Shown here: positions 1-64,000 of the stretch, piece after piece
How the letters are laid out: each line of letters begins with the position of its first letter
Numbering within the stretch: position 1 is the stretch's first letter
Source of the DNA: an uncultured beta proteobacterium
Lineage (GTDB): Bacteria > Pseudomonadota > Gammaproteobacteria > Burkholderiales > Eutrophovitaceae
Reading direction: 5' to 3'
DNA length: 64,000 nucleotides
NCBI GenBank assembly: GCA_963792855.1
Contig: CAWBXZ010000001.1
Coordinates: 154,246 to 218,245 of the forward strand
Notes under the pieces: generated by a model
What the model saw: only the letters and a program-made list of their open reading frames with translations
What the model was told of the DNA's origin: nothing
Databases searched by the model: none
Translations under genes and position numbers: made by a program

Positions 1-366
1 CGCGGTCTTCCGTCCGACACCCGGTAGCTGTTCAAGTTCTTCACGCGTTCGGGGTACCTCGCCGTGGTGTTTATCCGTCAGCAACTTGCAGGTTGCGATG
101 ATGTTCTTCGCCTTGTTGCGAAACAGTCCGATCCGCTGGACATACGGCAGCAGTCCGCTTTCACCCAGTTGGAGGATGGCCTGCGGTGTGTTGGCCACCG
201 CAAACAGCTTTTCGGTAGCGAGGTTGACACTCTTGTCCGTTGCCTGTGCCGACAGGATGACTGCAATCAGCAGTTCAAACGGCGACCCATAAACCAGTTC
301 GGTCGTCGGTCGCGGGTTGGCCGCACGTAACCGCTCGAAAATCTCCTCACGTTTCGCCTTGTTCAT
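1..366 (-). CDS. nth: Endonuclease III (3' end runs off the window)
   Basis: Read by hand from ATG at 366: MNKAKREEIFERLRAANPRPTTEL..PFELLIAVILSAQATDKSVN..LPGVGRKTA (HhH motif). It follows rnfB, as is usual. Confidence 0.93.
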   Translation of the reverse strand, partial: MNKAKREEIFERLRAANPRPTTELVYGSPFELLIAVILSAQATDKSVNLATEKLFAVANTPQAILQLGESGLLPYVQRIGLFRNKAKNIIATCKLLTDKHHGEVPRTREELEQLPGVGRKTA

Positions 367-512
367 TTACGCTGGTATTGATTCGGTCTGAAGTCCAGGC
401 ATGGCGAAGCCGGTTGTGTTTGGTGCAGACGCGTCGACCGTTGCATGGCCCTCACGGTTTGCCGCACGCCAGGCGCATAGCATATTCCGCGAGTTCGCTG
501 CGCTTGCCGGCA

Positions 513-1187
513 TCACGCACGCATGCCGCGGCGTGCTCGTGCGCGATTCATTGCTGCGGCAATGGCCGCCGCCTTCCTGCTGGCGCTTGCGGGATCGGAT
601 GACTGGCGCATACCGCCGGAACCGGCGCTGTCCCGTTTACCCAGACGCCGCTCGCGTTCTTCCTGCCGCTGCGCAAGGCGGGCCCGATGTGCCGCGTAGC
701 GCTGACGTGATGCGTCCGCCATGTCTTCAACGCTCACCCCAAGCGCCCGCTTCGCTTCAGTGTGCCCCCGGCTTGCGAGTGCTTCCAGTCCGATCATGTC
801 GATGCAATCGACGGGGCAGGGGGGCAGGCACAGTTCGCAACCGGTGCAATGGGCCGTGAGTACCGTGTGCATCCGCTTGGCAGAGCCCAGAATGGCATCG
901 ACAGGACAGGCCTGAATGCAGAGCGTACAGCCAATGCAGCGGTTCTCGTCGATCAATGCGGTGGTGCGGGGTTGTTGCGTTCCGAAGTCCGTGTTCAGTG
1001 GCACTGCGGTTGTATCCAGCAGGGCCGCAAGGCGCTCGATCGTGGCTTGTCCGCCGGGCGGACACTGATTGATGGGCACTTGTTCGTTGGCTACGGCCGT
1101 CGCGTATGCATGACAATCCGGATAGCCGCAACGCGTGCATTGGGTCTGCGGCAACAGCGCATCAATTGCTTGTGTCAAATCCGGCAT
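513..1187 (-). CDS. rnfB: RnfB/RsxB-type Fe-S protein, stand-alone, without an N-terminal membrane anchor
   Basis: [20 protein letters not shown] plus [16 protein letters not shown] and [16 protein letters not shown]. Start set at ATG 1187 to avoid overlap with the upstream gene. Confidence 0.88.
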
Positions 1188-1206
1188 GACGGCGGCGGGC
1201 TCCGAG

Positions 1207-4200
1207 TCAGCTTTTTCGGCTGTCCGGTCGCAAACCGAGCTGCTTGAGACAGCGGTCAAGCCAATGCCCGGTGAGCTTTTCCTGCAGCGAATTCTGTTTC
1301 AGTCGTGCCGCGAGGCCACCGAAGTCGACCTTGTCGAGGGGCTGATCCTGATTGAAGCAGGAGAATACATAAGACCGCTGCCCGGTCTGCGGATCGACAT
1401 GCGGTTGCAGGCACTGCGCGCATATCTCCTTCATCATGCACTGCATTGGCGAGTTGATCGAGCCGATCGCGAAGTGATGCGCCGGCAGATAAGGTGAGAG
1501 TACGCCGTGGCGTGCACTGGCAACCGCTGCCATCATCCGGTCGGAGCCGATTGCGATGATGCGATTGCAATCGCTGAAAGCAATGGGCTGTTCGCCCAAC
1601 TCGCCTTGCGCGTAGGCTCGCATGGCTTCGACCATGTTGCCGACAAATGCCTTGTCGCCGGGCCTTCCCGGTTCGAAGCCGGGTTCCTCGTCGCTGCACC
1701 ACACCACGACATCGGCAGCAGCTTCTATCTCAGCCACCTTGTAACGGTCAATCATGCGCTTGTAACCGGCGAAATAAAGCACTCGCGAACCGGCATTACG
1801 CATCGCGCTGCCGATGGAGAACAGCACCGCGTTACCCAGTCCGCCGCCGGCAAGAACGACGGTTTCGCCGCCGACGATTTCGGTGGGGGTGCCGGTCGGC
1901 CCCATCAGAACCACAGGTTCACCCGGTGTGAGCAAGGCGCACAAATCGGACGAACCGCCCATTTCAAGAACGATGGTCGATACCAGCCCGCGATCCCGAT
2001 CGACCCAGGCACCGGTGAGTGCCAGCCCCTCCATCGCCAGTCGTGTGCCATTGGTGCGAGCGGCCAGCGTTTCGAAATTCTGCAGCCGGTAGAACTGCCC
2101 AGGCTGGAAGCGGCGCGCGGCTTGCGGCGCGAGCAGTACGATCTCGACAATGTTCGGGGTCAGCCTGATGACTTCGTGCACGCTCGCGCGCAGAGCATGG
2201 TTCAGTTTGGCAATGAAAGCCGCATCGGTTCCCCGGAAAGCCGGCTGCACGCGGCCAAGCACTTTGCTCACCACCGGATACCCCTGTTTTGCGCCACCCA
2301 TGGCTTTGACCACGTTGCCGAAAAACGAAGGATGCAAGTCGCCAAAAAAACTGATAAAGCGCCCGTCGCTCTGCCTGGCGAGCAGCACCCGTGCCTGTTC
2401 CGGCTTTGCGGTACGCGCCGGTTGAACTGGTTCGCCATTCTCGTTCACTGCCCGAAAGTAGCGTCCGTCCAGCTGGAAGTTGTCCGGGTCTTCGCGCGCG
2501 GCAACGGTATTGGGCTGGGTGCCGGCGGCTACCAGGATCGACCTCGCAGGCAGCCTCAGCGTTGTTTGCGTTGCATCGCCTGCATCGTCTTGCGTCCGGG
2601 ACACCACGGTGAGGGCGGCCGCGTGGCCAAACGTGTCGACTTCTATGGACAACGGGGTTACCCGTTCCATAAACCGGACGCCTTCCTCGAGCGCTTTCTC
2701 GACTTCTTCATGATTGAGCGTGTACGAAGGGCTGTCGATCAGGCGTTTGCGATACGCGATGGTGACACCGCCCCACGAAGTCAGCAGCTCGGCAATGCGT
2801 GCCGGACGGCTTTCGCGTTCGGCAAGTTCGCGCTCGGCGCGGATGGCGCGCGCGTGCTCCAGGAACTCTTCGCCGATCACGCGTTCCTCTGCGTCCCAGT
2901 TGCCCCGAACCGTTTCCTCGCCGCGCTCTGCGACCAGTGTTTCGTAGCGGGACAGGAACTTCTCGACCTGTAGCGGGTAATACGCGGCCGACTCTGTCGC
3001 CGTGTCGATCGCCGTAAGACCGCCACCGATAACGACAACGGGCAGGCGCAGCTGCATGTTGGCAATGGAGTCGGGCTTCGCTGCGCCTGTCAGTTGCAGT
3101 GCCATCAGAAAGTCGGAAGCAGTGCGCACGCCGCGCGCGAGCGAGTTCGGAATGTCGAGCACGGTGGGTTTGCCGGCACCGGTTGCCAGCACGATATGGT
3201 CGAATCCGCCGTCAAAGGCTTCGGTGACATCCAGTGTTCCGCCGAAACGAACACCGCCAAACAGTGCGAACGCACTTCGCCGTTCCAGCAGCAAGCGGAT
3301 GACCTTGAGGAAATTCTTGTCCCAGCGAACGGTAATGCCATATTCGGCGACCCCGCCGAAACCCGCCATGACTCGCTCGCCAAGCGGTTCGACCAGCGAG
3401 CCGAACTCGCGCACCGGTTCGAAGGCGACCCGCTCGCCGAACGCGTCGACGCCGCTCAGCGCGGGCGGCAGCGGCTCTATCTTGAGGCCGTCGATTCCGA
3501 CGACGGTGTGGCCGTCGTTGAGGAGGTGATGGGCGACGGTGAAGCCGGCAGGGCCCATGCCGGCGATGAGCACCCGCTTGCCGCTCGCTGCGCGCGGCAC
3601 AGGCCGTTCGAGGTCGAGCGGATTCCAGCGCGTGAGCAAGGAGTAGATCTCGAAACCCCAGGGCAATGCCAGAACGTCTTTCAGCGTGCGTGTTTCCACT
3701 TCGGGGATGTTGACCGGATCCTGCTTCTGATAGATGCACGATTTCATGCAGTCATTGCAGATCCGGTGGCCGGTCGCCGCCGCCATCGGATTGTCGACAC
3801 AAATCATCGCAAGCGCGCCGATGGCAGTGCCGTTCGATTTGAGTTTCTGGAATTCGGATATGCGTTCTTCCAGCGGACAGCCGGCCAACTGGACGCCGAA
3901 TACCGTGTCCTTGAACCCGCCGGTCTTGTCTTTCAAGCCCTGGGAGCAGGAGTCTTTGCCCTGTTCGTGGCACCAGATGCAGTAATGCGCCTGATCGAGT
4001 GCACCAAGGAGGTCGGTGCCATGGTCGGTGAGGTCAAAGCCGCTGCGCCGCCGCAGGTGCGACAACCGATGTGAGGTTGCGCCGCCGTCGCTGCACGTAT
4101 CGACCGGGACGAGGTTTTGAAAATCGAGTTTGCGCGGCACCTTGAACAGCACGCCTGCCGCGTGACGCTCGCGACCGGCCGCCGTATGTACCGCCCACGC

Positions 4201-4752
4201 TGCATATCGCATGCCCGTATCCAGATGCGTCGCGAATGCTTCGGCGTCCTCCAGCCACTTCTCCACCTGGCGCGCAAAACCCAGTTCCGAATACGGTTCG
4301 CACATGAGTTCAACCAGCGCTGCCTCGAGTTGCGTGCCGTCAAACGTCTCGGCTTCAAGCGCCTTGTATTTTGTGATCGCTTTTCGCTGGACGAACTGGC
4401 GTTTGATCTTGTAGAGAGGGGCCAATGCATCGTGGGCGGCCGAGAGGGCGTTGACTTCGCCTTCGATCGCGAACAACTTTGCGAGGAAGTCGTCAAGGTG
4501 TTCCGCGACTTCGATCAGAAGCTGTGATTGTGCCTTCCGCTCGGGAGGGGCGCTTTCTTCTCGCGCACCGATCAGGCGTTGCGCCAGCTCCGGGTCCGCA
4601 CGCTCGAGGAACTCGAGGAAACATTGGTCGAGCCGCTTCAAGCCATCACGATCGTAGAGGTCCTCAAACCGGAAACCGAAGCCAGGCGTGAATTGTTCCG
4701 CGTGGCCGGATGTCAATGGTTGGTCGCGATGCGTATTGTCGTCCATGGTCAT
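1207..4752 (-). CDS. 1181-aa Fe-S flavoprotein: GltD/NfnB-like module fused to a PyrK/NfnA-like (FNR + 2Fe-2S) module
   Basis: CIWC..C..GCP and [12 protein letters not shown] Fe-S motifs; GMGPAG and GGGLTAID dinucleotide motifs; C-terminal [32 protein letters not shown]. Confidence 0.8.
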
Positions 4753-4809
4753 GCGGCCCCTGGATTCACCCCTGATTTGGTCCAGCCCTGAAAAAGGGCG
4801 CGAATTATA

Positions 4810-5851
4810 TCAGCCGTCATTCTGCGTGCCGGCGCGCAGCGCGCGTGCACATTCGCCCACGAGTTGCGGGCCGCGATATATCAGCCCGGTATAAAGCTGT
4901 ACCAGCGAGGCGCCCGCAGCGATTTTCTCGGCCGCATCGGCACCACGCATGATGCCTCCTGCAGCGATGATCGGCAGTTCTCCGGCGAGCGCCTCGGACA
5001 ACCACTGGACAATCCGGGTGGCGCGTTCGCGTAACGGAGCACCGCTCAGGCCGCCGGCCTGATCAGCGAACTGCAGGTGTTCGACCCCTGCCCGGGAGAT
5101 CGTGGTATTGGTGGCAATGATCGCGTCCATTTCGTGGCGACAGGCGGTTTCAGCGGCGAACCGGACATCGGGCTTGTCAAGATCGGGTGAGATCTTGATG
5201 GCGATAGGCACCCGCCGGCCGTGCCGGTCGCTGAGTGCCTTGCGTTCGAGCGCGAGACCCGACAACAAATCTCTCGAGTGCCGGACCTTCCTGCAGGCTG
5301 CGCAAATTCTGCGTGTTCGGCGATGAAATGTTGATTGTGATGTAGCTGGCACAGGCGTACACGCTGCGCAGGCAATGCAGATAGTCGTCGAGTGCGCGCT
5401 CGATTGGCGTATCGAAGTTCTTCCCGATATTGATTCCGAGGATGCCTTCGTAGTGCGAAGCGTGAACATTTGACACGAACGTGTCCACGCCCAGATTGTT
5501 GAAACCCATCCGGTTGATCAGCGCCCGGGCAGGGCGAATGCGAAACATGCGTTTCGGCGGGTTTCCAGGCTGCGCACGTGGCGTCACGGTGCCAACCTCG
5601 AGAAATCCAAAACCAAGTTGCGACAAGGCATCGATATGGGCGGCGTTCTTGTCCAGTCCGGCTGCGAGCCCGACCGGGTTGGGGAAGGTCAGCCCCATGA
5701 CTTGTCTGGGTGCGTGCACTGCGGGACCAGCGAGCACGCGGGCGATTCCAAGCTGCGCGGCGAAATCGAGTGTCCCCAGCACGAGCTCGTGGGCGCGTTC
5801 CGGGTCCAGTGAGAAGAGCAGGGGCCTCGCTAGCGAGTACAACACAGGCAT
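4810..5851 (-). CDS. pyrD: Quinone-dependent dihydroorotate dehydrogenase, split by a +1 frameshift near 5272 (probable sequence error)
   Basis: One frame has [19 protein letters not shown] and NISSPNT. The other has IKISPDL, ATNTT, GGLSG and ASLVQLYTG. The junction reads CTC GAG A GAT TTG. Confidence 0.9.
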
Positions 5852-5894
5852 GCGCCTTGCAGCATGGCGCTGCGTACTGGCCGGGAGCCGGAAA

Positions 5895-6641
5895 TCACGC
5901 CTCGGGCGCCGTGGCCTGACGCGAAAGTCTCTGCCATTGACCGTCGATCAGTCCTTCGATGGGCTGGAACAGGACTTTGTAGGCCATCTTCGGACTTTGG
6001 GCGATCCAGTATCCAAGATACAGGTACGGCAGGCCCAGTCGCTTGCAGAGATCGACCTGCCAGCAGACATTGAACGTTCCGTAACTGGCGCGAGCCACTT
6101 CCGGGTCGAAGAACGTGTAGACCGATGAGAGTCCGTCATCCAGCCGGTCGACGATGCTTACCATGCGCAGCCTGCCGCCCTCACGAAACTCGACCAGGCT
6201 CGAGCGGACATTGCTCTGTAACAGAAAGTGACGGTATTGCTCGCGGCTGTCGTGATCCATGCCCCCGCCGCTATGACGATGTGCCTGGTAGCGCAAGTAC
6301 AGTGCGTAGTGCTCGGGGTGGTACTTGAGCTCGAGCATGTGTGCCTCAAGGGCGCTGTGGCGTCTGGCCGCGCGTCGTTGCGACCGGCTTGGCGAGAAGT
6401 CTGCGGTTGCGATGCGCACCGGCACGCAAGCACGGCAGCGGTCGCAGTAAGGGCGATAGGTGAACGCGCCGCTGCGGCGAAAGCCGACTTTGACGAGATC
6501 CGCGTAGACCTGGCTGTCGATCGCGTGACTGGGCGTGGCCACTTGCGAGCGCGCCAACCGGTCGGGGAGATAACTGCACGGGTACGGCGCCGTCGCATAG
6601 AACTGCAGCACCGAGAAAGGCAGGTCATTCAACTGAGTCAT
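5895..6641 (-). CDS. bpt: Arginyl-tRNA-protein transferase family / Asp-Glu leucyltransferase Bpt
   Basis: [43 protein letters not shown]; adjacent to aat. Confidence 0.9.
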
Positions 6642-6804
6642 GGTTTCGGCTTGATTTGAACGTTGTCTTCCCGTGGCCAGTTACGCCAGCCATCACGCCG
6701 GCCGGCACATATTACACACGTGCGCACGGTGCGGTCTTGTCCTGATTGATTTCTTCGACGCTTCAATGTTCCCGACAATGCCTGTAGTCCGGTTCGACCG
6801 GGTT

Positions 6805-7500
6805 TCAGTCGACCCGGGTTTTGATCACCCACGGTGCTGGCACCGAGACATAGTCTACCAATTCACTCAGTTTCTGTGCGAAACGGGCTCGAGGGATTTC
6901 CCGCGCACCGAATGTCGCGAGATGTTGCGTTCGCATCTGACAGTCGATAATGCCGAAGCCCCGGTCACGAAGATGTCGCACGAGCGCGACGAAAGCGATT
7001 TTCGATGCGTTGCTTACGCGAGTAAACATCGATTCTCCGAAGAAAGCGTGACCGATAGCGACTCCGTACAAGCCGCCGGCGAGTTTTCCGTCGATCCATG
7101 TCTCGATCGAGTGCGCATGACCCGCCCGATGCAAATCGACGTAGGCGGCGCACATTTCTTCTGTAATCCAGGTGCCCGTTTCGCCGCTCCGCGGTTCCCG
7201 GCAAGCCGTGATGACTTGCGCGAAAGCGCGGTCGGCTGTGACCTCGTAAGGCGCCGTGCGCAGTGTCTTGCGCAAAGAGCGGCCGACGTGGAGTTCCGCC
7301 GGAAACAGTACCATGCGCGGGTCCGGGCTCCACCAAAGAATCGGGTCTTTGTCACCAAACCAGGGGAAGATGCCCAGGCGATAGGCCCGAAGCAGCGTTT
7401 GCACAGTGAGATCGCCGCCTGCGGCGAGCAATCCGTTCGGTTCACGTAGTGCCTGCGTCAGCGGTGGAAAAATATCTCCGGGTCGAAGCCAGGGAATCAC
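6805..7500 (-). CDS. aat: Leucyl/phenylalanyl-tRNA-protein transferase
   Basis: [49 protein letters not shown]. Confidence 0.95.
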
Positions 7501-7533
7501 GCGAATGGCCGCTTCACAGGGCAGCGTCGAAGG

Positions 7534-8076
7534 TCAGAAAAATTTGTCGGGGTTCTTGCTGATCAGTCCGCATGCAATCCGTGACCCTGCATTGCCACTG
7601 GGTTGGGTGGTCAGGTCGTCTGCTTTTGCATGCACGATCACAGAGCGCCCGATGATGCTGTCACTGCCGGTTCCCAGGCTGATTCCGGTCACCGTGATCG
7701 ATGACTGCGCCGAACCGTTCACGTCAGACCGGACATTTCCGAGATCACCGGCATGTCGCATTGCACTTTCCGGCCCGCCGTGCTCGCTGTCCTGCGGATT
7801 GAAGTGACCACCGGCACTGCTCGCATCAGGCGCACGGCAATCGCCAATTTCATGAATGTGCAAGCCGTGGCTGGCATTTGGCGTCAGTCCTTCGATGCGG
7901 ATACGCACCCGCATCTGATCGCCGTCCTGCTGGAACTCAACGACTCCGCTCGCCGTATTTCCTTCCGTCGGCGCAAGCATCGCGATGGCTGTTGGATCGG
8001 GCTGCAATGCCGTGTTGACACTGCTACACGCCGTTAGCACGGCACAAACCCCGACTACCAGCCATCTGCGAAACAT
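7534..8076 (-). CDS. sodC: Cu/Zn superoxide dismutase, lipoprotein
   Basis: Lipobox LTAC; HGLHIHE, SAGGHFNP, HAGDLGN, GRSVIVH, GNAGSRIACG. Confidence 0.93.
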   Translation of the reverse strand: MFRRWLVVGVCAVLTACSSVNTALQPDPTAIAMLAPTEGNTASGVVEFQQDGDQMRVRIRIEGLTPNASHGLHIHEIGDCRAPDASSAGGHFNPQDSEHGGPESAMRHAGDLGNVRSDVNGSAQSSITVTGISLGTGSDSIIGRSVIVHAKADDLTTQPSGNAGSRIACGLISKNPDKFF

Positions 8077-8369
8077 CGTTGCTGCTCTCCCGTTACCACG
8101 CCCCATGGTGACGCAGTATCATACTTTCAACTTGTTCTTCCTTTTAGCATTGCGGTATCTGCAGTGTCAACGCGCATGGCGCCTGCGAGTCGAGCGCGTG
8201 TCACGAAGCTGAAGGGGGGGACGCAGGGCGAAAAATAAAGGGGCGTCGACACACCTGACGGATGTGATGGCTGGAGTCCCGCCTCCGGAGAAAAACGTGC
8301 ACGGACCTGAACCAGTAAACAAGAGCCAGGGATTGACAACGATGAACCAAAAGCGGTGGGAGGCGACCG

Positions 8370-8939
8370 GTGAGAACGCACGGTGAGCTCGTTCCTTCGG
8401 CGTGGGTGAAAAGGTGGATGGGGCTGCTGGCTCCGGACAGCAGTGTGCTGGACCTTGCCTGTGGATCTGGACGGCATACGCGCCTGGCGGTCGACCACGG
8501 GCACCGGGTGGTGGCGGTGGATCGCAATCAGGAAGCGCTCCCGGCGCTGGCAAGGCTCCCGAAGGTCTCCGTTCTGGCTGCTGACATCGAAGCGTGCGAA
8601 TGGCCGTTGGCGGGGCGCAGCTTCGATGCGGTCATCGTCACCAATTATCTGCACCGCCCGTTGTTTCCAGCGTTGCTTGACGCCGTTTGCGCCTCCGGCC
8701 TGCTGATCTACGAGACGTTTGCGGCCGGCAACGAGCGTTTCGGACGGCCCTCGAATCCGGATTTCCTGCTGCATGCGGGCGAATTGCTCGACCTCGTGCG
8801 GCCGGCATTGCGCGTACTGGCGTACGAGGATGTTTACCAGGACGAGCCAAAGCCGGCCATGGTGCAGCGCATCTGCGCTGCCGGCGGGAAGTTCGTCTGG
8901 CCGCAAACAACTGGCGAGGTGCGCCAGCGAATCGGGTAG
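8370..8939 (+). CDS. Class I SAM-dependent methyltransferase
   Basis: VLDLACGSGRH, FDAVIVTNYLHR, YETF, GRPSNPDFLL; lies directly upstream of dapA. Confidence 0.85.
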   Translation: MRTHGELVPSAWVKRWMGLLAPDSSVLDLACGSGRHTRLAVDHGHRVVAVDRNQEALPALARLPKVSVLAADIEACEWPLAGRSFDAVIVTNYLHRPLFPALLDAVCASGLLIYETFAAGNERFGRPSNPDFLLHAGELLDLVRPALRVLAYEDVYQDEPKPAMVQRICAAGGKFVWPQTTGEVRQRIG

Positions 8940-8975
8940 AATTTCGCCATCAATCAATTCAGGAGCGCTCTTGCC

Positions 8976-9875
8976 ATGCTTACTGGCAGCATCGTCGCAA
9001 TCGTCACACCGATGCATGAGGACGGCAGCCTCGATCTCGAGCGTTTCGGCCAGTTGGTGGACTGGCACATAGCGCAGGGGACGCAGGGCATTGTCGTTGT
9101 CGGTACCACCGGCGAGTCGCCCACTGTCGACTTCGACGATCATTGCCTGCTGATCAACACGGCGGTCGAGCGGGCGGCGGGACGAATTCCCGTGATCGCC
9201 GGCACCGGCGCGAATTCAACGTCGGAAGCCATCGAACTCGCCGGTTTTGCAAAGACCGCCGGCGCCGAAATGAGCCTGACCGTTGTGCCTTACTACAACA
9301 AGCCCACCCAGGAAGGCCTGTATCGCCACTTCCGCGCCATTGCAGAAGCCGTCGATATGCCGCACATTCTTTACAACGTGCCGGGCCGCACCGTTGCAGA
9401 CCTGCACAACGACACGACCATGCGGCTGGCGCAGATACCCAATATCGTCGGTATCAAGGATGCGACCGCCAGTGTTGAACGCGGTGCCGATCTGATCAGG
9501 CGTGCCCCGGCGGATTTCGCAATCTACAGCGGCGATGATGCGAGCAGTATGGCGCTGATGATGATGGGCGGACATGGTGTAATTTCGGTCACTGCAAACG
9601 TAGCGCCGGCCCTGATGCAGGAAGTCTGCGCGTCGGTGCTGGCGGGAGATTTTCAGCGGGCAAGGGCGGTGAACAACCGATTGCTGGCTTTGCATACCCA
9701 TCTTTTCGTCGAAGCCAATCCGATTACCGTGAAGTGGGTCCTTCTTGAGATGGGCAAGATCGGCCCGGGTATCCGCTTGCCGCTCACGCCGCTTTCATCA
9801 TCGTTCCACGACTTGCTGCGCGGTGCGATGCAGCAGGCTGGTATTTCAGTCCAGAGTGCCAAGGTGCGCCAATGA
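8976..9875 (+). CDS. dapA: 4-hydroxy-tetrahydrodipicolinate synthase
   Basis: [31 protein letters not shown]. Confidence 0.96.
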
Positions 9876-9940
9876 GCGCACCCACGAAACAAGGTGCGCC
9901 AATGAGCGCACCCACGAAACAAGGTGCACCAATGAGCGCC
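9860..9940. repeat. About 2.7 tandem copies of a 30-bp palindromic, REP-like unit
   Basis: CAAGGTGCGCCAATGAGCGCACCCACGAAA at 9860 and 9890 (identical), with a degenerate third copy at 9920. The stem is GGTGCGC-CAATGA-GCGCACC. Confidence 0.9.
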
Positions 9941-10122
9941 CCGTTTCATTCGGCGGGCCAATGAGTCAACCGGCAGGTGCATCAAAACGTACGTCGGTAA
10001 CAGACGGCAGGTACCCGCTTGCCAGATTTCGGGTTGAAATTTGCGGCAACTAAAGCGCTGTTTCCGTTGTCGTACGCCCGCGACTCTGGTTCCGATTTTG
10101 TATATCCATTGCTGATTCAACA

Positions 10123-11244
10123 ATGAAATTGCCTGGCCTTATCGTGTCCGTCATTGTGGCGGCAGTTTTTGTTACCGGCTGTTCCAGCCTGTCCGATCGC
10201 AACAAGGTCGATTACCGGTCGGCCAAGCGTCTGCCACCGCTTGATGTGCCTCCCGATCTGGTCGTGCCGCGTGCCAGTGAGCGTTACGATTTGCCCGGCC
10301 AGGAAGGGGCTACGTACTCGGATTACACACGGGAGCGCGCCGATGCCGGCCAGATTTCCCAGGAAGCGGTCTTGCCTGACGAAGAAGGCATGCGGGTCGA
10401 GCGCCTCGGCACTTATCGCTGGCTGGTGGTGGAGATGGACCCTGCAGAGCTCTGGCAGCCGCTGCGCGAGTTCTGGCAGGAAACGGGCTTTCTGATTGCT
10501 GTCGACGACCCCAACGCAGGCCTGATGGAAACGGACTGGGCAGAAAATCGCGCGAGAAACAGCGACTCATGGTTTGGCAGAACCTTCGGTTCTTTCGGGG
10601 TCGTGACGTCCCTGAACGAGCGAGACAAGTTCCGCACGCGGGTGGAACGCGGCGATGCGTCGGGGACGACCGAAATCTTCATCAGCCATCGGGGCCTCGC
10701 GCAACAGCAACAACGGCAGCAACTGCAAACGAGCAGTACCGTGCCGCAAAAAGGCTACTGGCAGGTAAGGCCTCGTGATCCGGATCTCGAGGCGGAGATG
10801 CTGTATCGGCTGATGGCAAAACTCGGAGGCACGAAGGAACAGGTCGAACAGGCGAAGGCAGTGCCCGAGCCAGCGCCGCGAGCCGCGCTGGCAAGCGGTG
10901 AGGACAAGCTCGAGTATCTGGAATTGCAGGATACGTTTGACAAGGCGTGGCGGCGAGTCGGGCTGGCGCTCGATTACATCGGATTTACCGTAGAGGATCG
11001 GAACCGGGCCGAAGGTGTCTATTTCGTTCGTTATAACGATCCCGACGCGACTGTCGAGCAGGAAGGCCTGGCAAAGTTGGCATTCTGGCGCGACGACGAA
11101 CCGGTTAACCGCAAGTATCAGATCAGAGTCACCGGCCAGGAGGCCGGTGGCAGCGAAGTGCAGGTGCTCGACGAATCCGGCGCGGTTCTGGCAACGCCTA
11201 CTTCGAGTCGCATACTTGCGTTGCTGCGCGACCAGCTGAAGTAG
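10123..11244 (+). CDS. bamC: Outer membrane assembly lipoprotein BamC
   Basis: Lipobox VTGC; LDVPPDL, METDWAENRA, DKFRTRVER, AWRRVGLALD..GFTVEDRNR; follows dapA. Confidence 0.9.
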   Translation: MKLPGLIVSVIVAAVFVTGCSSLSDRNKVDYRSAKRLPPLDVPPDLVVPRASERYDLPGQEGATYSDYTRERADAGQISQEAVLPDEEGMRVERLGTYRWLVVEMDPAELWQPLREFWQETGFLIAVDDPNAGLMETDWAENRARNSDSWFGRTFGSFGVVTSLNERDKFRTRVERGDASGTTEIFISHRGLAQQQQRQQLQTSSTVPQKGYWQVRPRDPDLEAEMLYRLMAKLGGTKEQVEQAKAVPEPAPRAALASGEDKLEYLELQDTFDKAWRRVGLALDYIGFTVEDRNRAEGVYFVRYNDPDATVEQEGLAKLAFWRDDEPVNRKYQIRVTGQEAGGSEVQVLDESGAVLATPTSSRILALLRDQLK

Positions 11245-11280
11245 CCGACTTGCGAAACGCGACAGCGATCGACCCCGTGC

Positions 11281-12058
11281 ATGTCATACGCATTGCGGTT
11301 CGCTAGTCTCGGCAGCGGTAGTGGCGGCAATGCCCTTGTGGTCCAGGCAGGCGACGCCATTATCATGCTTGATTGCGGGTTCAGCACTGCGGAGACGACG
11401 CGGCGGCTGGCGTGTCTGGGATTGCGGCCTGATCAGCTCGCGGCCATTGTCGTAACCCATGAACACGACGATCATATCGGTGGTGTTGCGCGCTTTGCGA
11501 GGCGTCATGCCGTTCCGGTCTGGATGTCTCATGGCACCTGGCGTGGCCTGGAGGCGATGTTCGATGGCGTGCAGACACACCTGATCGAAGGCTACGCCGA
11601 TTTTTCGATTGGTGATCTGCTGGTCCAGCCGTTTCCGGTGCCGCACGATGCCCGCGAACCTGCACAGTTCGTGTTTGGTGCCGGCGCGGTTCGTCTCGGC
11701 GTGCTGACCGATACTGGCGAGTCAACCCCTCACATCGAGGCGATGCTGAAAGATTGCGACGGTCTGGTTATCGAGTGCAACCATGACACGGGCCTGCTCG
11801 CCAGTTCGAACTATCCGCCGCGGTTGCGCGCGCGCATAGCCGGTCGTCTGGGCCATCTGGACAATGATGCCGCTGGCCGGCTGCTCTCCCGCAGTTGCCG
11901 GCCCGGGCCTGCGCCACGTTATCGCGGCGCACTTGTCGGAGCAGAACAATACCCCGAGCCTTGCGCAGCAGGCGCTCGCTGGTGTTTTGGGTTGCGACCC
12001 GGACTGGATCGGGATCGCGCGGCAGGATGCCGGTTTCGACTGGCGGGAGCTGGACTAG
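11281..12058 (+). CDS. MBL-fold metallo-hydrolase (YycJ-like), +1 frameshift near 11890
   Basis: LGSGSGGN, THEHDDH, VPHDA, ECNHD and GHLDN in one frame. The C-terminus AHLSEQNN..WRELD* is in the next frame (ORF 11864..12058). Confidence 0.85.
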
Positions 12059-12156
12059 CGCGAGTGGAATTCCGGGGGCGCCGGGTGATGGCGACACGCC
12101 CGAACGCACGTTCTGGCGGCGGGCAGCACGGCACGGATACAGCCGCTGCGGCTGCG

Positions 12157-12648
12157 CTACAGGCCCAGAGTGTTGGCAGTAACGGCGGGTGTCGACGCCT
12201 CCCAGATTTCCTCGAAGCGCTCGACCAGCGTGTGTGCTTCGATCGGGTCATTCTTCGCGAACAGGCCACGTAATTCGTTGAAGTGAAAGCGCCGTACCGA
12301 ATTCTGGTCGTCGGCAACGACAAACGGGTCGTAGACGCCTTTTGCCTGAGACTGCGTTTCGTGGATGGACACTGCGTGGCTGAAGTCGCGCAATAGCTGC
12401 GCCATACGCGGGCAACTGCGCTCCATGGAGGCCGCATTGTGCACGACGATTCTGATACGGTTACGCCGGCTGGCAAGCAGGAAGCTGCGAAACGCCGAAT
12501 GTCGCGCCGAGTCGTTATAGCTCGTTCCGAGTTCTTTCTCGAAGATGCGTAACTCGTGCTGTGCCAACGCGATCACTTCGTTGACGTATTCTTCGTATTG
12601 ATTCCGGCTTGTGAAGTTTGTCTTTTCGGGTAAGAGAGCGTCACTCAC
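12157..12648 (-). CDS. Conserved hypothetical protein
   Basis: Protein-like ORF whose GTG start overlaps the stop of the cupin gene (GTGA). Confidence 0.65.
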   Translation of the reverse strand: MSDALLPEKTNFTSRNQYEEYVNEVIALAQHELRIFEKELGTSYNDSARHSAFRSFLLASRRNRIRIVVHNAASMERSCPRMAQLLRDFSHAVSIHETQSQAKGVYDPFVVADDQNSVRRFHFNELRGLFAKNDPIEAHTLVERFEEIWEASTPAVTANTLGL

Positions 12649-13781
12649 ATTCGACCCCATTCGCCTGTATTGATGTAGCCGCCACGATACCAATTGTAAA
12701 ACGAGCGCAAAGCCACGCCATCGGCGTTTCTCATCTGCCGCGCGCTGAGGCGGCGTTGGTCAGCGAGCGCGATGATGGTCTTGCGTTCGCTCCTTTTCAA
12801 AGCAAACACCTCGCCATTCAGGAACGCGTGCTGGCCATGGAACAACAAGGGCAGGGCAGGATGTACCTCCAGGCCGTTAGCGCGTGCGCGCCGCGAAAAT
12901 TCCCGGTAAGTGATAGCCCGGGGTGGTTGCAGGACGACATGGCTTTTTGGCTCGGACAGGGTACGCCCGAGAAAAATCACCAGCTCGGTGCGGTCCCATT
13001 TGATGCGCGACAATGCGTCGACGACTTCGCGGATCATGTGCTCGCCAAGTTCGGCCGGGTGCCGTTGCGGCCTCGGCTCCGGGTCGGCGTAGCGGCCATC
13101 GATGTGAATCGTGTCGTCCAGATAACCCAGAAACTGGGTCTTGAGCGTTTCATAATCCGGAGACCGGAACCCGATCGAGTAAGTCAGACAAGCGTCGAGC
13201 GCAACCCCGTCATGCGCAAAACGCGGCGGCAGGTATAGCATGTCGCCACGGTTCAGCACACATGTGCCTTCCGCGCGAAAGCGCCTGAGAATCTTCAGTT
13301 CCGAGTCGGGCAGGAGATCAAGATCGGTTTGCGCGCTCACCTGCCACGAACGTTGGCCTTTGCCTTGTAGCAGGAAGACATCGTAGGAGTCGAAATGCGG
13401 ACCGACGCCACCGCCGGGCGCTGCGTAGCTCACCATCAGGTCATCAAGGCGCGCGTAAGGAAGAAAGGAGAAGCGTTTCAGGAGTGCGCGTGCCGCGGGC
13501 AGTGCATGATTGACGCCCTGGACCAGCAGCGTCCAGTTTGTCGGGGGCAGATCACGGAACAGGCGCGCAGGCAATGGCCCGTAGTGCACTTCGCGTGTGC
13601 TACCGGTGGCGACGACGAGACGCGCTTCGCAAAGTTCATGTCTCGCCAGCATGATGAGCTGTTGCGGTGTCAGCAGATCGCGCCAGTCCTGGATGGCCGA
13701 ACGAATCAGCAAGGGTTGCCTGTGCCAGTGCCGTTTCAGGAACAACGACGGCGAGAGCCCGCCCAGTAACATCTTGTTCAT
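12645..13781 (-). CDS. roxA: JmjC/cupin oxygenase, YcfD/RoxA-like (ribosomal protein uL16 hydroxylase)
   Basis: RLDDLMVSYAAPGGGVGPHFDSYDVFLLQG, GDMLYLPP..AHDG, YSIGFR. Confidence 0.85.
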   Translation of the reverse strand: MNKMLLGGLSPSLFLKRHWHRQPLLIRSAIQDWRDLLTPQQLIMLARHELCEARLVVATGSTREVHYGPLPARLFRDLPPTNWTLLVQGVNHALPAARALLKRFSFLPYARLDDLMVSYAAPGGGVGPHFDSYDVFLLQGKGQRSWQVSAQTDLDLLPDSELKILRRFRAEGTCVLNRGDMLYLPPRFAHDGVALDACLTYSIGFRSPDYETLKTQFLGYLDDTIHIDGRYADPEPRPQRHPAELGEHMIREVVDALSRIKWDRTELVIFLGRTLSEPKSHVVLQPPRAITYREFSRRARANGLEVHPALPLLFHGQHAFLNGEVFALKRSERKTIIALADQRRLSARQMRNADGVALRSFYNWYRGGYINTGEWGRM

Positions 13782-13881
13782 TTGAAAAGTATAGCTGTCT
13801 GTAGTCTTCATCATCGCCACTTTGCTGGCGGCGCGCCTATTTCAGTTAAAATCCTGCAAGCACTTCGCTGGAGTCGTTACG

Positions 13882-14349
13882 ATGTTAAAAGTTGGTCAAT
13901 CAGCGCCTGCTTTCGAAATCCCCGATGCGGACATGAATCTGGTTCGTTTGTCGGATTTTCTCGGGAAGAAGCATGTCGTCGTTTATTTCTATCCCAAAGA
14001 CGATACGCCGGGTTGCACTACCGAGGCGATAGAATTCAGCGACGCGGAAGACGACTTCGCTGGTGCTGACACTGTGGTTCTCGGTGTCAGCCGCGATGAT
14101 TGCCTGACGCATGGCGCGTTTCGTGACAAGCATGGGTTGAGCGTGACCTTGCTGTCAGACACGGATGGCGAGGTCTGCGAAGCTTTCGGCGTCATGGTGG
14201 ATCGCGAAGTGGAAGGATTGGGGACGAGGCGTGTCATGATGCGCTCGACGTTCATTATCGACAAACAAGGCGTGCTGCGTGACGCTTTCTATGGCGTTAA
14301 TCCGCGGGGGCATGCCGTGGAAATACTCGCGCGAGTAAAGGAGCTCTAA
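13882..14349 (+). CDS. bcp: Peroxiredoxin, BCP family
   Basis: YFYPKDDTPGCTTEA, RSTFIID. Confidence 0.92.
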   Translation: MLKVGQSAPAFEIPDADMNLVRLSDFLGKKHVVVYFYPKDDTPGCTTEAIEFSDAEDDFAGADTVVLGVSRDDCLTHGAFRDKHGLSVTLLSDTDGEVCEAFGVMVDREVEGLGTRRVMMRSTFIIDKQGVLRDAFYGVNPRGHAVEILARVKEL

Positions 14350-14353
14350 CAAC

Positions 14354-14833
14354 ATGCAGATTGCGAGAGACACAGTGGTATCGATCGACTATGAACTGTC
14401 GGATGCGGCGGGCAAGCTCATAGAGAAGACGCAGTCCCCGATCAGCTACTTGCATGGCGGTTATCAGGGCATTTTCCCGATGGTGGAAGATGCACTTGAC
14501 GGCAAACGGGCGGGGGATGCCTGCGAAGTGCGCCTGGAGCCGGACGATGCGTTCGGCGACTATGACGAGAAGCTGGTGCGCGTCGAGCCGATCGAGCGCT
14601 TTCCGGAGAATGTGTCCGTGGGGATGCAGTTCGAGGGATCGCCGGAGGGGTCGGAGCATGTCTCGATATACACGGTCACGGAAATTGCGGACGGCAAGGT
14701 TGTCGTCGATGGCAATCATCCTCTTGCCGGAAGGTCTCTGGTGTTCAATTGCACCGTTACAGAGGTGCGCAAAGCGACAGAAGAAGAACTCTCTCACCAG
14801 CATGTGCACGGCGAGGGCGGACATCATCACTGA
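14354..14833 (+). CDS. slyD: FKBP-type peptidyl-prolyl isomerase SlyD
   Basis: YLHGG, VDGNHPLAG, His-rich tail HVHGEGGHHH. Confidence 0.92.
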   Translation: MQIARDTVVSIDYELSDAAGKLIEKTQSPISYLHGGYQGIFPMVEDALDGKRAGDACEVRLEPDDAFGDYDEKLVRVEPIERFPENVSVGMQFEGSPEGSEHVSIYTVTEIADGKVVVDGNHPLAGRSLVFNCTVTEVRKATEEELSHQHVHGEGGHHH

Positions 14834-14873
14834 AGTAAAGTGATGCCTTCGCCTTGTTCGGGGGTACTGTCCT

Positions 14874-15674
14874 TCAGCGCTGTTTGCCGGTCAGGACATG
14901 TATCATCGGCTCGTAGGCCGACTCCCTGGAAAAGCGCCAGCTGGCAATCGCCACTGCCACGAGAGTGAATCCGGTAAGCACGGCGAAATCAGTCGTGAGT
15001 GCGAAATCCGCTGCCATTACCCCCGGGCCCATCGTGGCATGCTTGAGCAAATCGACGCCATAGGTGTAGGGATTGACCGTGGCCACCCACCTGAGTACCT
15101 CCGGGAGGTTCTGTACCGGGTACAAGGAACCGCTGAGGAAGAACACCGGAAAGATTACGAAATTCATGATCGCGGCAAAATTGTCGAGGGTGCGCGTGAA
15201 AGACGCGGTGAGGATGCCGATTCCTGCGCAGGCAAGCGACGTGATGACCAAACCGCCGGCAAGGAGCACGAAGTTGGTTTTGGAGCCGATGTATCCGAGC
15301 AGCGCGAGTAACACGATCAGAATCAGGGCCTGGAGGACGGCTGCAAGTGCTGCAGACAGCACTTTGGCAATGACGATCCAGAAGTGGGGCAGTGGCGCGA
15401 TGATCATCATGCGCATGACGCCGGATTCCTTGTCATAGACCGTGGTCAATGCCGCCAGCATGGCGCCGAACAGCATGGTCATGCCGATGACGCCGGCAAC
15501 CAGGAATGACTGATAGGGAATACCGCGCGAGTCCCCGATCACGGTGCCAAATCCCGCGCCGATAACAAATAACCAGATCAACGGGCGCACCATGGCCGAT
15601 ACGAGTCGCGTTTTCTGCCGCAACATGCGCAGTACTTCGCGTTCAAGAACGGCGTAGATTGGCCGCGCGATCAT
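14874..15674 (-). CDS. ABC-2 type transporter permease (PedC-like)
   Basis: About six hydrophobic segments; RLVSAMVRPLIWL, PVFFLSGSLYP, NPYTYGVD; ATGA overlap with the ATPase. Confidence 0.85.
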   Translation of the reverse strand: MIARPIYAVLEREVLRMLRQKTRLVSAMVRPLIWLFVIGAGFGTVIGDSRGIPYQSFLVAGVIGMTMLFGAMLAALTTVYDKESGVMRMMIIAPLPHFWIVIAKVLSAALAAVLQALILIVLLALLGYIGSKTNFVLLAGGLVITSLACAGIGILTASFTRTLDNFAAIMNFVIFPVFFLSGSLYPVQNLPEVLRWVATVNPYTYGVDLLKHATMGPGVMAADFALTTDFAVLTGFTLVAVAIASWRFSRESAYEPMIHVLTGKQR

Positions 15675-16624
15675 GATCTGAGCGCCTTGCCCGCAGAGAT
15701 CCACATGAACACGTCGTTCAGGTTCGGGCGCCGCACGCGCCAGGCTGTCGTTTTCTCTCCGACTTCCGATTGCAGGTTTGCAAGCGTGGCTATTTCTTCC
15801 GCGCCGTGGCGGAAGAACGCGACATCTCCGTCGACCAGGCATTCGCCGAGTTTTGGTTCCAGGTGTTTGCGCAATGCGTCAAGATCCTGCGCTTCGACTT
15901 CCAGGATATGTTGCCCCAGTCTCGCAACCAGGTCTTGCGGATTGCCTTCTTCTACCAGCTTGCCCTTGCGTACAAATACCACTCGGTCGCACGGATACGC
16001 TTCTTCCAGGTAATGAGTGGTCAGCAAAACGGTCATGCCGGTTCGGGCACGCAGTCGCTCGATAAAGCGCCAGATGCGCCGGCGGTTGGGGAGATCGAGA
16101 CCGATGGTGGGTTCATCGAGGAACAGTACACGAGGTTCGTGCAGCACGCCACGCACGATGTCCAGTGCGCGGCGCATGCCGCCCGAAAGAGTCGCGACCG
16201 GCTTGTCGCGCCGGTCTGTCATTTCAAACAATTCGAGCAACTCCGCAGAGCGCTGGTCACTGATGGCTGGCGGCAGGTTATACAGGCGCCCGGCGAAACG
16301 CAGGTTCTCCCTGACCGTCAGGGTGCGGTCGAGAGCTGATTCCTGAAACACGAGGCCGATCTGGCGGCGTGCCTGGACCGGGTGCCGCGAAACATCGACC
16401 TCACCGATTCGCACGCGTCCCTCTGTCGGTCTGACCAGCGTCGCCAGCATGTGGATGGTCGTTGTCTTGCCGGAACCGTTGGGGCCGAGGAGCCCAAAAA
16501 ACTGTCCGGCTGGAATTTCCAGATCGAGGCCGTCCACAGCGGTGACGTTGCCGTAGCGCTTAACGAGTCCGGCCGCGGAGATCGCGGCCGGAGAAGCGGG
16601 TTCGTCGATCGCGTTGGCGATCAT
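15671..16624 (-). CDS. ABC transporter ATP-binding protein (DrrA/PedB-like)
   Basis: GPNGSGKT, LSGGM, LFLDEPT, TTHY; ATGA overlap with the pqqE stop. Confidence 0.92.
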   Translation of the reverse strand: MIANAIDEPASPAAISAAGLVKRYGNVTAVDGLDLEIPAGQFFGLLGPNGSGKTTTIHMLATLVRPTEGRVRIGEVDVSRHPVQARRQIGLVFQESALDRTLTVRENLRFAGRLYNLPPAISDQRSAELLELFEMTDRRDKPVATLSGGMRRALDIVRGVLHEPRVLFLDEPTIGLDLPNRRRIWRFIERLRARTGMTVLLTTHYLEEAYPCDRVVFVRKGKLVEEGNPQDLVARLGQHILEVEAQDLDALRKHLEPKLGECLVDGDVAFFRHGAEEIATLANLQSEVGEKTTAWRVRRPNLNDVFMWISAGKALRS

Positions 16625-17811
16625 GTAACTGGCGTGGTGTTGTTCCGGGGTGCAGGCTCTGCTGAATCACGGGCGGCCAGTTTGCGCGAGTTCTTGTCAT
16701 CGCGGAACATGATGATTTTTTTGACCTCTGCCGCCGGTGGTTGTGGCTGCTGTGCGAGTTCGACCTGCTCGGTGACGAGTTGGTGGTAAGGTGACTTGTC
16801 ACATACCGGATCGGCATTGGTGGCATCGCCGGTCAGCATGAAAGCCTGGCAGCGGCAGCCGCCGAAGTCCTTGGTTTTCTCCGAACAACTCCTGCACGGT
16901 TCCTGCATCCATTCGTCGCCGCGATATGCCGCGAATCCGGGAGACTCCTGCCAGATCCAGCGCACGTCGTGGTCACGCACGTTCGGGAATTCGAGACCGG
17001 GCAGCATCCGCGCTTCGTGGCATGGCAGCGCCAGCCCGTCTGCCGCGACGTTGAGAAACGTCGTTGCCCAGCCGTTCATGCACGCTTTGGGGCGGTCGGC
17101 GTAATAGTCCGGCACGACAAAATACACCTTCATCTTGTTGCCGACGCGTTCGCGAAAGCGATTGGTGATCTCTTCGGCGCGTTCCAGTTGCGGCCGGCTG
17201 GGCATCAGGTGCTTGCGGTTTTCCATCGCCCAGGCGTAATACTGGCTGTTTGCCAGTTCGACGTGCTCGGCGCCCATGGCTTCTGCCATGTTCAGAATCT
17301 CTTCGATATGGTCGATGTTGAGGCGGTGCAGGACCACGTTGAGCACCATCGGATACTCGTACTCCTTGATCAGCTTTGCCACCTTTGACTTCAGATCGAA
17401 GGTGCGCGTGCTCGACAGGAAGTCATTCAGCTCTTTGGTGGAATCCTGAAAGGACAGCTGTATCTGGCCAAGGCCGCCTTCCTTGAAAGCGGCGATGCGT
17501 TTCTCTGTCAGACCGATTCCCGAGGTGATCAGGTTGACGTAGTAACCCATCTTGCTGGTTTCTGCCACCATGATCTCGACGTCGTCGCGCATCAATGGTT
17601 CGCCGCCGGAAATGCCCAGTTGCACAGCGCCAAGTTCGCGCGCCTCGCGAAAGGTCTTGAGCCATTCTTCGGTGGTCAATTCCGGACCGAACGTGGCGTA
17701 GTCCACCGGGTTGTAACAGAACACACAGTGCAACGGGCACTTGTAGGTGATCTCGGCGTTAACCCAGAGCGGGCCGTTAACTTTCTTGCTGTCGGATCCA
17801 GCCTTTTGCAT
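16621..17811 (-). CDS. pqqE: PqqA peptide cyclase, radical SAM/SPASM
   Basis: EITYKCPLHCVFCYNP, SGGEPL, PKACMNGW, ALPCH, CRSC..DFGGCRCQAF..DPVC. Confidence 0.96.
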   Translation of the reverse strand: MQKAGSDSKKVNGPLWVNAEITYKCPLHCVFCYNPVDYATFGPELTTEEWLKTFREARELGAVQLGISGGEPLMRDDVEIMVAETSKMGYYVNLITSGIGLTEKRIAAFKEGGLGQIQLSFQDSTKELNDFLSSTRTFDLKSKVAKLIKEYEYPMVLNVVLHRLNIDHIEEILNMAEAMGAEHVELANSQYYAWAMENRKHLMPSRPQLERAEEITNRFRERVGNKMKVYFVVPDYYADRPKACMNGWATTFLNVAADGLALPCHEARMLPGLEFPNVRDHDVRWIWQESPGFAAYRGDEWMQEPCRSCSEKTKDFGGCRCQAFMLTGDATNADPVCDKSPYHQLVTEQVELAQQPQPPAAEVKKIIMFRDDKNSRKLAARDSAEPAPRNNTTPVT

Positions 17812-18073
17812 ATGCTGCCTCCAGAAAATCGATCACATCCTGGCGCAAATCCGCGCCCGGAAAGGCGGTCTCGAGATCGGCAACGATCTGCGATACCGTT
17901 TTGCTGCCATCCACCCGCTTCATGATCTCGCCGGAACTGCCCGGCAATTTCACCATGCCTTCCGGATAAAGCAGCACGAAGCTGTCTTGCGCCGGTTCCC
18001 ACTGGAATCGGTACTGCTTGACCAATGCGACTTTCAGGTTCTCCGAAAGTTTTTGTCCGGACGAATCACTCAT
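17777..18073 (-). CDS. pqqD: PqqA peptide chaperone
   Basis: [25 protein letters not shown]; lies between pqqC and pqqE. Confidence 0.94.
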
Positions 18074-18809
18074 CGGGCATCCTTTGGATGGCTCCGGTCT
18101 TTTCCTTGCCAATGCCGTAGGTAACCTGCATCGAATCCAGCATGGTCCAGAGCACATCGAGCTTGAACTGCAGTATTTCCAGCGCCCGTTCCTGCTGTTC
18201 ACGCGTGCGGAAATGGTCGAGCGTCACGCGCAGCCCATGTTCGACGTCGCGGCGAGCCTCGGTCAAACGTTTGCGGAAGTAGGCGTAGCCGGTTGGCTCA
18301 ATCCACGGGTAATGCTGTGGCCAGGTGTCCAGCCGCTTTTGATGAATCGTTGGCGCGAACAATTCGGTCAGCGACGAGCAGACCGCTTCCTGCCAGGGCG
18401 CGCTGCGTGTGAAGTTTACGTACGCGTCAACTGCGAAGCGCACACCGGGCAGCACGTGCTTCAATGACATGACGTCGTCGCGCTTCAGTCCGACGGCATC
18501 GCCCAGCGCCAGCCAGGCCTCGATGCCGCCCTCGTCGCCTTCGTGCCCGTCATGGTCGAGGATGCGTTGTATCCACAGGCGGCGATGGTCGCGATCGGGC
18601 ATGTTGGCGAGTACGCCAGCGTCCTTGATCGGTATCTTGATCTGATAATAAAAGCGATTGATCACCCAACCGCGAACCTGTTCCTCGGTACACTTGCCGC
18701 CGTTCATCGCAATGTGGAACGGATGGTAAATGTGATAGCGCTTGTCCTTGGCGCGCAGTCTTTGTTCGAATTCTTCCTTGCTCCAGGGCATTGTCTCGGC
18801 GGCACCCAT
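18066..18809 (-). CDS. pqqC: Pyrroloquinoline-quinone synthase
   Basis: [44 protein letters not shown]. Confidence 0.96.
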
Positions 18810-18835
18810 ATTTTTCTCCTTACGGCTCCAAACGC

Positions 18836-19753
18836 TCAGATTCTGATGTCCATGCCGTCGAACGAAATCTCGATATTCTCGCTCTCGAGTTGACGGCGCT
18901 CATCCGAATCTTCCCGAAGAATCGGGTTGGTATTGTTGATGTGTATCAGGATCTTGCGTTTCGCCTTGAGCGGGCGAAGCGTTTCAATCATGCCGCCTGG
19001 GCCGGACTGCGGCATGTGGCCCATGTCCAGTGCCATCTTGTTGGCAATGCCGAGCCTGGCCATTTCGTCGTTGGTCCAGGTGGTGCCGTCGACCAGCAGA
19101 CAATCCGCTTCTTCCATGAAGGGTTTGACATGGGGTTCGACTTCGGCGAGTCCCGGCGCATAAAACAGTTTCTTTCCGCTGCGCGTGTCCGTGATCCGCA
19201 TGCCGATGTTGTCGCCTTCGTGAGGATCATTCCGGTGCGGGGAGTAGGGCGGTGCCTTGCTACTCAGGGGCACAGCGGTGAATTCAAGGTTGTCGATACC
19301 GACTGCGGAGAACTTGTTGCCCGAATTCGTTGGAATCTGGTGCCAGTTCACGCCGCAGTAATGTTCCAGGATCTTCAGCAACGGATTGCCGGTGGTGAGA
19401 TCCTCATATGCCATGTCGGTACAGTAGAGTTCCAGCGGGGTCTTGCCTTCGCGCAGCATCAGGAGCCCGGTGGTGTGATCGATCTGTGCATCCATCAGGA
19501 ACACCGAGCGTACCGCAGTGTCCCTTATGGCTCGTGCCGGCTGAAGTTCCGGAAAGGAGCGAAACTGCGTCAGGATGTCGGGGGATGCATTAAACAACGC
19601 CCAGTTGGTGTCGTCGCCCGAGACGGCGATCGACGATTGCGTGCGCGCCTTCGCGTTGATGGTCCCTTTGCGCAAGCCGTCACAGTTGGGGCAGTTGCAG
19701 TTCCACTGGGGAAATCCTCCACCAGCGGCCGATCCGAGCACTCTGATTCGCAT
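18836..19753 (-). CDS. pqqB: PQQ biosynthesis hydroxylase PqqB
   Basis: [40 protein letters not shown]. Confidence 0.96.
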
Positions 19754-19783
19754 GATGAGTTTGTGATGCGTTGATTGTGGATG

Positions 19784-19813
19784 AAAAAAACGAAAGCCCC
19801 TGACGGGGCTTTC
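19784..19813 (-). terminator. Intrinsic terminator/attenuator hairpin between pqqA1 and pqqB
   Basis: Minus strand GAAAGCCCC-GTCA-GGGGCTTTC followed by GTTTTTTT. Confidence 0.85.
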
Positions 19814-19832
19814 ATTCTGCACTTCGCCGCGA

Positions 19833-19904
19833 TTAGCGGTTGGCGATGTACATCGTTACTTCGAATCCGAAGCGCATTTCGCTGTACTCAGGCTTGGTCC
19901 ACAT
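19833..19904 (-). CDS. pqqA: PQQ precursor peptide, copy 1 (absent from the ORF track)
   Basis: [23 protein letters not shown], with the E-x3-Y core and a GGAG RBS; upstream of pqqB. Confidence 0.97.
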
Positions 19905-20123
19905 GTGATTGATCTCCAAATTATCAGGTTGATGGATACTCTTTCGGACATTCGACGATGAACTCTCGCTTTTTGCCCGGGTTTCAGCTTCAACCGCCTG
20001 TCAAACCTGCGCCAACTCGACCGAGTCAAGACTGCAGGATTCAGGGCGAATGCTTCTGACTGACCCCGGGAGCTATTGTCGATTCCCGGCCGTTTCGGTG
20101 CCGCAGAAAAATCAGCAAAACCC

Positions 20124-20142
20124 TCTCATGATTATCATGAGA
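20124..20142. promoter_or_regulatory. Perfect 9-1-9 palindrome in the divergent pqqA1/tonB promoter region
   Basis: TCTCATGAT-T-ATCATGAGA; a near copy lies upstream of pqqA2. Confidence 0.7.
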
Positions 20143-20190
20143 TTTGGACCGAAACTTTACTCGGCTCAACAGCTTGCATAGTCTTGCAAA

Positions 20191-21483
20191 ATGACATCAG
20201 TGACTTTCGGGGAGACCGGTCCGGCCCTCGATCCATTTGTTTCCTGGTACCGCGAGAGGCCAACCCAGTTGGCATTTGCGGTGTCACTGCTGTTGCACGC
20301 GCTGGTGATCGCGCTCATTCCCGGGTTTCGATCAGTCCCGCTGGAAACGCCGAGCGTATTGACAGTCCGGATCGTCGAAAACGAAATCGTGGCAGAGCGA
20401 TCACCGCAGCCCGTGACGGAGGTGCCGGAGCGGGTGCAGCCGCCACAGCCGCTATCGCCTCCGGAATTCTTGCCCCCGGTTCCGCAACCGAGAGTCGTCG
20501 AACAGGAGCCGGTCAGGCCTCGCCAGGCGCTCGAGCCGCAGCCCGCGCCCCTATTGCGGCAACCGGAACAACCGATGGTGGAGCCGGTCGACCGACCGCA
20601 GCTTGCGCCTGCCGTCCCGCGCCAAAGAACGCAAGTGCAACCCGAAATTCTCACGCGGCCGACGCTGACCCCGAACCAGCCGCTTGCCCCCGTCGTCCGG
20701 CAAGAGCCTGTAGCACCGCTTGAAGCGCCACCCCAGCAGATCACGGAAGTCCGCCGCCAGCCGCGGGTGGTCAGACCGGTGCCGGTCGAGGCACAACGCC
20801 CGGATGTCGCGCCATCCGTCACACCACCAGTACAGATTCAGCAACAGCGGGTCGAGCGGCCTGAGGCCCCGCCCCAGCAAATTGCCGAAGTTCGGCGCGA
20901 GCCGCGGGTCGTAACTCCGGCCCCGTCCCGGCCGCTACCGGATGCCCCACCGCCGGCCGTATCGCCAGTGCGGATTCAGCAACCCGCTTCAGCCCAGGCG
21001 GCGCCGGCTCAGCCGGTGCCAGCCGAGCCGGTGCCGGTTGAACGGACGAAGCCGCAGGCGGCCGCCGCGGCAGCGCCGCCAGCCAGCGTCGCGGCAAGGC
21101 CGAGTGTGCCGGTGCCGGCCGCGGCTCCGGTGGTCGCGGCGCCCCCCCCGCCCGTACCTGCCCCGGCACCTGCGAAGCCGGTAGTCGAGGCAGTCGAGCC
21201 GTCGGTGCTGGAGGCCTACCGGAATTCGGTGTCGCAGGAAGTCATGAAGCACATGAGTTATCCACGCGTCGCTGTCCGGCGCAAGTGGGAGGGAAAAACG
21301 ATCGTCGAGATGCAGTTGTCGGCGGAAGGCGATGTCACCCAGCTCAGTGTTGCCGAGTCCAGCGGAAAGGATGTGCTTGATGAGGCGGCAGTTGCAATGG
21401 TCCGGCGATCACTACCGTTGCCGAAACCGCCGCCAGGCGTGCGTTCGGTCAGGGTGCCGGTGGTATTCAGGCTACAGGGTTGA
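20191..21483 (+). CDS. tonB: TonB-family energy transducer with a long Pro/Gln-rich linker
   Basis: N-terminal TM with SLLLH motif, Pro-rich linker, C-terminal YPRVA..EG..SSG..LDEAA. Confidence 0.88.
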   Translation: MTSVTFGETGPALDPFVSWYRERPTQLAFAVSLLLHALVIALIPGFRSVPLETPSVLTVRIVENEIVAERSPQPVTEVPERVQPPQPLSPPEFLPPVPQPRVVEQEPVRPRQALEPQPAPLLRQPEQPMVEPVDRPQLAPAVPRQRTQVQPEILTRPTLTPNQPLAPVVRQEPVAPLEAPPQQITEVRRQPRVVRPVPVEAQRPDVAPSVTPPVQIQQQRVERPEAPPQQIAEVRREPRVVTPAPSRPLPDAPPPAVSPVRIQQPASAQAAPAQPVPAEPVPVERTKPQAAAAAAPPASVAARPSVPVPAAAPVVAAPPPPVPAPAPAKPVVEAVEPSVLEAYRNSVSQEVMKHMSYPRVAVRRKWEGKTIVEMQLSAEGDVTQLSVAESSGKDVLDEAAVAMVRRSLPLPKPPPGVRSVRVPVVFRLQG

Positions 21484-21502
21484 TCACGCCCGAACCCCTT
21501 GC

Positions 21503-22459
21503 ATGACAAATGCCGCTGCCGACGGGCTGTATCCACCGATTGATGCATTCGACCGAAGGACGCTTGCGGTAACGTCACCGCATGGCCTTTATGTCGAGCA
21601 AAGCGGGAATCCGTCCGGCTTTCCTGTCGTGTTCTTGCATGGCGGCCCGGGCAGCCAGACCAATCCGGATCACCGCCGTTATTTCGATCCCGCTTTTTAC
21701 CGTGTGGTGCTGTTTGACCAGCGCGGCTGTGGCCGTTCTACGCCTGCCGGCTGCACGCAAGCCAACACGACGTGGGATCTGGTGGGCGACATGGAAGAAA
21801 TCCGGCGCAGTCTGAAAATCGACAGGTGGCTGCTGTTCGGCGGGTCATGGGGCAGTACGCTTGCATTGGTCTATGCCGGTCTACACCAGCAACGGGTTGC
21901 CGGGATGATTCTGCGCGGCGTGTTTCTTTCCGATCGCCCGGAATTGGACTGGTATCTCAACGGCTTGCGCCGATTTGTGCCCGAAGCCTGGCAACGGCTG
22001 ACCGGGGGCGACCCGGAGCGCATCATCGAGCGTTATCATCGTGACGTGAATCATGTAGATCGGGCTTTTGCGGTCGAAGCCGCGCGTCGCTGGGTTGAGT
22101 ACGAGCAGAGTGTCATGGCGATTGGCGCTGTTTCCACACCATCGGCAGGCGTTGGTGACGAATCCGCCTTGCTTGCGCGCGCCCGTGTGCAACTGCATTA
22201 TCTGGCTGCCGGCTGTTTTCTGCGTGAGGGTCAGTTGTTTGAAAGCGCAAACGGGATCCAGGCACCTGCCATCGTAGTGCAAGGACGCACGGATATGGTT
22301 TGTCCGCCGGTGACGGCATTTGAGCTGAGCCGGCGGTTGCCGAATGCGCAATTGCGTGTCATCGAGCAGGCGGGTCATTCTGCAGCAGGGCAGCGGCTGG
22401 CACCGGCTTTGCGCAGCGCGGCCGACGATATGCGTACCGTTGTTGCAGCGACAGCATGA
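21503..22459 (+). CDS. pip: Prolyl aminopeptidase (proline iminopeptidase, S33)
   Basis: LYPPI, HGGPG, FDQRGCGRS, GGSWGS nucleophile, QGRTDMVCP, AGHS. Confidence 0.92.
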   Translation: MTNAAADGLYPPIDAFDRRTLAVTSPHGLYVEQSGNPSGFPVVFLHGGPGSQTNPDHRRYFDPAFYRVVLFDQRGCGRSTPAGCTQANTTWDLVGDMEEIRRSLKIDRWLLFGGSWGSTLALVYAGLHQQRVAGMILRGVFLSDRPELDWYLNGLRRFVPEAWQRLTGGDPERIIERYHRDVNHVDRAFAVEAARRWVEYEQSVMAIGAVSTPSAGVGDESALLARARVQLHYLAAGCFLREGQLFESANGIQAPAIVVQGRTDMVCPPVTAFELSRRLPNAQLRVIEQAGHSAAGQRLAPALRSAADDMRTVVAATA

Positions 22460-24210
22460 GCCTGCGTTTTCGCATCAATCTGGTTATCACCGCAGTGGTT
22501 GCGGGTTTTGCGGTCGTGACGGCCTACCTTCTGGTCGGCGACCTGAGCAAATCCATCAACGAAGAAATCGAGGCCGGCACGCGAGTCACGGTGCAACTGC
22601 TCGAAACAGTCATCGCCAGCTCGCAGGAAGTCGCTGCGGGTGGCAACGAGATGGTCGGGCTGGCGATGTTTCTGCGCGATGCGGGCCGGGTGCGTGCCAA
22701 TGAAATTCGCCTCTACGACGCGCTGGACAATCTGATCTACGAGTCGCCCCCATCCGTTTACAAACAGGGCAGATGGGCGCCGGAATGGTTCGCGTCCCTG
22801 GTGCGCCCCCCTGTCAGGGAGTTTCGCCTGTCCATGCCGGGAGGCACGATCGTGGTAACCCCTGATGCGTCGCGGTCGATTCTCGATGCCTGGGACGAGC
22901 TGAAATGGCTGGGCGGGTTACTGGTGGCGTTCTTCGTGTTGCTGAATCTTGTCGTTTTCTGGCTGCTTGGCCGTGCGATGCAGCCGCTGGGCGGTATCCT
23001 CAAGGGACTTTCGGAGATGGAACAGGGCCGCTTTTCCGTACGGTTGCCTGATTACGACTTGCCGGAATTCGCCTCGATCAGCCACACGTTCAACCGTATG
23101 GCACAGGCGCTGGAGGACAGCATGATGGAAAATCGCCGTCTCGCGCTGGTTGCGCAACAGTCGAGCGATGCCATCATCATCCACGACCTCTCCGGCCGGG
23201 TGTCGTTCTGGAATGCGGCGGCGGAAAGGATGTTTGGTTACCAGGCGAACGAGATTCTTGGCAGATCCGCGACCAAAATTGCACCACCGGAGCGGCAGTC
23301 CGAACTGCGCGAAACCCTCGAGGCGATTCGCCGCCGCAAGCGTGTCGAACATTTCGAGACCCAACGCCTGACCAAGTCGGGCGAGCGCGTTGACGTTGCA
23401 CTGTCGGCGGCTCCGCTGGTTGATCCGGCAACGGACGAGGTAATCGGCGAGATTTGCGCCATGCGCGATATGACCGAGCACAAGCGAATGCAGGCCACGG
23501 AACAGGAACTCGAGCGCAACCGGCGGCTGACGCAGCTGATCCAGTCGAAGCTGGAAGAAGAACGCCGCAATATCGCCCGTGAACTGCACGACGAACTGGG
23601 GCAGTGCGTGACCGCGATCAAGACGGTGGGAACCGCGATTGCCAACCGCCGCGATGAAACATCGGAAGAAACGCGCAAAAACGCCGGTACCATCGTCTCG
23701 GTCGCATCGCATATCTACGACGTTGTTCATGGCATTATCAGGCAATTGCGTCCGAGCGCGCTCGACCACCTGGGGTTGCGAGAAGCACTGCGTGACGCGG
23801 TCGCTGTCTTTCAGTCGCGACACCCGGAACTTGCCGTGAGCATCAACATGGGTGAGGAAATCGACGGCTTCGGAGAAAGCATCAACATTACGGTGTATCG
23901 CATTGTTCAGGAATGTCTGACCAACGTGGCACGCCACGCCGAAGCGACGCAGGCGGTGATTTCGGTATCAAGAATAAAGGACCCGGGCTGCGGCGAAGCG
24001 CTGGAGTTGCGGGTGAAGGACAACGGCAAAGGGCTGGATGACCAGGTTGATTTGTCTGGTTCCAGGCGTTTCGGGCTGATGGGGATGCGGGAGAGGGTGC
24101 AGGCGTTTGGCGGCAATCTGGAAATCTCCGGTGGACCGGGCCAGGGCGTGCTGGTGAAAGCGGTCATTCCGGTCAAACAGCCGCAGCCCGAGCTGGCGGC
24201 GCTCGGCTGA
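22456..24210 (+). CDS. Membrane sensor histidine kinase (MoxY-like periplasmic domain, HAMP, PAS, HisKA_3)
   Basis: Two TMs, APEWF, WNAAAERMFGY (PAS), ERRNIARELHDELGQ, QECLTNVARHA, FGLMGMRERV. Confidence 0.9.
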   Translation: MSLRFRINLVITAVVAGFAVVTAYLLVGDLSKSINEEIEAGTRVTVQLLETVIASSQEVAAGGNEMVGLAMFLRDAGRVRANEIRLYDALDNLIYESPPSVYKQGRWAPEWFASLVRPPVREFRLSMPGGTIVVTPDASRSILDAWDELKWLGGLLVAFFVLLNLVVFWLLGRAMQPLGGILKGLSEMEQGRFSVRLPDYDLPEFASISHTFNRMAQALEDSMMENRRLALVAQQSSDAIIIHDLSGRVSFWNAAAERMFGYQANEILGRSATKIAPPERQSELRETLEAIRRRKRVEHFETQRLTKSGERVDVALSAAPLVDPATDEVIGEICAMRDMTEHKRMQATEQELERNRRLTQLIQSKLEEERRNIARELHDELGQCVTAIKTVGTAIANRRDETSEETRKNAGTIVSVASHIYDVVHGIIRQLRPSALDHLGLREALRDAVAVFQSRHPELAVSINMGEEIDGFGESINITVYRIVQECLTNVARHAEATQAVISVSRIKDPGCGEALELRVKDNGKGLDDQVDLSGSRRFGLMGMRERVQAFGGNLEISGGPGQGVLVKAVIPVKQPQPELAALG

Positions 24211-24236
24211 TGCGCCAAGGCCGCAGGTAATCAGGA

Positions 24237-24881
24237 ATGCGCGATCAAGACATAGGAGTAATGCTGGTCGACGACCATGCCGTCGTGCGAATGGGGTTTC
24301 GCTTGCTGCTCGAAGGCTCGAGCGATATAAAGGTCCTGGGTGAGGCCGACAGCGGCGAGGAAGCAGTGCGCCGCTTTGGCGAAATGAAACCGGATGTCAT
24401 TGTGATGGACATTTCAATGCCCGGAATTGGCGGTCTCGAAGCCATAGACCGGATTCTTGCAAAAGACCCGGGGGTGCGCATCCTGGTGTTGTCGGCGCAC
24501 GAGGACGCGATGCACGCGCGGCGTGTCCTCAAAGCGGGTGCGGCCGGCTATCTCACCAAGCGCAGTGCAGCGGAGGAACTGATCCGGGCGATCAGGGTGG
24601 TTTCGCAGGGCAAGACCTACCTCGAGCCCGGCATCGCGCAACAGATGGCGGTTGAGCAGGTCTCGGGGCAGCGTAATCCGGTAGATACCCTTAGCGAAAA
24701 GGAGTTCAAGGTGTTCCTGTCACTGGCCAGCGGCCGCTCGGTTCAGGAGATAGCCGAGGTCATGTCGCTCAGCCCGCGCACGGTCGGCACCCATCTGTAC
24801 AACATCAAACAGAAGCTGGGGGCATCAAACAGTGCCGAACTGGCCATTATCGCGATACGGGCAGGGCTCATAGACCCTTGA
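24237..24881 (+). CDS. NarL/LuxR-family response regulator
   Basis: [34 protein letters not shown]. Confidence 0.93.
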
Positions 24882-24924
24882 AATACATGTATATTTTCTT
24901 AATCTCCCAGGCCATCGGGACGTT

Positions 24925-24959
24925 TCTAATGAAAATCATGAGTGGCTTTTACGCGTTTT
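24925..24959 (+). promoter_or_regulatory. Imperfect copy of the pqqA1 upstream box
   Basis: TCTAATGAAAATCATGAGTGGCTTTTACGCGTTTT matches the minus strand of 20108-20142 at 27 of 35 positions (16 of 19 in the palindrome). Confidence 0.65.
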
Positions 24960-25052
24960 GCGCTGTTGACCCGGCCGCGGGATAGCGAGAATGCGTACGT
25001 CGGTTGTACAGACACCCCGGTTAGTAAAACTTTCATGAAGAGGAATCAAACC

Positions 25053-25124
25053 ATGTGGACCAAACCCGAATTCACCGAAATGCGTTTTGGCTTTGAAGTC
25101 ACGATGTACATCGCCAACCGCTAA
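25053..25124 (+). CDS. pqqA: PQQ precursor peptide, copy 2
   Basis: [23 protein letters not shown], with a GAGGA RBS. Confidence 0.97.
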
Positions 25125-25138
25125 TTACCGGTTAGTGT

Positions 25139-25170
25139 CGAAAAAGGCTGCCTTCGGGCAGCCTTTTTCG
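25139..25170 (+). terminator. Intrinsic terminator after pqqA2
   Basis: CGAAAAAGGCTGCC-TTCG-GGCAGCCTTTTTCG. Confidence 0.9.
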
Positions 25171-25247
25171 TTTGTGGCCTCTTTATCCTTTATGGTGTCG
25201 TAAACTGGAACTATCTGAAACAAATAAAAAGAGCAGAGGAGGAGCAG

Positions 25248-27440
25248 GTGGACAGGAACAGCCAAACGGCCGTCGCTTGGGTCGCATATGGGGTTTTGAA
25301 CAACCCTCTGAAGATCGTTTCATTACCCGCCAGGCCGGTTTGTCTGGCATTGACAATCGTGGCCGGTTCGTTGGCTGCAACGGCGGCTCTCGCCGAGGAA
25401 GAAACGATCAATGTCGCGCCCGTCGTGGTGACGCCGACGCGGGTAGAGCAATCGAGTTTTGACCTGCCGGTTTCGGTCGATGCGTTTGACAAGCAGGACA
25501 TCCAGACTGCACAGCCACAGGTCAACGTTTCGGAAGTGCTGGTCAAGGCCCCCGGAGTGGTTGCCAATGACCGGCAGAACTTCACACAGGATCTTCAAAT
25601 CTCCATCCGTGGTTTCGGAGCCCGCGCTGCATTTGGCGTACGCGGCATACGGATCATCGCCGATGGTATTCCGCTCACCATGCCTGACGGCCAAAGCCAG
25701 GCAGGCAATATCGACCTTGGCACCGCCGAGCGCGTCGAAGTGCTGCGCGGCCCGTTTTCGTCGCTCTACGGCAATTCGTCGGGCGGCGTCATCAACGTGT
25801 TTACCGAAGACGGACCTGAGCAACCCACGGTGACGGGTTCGGCCTGGGTGGGCGATTTCGGCAGTAGCAAAATTGACCTGAAGGCGGGCGGCCAACAAGG
25901 CCTCGTCAATTATGTTGCCAATGTGTCCCGCTATGATACTGACGGTTATCGGGAACACAGTGCGGCCACACGCGATATTTTGAACACGAAAGTGCGTATG
26001 GATGTCAGCGATGACACCAGCGTTACCGTCATTGCGAACGCACTGCGCCAGCCGGATTCACTGGATCCCGGCAGCTTGACGAAAGCGCAAGTCGAGGCTG
26101 ATCCGACACAGGCAGCCGCTTCGTCGATTCTGTATAACACCCGCGAGTCCGTAGACAATTCCCAGGCGGGTGCCGTACTTGAGCAGCGATTGTCTTCTTC
26201 GGATACTCTCCGCTTTGCCGGTTACGCTGGAACGCGGGATGTGGAAGGATACCTCGGGTTCGGTGGCACGGCTTTCACCGTGGGTCGTGGCGTCATTGGA
26301 CTGGACCGGGAATTCTATGGCCTTGACGCCCGATGGACACGGCAAACCCTGTTGGCAGACAGACCAATGACATTCACCATTGGCCTGAACTACGACAACA
26401 TGGAGGAACGGCGTAAGAGCTGGTCGAATAATTTCGGTGTCAAGGGCGAGTTGGGGCGCGACGAGGACAACACGGTATTCAATTTCGATCAGTTTGCTCA
26501 GGCCGAGTGGCTGCTCACAGATCGCTGGAGCGTCAGTGGAGGTCTGCGGCACAGCACGGTGAAGTTCGAGAGCAAGGATTACTTTGTTACCGGCACAAAC
26601 CCGGACGATAGCGGCAACCTCGAATTCAGCGAAACAACGCCGGTGATCGGGGCCGTGTTCAAGGTTACCCCGGTATTCAATCTCTACGCCAACTATGGCA
26701 AAGGTTTCGAGACGCCAACGTACGTCGAGCTGGCTTACGCCTCCTCCGACGGATCGGTGACCGGGCTGAACTATGACTTGAAAGCGTCGACCAGCAACAA
26801 CTACGAGATTGGCGCAAAGGCCTTCCTGGGCGCATATACGCGCGTCAACGCCGCGGTTTTCGTGATTGATACCAAGGACGAGGTGGCAGTGTTCACCAAT
26901 CAGCGCGGCCGCGCGGTTTATCAGAATATCGACGGGACCAGCCGCGAGGGTTTCGAACTGACGATCGACAGTGAGTTCGGGAATGGCCTCGCCGGGCTGC
27001 TAACTTATTCCTACATCGATGCGACCTATGACAATGCGTTCGGATCGTGCGTCGGAGTGTGTTCGACGCCCGCAGGACCGAATACTCTGGTACCTGCCGG
27101 CAATAAAATCCCCGGCATTCCGGCGAATGTCGTCTACGGCGAGCTCGCCTGGGCCAGCGGCGATGGCATGTTCACTGCGTTGGAAGTGCGCTGGAGCGAC
27201 AAGGTCTTCGTAAACGATATCAACGACGAGTTTGCCGACGCATACACTGTCATGAACTGGCGTCTTGCCTTCCAACAGGCCATTGCAGGCTGGAGGGTCA
27301 CCGAGTTCGCCCGGGTCAACAATATTCTTGACGAGCAGTACGTGGGTTCCGTGGTTCTCAACGACTCGGACCGTGCCTATTACGAACCTTCGCCGGGCCG
27401 CAACTTCATCGTCGGCGCGTCGCTCAGCTACGCGTTCTGA
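25248..27440 (+). CDS. TonB-dependent receptor, YncD/PqqU-like (candidate PQQ importer)
   Basis: Plug motif RQNFTQDLQISIRGFGARAAFGVRGIR..DGIPLTMPDGQSQ, EVLRGPFSSLYGNSSGGVI, FETPT, YEPSPGRN and a C-terminal F. These resemble E. coli YncD (PqqU) as I recall it. Start uncertain. Confidence 0.85.
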   Translation: MDRNSQTAVAWVAYGVLNNPLKIVSLPARPVCLALTIVAGSLAATAALAEEETINVAPVVVTPTRVEQSSFDLPVSVDAFDKQDIQTAQPQVNVSEVLVKAPGVVANDRQNFTQDLQISIRGFGARAAFGVRGIRIIADGIPLTMPDGQSQAGNIDLGTAERVEVLRGPFSSLYGNSSGGVINVFTEDGPEQPTVTGSAWVGDFGSSKIDLKAGGQQGLVNYVANVSRYDTDGYREHSAATRDILNTKVRMDVSDDTSVTVIANALRQPDSLDPGSLTKAQVEADPTQAAASSILYNTRESVDNSQAGAVLEQRLSSSDTLRFAGYAGTRDVEGYLGFGGTAFTVGRGVIGLDREFYGLDARWTRQTLLADRPMTFTIGLNYDNMEERRKSWSNNFGVKGELGRDEDNTVFNFDQFAQAEWLLTDRWSVSGGLRHSTVKFESKDYFVTGTNPDDSGNLEFSETTPVIGAVFKVTPVFNLYANYGKGFETPTYVELAYASSDGSVTGLNYDLKASTSNNYEIGAKAFLGAYTRVNAAVFVIDTKDEVAVFTNQRGRAVYQNIDGTSREGFELTIDSEFGNGLAGLLTYSYIDATYDNAFGSCVGVCSTPAGPNTLVPAGNKIPGIPANVVYGELAWASGDGMFTALEVRWSDKVFVNDINDEFADAYTVMNWRLAFQQAIAGWRVTEFARVNNILDEQYVGSVVLNDSDRAYYEPSPGRNFIVGASLSYAF

Positions 27441-27571
27441 ACCCGCCACGTTGACTTGCTGGCAGGGCAAGGCAAGGAGCCCCGCGGGACTGTAGGTCCG
27501 GGGGGGTTGTCAGTGCCTGAAAGGGCGCCTAAGATTTGGCGCTAACCAATAAGAATCAAGGAGTCGTAAAG

Positions 27572-28111
27572 GTGCAATCAGCCGGTCGATACACGAATGT
27601 GGCGATTATCCTGCACTGGATTGTTGCGGTGCTGGTGTTGGTCCTGATTGGGCTTGGCGTGTATATGGTCGATATTCCACGCGGCACGCCTGAACGCGCC
27701 TACTTCTATAACCTTCACAAATCGATCGGGCTGACGACGGGGATTATTGTTCTGATCCGTTACTGGTGGCGCAGGAGAAATCCGCCACCGCCACTGCCCT
27801 CGTCGATGCCGGCGTGGCAGGTCACCGCATCGAACATCAGCCATGCATTGCTGTACGCCATGCTGATCATGATGCCCATCGCCGGTTTTACCGCTTCGCA
27901 GTTCACCAAGTATGGCGTCACGTATTTTGGATTGTTCAAGATACCGCCGATGGGGCCGCAAAACCAGGTGTTATACGATTTCTTCCAGGGCGTGCATGAG
28001 AACACGTCCTACGTTTTGATGGTCGTCGTGATTGTGCACATCCTCGCAGCGCTGCAGCATCTGTTACTGAAAAAAGACGGCATATTCCAGAGGATGTTGC
28101 CTGGCGGCTAG
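27572..28111 (+). CDS. Cytochrome b561 (CybB/YceJ family)
   Basis: LHW, HKSIG, H..LY, HILAALQH..KDGIFQRM; AAGGAG RBS before GTG 27572. Confidence 0.9.
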   Translation: MQSAGRYTNVAIILHWIVAVLVLVLIGLGVYMVDIPRGTPERAYFYNLHKSIGLTTGIIVLIRYWWRRRNPPPPLPSSMPAWQVTASNISHALLYAMLIMMPIAGFTASQFTKYGVTYFGLFKIPPMGPQNQVLYDFFQGVHENTSYVLMVVVIVHILAALQHLLLKKDGIFQRMLPGG

Positions 28112-28375
28112 CCCGCGATGCGGCCAGGCCGTTGCCAGGCAAGGCCGCCGATGCCACTGCGCAGCCTGACGCCCTCGCAGTGTGATGCCCGCTCGCATTG
28201 AAATCTCCAACGATGGCTTCGGCACTGCGCGTCGCGACAGCGGCACGCAGGTGGCAGGCGCCGCTGGCTGTTTACCCGGGTGCAAATTCATTGCGTATTT
28301 TGTTCGTCGCCTTTTCCGCAATCTGCGCGGCGGTTTTAAAGTGATTTATCGGTATCAGACTGGAGTAACGATCAA

Positions 28376-29947
28376 ATGAATACCCCTGCGAAGAGTGGTG
28401 ACGAAGGCAAACCCAAGCTGATAGTCCGAAACGCCCGCCTGGAGGATATCGCCACCATTCAATCCGTGTATCGAAAGGTCTATTCGGATATACCGGGGTA
28501 TTCGGAAGCGCAACTTCGAGGGCAGATGCTGACCTTTCCGATGGGCCAGTTCGTCGCGGAGTACGAAGGTCAGGTTGTTGGCTACTGTGCCACTTTCCGC
28601 ATTTCAGAGCGCGTTGCCTTCCAGCCGCATGACTGGATGGAGATTACCGGTAGCGGCTTCGCTTCGCGCCATGAGTCGGATGGCGACTGGTTATACGGCA
28701 TGGAAGTTTTCGTTGACCCGCAGATGCGGGGCTCTCGCATTGGGCAGCGCCTGTACAACGAACGCAAGGACTTGTGCACTCGTCTCGGCCTGAAGGGGAT
28801 TGTATTCGGCGGTCGGTTGCCAGGTTTGTCCCGCCGCTGGAAGAAGGTCGGTTCGGCCGACGCGTATGTAAATCTGGTCAAGGAAAAGAAGATAAGAGAC
28901 CGGGTGCTGAGCTTTCAGTTGCGAAATGGCTTCGAAGTCATGGGTGTGCTCGCGAATTATTTGCCCACGGACCGGGAATCAATGGGCTATGCAGCCCATC
29001 TCATCTGGCGTAACCCGAAATATCAAAATCCGACTCGGGATGTGCGCCAGCAGCGTGGCAGGATTTCGGAAACGGTTCGTGTGTCGTTGGTGCAGTATCA
29101 ACAGCGGCGCGTATCTTCTTTCAAGGAGTTCGGACACCAGGTCGAATACTTCGTCGATGTGGTGGCAGACTACAAATCGGATTTTGTCGTTTTCCCCGAG
29201 CTGTTCACGCTGCAATTGCTGTCGATCGAGAACCAGCAGATCCCGGCATCCGCGGCGATAGAGACGCTGACCGGGTACACGGAACCCCTGAAGGAACTGC
29301 TTTCGGATCTGGCTGTGCGATACAACATCAACATCATTGGCGGTTCGCATCCAACACACGACGAAAGCGGCAACATACTCAACATTTGTTATGTCTGCTT
29401 GCGAGACGGGTCGGTGCACGGCCAGGCGAAGATTCATCCGACGCCGAACGAGCGTTACTGGTGGAACATCGAGGGCGGTGACGATCTGCATACGATCATG
29501 ACCGATTGCGGCCCGATCGGGGTGATGATCTGCTATGACTGCGAGTTCCCGGAGCTTGCCCGGCATCTGGTTGATCAGGGTGCACAAATCCTGTTTGTCC
29601 CATTCTGTACCGATGAGCGTCAAAGTTACATGCGCGTCCGGTATTGTGCCCAGGCGCGAGCTGTCGAGAACCAGTGTTTTGTCGCAATGGCCGGTAATGT
29701 CGGCAATCTGCCCAATGTCGACAATATGGACATCCAGTACGCGCAAAGTTGCATCCTCACGCCGTGTGATTTCCCGTTTGCACGCGACGGCATCGCCGCC
29801 GATACGACACCGAACGTTGAAATGGTTGCGTTTGCCGATTTGCGACTGGAAGACCTCAAGGCCGGCCGCAGGTCGGGTACGGTGCAGAACCTGAAAGACC
29901 GCCGGTTCGATCTTTACTCGGTAAACTGGAAGCGCCGCAGTATCTGA
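28376..29947 (+). CDS. Bifunctional GNAT acetyltransferase / carbon-nitrogen hydrolase (YhcX-like)
   Basis: GNAT V..RG.RIGQRLY..RK; nitrilase-family triad in FPE, KIH and ICYDCEFPE. Confidence 0.9.
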   Translation: MNTPAKSGDEGKPKLIVRNARLEDIATIQSVYRKVYSDIPGYSEAQLRGQMLTFPMGQFVAEYEGQVVGYCATFRISERVAFQPHDWMEITGSGFASRHESDGDWLYGMEVFVDPQMRGSRIGQRLYNERKDLCTRLGLKGIVFGGRLPGLSRRWKKVGSADAYVNLVKEKKIRDRVLSFQLRNGFEVMGVLANYLPTDRESMGYAAHLIWRNPKYQNPTRDVRQQRGRISETVRVSLVQYQQRRVSSFKEFGHQVEYFVDVVADYKSDFVVFPELFTLQLLSIENQQIPASAAIETLTGYTEPLKELLSDLAVRYNINIIGGSHPTHDESGNILNICYVCLRDGSVHGQAKIHPTPNERYWWNIEGGDDLHTIMTDCGPIGVMICYDCEFPELARHLVDQGAQILFVPFCTDERQSYMRVRYCAQARAVENQCFVAMAGNVGNLPNVDNMDIQYAQSCILTPCDFPFARDGIAADTTPNVEMVAFADLRLEDLKAGRRSGTVQNLKDRRFDLYSVNWKRRSI

Positions 29948-30077
29948 GCGGGGACCGCAAAGCGGCAGCCGGTCAGCCTACGGCCTGCAAGGCAGGAGTT
30001 TCCGGGGTGAAGACACCAGTGGCGCTGCCTGAAATCAATCGGTTACGGCGCTTCGGGAAGACGCGCAAGGATACTAT

Positions 30078-30092
30078 TGACAATCATTCTCA
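30078..30092. promoter_or_regulatory. Fur box upstream of bfd
   Basis: TGACAAT-C-ATTCTCA matches TGATAAT-N-ATTATCA at 12 of 14 positions and overlaps TTGACA; bfd is a classic Fur target. Confidence 0.8.
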
Positions 30093-30144
30093 TTATGATT
30101 TAGCCTCGGCATCACAGTTTTGTCGATGACTGGGGAAACCGCCC

Positions 30145-30342
30145 GTGTACGTCTGTCTCTGCAATGGGGTAACAGAACACCAGATCCGCGATGCTTTATC
30201 GCAGGGGGCAGGGTCATTGCATGATCTTCGCAGCACGCTTGGTATCGCTACCTGTTGCGGCCGCTGCGCTGAATGCGCGCAGGAAATCATCGAGGAAGCA
30301 ACATCCCTGACGGACCCGGTTCCGGGCCTCCAGACCGTCTAG
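30145..30342 (+). CDS. bfd: Bacterioferritin-associated ferredoxin
   Basis: YVCLCNGVT..CCGRC. Confidence 0.93.
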   Translation: MYVCLCNGVTEHQIRDALSQGAGSLHDLRSTLGIATCCGRCAECAQEIIEEATSLTDPVPGLQTV

Positions 30343-30444
30343 GCCCTGGCAACCTGACGGTTTGCACTCGAGTGGTTGTTGGTGGTCATGCGCTGGCGGC
30401 TGTTGCCGCCTATAATTGCGCTGCATTCCAACTACGGAGTAAAC

Positions 30445-30915
30445 ATGAAGGGCGACGCAAAAGTCATCGGATATCTGAATCTGGTTCTGAAGAACGAGTT
30501 GACGGCGATTAACCAGTACTTTCTCCATTCGCGCATCTTCCGCAATTGGGGCCTGGGTCGGCTTGCCGAGCACGAGTACAAGGAATCCATCGACGAAATG
30601 AAGCACGCCGATTCTCTGATTGAGCGCATTCTGTTTCTGGAGGGATTGCCCAATCTGCAGGATCTTGACAAGTTGCTGATCGGTGAGAATCTGGAGGAAT
30701 GCCTGCAATGCGATCTGAAGCTGGAATTGCGGGCACACCCGGCGCTCAAAGACGCGATCGCTCACTGTGAGACGGTGGGAGATTACGTGTCGCGGGAGTT
30801 GTTCGAGAACATTCTCGAGAGCGAAGAAGAGCACATTGACTATCTGGAAACCCAGCTCGAATTGATCGGCAAACTCGGTATCCAGAACTACACTCAGTCA
30901 CAGCTGGGTGAATGA
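30445..30915 (+). CDS. bfr: Bacterioferritin
   Basis: [32 protein letters not shown]. Confidence 0.96.
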
Positions 30916-30950
30916 ATTTCCGATAGTCTGTTGACCTTCCCCTGCGAGTA

Positions 30951-31937
30951 GTGCTCCCAATTCGCCCTGTAATGCTGTGCGGTGCCGCGCGAACTGGCGG
31001 TGTTGTCAGGCGGTTGCTCGCCCTGGCAACGGTGATGGTGCTTGCCGCCTGCGCAACCCAACGGGAACCGGTTGTGGTGCCCGAGCCCGAACCGGTCGTA
31101 ATTCCGGAGCCGCGTATTGCGCTGGTTCTGGGAGGCGGCGCGGCAAAGGGTTTTGCCCATGTCGGTGTCATCAAGGCGCTTGAAGCGCACGATTTTTTTC
31201 CGGACATCGTTGTCGGCACCAGCGCGGGCAGCGTTGTAGGGTCCTTGTACGCGGCCGGTTATGACGGCTTCGAGCTGCAGCGTATTTCTCTTTCAATGAA
31301 CGAGGATGCGGTGAGAGATTGGGTACTACCCAATCGCGGCTTCATTCGCGGCGATTCGCTGCAGGCCTTTATCAACGAGGCCGTTCAGAACCGCCCGATA
31401 CAGGTTCTGAATCGCAAGCTCGCCGTTGTTGCAACCGACCTGCAGACGGGTGAGCCGATGGTGTTTCAGAGCGGCAACACCGGTATGGCGGTGCGCGCGT
31501 CAAGCAGCGTTCCGGGAATATTTCAACCGGTAAAGATCGGTACGCGCGAATATGTCGACGGCGGGCTGGTCAGTCCGGTGCCGGTCAAGATAGCCCGTGG
31601 ATTGGGAGCCGACATCGTAATCGCGGTAAACATCTCCGAAATTCCGCAGCAAAACAAGGTCAGCGACACATTCGGGATACTTTTGCAAACATTCACGATC
31701 ATGGGGCATGTGATCGCCCGGCAGGAGTTAAAGGAAGCTGATGTCGTGATTTCCCCGGACATCCGCGAATTGAAGTCGACCAGCTTCGATTCCAGGAATT
31801 ACGCGATCATCGAAGGGGAGAAAGCGGGCCTGGCCGCAATTCCGCAGGTGCAGGGCGCGATCGATGCGTTCAAGGCCGCACAAACCGCTGCGGCTTCAAC
31901 AACCGCGCAAGCGGCGGAGCAAGAACAAACGCCCTAG
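30951..31937 (+). CDS. Patatin-like phospholipase, probable lipoprotein
   Basis: Lipobox LAAC, GGGAAKG, GTSAG, DGG. Start uncertain. Confidence 0.9.
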   Translation: MLPIRPVMLCGAARTGGVVRRLLALATVMVLAACATQREPVVVPEPEPVVIPEPRIALVLGGGAAKGFAHVGVIKALEAHDFFPDIVVGTSAGSVVGSLYAAGYDGFELQRISLSMNEDAVRDWVLPNRGFIRGDSLQAFINEAVQNRPIQVLNRKLAVVATDLQTGEPMVFQSGNTGMAVRASSSVPGIFQPVKIGTREYVDGGLVSPVPVKIARGLGADIVIAVNISEIPQQNKVSDTFGILLQTFTIMGHVIARQELKEADVVISPDIRELKSTSFDSRNYAIIEGEKAGLAAIPQVQGAIDAFKAAQTAAASTTAQAAEQEQTP

Positions 31938-31952
31938 GTTATTAGGCGATCG

Positions 31953-31983
31953 CTTTGCAGACCTGTCCCGGCGGTCTGCAAAG
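31953..31983. terminator. Stem-loop between convergent genes
   Basis: CTTTGCAGACC-N9-GGTCTGCAAAG. Confidence 0.6.
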
Positions 31984-32027
31984 ACAACCCGGCCGCGCAG
32001 GCTTCCTCAAGCCAGTGCTCCGATTGG

Positions 32028-33773
32028 CTATTTCTGGACCGTGTGTTCCTGCGTAAACAGATGCACGTCGCGCTGCGGGAACGGAATCGAGATGCCTTCG
32101 CGGTCGAAGCGCAACTTGACCTCCCGGGTGATGGCCCAGTAGGTGTCCCAGTAGTCCTCGGTCTTTACCCAGGGGCGCACGACGAAATTGACGGATGATT
32201 CCCCCAGTTCGTGCAAACGGATGATCGCCTCGGGTTCGTCGAGAACCTTCTCGTTGGCAGCCACGATTTCCTTCAGAACACGCTCGGCTTTTTCGATATC
32301 GTCGGAATAGGAAATGCCGAATACCAGGTCGACGCGACGTGTCGCCTCGCTGGTGAGGTTCTTGATGATGTTCTGCCAGACCTGATTGTTCGGCACCACC
32401 AGCGTCTGGTTGTCGAACGTGAGCACAGTGGTGTTGACCAGGCTCATGTGGCGAACGGTGCCGAATGCGCCGTTGACATCGACCACATCACCGACGTCGA
32501 ACGGCCGGTAGATCAGAATCATCAACCCGGATGCGAAGTTGGATAAGGAATCCTGCAGCGCAAAACCGATAATGAACCCGGCGATGCCCAGACCGGCCAG
32601 CAGCGGGCCGAGGGAGATGCCAAGCTGCGAAAGACCGATCAACAGCCCCAGCACCAGAATGACGCTTCGCGTTGCTGAAACGATCATGCGCTGGAGCAAC
32701 TGCGTCAGGCTAACTTGCATCGAGCCGAGCGCGCGTTTGGTTACCATTTCGCCGAGTGCGGCCACTTTCCAGGCAATGGCGAGAATGATAAGGAAGATGA
32801 AGAACTGGAAGGTGATGCGGGCACCGTTGTCCGCCATCCAGCCGGTAATGCCGTCGAAGAAATCGGTAGCGATTCCGGTGACCACGTTCAGATCGAAGAT
32901 CTCGGTCGTGATCGCTCCGGTTGCCGCGATTAGCTGGGCGTTGAACGTTGACGAGTCCAGCCCCAGTTCGTCCATTCTCTTGGCACGCTTGCGCAGAATG
33001 TCCGCAATCGCCAGCATGTGCTTTTCCGTTACCGCAATCTTGGCGATGAGTTCCTCGTTTTTCGGCAAGGTTGCCAGTTGCCTGCGCAGCTTGTTGAGCT
33101 GGTCCATGGTGACATCAAGATAAGCAGAGGCATTTTCCCCGCCACGAACGACTTGCCTCCTGACAGATGCTTCGGTGGCACGGGTATCCATGCCCATGTC
33201 AGCGGCGATCGTGTTGTTCGCAATCAGCGCATCAATCAGTTTGTCGTGTGCCCTTGCCGATACCTCGAGATCGGCAATCAATGCGGCTTGTTCCAGCGCG
33301 GTTTGGCTCGGCCTGGGCAGTTCAAGGCCACGCTGGATGTACGAGAGTTGTTTTCCAATATGGTCGGGCAGGGTATCCAACAGCGAGACGATCTCGACGC
33401 CTGATGTGCTCGTGTCGCTACCTTCGGGTCGATCAGCGACATAGTTTTTTGCCGTCGTATGTACCAGCGTGATCAACTGATCGAGTGCGCGCGAGACACG
33501 CGCGTCAAGAATCGCCTGGCGCGCGCCTTCTGCCGCCGTCCGCGCCGCGGTCAATTCGTTCAGTGCTGCCTGGTATTCGGCAATTTGCGCCAGATTCGCA
33601 GCCAGTTTTTCCCTTGCCTGGTCTTGCGCGGCGGAATCGGAAGCAACGGATGAAGCCGTGGAATCAGCTGCGTTGTTCTCCTGAGCCTGTGCAATGGGGC
33701 AAATTGCAATTGCGGCGGCGATCAGGGCGGCGAAACGCCAATGGCGAATGCTGGGTGCGGATATCCGAATCAT
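32028..33773 (-). CDS. MscS-family mechanosensitive channel with a large periplasmic N-terminal domain
   Basis: Signal peptide, GFALQDSLSNFASG, RPFDVGD, VPN, ISIPFPQ. Confidence 0.9.
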   Translation of the reverse strand: MIRISAPSIRHWRFAALIAAAIAICPIAQAQENNAADSTASSVASDSAAQDQAREKLAANLAQIAEYQAALNELTAARTAAEGARQAILDARVSRALDQLITLVHTTAKNYVADRPEGSDTSTSGVEIVSLLDTLPDHIGKQLSYIQRGLELPRPSQTALEQAALIADLEVSARAHDKLIDALIANNTIAADMGMDTRATEASVRRQVVRGGENASAYLDVTMDQLNKLRRQLATLPKNEELIAKIAVTEKHMLAIADILRKRAKRMDELGLDSSTFNAQLIAATGAITTEIFDLNVVTGIATDFFDGITGWMADNGARITFQFFIFLIILAIAWKVAALGEMVTKRALGSMQVSLTQLLQRMIVSATRSVILVLGLLIGLSQLGISLGPLLAGLGIAGFIIGFALQDSLSNFASGLMILIYRPFDVGDVVDVNGAFGTVRHMSLVNTTVLTFDNQTLVVPNNQVWQNIIKNLTSEATRRVDLVFGISYSDDIEKAERVLKEIVAANEKVLDEPEAIIRLHELGESSVNFVVRPWVKTEDYWDTYWAITREVKLRFDREGISIPFPQRDVHLFTQEHTVQK

Positions 33774-34037
33774 GTGTGGTGTTCCCGGGTTACTGTGACG
33801 GTGGGCGGAGTGCCTGTAAGCCTCCAGCCTTACCGCTATATCGCAAAAAAGCAGGCACGTAAATTATTCGTGTCGTTGCTGCCCGCCAGGAAATGACGCC
33901 GGGCCGGAATCTAGCAGATTTGACTGCGTCTGCACACGCCAAATTTGAGGTGATGGCCAGCTCCAACGCATCCCTGGTGCGGCCAACGGACCGAGAGCCG
34001 AACGGGTTACCGTGCGTATTCTCATTGGCGGGACGGC

Positions 34038-35024
34038 GTGAGACTCCAAAAAAATGCTAAGCTTTCCGCTCCGATGATTTGTGTAAGGAAGAGAGTCCGA
34101 TTGCGACTGATCCATACCTTTGCCGTTGCCTTGGTTTGCATGATTCAGGGATGCGCCACCTCGCAGCCACACCTGCCGCCGGTGACGGACACACCAACCG
34201 GGAACAGAGAGACTGGCAAGATCATCTGGCATGATCTGATTACGCATACGCCTGAGGCGTCGAAACGGTTTTATCGGGAACTGTTCGGATGGGAGTTCGA
34301 GGACCTGGGGCTGGACTTCGGTTTCGGCCGCACCGTAAATTACACACTGATTCGTAATCGGGGTGAGTTGGTCGGCGGTATGGTGGATGCAAATCTGCTG
34401 GGCCGTCCTAATCCGGAGCAATTGTCGCAGTGGGTTGTGGCGATGTCGGTGGACGATCTTGAGGCGGCTGTCGCAACCGCGATGGAGGGGGGTGGCAAGG
34501 TACTCACACCGTCGACGGATGTCGGCGAGCGGGGGAAGATCGCGCTGATCGAAGACAATCAGGGTGCCACGCTTGTCTTATTGCAGACGCGGCATGGCGA
34601 TCCGGGTAATGAAGATCTCCAATTAGGCAGTTTTCTCTGGGACGAAGTATGGACCGGGGATATCGAGAGTTCGATTTCTTTTTATGCCGGAATTGCGAAA
34701 CTCGAGGTGAGCACAATTGCCATGGCAAACGGGTCCGCCTATCAATACATGGGCAGCGCCGGAAGAGCGCGTTTCGGATTCTTGCAAACGCCCATCGAGA
34801 ACTTGCCACCGACCTGGACGAGCTACTTGCGGGTGAAGGAACCGGCCGCAGTCGTGGCGCGAGTCCCTGGCCTGGGCGGGCGCGTGTTGGTGCCCTTGCG
34901 AAACAGGGGTGAGTCGGAACAGGTCGCGTTGATCGCCGGGCCTTCGGGGGCGGGTATCGCGATTCAGACATGGTCGGATCCGGGCGAAATCGAAGGGCAG
35001 CAACCCGCATCGGCCCGGCAATGA
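34038..35024 (+). CDS. VOC/glyoxalase-family protein, probable lipoprotein
   Basis: IQGC; two VOC repeats (WHDLIT..FYRELFGW and WDEVWT..FY). The real start is probably downstream (~34101). Confidence 0.8.
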   Translation: MRLQKNAKLSAPMICVRKRVRLRLIHTFAVALVCMIQGCATSQPHLPPVTDTPTGNRETGKIIWHDLITHTPEASKRFYRELFGWEFEDLGLDFGFGRTVNYTLIRNRGELVGGMVDANLLGRPNPEQLSQWVVAMSVDDLEAAVATAMEGGGKVLTPSTDVGERGKIALIEDNQGATLVLLQTRHGDPGNEDLQLGSFLWDEVWTGDIESSISFYAGIAKLEVSTIAMANGSAYQYMGSAGRARFGFLQTPIENLPPTWTSYLRVKEPAAVVARVPGLGGRVLVPLRNRGESEQVALIAGPSGAGIAIQTWSDPGEIEGQQPASARQ

Positions 35025-35070
35025 TTTTTGTCGTCAGGTTTTCCGTCGAATGCAGTGATGAGGGAAGGGG

Positions 35071-35250
35071 ATGAAGCCTAAAGTGATTCAGCGGCTCTCA
35101 CAGTGGCTCGTTTTTGCGATTCTGTTGAGCCACGTGACGGCCTGCGATAACGCCCGAGTGTACGGCAGTATCGGCGTGTCCAGCTACGGCGGTTCAGTCG
35201 GTGGCAGCCGGGTGGGAGGCAGTATCTCCATAGGCGGCAGGATTCGCTGA
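35071..35250 (+). CDS. 59-aa Gly/Ser-rich lipoprotein (absent from the ORF track)
   Basis: MKPKVIQRLSQWLVFAILLSHVTACDNARVYGSIGVSSYGGSVGGSRVGGSISIGGRIR*; purine-rich RBS and lipobox VTAC. Confidence 0.75.
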   Translation: MKPKVIQRLSQWLVFAILLSHVTACDNARVYGSIGVSSYGGSVGGSRVGGSISIGGRIR

Positions 35251-35723
35251 ACATCTTGTGATCGGCGCCGGCATTGCGCGTGGAGCTGCGGCGAGTGTCC
35301 TCGAGCGAAGCGCTTTCTCTACGGCGCGTAGCCCAAACGATGCCTGAGAGGACCGCGTGGCATCTGGATGTCTATTGCTGTCTCGTCCTTGTGCAAAGAA
35401 CATCGGCTTGCGCCTGTGCATGAGTGGCTGGAAATACGAATGCGAAGCAATGGGCTTTCTTCCATTCTCTTTTGCCGCAGCGCGTCTTTACATCTGCTCC
35501 CCGAGGATATAACGTGAGTTTTCGTGTTTCGGGCGCGACAAGTCGAAAGTGCGGCTACATGGCGAGACCCGCGGTTTTTCCGCGGAAGTCGAGATACACG
35601 ACATTGTGCTCAAACGTCCAATGATGGCAGCGCCACTGAGTCTCTCGGAAGGGAGGCGCCGTGTGGATTCATTTCACGGTTCTTCCCTGGTTTTTCAAGA
35701 AAACATGACGGAGGGAAGATGCA

Positions 35724-37247
35724 ATGAGCGAAAGGCCTGCAGGTTGGTTGTCAGATCGTGAACTGGAAGAAGTATCGCCGGCGGACAAGTTTGCATTCCG
35801 CTCCCCGGTGCCGACCCAGATCGTTTCCAACGGCGAGTACAACCCGCCACCACAAACCGAAAAGCAGCGTCAGGTCGAAGGCCTGATTAACGAGTACAGC
35901 GAAAAATTTGCCAGGCATCAGGGAGTTGATCGGCGCAAGTTCCTCGCGTCGGCATCCGGTTTTGCTGCTGCTTTCCTCGCGATGAACAAGGTCTACGGTC
36001 CGATTTGGGACGTTTCCGAGGCCGAAGCCGCCGATCGGGATATGGCCAACGAGCGTGCCAGCCGATTGTCCGGGCAATTCATATTTGACGACCAGACCCA
36101 CTTCGTGCGGGACGACTTCGACAAGGAGGGATTGCTTGGTCTTGGCAAGTATGCGCTCGAGCACTGGAACCCGGGCATGGCGGAGACGCCAATGACTCTG
36201 GCGCGCTACAAGTTCGAGAACTACCTGAAAGAGATCTACATGGACAGCGACACCAAGGTCGCGCTGCTGTCCAGCGCACCCTTCGATGACCCGAGCTGGT
36301 ATCTGCTGTTCAACGACCAGTTGCGTGACGCGCGCGGAGCTGTGAATTCCATTTCGGGTAGCCGCCGCATGCTGTCGCACTCGGTGGTTACGCCGGGCCA
36401 GGATGGCTGGATGGACGAAGTCGACAAGGCGATCGAGGAATACCGTCCGGACTCGTGGAAGGGTTATACCATCGGCGATCCGCTGTCGCCGAGTTCGAAA
36501 GGCACGGCCTGGCGCCTGGACGACGAAAAGCTGATGTATCCGTTCTACGAGAAAGCCGTCAAGGCGGGAATCAATACGATTTGTATCCACAAAGGCCTGT
36601 TGCCGGCCGATTACGAAAAGTCCTGGCCGGGTGTCTGGAAGCATGCCACCGTCGACGATCTGCCCAAGGCTGCGAAAGACTGGCCACAGATGAATTTCGT
36701 CATGTATCACGGCGCACTTCGGTTGTTCCTGGAAGACCCGGCGCAGGATCTCGCGCACTTCGAAAAGACCGGTGAAATCAAATGGGTGTCCGACCTTGCC
36801 AAGATGCGTGACAAGCACGGGTTGAACAACATTTACGGTGAACTCGGCACGACGTTCGCAACTTCGGCTGTCGCCAACCCGAGGTTCGCCGCGGCGGTTG
36901 TCGGTACGCTTGTCAACGGCCTCGGAGTTGATCGGGTTGTGTGGGGTACGGATTCGGTGTGGTACGGATCGCCGCAATGGCAGATCGAGGCTATGCGCCG
37001 ACTCGAGATTCCGGACGACATGATGAAGAAGCGGGGCTGGAAGACGCGCCTTGGGGATGCGACCAGCCTGGTCAAGACGGCCATTTTCGGTATTAACTCG
37101 GCGAACTTGTACAACTACGACATCACGGCTGATGTGATGCAAAAGCTCGGACAAGACAAGCTTGCCGGTATGAAGGCCGCTTACGAGAAAGAAGGTGTGG
37201 AACGCAATAACGCTTACTACGGCTACATTGGCAAGCGCACCGCCTGA
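35724..37247 (+). CDS. Amidohydrolase_2-family metalloprotein
   Basis: FDDQTH, WKGY, CIHKG, MYHG, VVWGTDSVW. Confidence 0.85.
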   Translation: MSERPAGWLSDRELEEVSPADKFAFRSPVPTQIVSNGEYNPPPQTEKQRQVEGLINEYSEKFARHQGVDRRKFLASASGFAAAFLAMNKVYGPIWDVSEAEAADRDMANERASRLSGQFIFDDQTHFVRDDFDKEGLLGLGKYALEHWNPGMAETPMTLARYKFENYLKEIYMDSDTKVALLSSAPFDDPSWYLLFNDQLRDARGAVNSISGSRRMLSHSVVTPGQDGWMDEVDKAIEEYRPDSWKGYTIGDPLSPSSKGTAWRLDDEKLMYPFYEKAVKAGINTICIHKGLLPADYEKSWPGVWKHATVDDLPKAAKDWPQMNFVMYHGALRLFLEDPAQDLAHFEKTGEIKWVSDLAKMRDKHGLNNIYGELGTTFATSAVANPRFAAAVVGTLVNGLGVDRVVWGTDSVWYGSPQWQIEAMRRLEIPDDMMKKRGWKTRLGDATSLVKTAIFGINSANLYNYDITADVMQKLGQDKLAGMKAAYEKEGVERNNAYYGYIGKRTA

Positions 37248-37264
37248 TCAGTCCAGGTGAATCC

Positions 37265-37300
37265 GAACGCCGGGGCGTTTTCTCCCCGGCGTTCTTTTTT
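37265..37300 (+). terminator. Intrinsic terminator
   Basis: GAACGCCGGGG-loop-CCCCGGCGTTC-TTTTTT. Confidence 0.85.
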
Positions 37301-37311
37301 CGGGGAAAGCA

Positions 37312-37596
37312 ATGAAACGCAATGCCGAAATACCTGGCCGCAGGCGTTTTCTGGGAAAATGCGCGGCCACATCCATGCTGCTGCCGTTCGCTGCGGCTGC
37401 GGTGGAAAGGCCAAAGCCAAAGGATCCGTTTCGCAAGCGCACGCGTGAAGAGGTCCAATATCAGGCTGAACCCTACCTCGGGAGAAGCTGTGCGCGATGC
37501 GTGCTTTACCAGGGAAACGGCGTTTGTGTCATTCTCGAAGGGGCCGTCAGTCCGGACGGTTGGTGCAATCAGTGGGTTCCGAATACGGCTGGATAA
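37312..37596 (+). CDS. Small high-potential iron-sulfur protein (HiPIP) with Tat signal
   Basis: RRRFL signal; VQYQ..CARC.LY..C..GAVSPDGWC..W. Confidence 0.85.
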   Translation: MKRNAEIPGRRRFLGKCAATSMLLPFAAAAVERPKPKDPFRKRTREEVQYQAEPYLGRSCARCVLYQGNGVCVILEGAVSPDGWCNQWVPNTAG

Positions 37597-37636
37597 GTTG
37601 TTCGCGTGCAATGCCGCGCGACCGGTTTCGGAAGAG

Positions 37637-38137
37637 AAGATGCCACCGCAATGGTGGCATTTTTGTTGGTCTAGGCGGCGGGATTGTGTCCGGCTCGCCT
37701 GATGGCGACCGGCCATCTCTCACTTCGTGAGAGACCGCCCTGCGGGCGTCCTGCGCGAGCAGTGCTCGCTGGTGTGTCCGGATCGCCGATGGCGATCCAG
37801 CCATCCCTCGCCGCATGCGGCTCAGGACCGCCAGTGCGCTGGCCGCGCATGGCGTCCCATCCGAAGTCCACTGGACTTCGGATGGTCGAACCCGAACGCG
37901 CGATCTCATCCACACCACCGTCACCAAACAAAAAAGCCACCGGGGGGGGCAGGGGTATGAGTGCGGCGGGATTGTGTCCGGCTCGCCTCATGGCGACCGG
38001 CCATCTCTCACTTTGTGAGAGACCGCCCTGCGGGCGTCCTGCGCGAGCAGTGCTCGCTGGTCGAACCCGAACGCGCGATCTCATCCACACCACCGTCCAC
38101 CAAACAAAAAAGCCACCCAGAGGGTGGCCTTTTTGTT
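37637..38137 (-). repeat. tmRNA-linked repeat array: copies of the ssrA 3' end interrupted by multi-hairpin modules, with terminator-like hairpins
   Basis: 37675-37773 equals 37963-38061 (99 bp, 2 mismatches); 37883-37941 equals 38058-38117 (1 indel); 37667-37684 mimics 38138-38155. Confidence 0.88.
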
Positions 38138-38143
38138 TGGTGG
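38095..38143 (-). terminator. ssrA terminator whose stem extends into the tmRNA 3' TCCACCA
   Basis: Minus strand TCCACCAAACAAAAAGGCCACC-CTCTG-GGTGGCTTTTTTGTTTGGTGGA. Confidence 0.8.
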
Positions 38144-38500
38144 AGGCGGCGGGAATCGAACCCGCGTCCGCAAGCCCTACACAGGCGGTACTACATGCTT
38201 AGTCTGGCCATTTGATTTAGTCGCATGACCGCCGACCGACAGGCTGAAATGCAACGAGTTACCTTGAATTTAATGCTGAACGAAGTAACCCCGGACAGCA
38301 CGATCTCACGTATATGGCTCCGCTGCTGGTTGCCCAGCCCGGCCCGTGAGAGAACCGGTGCGGAGTCAAGCCGGTATTAAGCGGCTAGAGCGTAACGTTC
38401 GTCGTTGGCGACTATACGTTTTCCAGCGGATTTACAAGGTGACTGGACCTTGGCATGCACCACACTGCTTCGCAACCCACGTCGAGACCAGGTCGCCCCC
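38138..38500 (-). ncRNA. ssrA: tmRNA (one-piece), tag ANDERYALAA at 38377-38409
   Basis: 5' GGGGGCGAC and 3' GGTTCGATTCCCGCCGCCTCCACCA, with a G3-U acceptor pair; tag reading frame ends ALAA-TAA. Confidence 0.97.
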
Positions 38501-38731
38501 TCAATCCCGGGCTGCTACCCAAGGTAACAGCCGCTAAATCAGGTATTTCGGTTTCAGTGTATCAGACACCGAAACAATTGCCGAGTTCAGTACCCCGGTG
38601 GGCCAAAAGAGGCAAACTCCGTGCAAGGCGACAGGCTCTTTGGCGCCCAGCTTGTCGTGTGCAACCGGTCTGGCCGCGGATACTGGCTCCATGGCGAGGC
38701 AACGGTTCCCGCCGGACGTTTCCGCGGTCAG

Positions 38732-39316
38732 TCAGAGCGCCAGCATCTCAAACAGCCTGTCGTCGTTGAGCATGTCGCTCAAAGCCTGTGACACCGCTTC
38801 ATTGACCAGCTGGTTACTGTGCTTTTCGAACGGTGGGCCGGCTGTTTCCTGGTAGCTGCGCACATAGTAACGGCGGTCGTACTGGTCATTGGCGTTACGT
38901 GCGGAGGCAGTGACTTCCGCCAGCAGTTCCGTCTGGAAGTTGAAGGGTGTTTTCTCCGAGTTCAGGACGAGGCTGGTGATTCTGATGACGAGCGAGCGGG
39001 TCATGGCATCGCTTGCCGGTACAACGCTGAAGCCGCGTTTCTCGACACTCTCGGTTACGCGTTCCGTCAGCAGCGGTATGAAGTCCTCGTCGAGGGTGAC
39101 GGGAACCATTTTATCGTTGGGATCGCCAACTTCACCCAGTAGTGTGCTGGGCCGGTCATCTACGATGGAAAGGGCGAGCAGCGTGTCGACTGCCACCGAA
39201 TCACCCGTCATTTCGATCTCCGGGTCCAGGTGCAGTCTTTGTGGTTTCAGTGCGCAGCCCTGAATCGACAGTGCAAGCAGTATCGCCAGAACGCTTGACC
39301 ATTTAATCGTTTTCAT
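38732..39316 (-). CDS. YajG-like lipoprotein
   Basis: Lipobox IQGC, VDDRP motif, C-terminal helix LVNEAVSQALSDMLND. Confidence 0.7.
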   Translation of the reverse strand: MKTIKWSSVLAILLALSIQGCALKPQRLHLDPEIEMTGDSVAVDTLLALSIVDDRPSTLLGEVGDPNDKMVPVTLDEDFIPLLTERVTESVEKRGFSVVPASDAMTRSLVIRITSLVLNSEKTPFNFQTELLAEVTASARNANDQYDRRYYVRSYQETAGPPFEKHSNQLVNEAVSQALSDMLNDDRLFEMLAL

Positions 39317-39364
39317 TTTGAAGTTCCTCCTGTGTTTGATTGCTACTGTTTGCTGGTTTCGTGT

Positions 39365-40063
39365 TTATCCGGGCTTCCGCGCGCACAGTATATAGTTGAC
39401 GGCGACATCTTTTCCCAAGAAGTAACGTTTGCTGATGGGGTTGTACTGCATGCCGATGGTGCCCTTGACCTCGAGCCCGGCAGATCGGCAATCGCCTGCA
39501 AGCTCGGATGGCCGGATGAATCTCGCGTAGTCATGCGTTCCCTTTGGCAGAAGCCCGAGCAAGTACTCTGCACCGATGATGGCATACACGTAGGCTTTCG
39601 GGGTCCGGCTAATCGTTGCGAAGATACAGCAGCCTTCCGGTTTTACCAGCCTGGCGCAAGCCCGGACGGTGCTCGCCGGATCCGGCACATGTTCAAGCAT
39701 TTCCATGCACGTTACTACATCGTATTGCTCTGCCTGCCGATCGGCAAACTCTTCAGCGGAAATGCGCTGGTAGTCGACAGGCAGTTTACTCTCGAGCAAG
39801 TGTAACTGGGCGACCTTGAGTGCTTTCTCGCCAAGGTCGATCCCGGTCACCTGAGCGCCGCGCCGCGCCATCGCCTCGGCGAGGATACCGCCGCCGCAGC
39901 CGACGTCGAGTACCCGCTTGCCTGGCAATTCGACCAGCGCATCGATGTAATCCAGCCGCAACGGGTTGATTTCGTGCAATGGCTTGAATTCGCTTGTGGG
40001 GTCCCACCAGCGATGCGCGAGTTGGCTGAATTTTTCCAGTTCCGCGGGATCAACGTTAATCAT
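39365..40063 (-). CDS. ubiG: Ubiquinone biosynthesis O-methyltransferase
   Basis: WWDP.SEFKPLH.INPLR, LDVGCGGG, CMEMLEHVPDP, LLPKGTH. Confidence 0.96.
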   Translation of the reverse strand: MINVDPAELEKFSQLAHRWWDPTSEFKPLHEINPLRLDYIDALVELPGKRVLDVGCGGGILAEAMARRGAQVTGIDLGEKALKVAQLHLLESKLPVDYQRISAEEFADRQAEQYDVVTCMEMLEHVPDPASTVRACARLVKPEGCCIFATISRTPKAYVYAIIGAEYLLGLLPKGTHDYARFIRPSELAGDCRSAGLEVKGTIGMQYNPISKRYFLGKDVAVNYILCARKPG

Positions 40064-40087
40064 GGCCGGTACAGTGCGACGAGGCGG

Positions 40088-41425
40088 TTAATCGGCGGCG
40101 GCGATTTGCCGCTGCCATGTTTTTGCGTTGGCAAGCAGTCGGCGCTGATCAATATCATTGAGTTGGCCGTTCGTGACAACTTCACGGCCTTGGACCCAGA
40201 CGTGACTGACATGTTCCCGGCCCGCGGCGTAGACAAGGTGGGACACCGGGTCATAGCAAGGCGCCAGTTCGATGGCATCACTCAAGTCAATTGCCGCCAG
40301 GTCAGCGCTTTTTCCCGCCGCCAGGGAGCCGATCTCGCCGTCGATGCCCAGTGCCTTCGCGCCGTCCAGCGTTGCCATGCGTAATGCGGTGTGCGCCGAC
40401 AAAGTCACCGCATTTTCGCTTTGTGCTTTTGCGACCAGCGCTGCGAGCCGAAGCTCGCCCAGAACGTCGAGCCGGTTGTTGCTGGCGGCGCTGTCCGTTC
40501 CGATACCCGTGTTGATACCTGCGCGCAGCAAGTCACCAATCGGCGCGAACCCGCTCGCCAGCTTCAGGTTGGAAGCAGGGCAGTGGGCCACTGAGCATCC
40601 TTGCGCTGCCAGCATTGCGATCTCGACATCATTGAGGTGAACGGCGTGTACCGCAATCAGGCGAGGGCTCAGCAGCCCGAGCCGCTGCATCCGTTCGAGC
40701 GGGCGCACGCCATGTTTCTTGAGATGCTCGCCAATTTCTCCGGCGGTCTCGTGCAGGTGGACGTGGATGGGCAAGTCGAGTTGTTCAGCCAGCGTGACAA
40801 CCTGCCCGAAACTCTCATCTGATACGGTGTACGGCGCGTGCGGTGCCATGCAGAAACTGAGCAGACTCTCGCTTTTCAGGCTATCCCGGGCCGCCAGGCC
40901 CTTGCGCAGGTAATCCTGGGCATCGCTTGCGTAGGGGGTGGGGAATTCGATCAATACAATGCCGAGAGCGGCACGCATGCCGGACTCGAGAGCGGCGCGA
41001 CCGGCCTGTTCCGGGAAGAAGTACATGTCATTGAAGCAGGTGACGCCGCTTTTGAGCATCTCCGCGCAGGCGAGCAGGGTGCCGTCATAAATGAACTGCT
41101 CGGAGATATGCCGCCCCTCGGCCGGCCAGATGTGTTTCGACAGCCAGTCCATGAGGGCAAGGTCGTCGGCCAATCCGCGAAACAGTGCCATTGCCGCATG
41201 GGTATGCAGATTTACCAGCCCGGGAATCAGGATATGGCCATTGAGCTGGCTCGTTGAGCGGGCGCGATACTGCCGGCGGGCGGCGCTCGCCGGCAGGAGC
41301 CCTACTATCCGGCCCGCGTCGATCGCGACGGCATGCCCTTCCAGAAGAACGCCCGCGGGTTCAACCGGCAGAATCCAGGGTGCTTCGACGATGAGATCGA
41401 TATTCTGTGGATTGTCCATCGGCAC
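40088..41425 (-). CDS. TRZ/ATZ-family deaminase (MtaD-like)
   Basis: PGLVNLHTH, PHAPY, HLHET, HCPASNLKLASG, GTDSAASNN. Confidence 0.9.
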   Translation of the reverse strand: MPMDNPQNIDLIVEAPWILPVEPAGVLLEGHAVAIDAGRIVGLLPASAARRQYRARSTSQLNGHILIPGLVNLHTHAAMALFRGLADDLALMDWLSKHIWPAEGRHISEQFIYDGTLLACAEMLKSGVTCFNDMYFFPEQAGRAALESGMRAALGIVLIEFPTPYASDAQDYLRKGLAARDSLKSESLLSFCMAPHAPYTVSDESFGQVVTLAEQLDLPIHVHLHETAGEIGEHLKKHGVRPLERMQRLGLLSPRLIAVHAVHLNDVEIAMLAAQGCSVAHCPASNLKLASGFAPIGDLLRAGINTGIGTDSAASNNRLDVLGELRLAALVAKAQSENAVTLSAHTALRMATLDGAKALGIDGEIGSLAAGKSADLAAIDLSDAIELAPCYDPVSHLVYAAGREHVSHVWVQGREVVTNGQLNDIDQRRLLANAKTWQRQIAAAD

Positions 41426-41441
41426 TGAGGCAAGGGAGACG

Positions 41442-41470
41442 AAAAAAAGCCCTGCATCAGCAGGGCTTTA
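41442..41470 (-). terminator. Intrinsic terminator of the ompA-like gene
   Basis: Minus strand AAAGCCCTGC-TGAT-GCAGGGCTTTTTTT. Confidence 0.85.
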
Positions 41471-41520
41471 ACAAGATTCGGATTGTAGTTGTTTTCAAGG
41501 CGTCAAGCGATGCCTCCTGA

Positions 41521-42591
41521 TCAGTTGCTGACTTCCTTCACGACCTCTGCGCTGACCGACACTTCGACCCGGCGGTCTGGCTGGTAGCAGTCGATCAGGG
41601 ACTTGCCGCGTACTCCAGCGCATTCGGCTTCGGTCGTAACCGGCATCAACTCACTACGGCCGGCGGTATTGATCTTGCCATCGCTGATGCCGAGTTTGAC
41701 GAGGAACGCCTTGACCGATGCTGCGCGCCGCTCAGAAAGCTTCTGGTTGTACTCAACACTGCCAATCCGGTCCGCATGGCCAACGACCCACACGGTTTCG
41801 AAGTCCGCTTTCGACAGGCCTGATACGAAGCTTTCCAGCTTGTACTGTTCATCGACACGGATGTCGGACTTGTCGAAGGCAAAAAGTGGTTGCGCCTGGG
41901 CATTTACCGTGACGGACTGGTAGGTCGTCACGTCACCGACAGATTCTTCCTGGTAGAGCGGTTCTTCGGCAAAAGTCATTGTTTCATCGCTGGTATCAAC
42001 CGGACCAAGCTCGGTGATTTCTTCTTCCATCACGAACTCTTCCGGGTCGCTGACGCCAGGGCCTGCATCGGGCACATTTTCTTCAGCGAATGTCATTGTT
42101 TCGTCGCTGGTTTCAATGGGGCCGAGTTCGGTGATTTCCTCTTCCATGGAGTACTGTTCCGGCTCACTGACTCCGGGACCCGAGTCGGCGACAGATTCCT
42201 CGCTGTAGGTCATGATTTCAGTCGGGGTCTCGATTGCCCCGAGGTCGGCGACTTCCGGGTCCTCCGGGATTTCATACGTGGTAACCGGGAACTCGACAGG
42301 CTCGTCGGGAAATTCCACCGGGTCACTGACACCGCTGTCGAGTTCGGTGGTGACTGCCTCCTCATAAGTCACCGTCTCATCAGCGTATTCAACAGGGCCG
42401 AGATCGCCAACATCGAGTTCTGCCTCGGTGTACTGGACCGGCGCCAGCTCAGGCGGCGGCGGCTGTACCGTTGACGGAACGACTTCCGCTTCTGTTTCGA
42501 TGCCGGAACTTCCTTGCTCGGACGTCGAGGAGCACGCTGCCAGCGCCGTGCCGATCATGAGCAGTAGCAAGCGATTTGCTTTTCGTTGCAT
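41521..42591 (-). CDS. OmpA-family peptidoglycan-binding lipoprotein with an acidic repeat linker
   Basis: Lipobox LAAC; C-terminal LFAFDKS, GHADRIG..YNQKLSERRA, DRRVEV; divergent from gyrA. Confidence 0.9.
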   Translation of the reverse strand: MQRKANRLLLLMIGTALAACSSTSEQGSSGIETEAEVVPSTVQPPPPELAPVQYTEAELDVGDLGPVEYADETVTYEEAVTTELDSGVSDPVEFPDEPVEFPVTTYEIPEDPEVADLGAIETPTEIMTYSEESVADSGPGVSEPEQYSMEEEITELGPIETSDETMTFAEENVPDAGPGVSDPEEFVMEEEITELGPVDTSDETMTFAEEPLYQEESVGDVTTYQSVTVNAQAQPLFAFDKSDIRVDEQYKLESFVSGLSKADFETVWVVGHADRIGSVEYNQKLSERRAASVKAFLVKLGISDGKINTAGRSELMPVTTEAECAGVRGKSLIDCYQPDRRVEVSVSAEVVKEVSN

Positions 42592-42946
42592 CCCAATTGT
42601 CTCCGTTGAGTGATGGTAAAGAGGACTTAAACTCTAGTATTGTGTCATACATCCCGGATTATCGCTCGCCTCTGGCCCCCGGCACAACATGACATCGGTG
42701 TTGAACGTTGCGTGTTGAATGTTGCTTTCGTCGCGGCATCGATCTGCGGGGAGAAGGTAAAGCAAAAAATATACAGTGCCATCTCGCGTCGGTTGTTTGC
42801 GGTGTGGTATCTTTAGACTTTTTCGCTTGGTCTCAAATGCTTATGACCGCACGGCGGCAATGAATGTCCTGCGGACAACAGCTGTGACCTGTCGCCAGTC
42901 GGCGACGATCTCGCGCTGATCAAGCCAACTCGACAGAATCTTCCCA

Positions 42947-45607
42947 ATGGAGCAGTTCGCAAAAGAAACGCTGCCAATCAGCCTCGAAGAGGAGATGCGG
43001 CGTTCCTATCTCGATTACGCGATGAGCGTAATCGTCGGCCGGGCCTTGCCCGATGTCCGAGATGGTCTGAAACCGGTTCACCGCCGAATACTGTATGCCA
43101 TGTACGAGGCCAATACCCTCTGGAACCGGCCTTACGTGAAATGTGCACGCGTGGTTGGCGAGGTGATGGGTAAATTCCACCCGCACGGCGACAACGCGAT
43201 TTACGACACATTGGTGCGAATGGCGCAGGATTTCAGCCTGCGCTATATGCTGATAGACGGTCAGGGCAATTTCGGCTCCGTCGACGGCGACAACGCGGCT
43301 GCAATGCGCTACACGGAATGCCGTCTGGCGCGTATCTCGGCAGAACTGCTGGCGGACATCGACAAGGAAACGGTTGATTTCGGGCCCAATTACGACGGCA
43401 AGGAACTCGAGCCGCTTGTACTTCCGGCAAAAATACCGAACCTGCTCATCAACGGTTCGTCGGGAATCGCCGTTGGGATGGCTACGAACATCCCGCCCCA
43501 CAATTTGGGCGAGGTCGTCGATGCCTGTCTTGCCATGCTCGACAGACCGGACATAACCATCGATGAACTCATCGAAATTGTGCCCGGACCCGATTTCCCG
43601 ACCCGAGGGATCATTTATGGCACCGCGGGCATCCGCGAAGCCTATCGCACCGGGCGGGGGCGTGTCGTCATTCGGGCGCGCACCCATATTGAGGAGATCG
43701 ACAAGAGCGGCCGTCAGGCGATCATCGTTGACGAGTTGCCATATCAGGTCAACAAGTCCGCGCTCCTGATACGCATCGGCGAGCTGGTCCGTGAAAAGCG
43801 CATCGAAGGTATCTCGGAAATCCGGGACGAGTCCGACAAGTCGGGCATGCGGGTTGTGCTCGAGCTCAAACGCAGCGAAATACCCGAAGTTATCCTGAAT
43901 AACCTGTACAAGGACACCCAGCTTCAGGACACCTTTGGCATGAACATGGTGGCGCTTGTCGATGGCCAGCCGCGCCTGCTCAACCTCAGGCAGATCGTCG
44001 ACGAGTTTATTCGCCACCGCCGCGAGGTGGTCACCCGGCGCTCGGTGTTCGAGTTGCGAAAGGCGCGCGAGCGGGGCCATGTTCTCGAAGGTCTCGCCGT
44101 TGCGCTTTCCAATGTCGACGAGATCATTGCCCTTATCAAGGCGGCCCCCGCTCCCGCTGACGCCAAGCAGCAATTGATGGCGCGGACCTGGCGCTCCAGC
44201 CTGGTCGAGGAGATGCTGGTGCGCTCAGGCGGTATCGAGAGCAAGCCGGATGGTCTTCCGGCCGAGTACGGACTGCACGACGATGGTTATCGTTTTTCCG
44301 ATGTGCAGGCGCAGCGCATTCTGGAGATGCAGTTGCAGCGCCTGACCGGTCTCGAACAGCGCAAGATCGAGGAAGAGTACCGGGAAGTGATGGAGGCGAT
44401 TGCCGATCTGCTCGACATCCTGGCGACCCCGGAGAGAATCAAGGCAATTATTTCTGACGAGTTGAAACAAACGCGACAGGAGTTCGCCGATGCGCGCCGC
44501 AGCGAAATAGAGCAGAACGCGCAGGACATCTCGCTTGAGGACCTGATTGCGCCGGAGGACGTGGTGGTGACCTTGACGCACACCGGCTACATCAAGGCAC
44601 AGCCGCTCGACGATTATCGGGCGCAGAGGCGTGGCGGGCGCGGCAAGCAGGCAGCGAAGACGAAGGAAGACGATTTCATCGACAGCCTCTTCATTGCGCA
44701 CACCCACGATTACATCCTTTGTTTTTCGGACCGCGGCCGCCTCTATTGGCTCAAGGTCTACGAGGTTCCGCAGGGAGGCAGAACGAGTCGCGGCAAACCC
44801 ATCGTCAACGTGGTGCAATTATCCGAGGACGAGAAAATCACCGCGATTCTGCCGGTCAAGGAGTTCGACGATGGTCATTTTGTCTTCATGGCCACTGCCA
44901 ATGGCACGGTAAAGAAGACGCCTTTGTCGGACTTCTCGCGGCCACGGCAAATGGGGATCAGGGCGGTAGACCTGGACGAGGGTGACTACCTCATAGGCGT
45001 CGCGTTAACCAACGGCCATCATGACATCATGCTGTTCTCGGACGCGGGCAAGGCGGTGCGCTTCTCCGAGCAGGATGTGCGGCCGATGGGGCGCACCGCG
45101 CGAGGCGTCAGAGGCATGCGGCTTGGGCCTGACCACCAGCTCATTTCGCTGGTTGCGGTGGAAGACGAGCAACTGGCCGTGTTGACAGCGACAGAAAACG
45201 GATTCGGCAAGCGGACCCAGGTATCGGAGTACACGCGTCACGGCCGTGGAACGCAGGGCATGATTGCGATTCAGACGACCGCACGAAATGGCCGTGTGGT
45301 TGCCGCCAGGCTCGTCGCCAACGATGACGAAATCATGCTCATTACGACCGGCGGTGTCCTGATCCGGACTCACGTCAGTGAGATCAGGGAAATGGGCAGG
45401 GCGACGCAGGGTGTAAAGCTGATCAACCTCGGAGAAGACGAGCACCTTGCCGGACTTGAAAAAATTGTCGACAAGGACGATGAGCAGGATGAGAACGGTA
45501 AAGTCGTCGAGCGAATCGGGAACGGCGTCCGAGACGGGCGACAAGGGCGACTGATCGTTCAACGGTTGCGGGATAGGGGACGCAAGCGAAACCGCGCAAT
45601 CGGTTAA
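42947..45607 (+). CDS. gyrA: DNA gyrase subunit A (tail probably frameshifted; true stop may be 45554)
   Basis: [28 protein letters not shown], GyrA box QRRGGRG. Confidence 0.97.
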
Positions 45608-45679
45608 GCCGCGCGATCAGATATCGAATGAAAAAGCGACCGGTCCGAAGCGGCCGATCGGAGAACGGGAAGAAATCGA

Positions 45680-46762
45680 GTGACAAGGATTTTTAACTTT
45701 AGCGCGGGTCCGGCAGTGTTGCCGGAGGAAGTGCTTGCGCAGGCGCGTGACGAAATGCTCGACTGGCACGGTGCCGGCATGTCGGTCATGGAGATGAGCC
45801 ATCGCAGCAAGGAATTCGTATCCATAGCCGAAACGGCGGAAGCCGATCTGCGAACGCTGCTTTCCATCCCGGACGAATACAGGGTTTTGTTTCTGCAGGG
45901 CGGGGCAACGTCACAGTTTTCCATGGTTCCGCAGAACCTCCTTGGCGACAGTGTCAGCGCAGACTACGTATGTACCGGTGAATGGTCCCGCAAGGCGATT
46001 GCCGAGGCGCAGAAATTCTGTACCGTCAACATCGCGGCGTCCTCCGAGGACAGGGACTTTACCTACGTGCCGAAACGCGAGTCCTGGCGGCTCGGAAAGT
46101 CCGCTGGGTACGTCCATATCACCAGCAACGAGACCATCGGAGGCATCGAATACCACTGGGTCCCGGACGTGGGTGACGTGCCGTTGGTGGCAGACATGTC
46201 CTCGCACCTGCTGTCGAGGCCAGTTGATGTAAAACGTTACGGCATCATCTATGCGGGCGCGCAGAAAAACATCGGCCCGGCCGGGCTGACGATCGTCATC
46301 ATCCGGGACGATCTGCTGGGGCGTGCCCCAAAGGGTACGGCGGCGATGTCCGATTACAAGATCCACGCCGATAGCGGTTCCATGTACAACACGCCGCCCA
46401 CTTACGCGATCTACGTTGCGGGACTGGTGTTTCAGTGGCTCAAGCGCCGCGGCGGGCTGGATGCGATGGAAAAAACCAATATTTCCAAGGCGCAGTTGCT
46501 TTACGACTATCTCGATTCGACGGATTTCTACGAATCACCGGTCGCCGTAGAAGACCGCTCGCGGATGAATGTGCCGTTCCGGATCAAGGGGGGCGAGCTC
46601 GATGCCGCGTTTCTGGCAAAAACCAAAGAGCAGGGCCTGGTTCAGCTAAAGGGGCATCGCTCCGTTGGCGGGATGCGCGCCTCTATTTACAATGCAATGC
46701 CGATCGAAGGCGTTCAGGCGCTGGTGGAATGCATGCGAGAGTTCGAGCGCGGTCATGGCTGA
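45680..46762 (+). CDS. serC: Phosphoserine aminotransferase
   Basis: NFSAGPA, EMSHRS, GAQKNIGP, GHRSVGGMRASIYN. Confidence 0.96.
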   Translation: MTRIFNFSAGPAVLPEEVLAQARDEMLDWHGAGMSVMEMSHRSKEFVSIAETAEADLRTLLSIPDEYRVLFLQGGATSQFSMVPQNLLGDSVSADYVCTGEWSRKAIAEAQKFCTVNIAASSEDRDFTYVPKRESWRLGKSAGYVHITSNETIGGIEYHWVPDVGDVPLVADMSSHLLSRPVDVKRYGIIYAGAQKNIGPAGLTIVIIRDDLLGRAPKGTAAMSDYKIHADSGSMYNTPPTYAIYVAGLVFQWLKRRGGLDAMEKTNISKAQLLYDYLDSTDFYESPVAVEDRSRMNVPFRIKGGELDAAFLAKTKEQGLVQLKGHRSVGGMRASIYNAMPIEGVQALVECMREFERGHG

Positions 46763-47972
46763 GGGCGGCGTTCGCGACGATGCGAAGCGCGGCAAATTTC
46801 GCATACTGACATTGAACAACATCTCCAGCCAGGGTTTGCAGCGGTTTCCGGTTGAGCACTATCTCGCAGCGCCCGAAGTCGAGGAACCCGATGCGATTCT
46901 GGTCCGGTCGCAAAACATGCACGATCTCGATCTGCCCGGCACCGTAAAGGCAATTGGCCGGGCCGGTGCGGGAACGAACAACATCCCGGTGGCGAAAATG
47001 AGCGCGCGTGGCGTGCCGGTGTTCAACACGCCCGGTGCCAACGCCAATGCCGTCAAGGAACTGGTGCTCGCGGCGCTGCTCATCGCAGCGCGGAACCTTA
47101 CCGATGCGGTGCGGTTTGTCGACACCGTGGAAGGCAGCGACGAAGAAATCAATCGTGTCGTAGAGGCGTCAAAGAAGAATTTCGCCGGCATCGAGTTACC
47201 CAACCGCACACTTGGCGTGATAGGCCTTGGCAAGATTGGCAGCCTGGTCGCGGACGCGGCGATCAGGCTGGGCATGAACGTCTGGGGTTACGATCCCAAT
47301 ATCACGGTTGATGCTGCGTGGAGTCTGCCTGCACAGGTTCAGAAAGCGAACTCGATCGAACAGTTGCTTCGCAAGTGCGAGTTCCTGACGGTGCACGTGC
47401 CGTTAATGGATTCAACCCGCGGGCTGATCAATGCCGGGCGGCTCGCGCTGATGAGCCCCGGTTCTGTGGTGCTCAATTTCGCCCGTGACGGTGTGGTTGA
47501 CAATGATGCCGTGCTGACGGCCCTGAACGCGGGCCGTTTGAAATACTATGTTTGTGATTTCCCGAGTTCCCGGTTCAAGGGGTCCAGCCGGGTCATTGCC
47601 TTGCCGCACCTGGGCGCATCGACGCGGGAAGCGGAGGAGAATTGTGCAGTCATGGTGGCTGACCAGGTGCGCGACTATCTTGAGCACGGAAATATCCGGC
47701 ACGCCGTCAATTTCCCCGAAGTATCGATGGCGCGCGAGTCGCCATACCGGTTGGGCGTTGCCAATTCGAACGTACCCAACATGGTGAGCCAGATTTCCAG
47801 CGCAGTTGCCGAGGCGGGTCTGAATATTCACAACATGATCAACAAGTCACGTGACGACATGGCTTACACGCTGGTCGATGTCGACAGTGCGGTGCCGCCC
47901 GAAGTGATAAACGCAATCGAGAACATTGCCGGAGTGCTGATGGTTCGTTACCTGCCGCTGGAAGGTGGCTGA
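46755..47972 (+). CDS. serA: D-3-phosphoglycerate dehydrogenase with ACT domain
   Basis: RAGAGTNNI, NTPGANANAV, GLGKIG, NFAR, PHLGAST; follows serC. Confidence 0.9.
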   Translation: MAEGGVRDDAKRGKFRILTLNNISSQGLQRFPVEHYLAAPEVEEPDAILVRSQNMHDLDLPGTVKAIGRAGAGTNNIPVAKMSARGVPVFNTPGANANAVKELVLAALLIAARNLTDAVRFVDTVEGSDEEINRVVEASKKNFAGIELPNRTLGVIGLGKIGSLVADAAIRLGMNVWGYDPNITVDAAWSLPAQVQKANSIEQLLRKCEFLTVHVPLMDSTRGLINAGRLALMSPGSVVLNFARDGVVDNDAVLTALNAGRLKYYVCDFPSSRFKGSSRVIALPHLGASTREAEENCAVMVADQVRDYLEHGNIRHAVNFPEVSMARESPYRLGVANSNVPNMVSQISSAVAEAGLNIHNMINKSRDDMAYTLVDVDSAVPPEVINAIENIAGVLMVRYLPLEGG

Positions 47973-47974
47973 GT

Positions 47975-49042
47975 ATGCCGGACCAACTCAAGGATTTGCG
48001 AGCGCAAATCGATGCCGTCGATGATGAACTGCTGCGTTTGTTCAATCAGCGGGCGAAACTGGCCGAAGCGGTAGGTGAGGTAAAAGGCGGAGCCGTTGTC
48101 TACCGGCCGGAGCGGGAAGCACAGGTGCTCAGGCGGATGACGGCACACAACCCGGGCCCGCTGCCCGCCAGGACGGTAGCGCACCTTTTTACGGAAGTCA
48201 TATCCGCCTGCCGGGCTCAGGAAGACATGTTGGCGGTGGCTTGTCTTGGACCGCGCGGCACGTTCAGTGAAGAGGCGCTTGGCAAGCATTTTGGCGGGCA
48301 GGTGCCGCGTGTGATGTGTGCGTCCATTGACGAAGTGTTTCGTGCCGTCGAATCCGGTTCAGTCGGGTACGGCGTAGTGCCTGTTGAAAATTCCACCGAA
48401 GGTGCGGTCGGGCGCACCATGGATCTGCTGCTGGTGACGCCGGGCAAAGTGTGCGGGGAAATCTCGTTGCCGGTCCACCAGAATCTGCTCAGCAAGGCCG
48501 ACAGCAAGGAGAAAATCCGGCGTATCTATTCGCATGCGCAGAGTCTCGCGCAATGTAATGGCTGGCTGTCGCAACACATGCCCGGGGTCGAGCGGATTTC
48601 CGTGGCCAGCAACGCCGAGGCGGCGCGCCGAGCCGGGCAGGAACCGGATGCCGCCGCTATCGCCGGCCGTGCGGCAGCAGAATATTATGGACTGTCGATC
48701 CTGGCGCCAGGCATTGAGGATGACCCCAATAACACCACGCGTTTTGCCGTAATTGGCATGCAGGAAATATCACCGTCGGGCCGGGACAAGACATCGTTCG
48801 TGATGGCGTCGCAGAACCGGCCCGGCGCCATTTTCGATCTGCTGGAGCCGCTTGCCAGGCACCGGGTCAGCATGACGCGGCTTGAATCGAGGCCGTCGCG
48901 TACCGGGCTCTGGGAGTACGTGTTCTTCGTGGACATCGAGGGCCACCAGGAGGACGCGACGGTGAATGCCGCGCTGTCGGAAATCCGGGAACGCGCCGGG
49001 TTCCTGAAAGTCCTTGGTTCCTTTCCCTGTTCGGTCGCGTGA
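47975..49042 (+). CDS. pheA: Chorismate mutase / prephenate dehydratase
   Basis: LRAQID..YRPERE, LGPRGTFS, PVENSTEG, NTTRF, ESRPS. Confidence 0.95.
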   Translation: MPDQLKDLRAQIDAVDDELLRLFNQRAKLAEAVGEVKGGAVVYRPEREAQVLRRMTAHNPGPLPARTVAHLFTEVISACRAQEDMLAVACLGPRGTFSEEALGKHFGGQVPRVMCASIDEVFRAVESGSVGYGVVPVENSTEGAVGRTMDLLLVTPGKVCGEISLPVHQNLLSKADSKEKIRRIYSHAQSLAQCNGWLSQHMPGVERISVASNAEAARRAGQEPDAAAIAGRAAAEYYGLSILAPGIEDDPNNTTRFAVIGMQEISPSGRDKTSFVMASQNRPGAIFDLLEPLARHRVSMTRLESRPSRTGLWEYVFFVDIEGHQEDATVNAALSEIRERAGFLKVLGSFPCSVA

Positions 49043-49050
49043 GATCCGGA

Positions 49051-50172
49051 ATGCCAACTTCGCCACCCGCGGCACGCATTGTTGCCGCTCCGCCGCACGT
49101 TGCGGCCATGTCGCCATACCAGCCGGGCAAGCCTATAGCCGAAGTGGCCAGGGAATTGGGGCTCGTTGAAGCGGATATCGTGAAACTGGCCTCCAATGAG
49201 AATCCGCGCGGCGCCAGCGCCAAGGCACTGAAGGCGATGCAAGCCGCGATGGCGAGCGTTGCCCGCTATCCGGACGGTAACGGCTTCCTGCTGAAACGCG
49301 AACTGGCGCAGTTTCACAACATCGGTCCGGACTCCATCGTACTGGGTAACGGGTCGAACGACGTGCTGGAACTGGCGGCGCTCGCATTTCTCAGTCCCGG
49401 CACATCATCGGTCTATGCCGAGCATTGTTTCGTCGTGAACCGGCTCGCAACGCAGGCTCGCGGTGCGCAGGGTATCGAAGTCGCGGCCCGTGACTTCGGG
49501 CACGACCTGACGGCAATGCACCAGGCAGTGCGTGAAGATACCCGCGTGATATTTGTATCCAATCCGAACAACCCGACCGGGACTTTTGTCGCGCCCAACG
49601 AAGTGCAGGCTTTCATTGAGCAAGTGCGCAGCGACGTGCTCGTCGTTCTCGATGAAGCCTATTACGAATACCTCGAGCCGCAACAACAGTCATCGAGTAT
49701 GGAATGGGTCGCACGGTATCCGAACCTGCTGGTGACGCGCACTTTCTCGAAAGCGCACGGACTCGCAGGCCTGCGTGTCGGCTATGGTGTCGCGCATCCG
49801 CAGGTGGCCGACATGATGAACCGGGTTCGCCAGCCGTTCAATGTCAACAGTGCCGCCCAGGCAGCGGCCGTTGCCGCACTCGACGACCAGCGCTTCCTGC
49901 AGGATAGCGTTGAATTGAATCGGACCGGAATGGAGCAGTTGACGGCAGGGTTGTCGGCGCTCGGGCTCGACTGGATCGATTCGTACGGCAACTTTGTTAC
50001 GGTTCGGGTTGGTGAAGCCGATCGCGTGTTCCGGCAGTTGCTGCAACGTGGTGTCATTGTTCGCCCGATCGCAGGCTACGGTCTGCCTCAGCATCTGCGA
50101 ATCTCGGTTGGGCTTGAGTCCGAGAACAAGCGGCTGATGGAAGCGCTTGCTGCGATTTTGCAGGCATCCTGA
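49051..50172 (+). CDS. hisC: Histidinol-phosphate aminotransferase
   Basis: YQPGKP, KLASNENP, NPNNPTG, DEAY, RTFSKAHGLAGLRVG. Confidence 0.93.
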   Translation: MPTSPPAARIVAAPPHVAAMSPYQPGKPIAEVARELGLVEADIVKLASNENPRGASAKALKAMQAAMASVARYPDGNGFLLKRELAQFHNIGPDSIVLGNGSNDVLELAALAFLSPGTSSVYAEHCFVVNRLATQARGAQGIEVAARDFGHDLTAMHQAVREDTRVIFVSNPNNPTGTFVAPNEVQAFIEQVRSDVLVVLDEAYYEYLEPQQQSSSMEWVARYPNLLVTRTFSKAHGLAGLRVGYGVAHPQVADMMNRVRQPFNVNSAAQAAAVAALDDQRFLQDSVELNRTGMEQLTAGLSALGLDWIDSYGNFVTVRVGEADRVFRQLLQRGVIVRPIAGYGLPQHLRISVGLESENKRLMEALAAILQAS

Positions 50173-50201
50173 ACGGCATTGGCGGACAGGTAACAACGGT
50201 T

Positions 50202-51098
50202 TTGCGGGACTTCCATATCGGAAAACTGGTCGTGATCGGCGTCGGACTCATAGGTGGTTCGGTGGCGGCGGCCCTCAAGCAGAAGTCCGCTGTCGATCGT
50301 GTCCTCGGCGTAGGGCGCAGCAGTGCCAATCTGCAACGCGCCCTGTCGCTTGGAGTCATTGACGAGATTTACGATGACCCGGGCAGTGCGGCGCGCGATG
50401 CGGACATCGTGCTGGTCGCCGTACCAGTCAAGCAGACTGCCGGGATTCTCGAGCAATTGCGCGATGCGGTGCGTTCGGGCGTAATCGTTACCGACGCGGG
50501 CAGCACCAAGTGCGATTTCGTGCGCGTCGCGGAGGAGGTTTTCGGCGCAACTGCGCCAAGCGTCGTGCCGGGACACCCCATCGCCGGGGCGGAACGCACG
50601 GGAGTTGCAGCGGCCCATGCCAGCCTGTTCTCCGGCAAGCGTACGGTGCTCACGCCTTCGCCAGGCACGAACCCGCAAGCCGTGGCCAGTGTCGCCGCAA
50701 TGTGGCGCGCTTGCGGCGCCGAAGTCGTTCAGATGACCGCGCAGCATCATGACGCCGTGTTCTCCGCGGTGAGTCATTTGCCGCACGTCCTCTCCTACGC
50801 ATTGGTCGAGATGATCGCCTCGCGCGATGACGCCGAGGAGTTGTTTTCGTTTGCGGCGAGTGGATTTCGCGACTTCACGCGCATCGCCGGCAGTTCACCC
50901 GAGATGTGGCGCGATATCTGTTTTGCGAATTCGGAGCAGTTGTTGCGCGATATCGACGCTTACCAGCGCGCGCTGGCAGTGCTGGCGGAGCATATCCGGT
51001 CAGGCGACTGGCAGGCGCTCGAGGCGGTATTCGCCGCCGCCGCAAACGCGCGTAATGCCTGGGTAGCCGGATCGAAACAAACTGGCGCGTTGACATGA
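50202..51098 (+). CDS. tyrA: Prephenate/arogenate dehydrogenase
   Basis: [34 protein letters not shown]. Confidence 0.92.
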
Positions 51099-53038
51099 GC
51101 AAACGGCGCGACTACATCGATCTGGTAGCGCCCTATGGCGCAGCGGGCAGGTTGACGTTGCCCGGATCCAAGAGTATTTCAAACAGGGTCTTGCTGCTCG
51201 CTGCACTTGCCGAGGGAGAAACCGAGATACGCCACCTGCTGGCCTCGGACGATACGCGCTACATGATTGACGCGCTGCGCACGCTTGGCGTGGCAATAGA
51301 GCAGGGTGCCGACACTTGTACCGTCAAGGGTAATGGCGGTCGCTTCGCGACGCCGCGGGCCGAACTGTTTCTTGGAAATGCCGGGACCGCGGTCCGGCCC
51401 TTGACTGCCGCGCTGGCGTTGTTGCAGGGAAACTACCGCATCTCCGGTGTCCCGCGCATGCACGAGAGGCCCATTGGCGACCTCGTGGAAGCCCTGCGTG
51501 GCATGGGTGCGAACATCCGCTATACGGGCAAGGAAGGCTATCCGCCACTGGAAATCGCGCCGGCAAGGATAGGCACGACGTCCCCGGTCAAGGTGCGTGG
51601 CGATATCTCCAGTCAGTTCCTGACGGCGCTCCTGATGGCGCTGCCGCTCGCGCAGCAGGATGCCGTCGTCGTTGTCGAGGGAGAACTGGTTTCGAGACCT
51701 TACGTCGAAATCACGCTGAATCTGATGGCGCGCTTCGGGGTAGACGTAGTACGCGACGGTTGGCAGACGTTTCATCTGTCGAAAGACAGTCGGTACACCT
51801 CGCCGGGACGCATCGCCGTCGAGGGGGACGCGTCTGCGGCATCGTATTTTCTCGCCGCCGGGGCGATTGGCGGTGGCCCGGTCCGCGTCGACGGTGTCGG
51901 GCGCGACAGCATCCAGGGCGACGTCAGGTTTGCCGATGCGCTGATCGAGATCGGCGCCGATGTAGACATGGGCGAAGAATGGATGCAGTCGCAGGGCGTG
52001 CCAAAGCGGACGCTCAAGGCTTTCGATCTCGATTTGAATCACATTCCCGATGCGGCGATGACACTGGCGGTCGTGGCGTTGTTCTGTGATGGCACGAGCC
52101 GGCTGCGAAACATCGCCAACTGGCGCGTCAAGGAAACCGATCGGCTGGCGGCAATGGCCACCGAATTGCGCAAACTGGGGGCCGACGTGAGCGAGGGGGA
52201 CGATTACCTCGAAATCACGCCGCCGAAACGGATTGCCGAGGGTGCCTGCATCGACACCTACGATGATCACCGCATCGCGATGTGTTTCTCGCTCGCGGCG
52301 CTTTCCGGCGTCAAGGTACGCATCAACGATCCGGAATGCGTGGCCAAGACGTTTCCCGACTATTTTGAGCGCTTCGCACACCTGATCGAGGCCCCCGTGA
52401 TTGCGATAGACGGCCCATCAGGCTCGGGTAAGGGCACCGTGGCCCGGCGCGTGGCAAGCGCACTCGGGTTTCATTACCTTGACAGCGGGGCGCTGTACCG
52501 GCTGGTGGCGCTGCATGCGATCCGGCGCAAGGTCGGGTTTGGCGATACGCCGGCGCTGGCCGCGCTGGCACTGGATCTTCCGGTCGAGTTTCGCGGGGGT
52601 GACATTTTCCTCGATGGTGATCGGGTAACGGATGCGATCCGCACCGAAGAAGTGTCGCAAGCTGCCAGCGAGGTGGCAAAAAATCCTTCGGTACGTCAAT
52701 CACTTATGAAGAGGCAGCGCGATTTTCGGCGGCCTCCCGGGCTGGTGGCTGACGGCCGCGATATGGCCAGCGTCGTGTTTTCTGACGCTGCGCTCAAGGT
52801 CTATCTGGACGCCAGTGATGAAGAACGCGCGAGCAGGCGCTATAAACAGTTGAAAGACAAAGGGTTAGATGCTAATCTAGCGACCCTTTTGCGAGACATT
52901 CGGCAACGCGACGCGCGCGACAGCAACCGCAGCGTGGCTCCTCTCCAAAAGAGTGCGGACGCGAAAGTCCTCGATACAACCAATCTCACCATCGATGAAA
53001 GCGTCGACAAGGTGATTCGGTGGTTCGGGGGCGCGTGA
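51095..53038 (+). CDS. aroA: Fused EPSP synthase / cytidylate kinase
   Basis: [23 protein letters not shown] and DDHR, followed in frame by [19 protein letters not shown] and DGRDM. Confidence 0.95.
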
Positions 53039-53187
53039 CGCAAGGTCCCACTTCTCAAGTATTCGACGACCTGATTCATGTGTCCTGAACAACAGGACCG
53101 AGGCCGGTCTTACGAGTCTGCGAAGCGGGTTGAGAAACCAGCCCCGTTCGATTTTGGACGGCTAACAATATTGAAATCCGACACTTT

Positions 53188-54894
53188 ATGACAACCGCAA
53201 CCGAATCCCCCACGACCACCAATACCGAAAGTTTTGCCGCGCTTTTCGAGGAAAGCCTTTCCAGACAGGAAATGCGCGCGGGGGAAGTGATCACCGCTGA
53301 AGTCGTTCGCATCGACCAGAATTTCGTGGTCGTGAACGCCGGCCTCAAGTCCGAGAGCTACATTGCCCTGGAAGAATTCAAGAACGATCGAGGCGATGTC
53401 GAAGTCGCGCCGGGTGACTATGTTGCGGTCGCTATCGAAGCGCTGGAAGACGGCTACGGCGAAACGCGCCTGTCGCGCGAAAAGGCCAAGCGCCTCTCCG
53501 CCTGGCAGGACCTTGAAAAAGCGATGGAAGAGGGCCGCCTCGTCGAAGGACTGGTCAATGGCAAGGTCAAGGGCGGATTGACGGTGATGATCAACGGTAT
53601 TCGCGCGTTTCTCCCCGGTTCCCTGGTTGATATCCGCCCCGTCAAGGACACCAATCCTTTCGAGGGCAAGCAACTTGAATTCAAGGTCATCAAGCTCGAT
53701 CGCAAGCGCAACAACGTCGTCGTTTCGCGCCGTGCCGTGCTCGAAGAAAGCCAGGGCGAGGAGCGTCAGAAACTGCTCGAAACCCTCAGGGAAGGTGTTG
53801 TCGTAAAAGGCATCGTCAAGAACATTACGGACTACGGGGCATTCGTTGATCTGGGCGGCATCGACGGATTGCTGCACATTACTGATCTGGCGTGGCGGCG
53901 CGTCAAGCATCCCACCGAGGTGGTCAACGTCGGGGATGAGCTGGAAGCGAAAGTGCTGAAGTTCGATCAGGAGAAGAGCCGCGTGTCGCTCGGCCTCAAG
54001 CAGCTTGGCGAGGACCCATGGGTTGGCCTGTCGCGCCGTTACCCCACGGGAACGCGTTTGTTTGGCAAGATTTCCAACCTTACCGACTACGGCGCATTCG
54101 TGGAAATCGAGTCCGGTATCGAAGGCCTGGTGCATGTCTCCGAAATGGACTGGACCAACAAGAACGTACATCCGGCCAAGGTCGTACAGGTTGGTGATGA
54201 GGTCGAGGTCATGATTCTGGAGATTGACGAAGACCGTCGGCGCATCTCGTTGGGTATGAAGCAGTGCAAGCCCAATCCATGGGAGGAATTCTCGCAAAAC
54301 GTCAACAAGGGCGAGAAAGTGCGGGGGCAAATCAAGTCAATTACGGACTTCGGCATCTTTATCGGCCTTCCGGGCGGTATCGACGGTCTGGTGCATCTGT
54401 CGGATCTGTCGTGGTCGGAACCCGGAGAGGACGCGGTACGAAAGTACAAGAAAGGCGATGAAGTCGAAGCCATGGTGCTTGCCATTGATGTCGAGCGCGA
54501 GCGCATCTCGCTGGGTATCAAGCAGCTCGAGGGCGACCCCTTCTCCAACTATGTATCGATGCACGACAAGGGTTCGGTGGTAGAAGGTGTTGTCACGGCG
54601 ATTGATCCCAAGGGCGCCGTCGTCACTCTGGATGGCAATGTCGAAGCGTACTTGCGTGCATCGGAAGTGTCGCGAGACCGGGTTGAAGATATTCGTGCTC
54701 ACCTGAAGGAAGGTGACCGTGTGTCGACGATGATCATCAACATCGACCGCAAGAATCGCAATATCAATCTTTCGATCAAGGCCAAGGATGCCGCCGAAGA
54801 GGCGGAAGCCGTCCAGAAGCACAGCTCGGACAGTCAGGCCAGTGCCGGAACAACCAATCTTGGAGCATTGCTGAAAGCCAAACTGGGGAAGTGA
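53188..54894 (+). CDS. rpsA: 30S ribosomal protein S1
   Basis: [10 protein letters not shown], repeated S1 domains (TDYGAFV..GLLH). Confidence 0.97.
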
Positions 54895-54932
54895 TAGCCC
54901 GGGTTGAATAACGATAAACAACAGGACATGCC

Positions 54933-55220
54933 ATGACCAAGTCGGAACTTATCGCCAGGCTTGCGGCACATTTCCCGCAACTTGTTGCCAGCGATGCGGA
55001 GCTGGCGGTAAAGATGATTCTTGACGCGATGACCAAGAGTTTGTCTACCGGTCAACGCATCGAGATCCGCGGTTTTGGCAGTTTCGGGCTGAATTACCGG
55101 CCACCGCGCGTTGGGCGAAATCCGAAATCGGGTGAAAAGGTGCAAGTGCCGGCGAAGTATGTGCCGCACTTCAAGGCCGGCAAGGAGTTGCGCGAGCGGG
55201 TAGACGTCAAGAATCAGTGA
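54933..55220 (+). CDS. ihfB: Integration host factor beta
   Basis: [34 protein letters not shown]. Confidence 0.97.
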
Positions 55221-55337
55221 AGTCCGCTCTGAAACAGACAAACAGCACCCTGGAAAGCGGCATCAGTGAATGATCTTGCCGCTTTTTTTGTACCGGATGC
55301 GGCACCGCATGTTTGCCAAGGATAGCGAGATACGCTC

Positions 55338-55601
55338 GTGAGATATCTGCTCTGGGTTCTTCGACTTCTGGTCTTCGTCATTTTGCTGGGGTTCGCGCTC
55401 AAGAATACCGACCCGGTGACGGTGCATTTCTACCTGGGCACGCAATGGGAAGCGCCGGGCGCATTCGTATTGCTGGTAGCTTTCGCGCTGGGCGCGGTCG
55501 GGGGTGTTCTCGCCAGCCTTGGCGTGATATTTCGCCGGCGCCGAGAAGTCGCATCATTGAAAAAGCAGCTTCGAGCCGTAGATGCCGGTAATGCCGGATG
55601 A
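55338..55601 (+). CDS. lapA: LPS assembly protein LapA
   Basis: Two TMs with FALKN..V; lies between ihfB and lapB. Confidence 0.85.
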   Translation: MRYLLWVLRLLVFVILLGFALKNTDPVTVHFYLGTQWEAPGAFVLLVAFALGAVGGVLASLGVIFRRRREVASLKKQLRAVDAGNAG

Positions 55602-55627
55602 CTCGTTTTGGCAACTGAAGACCACGT

Positions 55628-56803
55628 ATGGAATTTGAACTCTGGTGGCTGCTTGGATTCCCCTTGTTTTTTATCCTCGGCTGGCTTGCCGCGCGTATTG
55701 ACATAAAGCAACTGCTTTCAGAATCCCGAGCCCTGCCGCTTTCTTATTTCAAGGGCCTGAATTTCCTCCTTAATGAGCAACCCGACAAGGCGATAGAAGC
55801 CTTGATCGAGGTGGTGAAGGTCGAACCCCAGACCGTGGAGTTGCATTTTGCACTCGGCAGCCTGTTTCGCCGCAGAGGCGAAGTCGAGCGGGCGATCAGG
55901 ATGCACCAGAATCTGCTCGACCGGCCCGATCTGCGAGGCGACGCCCGCCTGCATGCGCTCTATGAGTTGGCGCAGGACTATCTGAAAGCGGGTTTGCTGG
56001 ACCGGGCCGAGGAGTTCTTTGCCAAACTCGAAGGCACCGACTACGAACAACAGGGGCTGAAATTCCTTCTCGAAATCTACGAGCAGGAAAAGGACTGGAA
56101 AAAAGCCATCGAGGCTTCCCGGCGCATGGATGATGTCACGGGGAAGTCGAGCGAGCGCGACATCGCCAACTACTTCTGCGAGCTGGCGGCTGGCGAGTTG
56201 ACCGAGTCCGGTCCCGAGGCGGCGCGCCGGCATTTGCAGGAGGCGCTCTCGGTCAACCGCAAATGCGTTCGCGCCAATATGTTGCTCGGTGACCTGGCGA
56301 TGTCGGACGGCGACGCAAAGGCGGCGATCGCACACTGGAAACGGATCGAGCAGCAGGACCCGGCGTACCTTTCGCTGGTGGCGGAAAAGATCGTCGGTGC
56401 CTACCGGCAGCTGGGGCAGACCGGAGAAGGGGTGCGTCTGATCCGCGAATATCTCTCGCGCTATCCGTCGCTTGACTTGCTCAATGTCACTTTTGAGGGC
56501 GAACTCGAAGTGCAAGGCGCTGCGTCGGCCAACCGGCTGGTGCGCGAGGAGTTGATGCGCAATCCGACCTTGCTTGGTCTGGACAAGCTGCTCGAAGTGC
56601 AGTTGATGGAAGCCCCGCCCGAACGTCGCAACGATCTCCAGTTGATCAAGAACCTGATCCATCAGCACACGCGAAGTCTGGCGCTGTACCGTTGCGATGC
56701 CTGTGGTTTCAGGGCCCGCCAGTTCTACTGGCATTGCCCGGCCTGCAACGCCTGGGAGACTTACCCGCCGCGGCGTTCGGAGGAGCAGGAGGTGGCGAGC
56801 TGA
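55628..56803 (+). CDS. lapB: LPS assembly protein LapB
   Basis: [19 protein letters not shown] repeats, C-terminal CxxC..CPAC. Confidence 0.95.
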
Positions 56804-57510
56804 TGTCTTCCCGAGTTATCGTCGCGCTGGACTTCCCGGAAGCCGAATCGGCAAATGCATTCACCAAATTGCTCTCTCCCGATGCATGCAAGCTCAAAAT
56901 CGGCAAGGAATTGTTCACGGCGGAAGGTCCCGGTTTGGTGGAATCGCTGGTGCGGCAAGGTTTTGATGTCTTTCTCGACCTCAAATTTCACGATATTCCG
57001 ACGACCGTCGCGCGTGCGTGTGCCGCTGCCGCCAGGCTTGGTGTGTGGATGCTCAATGTGCACGCCCTCGGTGGCGGGGCGATGGTGCAGGCAGCCAGGG
57101 ATGCGCTGGAAAGCGGCAGCGACCGGCCATTACTGATCGCGGTTACGGTCCTGACATCCATGACAGACAGCGATTTGCAGGAAATCGGGATGGCGTCGGG
57201 TGCCGCGCAATCCGTGGTTCGGCTTGCCGGTCTCGCGCACGCTCACGGGGCGGATGGCGTGGTCTGTTCGGCGCTCGAGGCAGGGGCGCTACGAGACCGT
57301 TTCGGCGACGGCTTTCTGCGCGTCACACCGGGCATACGCCTTGCGGGCAATGCGGCCGATGACCAGAAGCGGGTGATGACGCCGGCACGTGCCATACGCG
57401 GCGGGTCGAGCTATCTGGTCGTGGGGCGGCCGGTGACCAGAGCGGATGATCCGGCTGCGGTGTTGCGGCGTATTGAGCAGGAATTGCTGGAAAGCGGGGA
57501 ACAACATTGA
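56803..57510 (+). CDS. pyrF: Orotidine-5'-phosphate decarboxylase
   Basis: [26 protein letters not shown]; TGATG overlap with lapB. Confidence 0.95.
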
Positions 57511-58829
57511 AAATCACAGTCATCGGTTCCGGGTATGTCGGCCTGGTGTCAGGCGCTTGCCTGGCCGATTTCGGCAATGACGTAGTCTGTCTCGACCTCG
57601 ATGCCGACAAAATCGAGTTGTTGAACAGGGGCGGGATGCCCATTTACGAACCGGGTCTGGAACAACTCGTGGCGCGCAACCGTGAAGCAGGGCGGTTGCG
57701 TTTCACCACCGATGTCGCGATGTCGGTGGCACACGGTGCCGTGCAATTCATCGCCGTAGGCACTCCGTCGGACGAGGACGGCTCGGCGGACATGCGCTAC
57801 GTACTGGACGCGGCGCGAAATATTGCAAAGCACATGGTCGATTACAAGGTGATCGTTGACAAGTCGACGGTTCCGGTCGGTACTGCCGAACGGGTTCAGG
57901 CGGTGATGCAGGAAGAACTGCGCGCGCGCGGCGCAGAAACAGCCTTCGGCGTGGTCTCGAATCCTGAATTCCTCAAAGAGGGTGCTGCCGTCGAGGATTT
58001 CATGCGGCCAGACCGCATCGTGGTTGGCGGCACGGACCCGAAGGCGCTTGGCATCATGCGGCAGCTGTACGCACCGATCAATCGCGTGCATGACCGGATG
58101 ATCGTCATGGACACGCGCTCGGCGGAGTTGACCAAATATGCTGCGAACGCGATGCTGGCGACGCGAATTTCATTCATGAACGAGTTGGCCAATTTATCGG
58201 AGAAACTGGGCGCAAACATCGAGATGGTTCGTCACGGCATCGGCTCCGACCCGCGGATCGGCTTCCAGTTTCTTTATGCCGGAGCCGGTTACGGCGGGTC
58301 ATGCTTTCCCAAGGACATCAGGGCATTGCAGCACAGTGCCGGTGACTACGGAATGCAGTTGACCATTCTCGACGCAGTGGAGAAAGTCAACCGTACCCAG
58401 AAACAGCGCATCCTGGACAAGGTGCGAATTCGCTTCGGAGAGCATCTGGACGGCAAACGTTTTGCAATCTGGGGTCTTGCTTTCAAACCCAATACCGACG
58501 ACATGCGCGAAGCGCCAAGCCGGGTGGTTATCAACGGCTTGCTTGCGCGTGGTGCGAGCGTGTGCGCATACGACCCGGTCGCCATGAAAGAGGCGAAGCG
58601 TCTGATGGCGAACGATGGCAGCGTCAGTTTCGCAAAGGCGCCGATCGAGGCGCTTGACGGCGCGGATGCGTTGATCATCGTTACGGAATGGAAAGAGTTC
58701 CGCAGTCCGGATTTTGGCGAGATCAAATCACGGCTCAAACACCCGGTCATTTTCGATGGGCGCAATCTCTATGATCCCGCCGCGGTGCAAGAGCTGGGTA
58801 TTGAATACCTCTCGATAGGGCGGCCGTGA
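57507..58829 (+). CDS. ugd: UDP-glucose 6-dehydrogenase
   Basis: [33 protein letters not shown]. Confidence 0.95.
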
Positions 58830-59761
58830 CGGACAAACGGGTGATGGCGGCGGTGGCGGGGGCGCGCGCGCTCGTCGTCGGCGACGTCATGCTCGACCGG
58901 TACTGGTTTGGCGACGTCGAACGGATTTCTCCGGAAGCGCCGGTGCCCGTGGTGAGGGTATCCAGAACGGAAGAGCGCCTTGGCGGTGCAGCCAACGTCG
59001 CATGGAACATGGCGGCCGTCGGCGCAAGACCGGTACTGTTGTCCGTCGTCGGCGACGATGAAGCGGCTGACAGTCTGCAGAGACACCTCGATGAGCAGCG
59101 CATCGATGCGCGTCTGCATCGGGATTCGTCACTCTCGACCACTATCAAGCTGCGCGTGATCGGACGGCAACAACAGCTTGTTCGCATCGACTTCGAAAAC
59201 GAACCGGGACACGAGGCGCTCGCAGCAAAGCTGGCCGATTTCGAGGCGAACCTTCCCGAGTGCGATGTGGTCGTCCTGTCCGATTACGGCAAAGGCGGAC
59301 TGAAGCATATCGAGCGCATGATCGAGCTGTCACGCGCGCAGGGCAAACCGGTTCTGGTCGATCCCAAAGGCGACGATTATTCGCGCTATGCGGGCGCCAC
59401 CGTCGTCACGCCCAACCGCGCGGAATTGCGCGAGGTCGTCGGCCGCTGGAAAGACGAGGCGGACCTGACTCGCCGTGCCCAACAGTTGCGTGAATCGCTG
59501 GGACTGGAAGCGCTGCTCGTTACCCGCAGCGAAGAGGGGATGACCCTGTATAGTGATGCGCAGCGCTTTCATGTCGCGACCCGCGCGCGTGAAGTGTACG
59601 ATGTAAGTGGTGCTGGGGACACGGTGATCGGTATTCTGGCCGTGATGCTGGCAAGTGGACAGTCGCTGGCCCAGTCAGTTGAATGGGCCAACAAGGCGGC
59701 GGGAATCGTTGTCGGCAAGCTCGGTACCGCGGTCGTGCTTCCTGAAGAATTGTTTGAGTGA
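58826..59761 (+). CDS. rfaE1: D-glycero-beta-D-manno-heptose-7-phosphate kinase
   Basis: [32 protein letters not shown]. Confidence 0.94.
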
Positions 59762-59775
59762 AATCGGTGGATTCG

Positions 59776-60774
59776 ATGTATATCGTTGTTACAGGCGCGG
59801 CCGGCTTTATCGGCGCGAATGTCGTCAAGGCGTTGAACGAACGTGGTGTCGATAACATTATCGCGGTAGACAATCTCAGCCGCGCGGACAAGTTTCGCAA
59901 CCTCGTCGATTGCGACATTGCGGATTATTTCCACAAGGACGATTTTCGTAACGCGCTGTCGGCGGGCGCGTTCGACGGCGAAGTGGCGGCGATACTTCAC
60001 CAGGGGGCCTGTTCCGATACCATGGCGGCCGATGGCCGTTACGTGATGGATAACAACTTTCGTTATTCACTCGACATGCTGAGCTATTGCCAGACCGAAT
60101 CCGTGCCGCTGATCTACGCCTCATCGGCTGCCGTGTACGGAGCGAATAACGAGTTCCGGGAAGACCGCAGCGCTGAAAAACCACTCAACGTCTACGGCTA
60201 CTCGAAGTTTCTGTTCGATCAGGTCGTTCGCCGCCGTTGGGATGACAACACCGCCCAGGTCGTTGGTCTGCGGTACTTCAACGTGTACGGCCCGCGCGAA
60301 TCGCACAAGCAGCGCATGGCGTCGGTGGCATTTCATTTCTTCAACCAGTATATGGAAACCGGGGCGGTCAGCCTGTTCGAGGGCAGCGGCGGGTTTGCGG
60401 CCGGAGAGCAGCGGCGTGACTTTGTTTCGGTCGACGACGTCGTTAACGTCAATATGTGGTTTCTCGAGAACCCGGACCGGTCGGGTATTTTCAACTGCGG
60501 AACGGGTGCGTCGCAGACTTTCAATGATGTTGCTGTAGCAACCGTGAACGCCGTGCGCCAGGCGCAGGGTGATTCGGAGGGGCTCAGTCTCGACGAACTG
60601 AAGTCTCAGGGGGTCATCCGCTACGTGGCGTTTCCCGACGGACTGAAGGAAAAGTACCAGAGTTTCACCGAAGCCGATCTCACGAATTTGCGCGGCTGCG
60701 GCTATGACGGGGCATTCTCCAATGTCGAGCAAGGCGTGACGCGCTACGTACAGTGGCTATTGCAGACGCAATGA
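59776..60774 (+). CDS. rfaD: ADP-L-glycero-D-manno-heptose-6-epimerase
   Basis: TGAAGFIG, HQGACSDT, YGYSK, RYFNVYGP, KYQSFT. Confidence 0.95.
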   Translation: MYIVVTGAAGFIGANVVKALNERGVDNIIAVDNLSRADKFRNLVDCDIADYFHKDDFRNALSAGAFDGEVAAILHQGACSDTMAADGRYVMDNNFRYSLDMLSYCQTESVPLIYASSAAVYGANNEFREDRSAEKPLNVYGYSKFLFDQVVRRRWDDNTAQVVGLRYFNVYGPRESHKQRMASVAFHFFNQYMETGAVSLFEGSGGFAAGEQRRDFVSVDDVVNVNMWFLENPDRSGIFNCGTGASQTFNDVAVATVNAVRQAQGDSEGLSLDELKSQGVIRYVAFPDGLKEKYQSFTEADLTNLRGCGYDGAFSNVEQGVTRYVQWLLQTQ

Positions 60775-60814
60775 ACAACCCGGGTAAAGTATTACCTCCT
60801 CGCAGCAGGGAGCA

Positions 60815-61717
60815 GTGGTTGTGAGTTCGTACAAGACGCTCGACGATTTTGTCGGTAACACGCCGCTGGTTCGCCTCAAGCGCCTGGCGGGCAATACCGG
60901 TAACACGATACTGGCGAAGCTCGAGGGCAACAATCCAGCCGGTTCAGTCAAGGACAGGCCGGCGTTTTCGATGATCATGCACGCGGAACGGCGCGGGCAA
61001 ATCAAGGCGGGCGATACGCTCGTCGAAGCAACATCCGGAAATACCGGAATCGCACTGGCTATGGTCGCCGCCATGCGCGGGTACCGGATCATACTGGTCA
61101 TGCCGGAAAACTCGTCGGTCGAGCGCCGCCAGACGATGGCGGCCTTCGGCGCCAGGATTGTCCTGACACCCGCAACTGGCGGCATGGAAGCGGCGCGCGA
61201 CACGGCAAACGCGATGCAGGCGCGTGGCGAAGGGCTCATTCTCGACCAGTTCGCCAATCCCGATAACCCGCTGGCACACTACGAGGGCACTGGTCCGGAA
61301 ATCTGGCGTGACACGGACGGCAAGGTGACCCATTTTGTCTCGAGCATGGGCACGACCGGCACCATCATGGGGGTTTCGCGTTATCTCAAGGAGCGCAATC
61401 CCTCAGTGCAGATCATCGGCTGCCAGCCCACCAGCGGTTCGCAGATTCCCGGCATCCGAAAATGGCCGGAGGCATATTTGCCGAGCATTTTTGACCGTCA
61501 GCGGGTGGATCGCGTCGTTGAGGTCAGTCAGGCCGATGCGGAAGAAACGACACGCAGGCTGGCACGAGAGGAGGGCATATTCGCCGGAATCTCTTCCGGC
61601 GGAGCCATGTGGGTAGCGCTTCAAATGTCGCGTGAGCTCAGCGATGCAACGATTGTGAGCATCGTCTGCGATCGTGGCGACCGTTATCTGTCCACCGGGG
61701 TTTTTCCGGCCGAGTAG
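60815..61717 (+). CDS. cysM: Cysteine synthase B
   Basis: KLEGNNPAGSVKDR, SMGTTGT, IPGIRKW, DRGDRYLSTG. Confidence 0.94.
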   Translation: MVVSSYKTLDDFVGNTPLVRLKRLAGNTGNTILAKLEGNNPAGSVKDRPAFSMIMHAERRGQIKAGDTLVEATSGNTGIALAMVAAMRGYRIILVMPENSSVERRQTMAAFGARIVLTPATGGMEAARDTANAMQARGEGLILDQFANPDNPLAHYEGTGPEIWRDTDGKVTHFVSSMGTTGTIMGVSRYLKERNPSVQIIGCQPTSGSQIPGIRKWPEAYLPSIFDRQRVDRVVEVSQADAEETTRRLAREEGIFAGISSGGAMWVALQMSRELSDATIVSIVCDRGDRYLSTGVFPAE

Positions 61718-61718
61718 T

Positions 61719-63602
61719 TTAGTGTGCTTGCCGGCCCGGCGGTGTCCAGCGCTTCTGTGAACGCCACAACGTCGCCAGCAGGAGTTCACGCTTGAGCACG
61801 AACTCCTTGGGGAGCTTGTCGTAGAGCTTCACGAACAATTCCTCGTGCGAGAGCAACTCCTGTATCCACAAATCACGATTGACTGACATCAATGCAGCGA
61901 ACCGCTCAGCGTCGATCTCGTCCAGCCCGGTCCAGTCGATGTCGGCGTGGTTCGGCATCCAGCCCAGCGGACTCTCGGCGGCGCCGGCGCGACCGTGGCA
62001 GCGATCGACAATCCATTTCAGGATGCGCATGTTCTCGCCAAAACCCGGCCACAGAAACTGGCCATCGTCATTCTTGCGGAACCAGTTCACCGCAAAGATT
62101 CGCGGCGGATGTTTGACCTTGCGGCCGATCTCAAGCCAGTGATCGAAGTAATCGCCGATGTGGTAGCCACAGAAAGGCAGCATTGCGAACGGATCACGGC
62201 GCACCTTGCCGACCTTGTGTGCTGCTGCAGCCGTCGTCTCGGAGCCCATGGTCGCTGCCATGTAAACGCCGTCGACCCAGTTGAAGCTTTCCGTCACAAG
62301 GGGGGTGGTGGTGCTTCGTCTCCCGCCAAAGATGAACGCCGAAATCGGCACGCCGTCAGGCTGTTCCCAATCGGGGTCGATCGACGGGCATTGCGAGGCG
62401 GGCGCGGTGAAACGCGCATTTGGGTGTGCCGCGTTGCGGCCGCAGTCTGGGGTCCACGGATTTCCCTGCCAGTCAGTCAGTTGTGCTGGCGGTTCTCCCA
62501 TGCCTTCCCACCAGACGTCACCGTCCGGGGTCATGGCAACGTTGGTAAACACGCAGTTTTTCGATAGCGTCGCCATCGCGTTCGGGTTGGACTGTTCGGA
62601 TGTTCCGGGGGCGACGCCGAAGAAACCGTATTCCGGATTGATCGCGTAGAGCCGACCGTCGGCACCGGGTTTGATCCAGGCAATGTCATCGCCGATCGTC
62701 GTGATCTTCCATCCCTTGAACGCATCTGGCGGTATCAGCATCGCGAAGTTGGTTTTACCGCACGCGCTCGGAAAAGCCGCCGCGATGTAAGTCTTTTCGC
62801 CCTGGGGAGACTCAACGCCGAGAATCAGCATGTGCTCGGCCAGCCACCCTTGCTCGAGCCCCATCGCCGAGGCAATACGCAAGGCAAAACACTTCTTGCC
62901 AAGCAGTGCATTGCCGCCATAGCCGCTGCCGAACGACCAGATGGCCTTGTCTTCCGGGAAATGCACGATGTACTTCTGGTCCTGGTTGCAGGGCCATGCG
63001 ACGTCCTTGTCACCCGGACTCAAGGGCATCCCCACCGAGTGAACGCAGCGCACGAAATCGCCCGCGTCACCCAGAACATCAAAAACCGCCTTTCCCATGC
63101 GCGTCATCACCCGCATGCTGGCCGCGACGTAAGGTGAATCCGTCAACTGGATTCCGATGTGTGAAATCGGGGATCCGATCGGTCCCATCGAGAACGGAAC
63201 GACATAAAGCGTCCTGCCCCGCATGCAGCCCTTGAACAGCTCCTTGAGGCGTTTTTTCATCTGTGCCGGTGCCATCCAGTTGTTGGTGGGCCCGGCGTCA
63301 TGGCGATGGGTGCTGCAGATAAAGGTCCGGTCCTCTACCCGTGCAACGTCGGAGGGGTCGGAGCGCGCGAGGAAGCTGTTGGGGCGCTTTTCCGGATTGA
63401 GCTGAATGAAGGTGCCGGCCTCCACCAGTTGGCGGCACAATGCGTCATATTCAGCTTGCGAACCATCACACCAATGCACCCGCTCCGGTTCCGCCAGCCT
63501 GGCGAACTCGGAAATCCAGTCCACCAGCGCCTGGTGACGCACGTACTCCGGCGTATGTTCCGCTTCGTCAGCGGTTGCCCTGACAGGCTCGACTGATACC
63601 AC
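61719..63602 (-). CDS. pckG: GTP-dependent phosphoenolpyruvate carboxykinase
   Basis: [37 protein letters not shown]. Start GTG 63602 chosen from the RBS. Confidence 0.94.
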
Positions 63603-63938
63603 CTCTATCCCCCCTTGACTGCATTTTCTTTGGCTTTTTGAGAGTCTAGCACCGTAATTCGTTACGGTGAGCACGAATATGGCAGGGGCAGGGATACCGC
63701 CGTCCCCGTACCCGCCTGCATGGCCCCGGTTACGGCGGGCGCCGTGCACGGCCGCCGCTGATCGGCGGACCTTCCGTTAAAATCACGCGTCTCGCCGGAT
63801 CGGCTGCACGGATGCCTCGCGTCAGTCTGCTCAAGGGCCTGCGGCGCCGAAGCGCGTTTGGTCCGGAGCAGGGCAGGCGCAATCGCACGCGGCCGGTTAC
63901 CCCTGGCGCAGACTTTTTCCTTGCAAGAAGGGCATTGA

Positions 63939-64000
63939 ATGACTCCGGTACTGGTGTTTGACATCGAAACCATTCCCGATATCGACGGACTTCGGAATCT
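63939..64000 (+). CDS. 5' fragment of a DEDD 3'-5' exonuclease-like protein
   Basis: MTPVLVFDIETIPDIDGL..; runs off the window. Confidence 0.7.
   Translation, partial: MTPVLVFDIETIPDIDGLRN

Follow-up and report, generated by a model that had tools for sequence, protein, structure and literature searches.

A two-armed pqq locus

The window analyzed here, a 64,000-nucleotide stretch of DNA from an uncultured beta proteobacterium, carries a pqq locus with two arms (Table 1). The left arm, on the minus strand, reads pqqA1-hairpin-pqqBCDE-ABC ATPase-ABC-2 permease, and the right arm, on the plus strand, reads tonB-pip-histidine kinase-response regulator-pqqA2-hairpin-PqqU-type receptor-cytochrome b561. 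Open reading frame coordinates and profile matches put every gene at the place given in the first-pass annotation, and pqqB, pqqC, pqqD and pqqE all exceed their NCBIfam equivalog cut-offs, in agreement with the claimed capacity for PQQ synthesis. In a whole-genome search, pqqA turned up exactly twice, and a pqqBCDE set and a PqqU homologue once each.

Table 1. Features of the pqq locus (positions refer to the window).
Feature	Position	Strand	Evidence or remark
ABC-2 type permease, candidate PQQ exporter subunit	14874-15674	-	PF01061, E 1.2e-34
ABC transporter ATPase	15671-16624	-	PF00005
pqqE, radical SAM/SPASM	16621-17811	-	TIGR02109, 500.7 > 381
pqqD	17777-18070	-	NF002535, 108.9 > 101
pqqC	18066-18809	-	TIGR02111, 372.5 > 240
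pqqB	18836-19756	-	TIGR02108, 423 > 245
Hairpin and U-run after pqqA1, terminator-like	19781-19818	-	-24.5 kcal/mol, z -4.45
pqqA1, precursor peptide	19833-19904	-	TIGR02107, 48.7 bits > cut-off 20; E-x3-Y motif
Predicted -10 element GACAAT, pqqA1 promoter	20075-20080	-	predicted start ~20068
pqq box 1, CTCATGATTATCATGAG	20125-20141		between pqqA1 and tonB
TonB-like protein, long proline-rich spacer	20191-21483	+	TonB_C, 61.1 bits
Prolyl aminopeptidase (Pip)	21503-22459	+	TIGR01249, 301.6 > 259.75
Sensor histidine kinase	22456-24210	+	TM, PDC-like periplasmic domain, TM, HAMP, PAS, HisKA_3, HATPase
NarL/LuxR-type response regulator	24237-24881	+	Response_reg and GerE
pqq box 2, CTAATGAAAATCATGAG	24926-24942		upstream of pqqA2
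Predicted -10 element GAGAAT, pqqA2 promoter	24987-24992	+	predicted start ~24999
pqqA2, second precursor peptide gene	25053-25124	+	TIGR02107, 50.2 > 20
Hairpin and U-run after pqqA2, terminator-like	25139-25176	+	-31.7 kcal/mol, z -6.19
PqqU-type TonB-dependent receptor	25248-27440	+	phmmer vs E. coli YncD (6v81)
Cytochrome b561, accessory	27536-28111	+	PF01292, 114 bits

The two pqqA genes differ by eight synonymous and two non-synonymous codon changes, and both copies are under purifying selection. Each is followed by a hairpin with a 14-bp G+C stem, a 4-nt loop and then a U-run. The terminator-like character ascribed to these hairpins is borne out by their folding energies and by shuffled controls, none of which (0/200) folded as well. 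A simple terminator scan listed neither of them. Equivalent hairpins follow 9 of 9 pqqA copies in four genomes, with differing stem sequences. We consider it probable that the hairpins attenuate transcription rather than stopping it fully.

Canonical pqqABCDE operons, such as those of Methylorubrum extorquens, Klebsiella and Pseudomonas, likewise have five genes in identical order with a stem-loop after the precursor gene. The present locus differs from them in that a PqqF/G equivalog is missing, an ABC-2 pair is joined to pqqE, a second pqqA-hairpin unit stands on the opposite arm, and both pqqA units lie behind one palindromic putative operator. The extra, free-standing pqqA beside a single pqqBCDE set recalls the Methylophilaceae, where 3 to 12 pqqA copies (PMC4109929) and five copies with differing expression (PMC9851590) have been described; here, in contrast, the second copy keeps a fixed position ahead of pqqU. 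The accessible sections of these two papers, from which we cite throughout, name no regulator or operator, and the second describes how PQQ biosynthesis is regulated as unclear.

Of 28 fetched loci, 20 share the two-armed layout, which together with the window gives 21 loci from five families of one order (f1, f28, f34, f35 and f45); locus L009, obtained in a separate search, also has the layout of the window. TonB, Pip, the kinase, the regulator, pqqA2 and PqqU are each present in 21/21 two-armed loci. Rather than lying unlinked in relatives, the outcome that the first-pass annotation had set against its own reading, tonB, pip, the receptor and usually the ABC pair are pqq-linked in the 20 further loci, and five families keep the linkage. 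That annotation also took the complete layout to be possibly undescribed. A precedent is published for part of it: pqqU-pqq synteny had already been stated, in one sentence and fig. S11, for four Burkholderiales genomes (Munder et al. 2025, PMC12124388, cited here from its accessible sections). In many loci slyD, bcp and a JmjC gene also keep their place beside the ABC pair, so that some of the linkage could reflect gene order that was simply inherited.

A palindromic box is confined to pqq promoters

A 17-bp palindrome, CTCATGA-W3-TCATGAG, lies upstream of both pqqA1 and pqqA2, and box 1 is 50 nt from the tonB start. When only the 12 core positions were considered with at most one mismatch, the window genome contained 21 sites, two of which fall in the two short promoter regions. 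With the 17-mer and at most one mismatch, exactly two sites per genome were found in five genomes searched whole, while the reversed-pattern control gave none in the same genomes. All ten box sites precede pqqA or pqqB or lie in the pqqA1/tonB gap, including those at an orphan pqqA in genome G020 and an unlinked pqqA in G374. Thus, the box is confined genome-wide to pqq promoters in the five genomes searched whole. Genome G030 has three sites, one before each of its three pqqA copies, and the pqqA copies of the Methylophilus methylotrophus record are likewise preceded by the box.

Across 36 loci, the box lies 108-255 nt upstream in 54/54 pqqA genes, and it is present in 27/27 pqq-linked loci; G007 has it only as a two-mismatch variant. 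In other orders, single one-mismatch matches occur in 36 of 398 genomes and exact matches in none, and no pqqA near a box-like site was seen among 19 fetched loci. T-tracts lie at +6 to +8 and +14 to +17 after the box. A -10-like motif (A-N-A-A/C-T) begins 45-48 nt after it in 47/54 unique promoters. Near the predicted pqqA1 start, RNA-library contigs have ends at 20059, 20058 and 20044, which is a weak hint; these are metatranscriptome contigs, from which levels and ends are not readable and in which DNA may be admixed.

The regulator orthologue co-occurs with the box

Regulator orthologues that co-occur with the box share 57-89% identity. In genomes G374, G051, G104, G334, G020, G030 and G007, and also in the Methylophilus methylotrophus record, the orthologue has 57-70% identity and the next paralogue at most 50%. 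Three pqqE-positive genomes (G036, G164 and G004) have neither the regulator orthologue nor the box. The regulator gene lies apart from the box-bearing promoters in Methylophilus, G374, G051 and G104. A paralogous kinase-regulator pair is encoded on contig C18 of the window genome.

The local two-component control proposed in the first-pass annotation is thus supported by a box that is shared by both arms, confined to pqq promoters and co-occurrent with the regulator orthologue. The link is correlative, and from these sequence patterns the encoded regulator likely binds the pqq box. The pair resembles PedS2/PedR2 (EraSR) of Pseudomonas putida, in which a HisKA_3 kinase and a LuxR/NarL-type regulator control quinoprotein genes (PMC12997753, cited from its accessible sections). 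It differs in the domains of the kinase, which include a PAS domain and a conserved PDC-like domain in the periplasm, and in its putative target, pqqA rather than dehydrogenase genes.

The receptor carries the PqqU signature

The receptor aligns end to end with E. coli PqqU (YncD; E = 2.5e-149 against 6V81 and 1.3e-148 against 9C4O), although its score is below the strict NCBIfam equivalog cut-off (625.8 < 1200). The published signature comprises an aromatic residue at position 99, R304 and R365 (PMC12124388), which are represented here by F129, R330 and R389, together with R555 for R536; the claim of PQQ salvage is supported by this match. All 29 pqq-linked receptors examined have the signature, and R536 is conserved in 28 of them. 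At the position of K274 the receptor has a glutamate (E300), a variant discussed as possibly allowing metal co-transport (PMC12124388). The gene setting also differs from that in E. coli: the receptor gene here stands behind the box and a pqqA copy of its own, and travels with TonB, Pip and the two-component system. Most genomes with PqqU carry its gene away from the pqq genes. Pseudomonas aeruginosa is likewise a PQQ producer that keeps an importer for re-uptake, but its pqqU (PA2289) is reported to be constitutive and unresponsive to PQQ (bioRxiv 10.64898/2026.04.27.721047), whereas the gene described here stands behind a conserved putative operator and a pqqA gene.

The TonB-like protein is one of four TonB_C proteins in the genome, and neither ExbD nor ExbBD is encoded alongside it; there is a reasonable probability that it energizes PqqU. 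The pip stop codon overlaps the kinase start by 4 nt, and Pip is the second copy in the genome, with a paralogue of 44% identity on contig C3. An aminopeptidase has been suggested to act in PQQ processing in Methylorubrum extorquens AM1 (PMC7391723), though that enzyme is a leucyl rather than a prolyl aminopeptidase. That Pip might trim a proline-containing PqqA leader is a somewhat doubtful proposition. Cytochrome b561, which follows pqqU in 7/21 two-armed loci, is accessory rather than core, and any part it plays in the PQQ system is putative.

An ABC-2 pair is coupled to pqqE

The pqqE stop overlaps the ATPase start by 4 nt, as does the ATPase stop with the permease start, and pqqE, ATPase and permease lie on one strand in 26 of the 30 best-matching loci. 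The best NCBIfam matches of the permease are PedC (TIGR03861, 172.6 < 241) and DrrB (149.7 < 223); the ATPase matches DrrA (TIGR01188, 292 < 312) and TIGR03864 (214.4 < 302). Orthologues of the pair with at least 49% identity occur in 59/401 genomes, 56 of which are pqqE-positive, and the three pqqE-negative genomes are 65-85% complete. The pair cannot be a universal exporter, because it is missing from 4/21 two-armed loci and 52/108 pqqE-positive genomes have no orthologue at this identity (nine of them have a distant match of 32-42%). Judged from operon linkage and phyletic pattern, there is a slightly less than even chance that the pair carries PQQ, or an intermediate late in its synthesis, out of the cytoplasm into the periplasm. 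Like META1p2359 of M. extorquens AM1, a proposed exporter of PQQ to the periplasm, it is an ABC system without a binding protein; META1p2359, however, came out of a transposon selection, joins ATPase and permease in one protein and is unlinked to pqq genes (PMC7391723), whereas here a two-gene ABC-2 system is translationally coupled to pqqE.

Discussion

The locus is a real two-armed cluster that makes PQQ, may export it and probably re-imports it. The self-contained PQQ economy envisaged in the first-pass annotation holds up as to synthesis, salvage and local two-component control, and falls short as to ABC export, a dedicated TonB and a kinase that senses PQQ. We interpret the locus as a PQQ supply regulon, to which we assign a probability of roughly 0.62. 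A dedicated two-component system, with a periplasmic PDC-like sensor and cytoplasmic PAS kinase and a NarL-type regulator, would act at the palindrome, some 65 bp ahead of the predicted start in each pqqA promoter. A single site, box 1, could serve the divergent pqqA1 and tonB units alike, and box 2 would drive pqqA2. The strong hairpin after each pqqA would probably make short precursor transcripts plentiful, while some transcription would read through into pqqBCDE-ABC in the left arm and into pqqU(-b561) in the right. Given shared boxes and partial read-through, induction would raise the whole PQQ supply set together: precursor, biosynthetic enzymes, ABC-2 pair, outer-membrane PQQ importer with its own TonB, and regulator.

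For the ABC-2 pair it is a serious possibility, if short of even odds, that the substrate is not PQQ. The pair could carry a metal (calcium or a lanthanide) for quinoproteins, as its PedC and PQQ-alcohol dehydrogenase-system ATPase (TIGR03864) matches, the description of PedA1A2BC, which includes its nearest named relatives PedB and PedC, as a lanthanide importer tied to PQQ enzymes and likewise containing an ABC-2 permease and ATPase (PMC12997753), and at least eight full-length PQQ-ADH family genes in the window genome would suggest. Both scores are nevertheless under the Ped cut-offs, and no binding-protein or beta-propeller gene adjoins the pair, whereas a genuine Ped set (locus L144) has both extra genes and exceeds three of four cut-offs, with its binding protein just below the fourth (395.8 < 413.6). 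Moreover, the pair is coupled to pqqE and not to a dehydrogenase, and apart from the three incomplete genomes it is found only with pqqE. The pair could instead export PqqA-derived peptide debris or a pathway intermediate. Its absence from some two-armed loci and from roughly half of the genomes with pqqE also speaks for a substrate other than PQQ. It is quite improbable that gene order is simply inherited, with tonB, pip and cytochrome b561 unrelated to PQQ and the arms merely adjacent. The equal synteny of slyD, bcp and the JmjC gene, the sporadic b561 and the usual separation of pqqU from pqq genes speak for it; the short distance from box 1 to tonB, the translational coupling of Pip to the kinase, the retention of Pip beside pqqA in L137, where kinase and regulator are missing, and the constancy of TonB and Pip across five families speak against it.

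Another regulator could bind the box, leaving the local two-component system to control tonB-pip only or dehydrogenase genes elsewhere. The unlinked regulators of several genomes and the paralogous pair on C18 would allow this, but we regard it as improbable: an orthologue set off from its paralogues by a clear identity gap is present in every box-bearing genome tested and absent from 3/3 box-less pqqE-positive genomes, and in L138-L140 and L153 the box sits between pqqA and the kinase-regulator pair, which are divergently oriented. Moreover, dimers of NarL-family regulators bind inverted repeats. It is very improbable that pqqA2 is mainly a cis-acting leader for pqqU and not a precursor source. 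A short reading frame, a strong terminator 14 nt later and then a structural gene do resemble a leader-peptide attenuator, and L137, L142 and L143 have box and pqqU without pqqA2. Against this, pqqA2 retains a full PqqA sequence under purifying selection, the pqqA-hairpin unit also precedes pqqB and occurs as an orphan without a downstream partner in L148 and L149, and the fold showed no alternative pairing that could act as an anti-terminator.

The conserved box that both arms share points to a regulator, so far undescribed, that would govern PQQ supply in many betaproteobacteria, and the locus makes PQQ regulation and export testable.

Gene content of the two arms

The minus arm of the locus carries pqqA1, pqqBCDE and an ABC ATPase-permease pair, and the plus arm runs from tonB through pip, a kinase-regulator pair and pqqA2 to a receptor and cytochrome b561. 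ORF listing, translation and profile searches bore out every gene that the first-pass annotation had named. The start codons of the ABC ATPase and permease each overlap the preceding stop by four bases in the ORF coordinates. Counts over the whole genome are exactly two for pqqA and one each for the pqqBCDE set and the PqqU-type receptor; the PqqF equivalog was not found in it. At least eight full-length genes of the PQQ-alcohol-dehydrogenase (methanol/ethanol) family are present (loci L001-L008, plus further matches), five of them above the family cut-off, and PQQ demand is therefore likely to be high. Downstream of the locus, 28376-29947 encodes a GNAT acetyltransferase fused to a carbon-nitrogen hydrolase (523 aa), a fusion kept at 84-86% identity in a same-genus genome (loci L010/L120).

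Features of the PQQ locus, in window coordinates (scores in bits, profile score against cut-off)
Feature	Position	Strand	Evidence or remark
ABC ATPase, then ABC-2 permease	minus arm, after pqqE	-	Pfam ABC_tran and ABC2_membrane domains
pqqB, pqqC, pqqD, pqqE	minus arm	-	NCBIfam equivalogs: 423 > 245, 372.5 > 240, 108.9 > 101, 500.7 > 381
pqqA1 hairpin, 14-bp stem-loop with U-run	19781-19818	-	folding
pqqA1	19833-19904	-	TIGR02107, 48.7, cut-off 20
Predicted -10 GACAAT, pqqA1 promoter	20080-20075	-	exactly 44 nt after box
Box 1	20125-20141		pqqA1/tonB gap
TonB-like gene	20191-21483	+	TonB_C, 61.1 > 24.6
pip	19 bp after tonB	+	TIGR01249, 301.6 > 259.75; stop overlaps kinase gene start
HAMP-PAS-HisKA_3 kinase, then receiver-GerE response regulator		+	profile search
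Box 2	24926-24942		before pqqA2
Predicted -10 GAGAAT, pqqA2 promoter	24987-24992	+	exactly 44 nt after box
pqqA2	25053-25124	+	171-bp gap after regulator; TIGR02107, 50.2, cut-off 20
Second 14-bp stem-loop	after pqqA2	+	
TonB-dependent receptor, 730 residues	25248-27440	+	YncD/PqqU homologue
Cytochrome b561	last gene of plus arm	+	PF01292, 114.3 > 30.1; NF008566 equivalog not reached, 50.6 < 170

Both pqqA genes contain the Glu-x3-Tyr cross-link residues as EVTMY. Ten codons differ between them, eight synonymously, and family f28 has a conserved tail specific to the second copy (...MYVFNR versus ...MYIANR). Because the differences are mostly synonymous and the f28 tail is conserved, we conclude that both copies are maintained as coding genes. 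The hairpins that follow them are much more stable than shuffled sequence (z of -4.45 and -6.19; none of 200 shuffles was as good). A strong stem with a U-run follows all nine pqqA copies in four genomes, with stem sequences that vary between genomes, and the same holds for the orphan pqqA copies of loci L148 and L149. Both pqqA hairpins were missed by a simple scan for promoters and terminators, which also gave no useful promoter; the hairpins were folded directly instead. An Rfam search found no known riboswitch or leader, and a ctRNA-like match on the pqqA2 hairpin was sub-threshold (26.2 < 50). RNA-library contigs bridge the pqqA1 hairpin but are no proof of a single transcript. Leaky termination after pqqA has been reported in other bacteria. 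We infer that the hairpins may be leaky terminators that would keep precursor message in excess.

Conservation of the neighborhood in relatives

Scanning first with the receptor gave 77 loci. Among the best 21, which were mapped, the full two-armed layout occurred in L009, L010 and L025, and the mapped DNA of the other 18 had no pqq genes. We also searched 401 genomes of the order separately for pqqE (found in 108), the receptor (160, E <= 1e-80) and the permease (71, E <= 1e-30; at least 49% identity in 59 of these). Comparison of coordinates placed the receptor within 0.2-9 kb of pqqE in about 30 genomes, and 28 such loci were fetched and mapped. The neighborhood recognized by the first-pass annotation in a single sequence recurs in related genomes: 20 of the 28 loci, from five families (f1, f28, f34, f35 and f45), share its two arms. 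Two of these come from the genomes behind L010 and L025, and the two scans therefore overlap. With the window included, every one of 21 two-armed loci has TonB, Pip, kinase, regulator, pqqA2 and receptor (Pfam confirmed two TonB genes that tblastn had not picked up), and 17 have the ABC pair; cytochrome b561, in 7, is an optional part.

Seven further loci among the 28 are layout variants. In L138-L140 the regulator-kinase pair diverges from a one-strand pqqABCDE-pqqU run, L142 and L143 have pqqBCDE-ABC-pqqU, L141, from a 1.3-Mb genome, has pqqBCDE-pqqU, and L137 has pqqEDCBA and pip, then a GGDEF-EAL gene, then pqqU. That gene in L137 (family f25; 7379-10669, minus strand) encodes a 1097-aa SBP_bac_3-GAF-PAS-GGDEF-EAL protein between pip and the box-pqqU unit, and occupies the kinase-regulator position. 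The last of the 28, L144, is a Ped cluster with PqqU. Munder et al. 2025 (PMC12124388) describe pqqU and the pqq operon as generally not syntenic, with four Burkholderiales exceptions in the same orientation.

A palindromic candidate operator precedes pqqA genes

Aligning the regions upstream of nine pqqA copies from four genomes exposed a shared 17-bp palindrome (the box) before the pqqA2 copies, which recurs between pqqA1 and tonB. In the window's genome, 21 sites match its 12 core positions with at most one mismatch, and two of these lie in the two promoter regions, which together make up about 460 bp of 4.2 Mb. The 17-mer CTCATGAWWWTCATGAG, allowing at most one mismatch, has exactly two sites in each of five genomes searched whole, all ten of them preceding pqq genes; the reversed-pattern control gave 0. 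The second site of genome G020 lies before an orphan pqqA with its own terminator, that of G374 before a pqqA unlinked from pqqBCDE, and G030 has three sites, each heading one of three pqqA copies. Overall, the box stands 108-255 nt upstream of the start codon of 54 of 54 pqqA genes in 36 loci, the second tandem pqqA of L147 sharing the box of the first, and it occurs in all 27 pqq-linked loci of the 28 fetched. In a control sample of 398 genomes from other orders of the class, 36 had a single one-mismatch match and none an exact match, and pqqA was not found near the box-like match in any of 19 fetched control loci. Tandem pqqA pairs precede pqqU in two genomes (L120 12021-12540 and L147 12880-13057), with one box per copy in L120 and one common to both copies in L147.

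Some other matches were set aside. Further exact or near-exact core palindromes of the genome, such as C5:206739 and C13:220314, lie inside ORFs and were taken as chance, and a box-like match that recurs within ABC permease genes reflects coding-sequence conservation, not an operator. A third palindrome-like site, intergenic, lies at C5:421103-421117 (L086 2604-2618; TCATGATAATCATGA) and lacks the outer C/G positions. It is flanked by a divergent sulfatase gene and a 531-aa ORF, then a MoxR-type AAA ATPase, and could be an additional, weak target of the locus regulator, or a chance match.

Promoter geometry was examined by anchoring 54 unique promoters on the box and comparing the downstream sequence. 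T-tracts are conserved at +6..8 and +14..17 after the box, with a weak TGG at +22..24, and a -10-like A-N-A-A/C-T motif begins at +45..48 in 47 of the 54. In the window, transcription would start near 20068 and 24999 under this geometry, which puts the box center at about -65. In the opposite direction, 50 nt separate box 1 from the tonB start codon, so one palindrome could serve both divergent units, the regulator's own operon included. Each of four metatranscriptome runs from four studies has a contig over pqqA1, its hairpin and the pqqB start. Three of the pqqA1 contigs stop shortly inside the predicted start (at 20059, 20058 and 20044); contigs are informative about neither ends nor levels and the libraries may contain DNA, so we regard this only as a weak hint in favor of that start. 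Contigs over pqqA2 are short and of low depth, with loose ends pointing to relatives, and a lack of contig coverage elsewhere in the locus carries no information.

The kinase-regulator pair

The local pair is of the NarL/FixJ two-component type (HisKA_3 and HATPase domains in the kinase, receiver and GerE domains in the regulator), and in profile searches it reached no named NCBIfam equivalog. NarL-family regulators bind inverted repeats as dimers. An identity gap sets the regulator orthologue apart (57-89% versus at most 50% for the next paralogue), and the orthologue was found in every box-bearing genome tested: G374, G051, G104, G334, G020, G030, G007 and the Methylophilus methylotrophus DSM 46235 record. 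In G007, a symmetric two-mismatch variant of the box lies between pqqA and a divergent kinase-regulator pair. The pqqE-positive genomes G036, G164 and G004 have neither regulator orthologue nor box. This link between box and regulator is co-variation, not proof, among relatives that are non-independent samples, and it points to the local regulator as the protein that would bind the box.

Twenty-two aligned kinase orthologues have a mean column identity of 67%. The periplasmic segment, residues 28-148, has many invariant residues: E36, E37, R78, R80, Y95, Y102, K103, R106, W111, F112, D137, R140, D144, W146 and D147. An AlphaFold model of residues 1-228 (mean pLDDT 83.4) has two membrane helices with a small alpha/beta sensor between them. 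Foldseek matched this sensor only to generic PDC-type sensors (CusS, LapD/CdgS9 and the WalK extracellular domain; E 0.04-0.3), and the fold therefore does not point to a ligand. An anionic aromatic ligand such as PQQ would fit the conserved basic and aromatic residues, and a metal would fit the acidic residues close to the membrane just as well. In the M. methylotrophus record (L178) the kinase orthologue adjoins the regulator, and residues 1-235 and 349-574 of the window kinase are matched back to back; the PAS domain therefore appears to be missing from this kinase, as it is from the shorter kinases of L138-L140.

Receptor, TonB and Pip

The receptor aligns over its full length with E. coli YncD/PqqU (6v81, E 2.5e-149; 9c4o, E 1.3e-148). 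Munder et al. 2025 (PMC12124388) define PqqU as a YncD homologue that has R304, R365 and, at position 99, Y/F/W. Read from the alignment, the window receptor has this signature as F129, R330 and R389, with R555 at the R536 position and Glu (residue 300) at the K274 position. All 29 pqq-linked receptors collected have the signature, and R536 is conserved in 28 of them; only three (the window, L121 and L122) have Glu in place of K274. That article discusses a K274-to-Glu variant as possibly allowing metal co-transport or forming a PQQ-metal binding site. The NF041535 PqqU equivalog cut-off is missed (625.8 < 1200 bits), although PqqU is by a wide margin the top-scoring family, the next one scoring 178 bits. 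From its signature the receptor is a probable PQQ recapture route, with import predicted to be TonB-dependent.

The locus TonB has a hydrophobic N-terminal segment and a Pro-rich middle in translation. There are four TonB_C proteins in the genome, and ExbD genes are encoded only outside the locus; from this gene content, the locus TonB must presumably borrow ExbBD encoded elsewhere. Within this 430-aa protein (20191-21483), the proline-rich spacer is very long and contains internal repeats. Most relatives have a TonB of about 350 to 651 aa (L131 6411-8363), with shorter ORF calls in f35, and the locus TonB is far longer than typical TonB proteins.

Pip, which is translationally coupled to the kinase and has a second paralogue in the genome (44% identity), is cytoplasmic by sequence, since no signal peptide is visible in its translation. 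PMC12997753 describes a non-essential gene of the prolyl oligopeptidase family in Pseudomonas pqq operons, and one proline is conserved in the leader of every PqqA compared. On these two grounds, it is plausible that Pip trims the PqqA leader.

The ABC transporter pair

The best named relatives of the ABC pair are DrrA/DrrB and PedB/PedC, all below the NCBIfam cut-offs. The DrrAB-type subfamilies are missed at 292 < 312.45 (TIGR01188) and 149.7 < 223.05 (TIGR01247). The pair does not qualify for the PedA1A2BC (Ped) transporter set: the permease scores 172.6 < 241.35 (TIGR03861) and the ATPase 214.4 < 302.25 (TIGR03864), neither the Ped binding protein (TIGR03863) nor the beta-propeller (TIGR03866) was found beside the pair, and PedC above cut-off was not found anywhere in the window's genome. 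Locus L144 (G197:C19:85000-96000) has a complete Ped-type set beside a PQQ alcohol dehydrogenase and a PqqU homologue, with no pqq box; its permease, ATPase and beta-propeller are above cut-off and its binding protein is just below (395.8 < 413.6). The distant ABC-2 pair found there near pqqU, in a genome without pqqE, belongs to a true Ped cluster and gives no evidence on the window pair. This Ped-PqqU set is a tidy scavenger module.

The window's ABC pair travels with pqqE. Fifty-six of the 59 genomes with an orthologue are pqqE-positive; the three pqqE-negative genomes are 65-85% complete, one with a degraded pqq locus. In 26 of the 30 best loci (a set that includes L108 and L110, from genomes flagged unpublished), the ATPase and permease genes share a strand with the end of pqqE; the other four loci are truncated or interrupted. 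As a caveat, slyD, bcp and a JmjC gene are likewise syntenic in many of these loci, although in family f42 the pair stays with pqqE without them. A second caveat is that 52 pqqE-positive genomes have no orthologue at 49% identity or above, nine of them with a distant match of 32-42%. From this linkage the pair is a good candidate for a PQQ exporter.

Discussion

The first-pass annotation had proposed the locus as a self-contained system that may make, export, sense and re-import PQQ. This reading is partly supported: synthesis, recapture and local control are backed by comparative evidence, export is a good candidate, and sensing of PQQ is a possibility. The individual parts belong to known kinds. 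In the searchable literature, supplements excepted, we found no description of the operator with its two-component system, of a pqqA-headed importer unit or of the co-travelling TonB and Pip, and literature searches of the same scope gave none of the pqqE-linked ABC transporter of this system or of a link between Pip and PQQ.

A more speculative reading, to which we give a probability of about one in five, is that the PDC-like domain of the kinase directly reads free periplasmic PQQ, or PQQ with metal, and that the system works as a homeostat with the ABC-2 pair as the missing exporter. That domain is conserved and rich in invariant Arg, Lys and aromatic residues. When periplasmic PQQ fell, the regulator would turn on precursor supply from every pqqA copy, and the same operator would also turn on the biosynthetic enzymes, the ABC-2 pair and TonB-PqqU recapture. 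The ABC-2 pair would then be the long-missing exporter of PQQ from cytoplasm to periplasm. If this reading is true, the same switch governs PQQ output in the Methylophilaceae used for PQQ production.

How PQQ gets from the cytoplasm, where it is made, to the periplasm is an open question in the searchable literature, which has no established PQQ exporter and names just one speculative candidate (PMC7391723). The candidate of Roszczenko-Jasinska et al. 2020 (PMC7391723) is a fused ABC protein, different from the window pair, that was only suggested as an exporter. Regulation of PQQ biosynthesis in methylotrophs is called unclear in PMC9851590. To both questions the locus brings concrete, widely conserved candidates: for export, an ABC-2 pair welded to pqqE, and for regulation, a kinase-regulator pair whose sharply defined operator stands at every pqqA promoter. 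Because operator and regulator are also present in M. methylotrophus DSM 46235, a cultured species, regulation is open to direct experiment. The pqqA copy before the importer suggests that producers couple making PQQ to recapturing it, a point of relevance both to the engineering of PQQ production strains and to the role of PQQ as a good shared within microbial communities.
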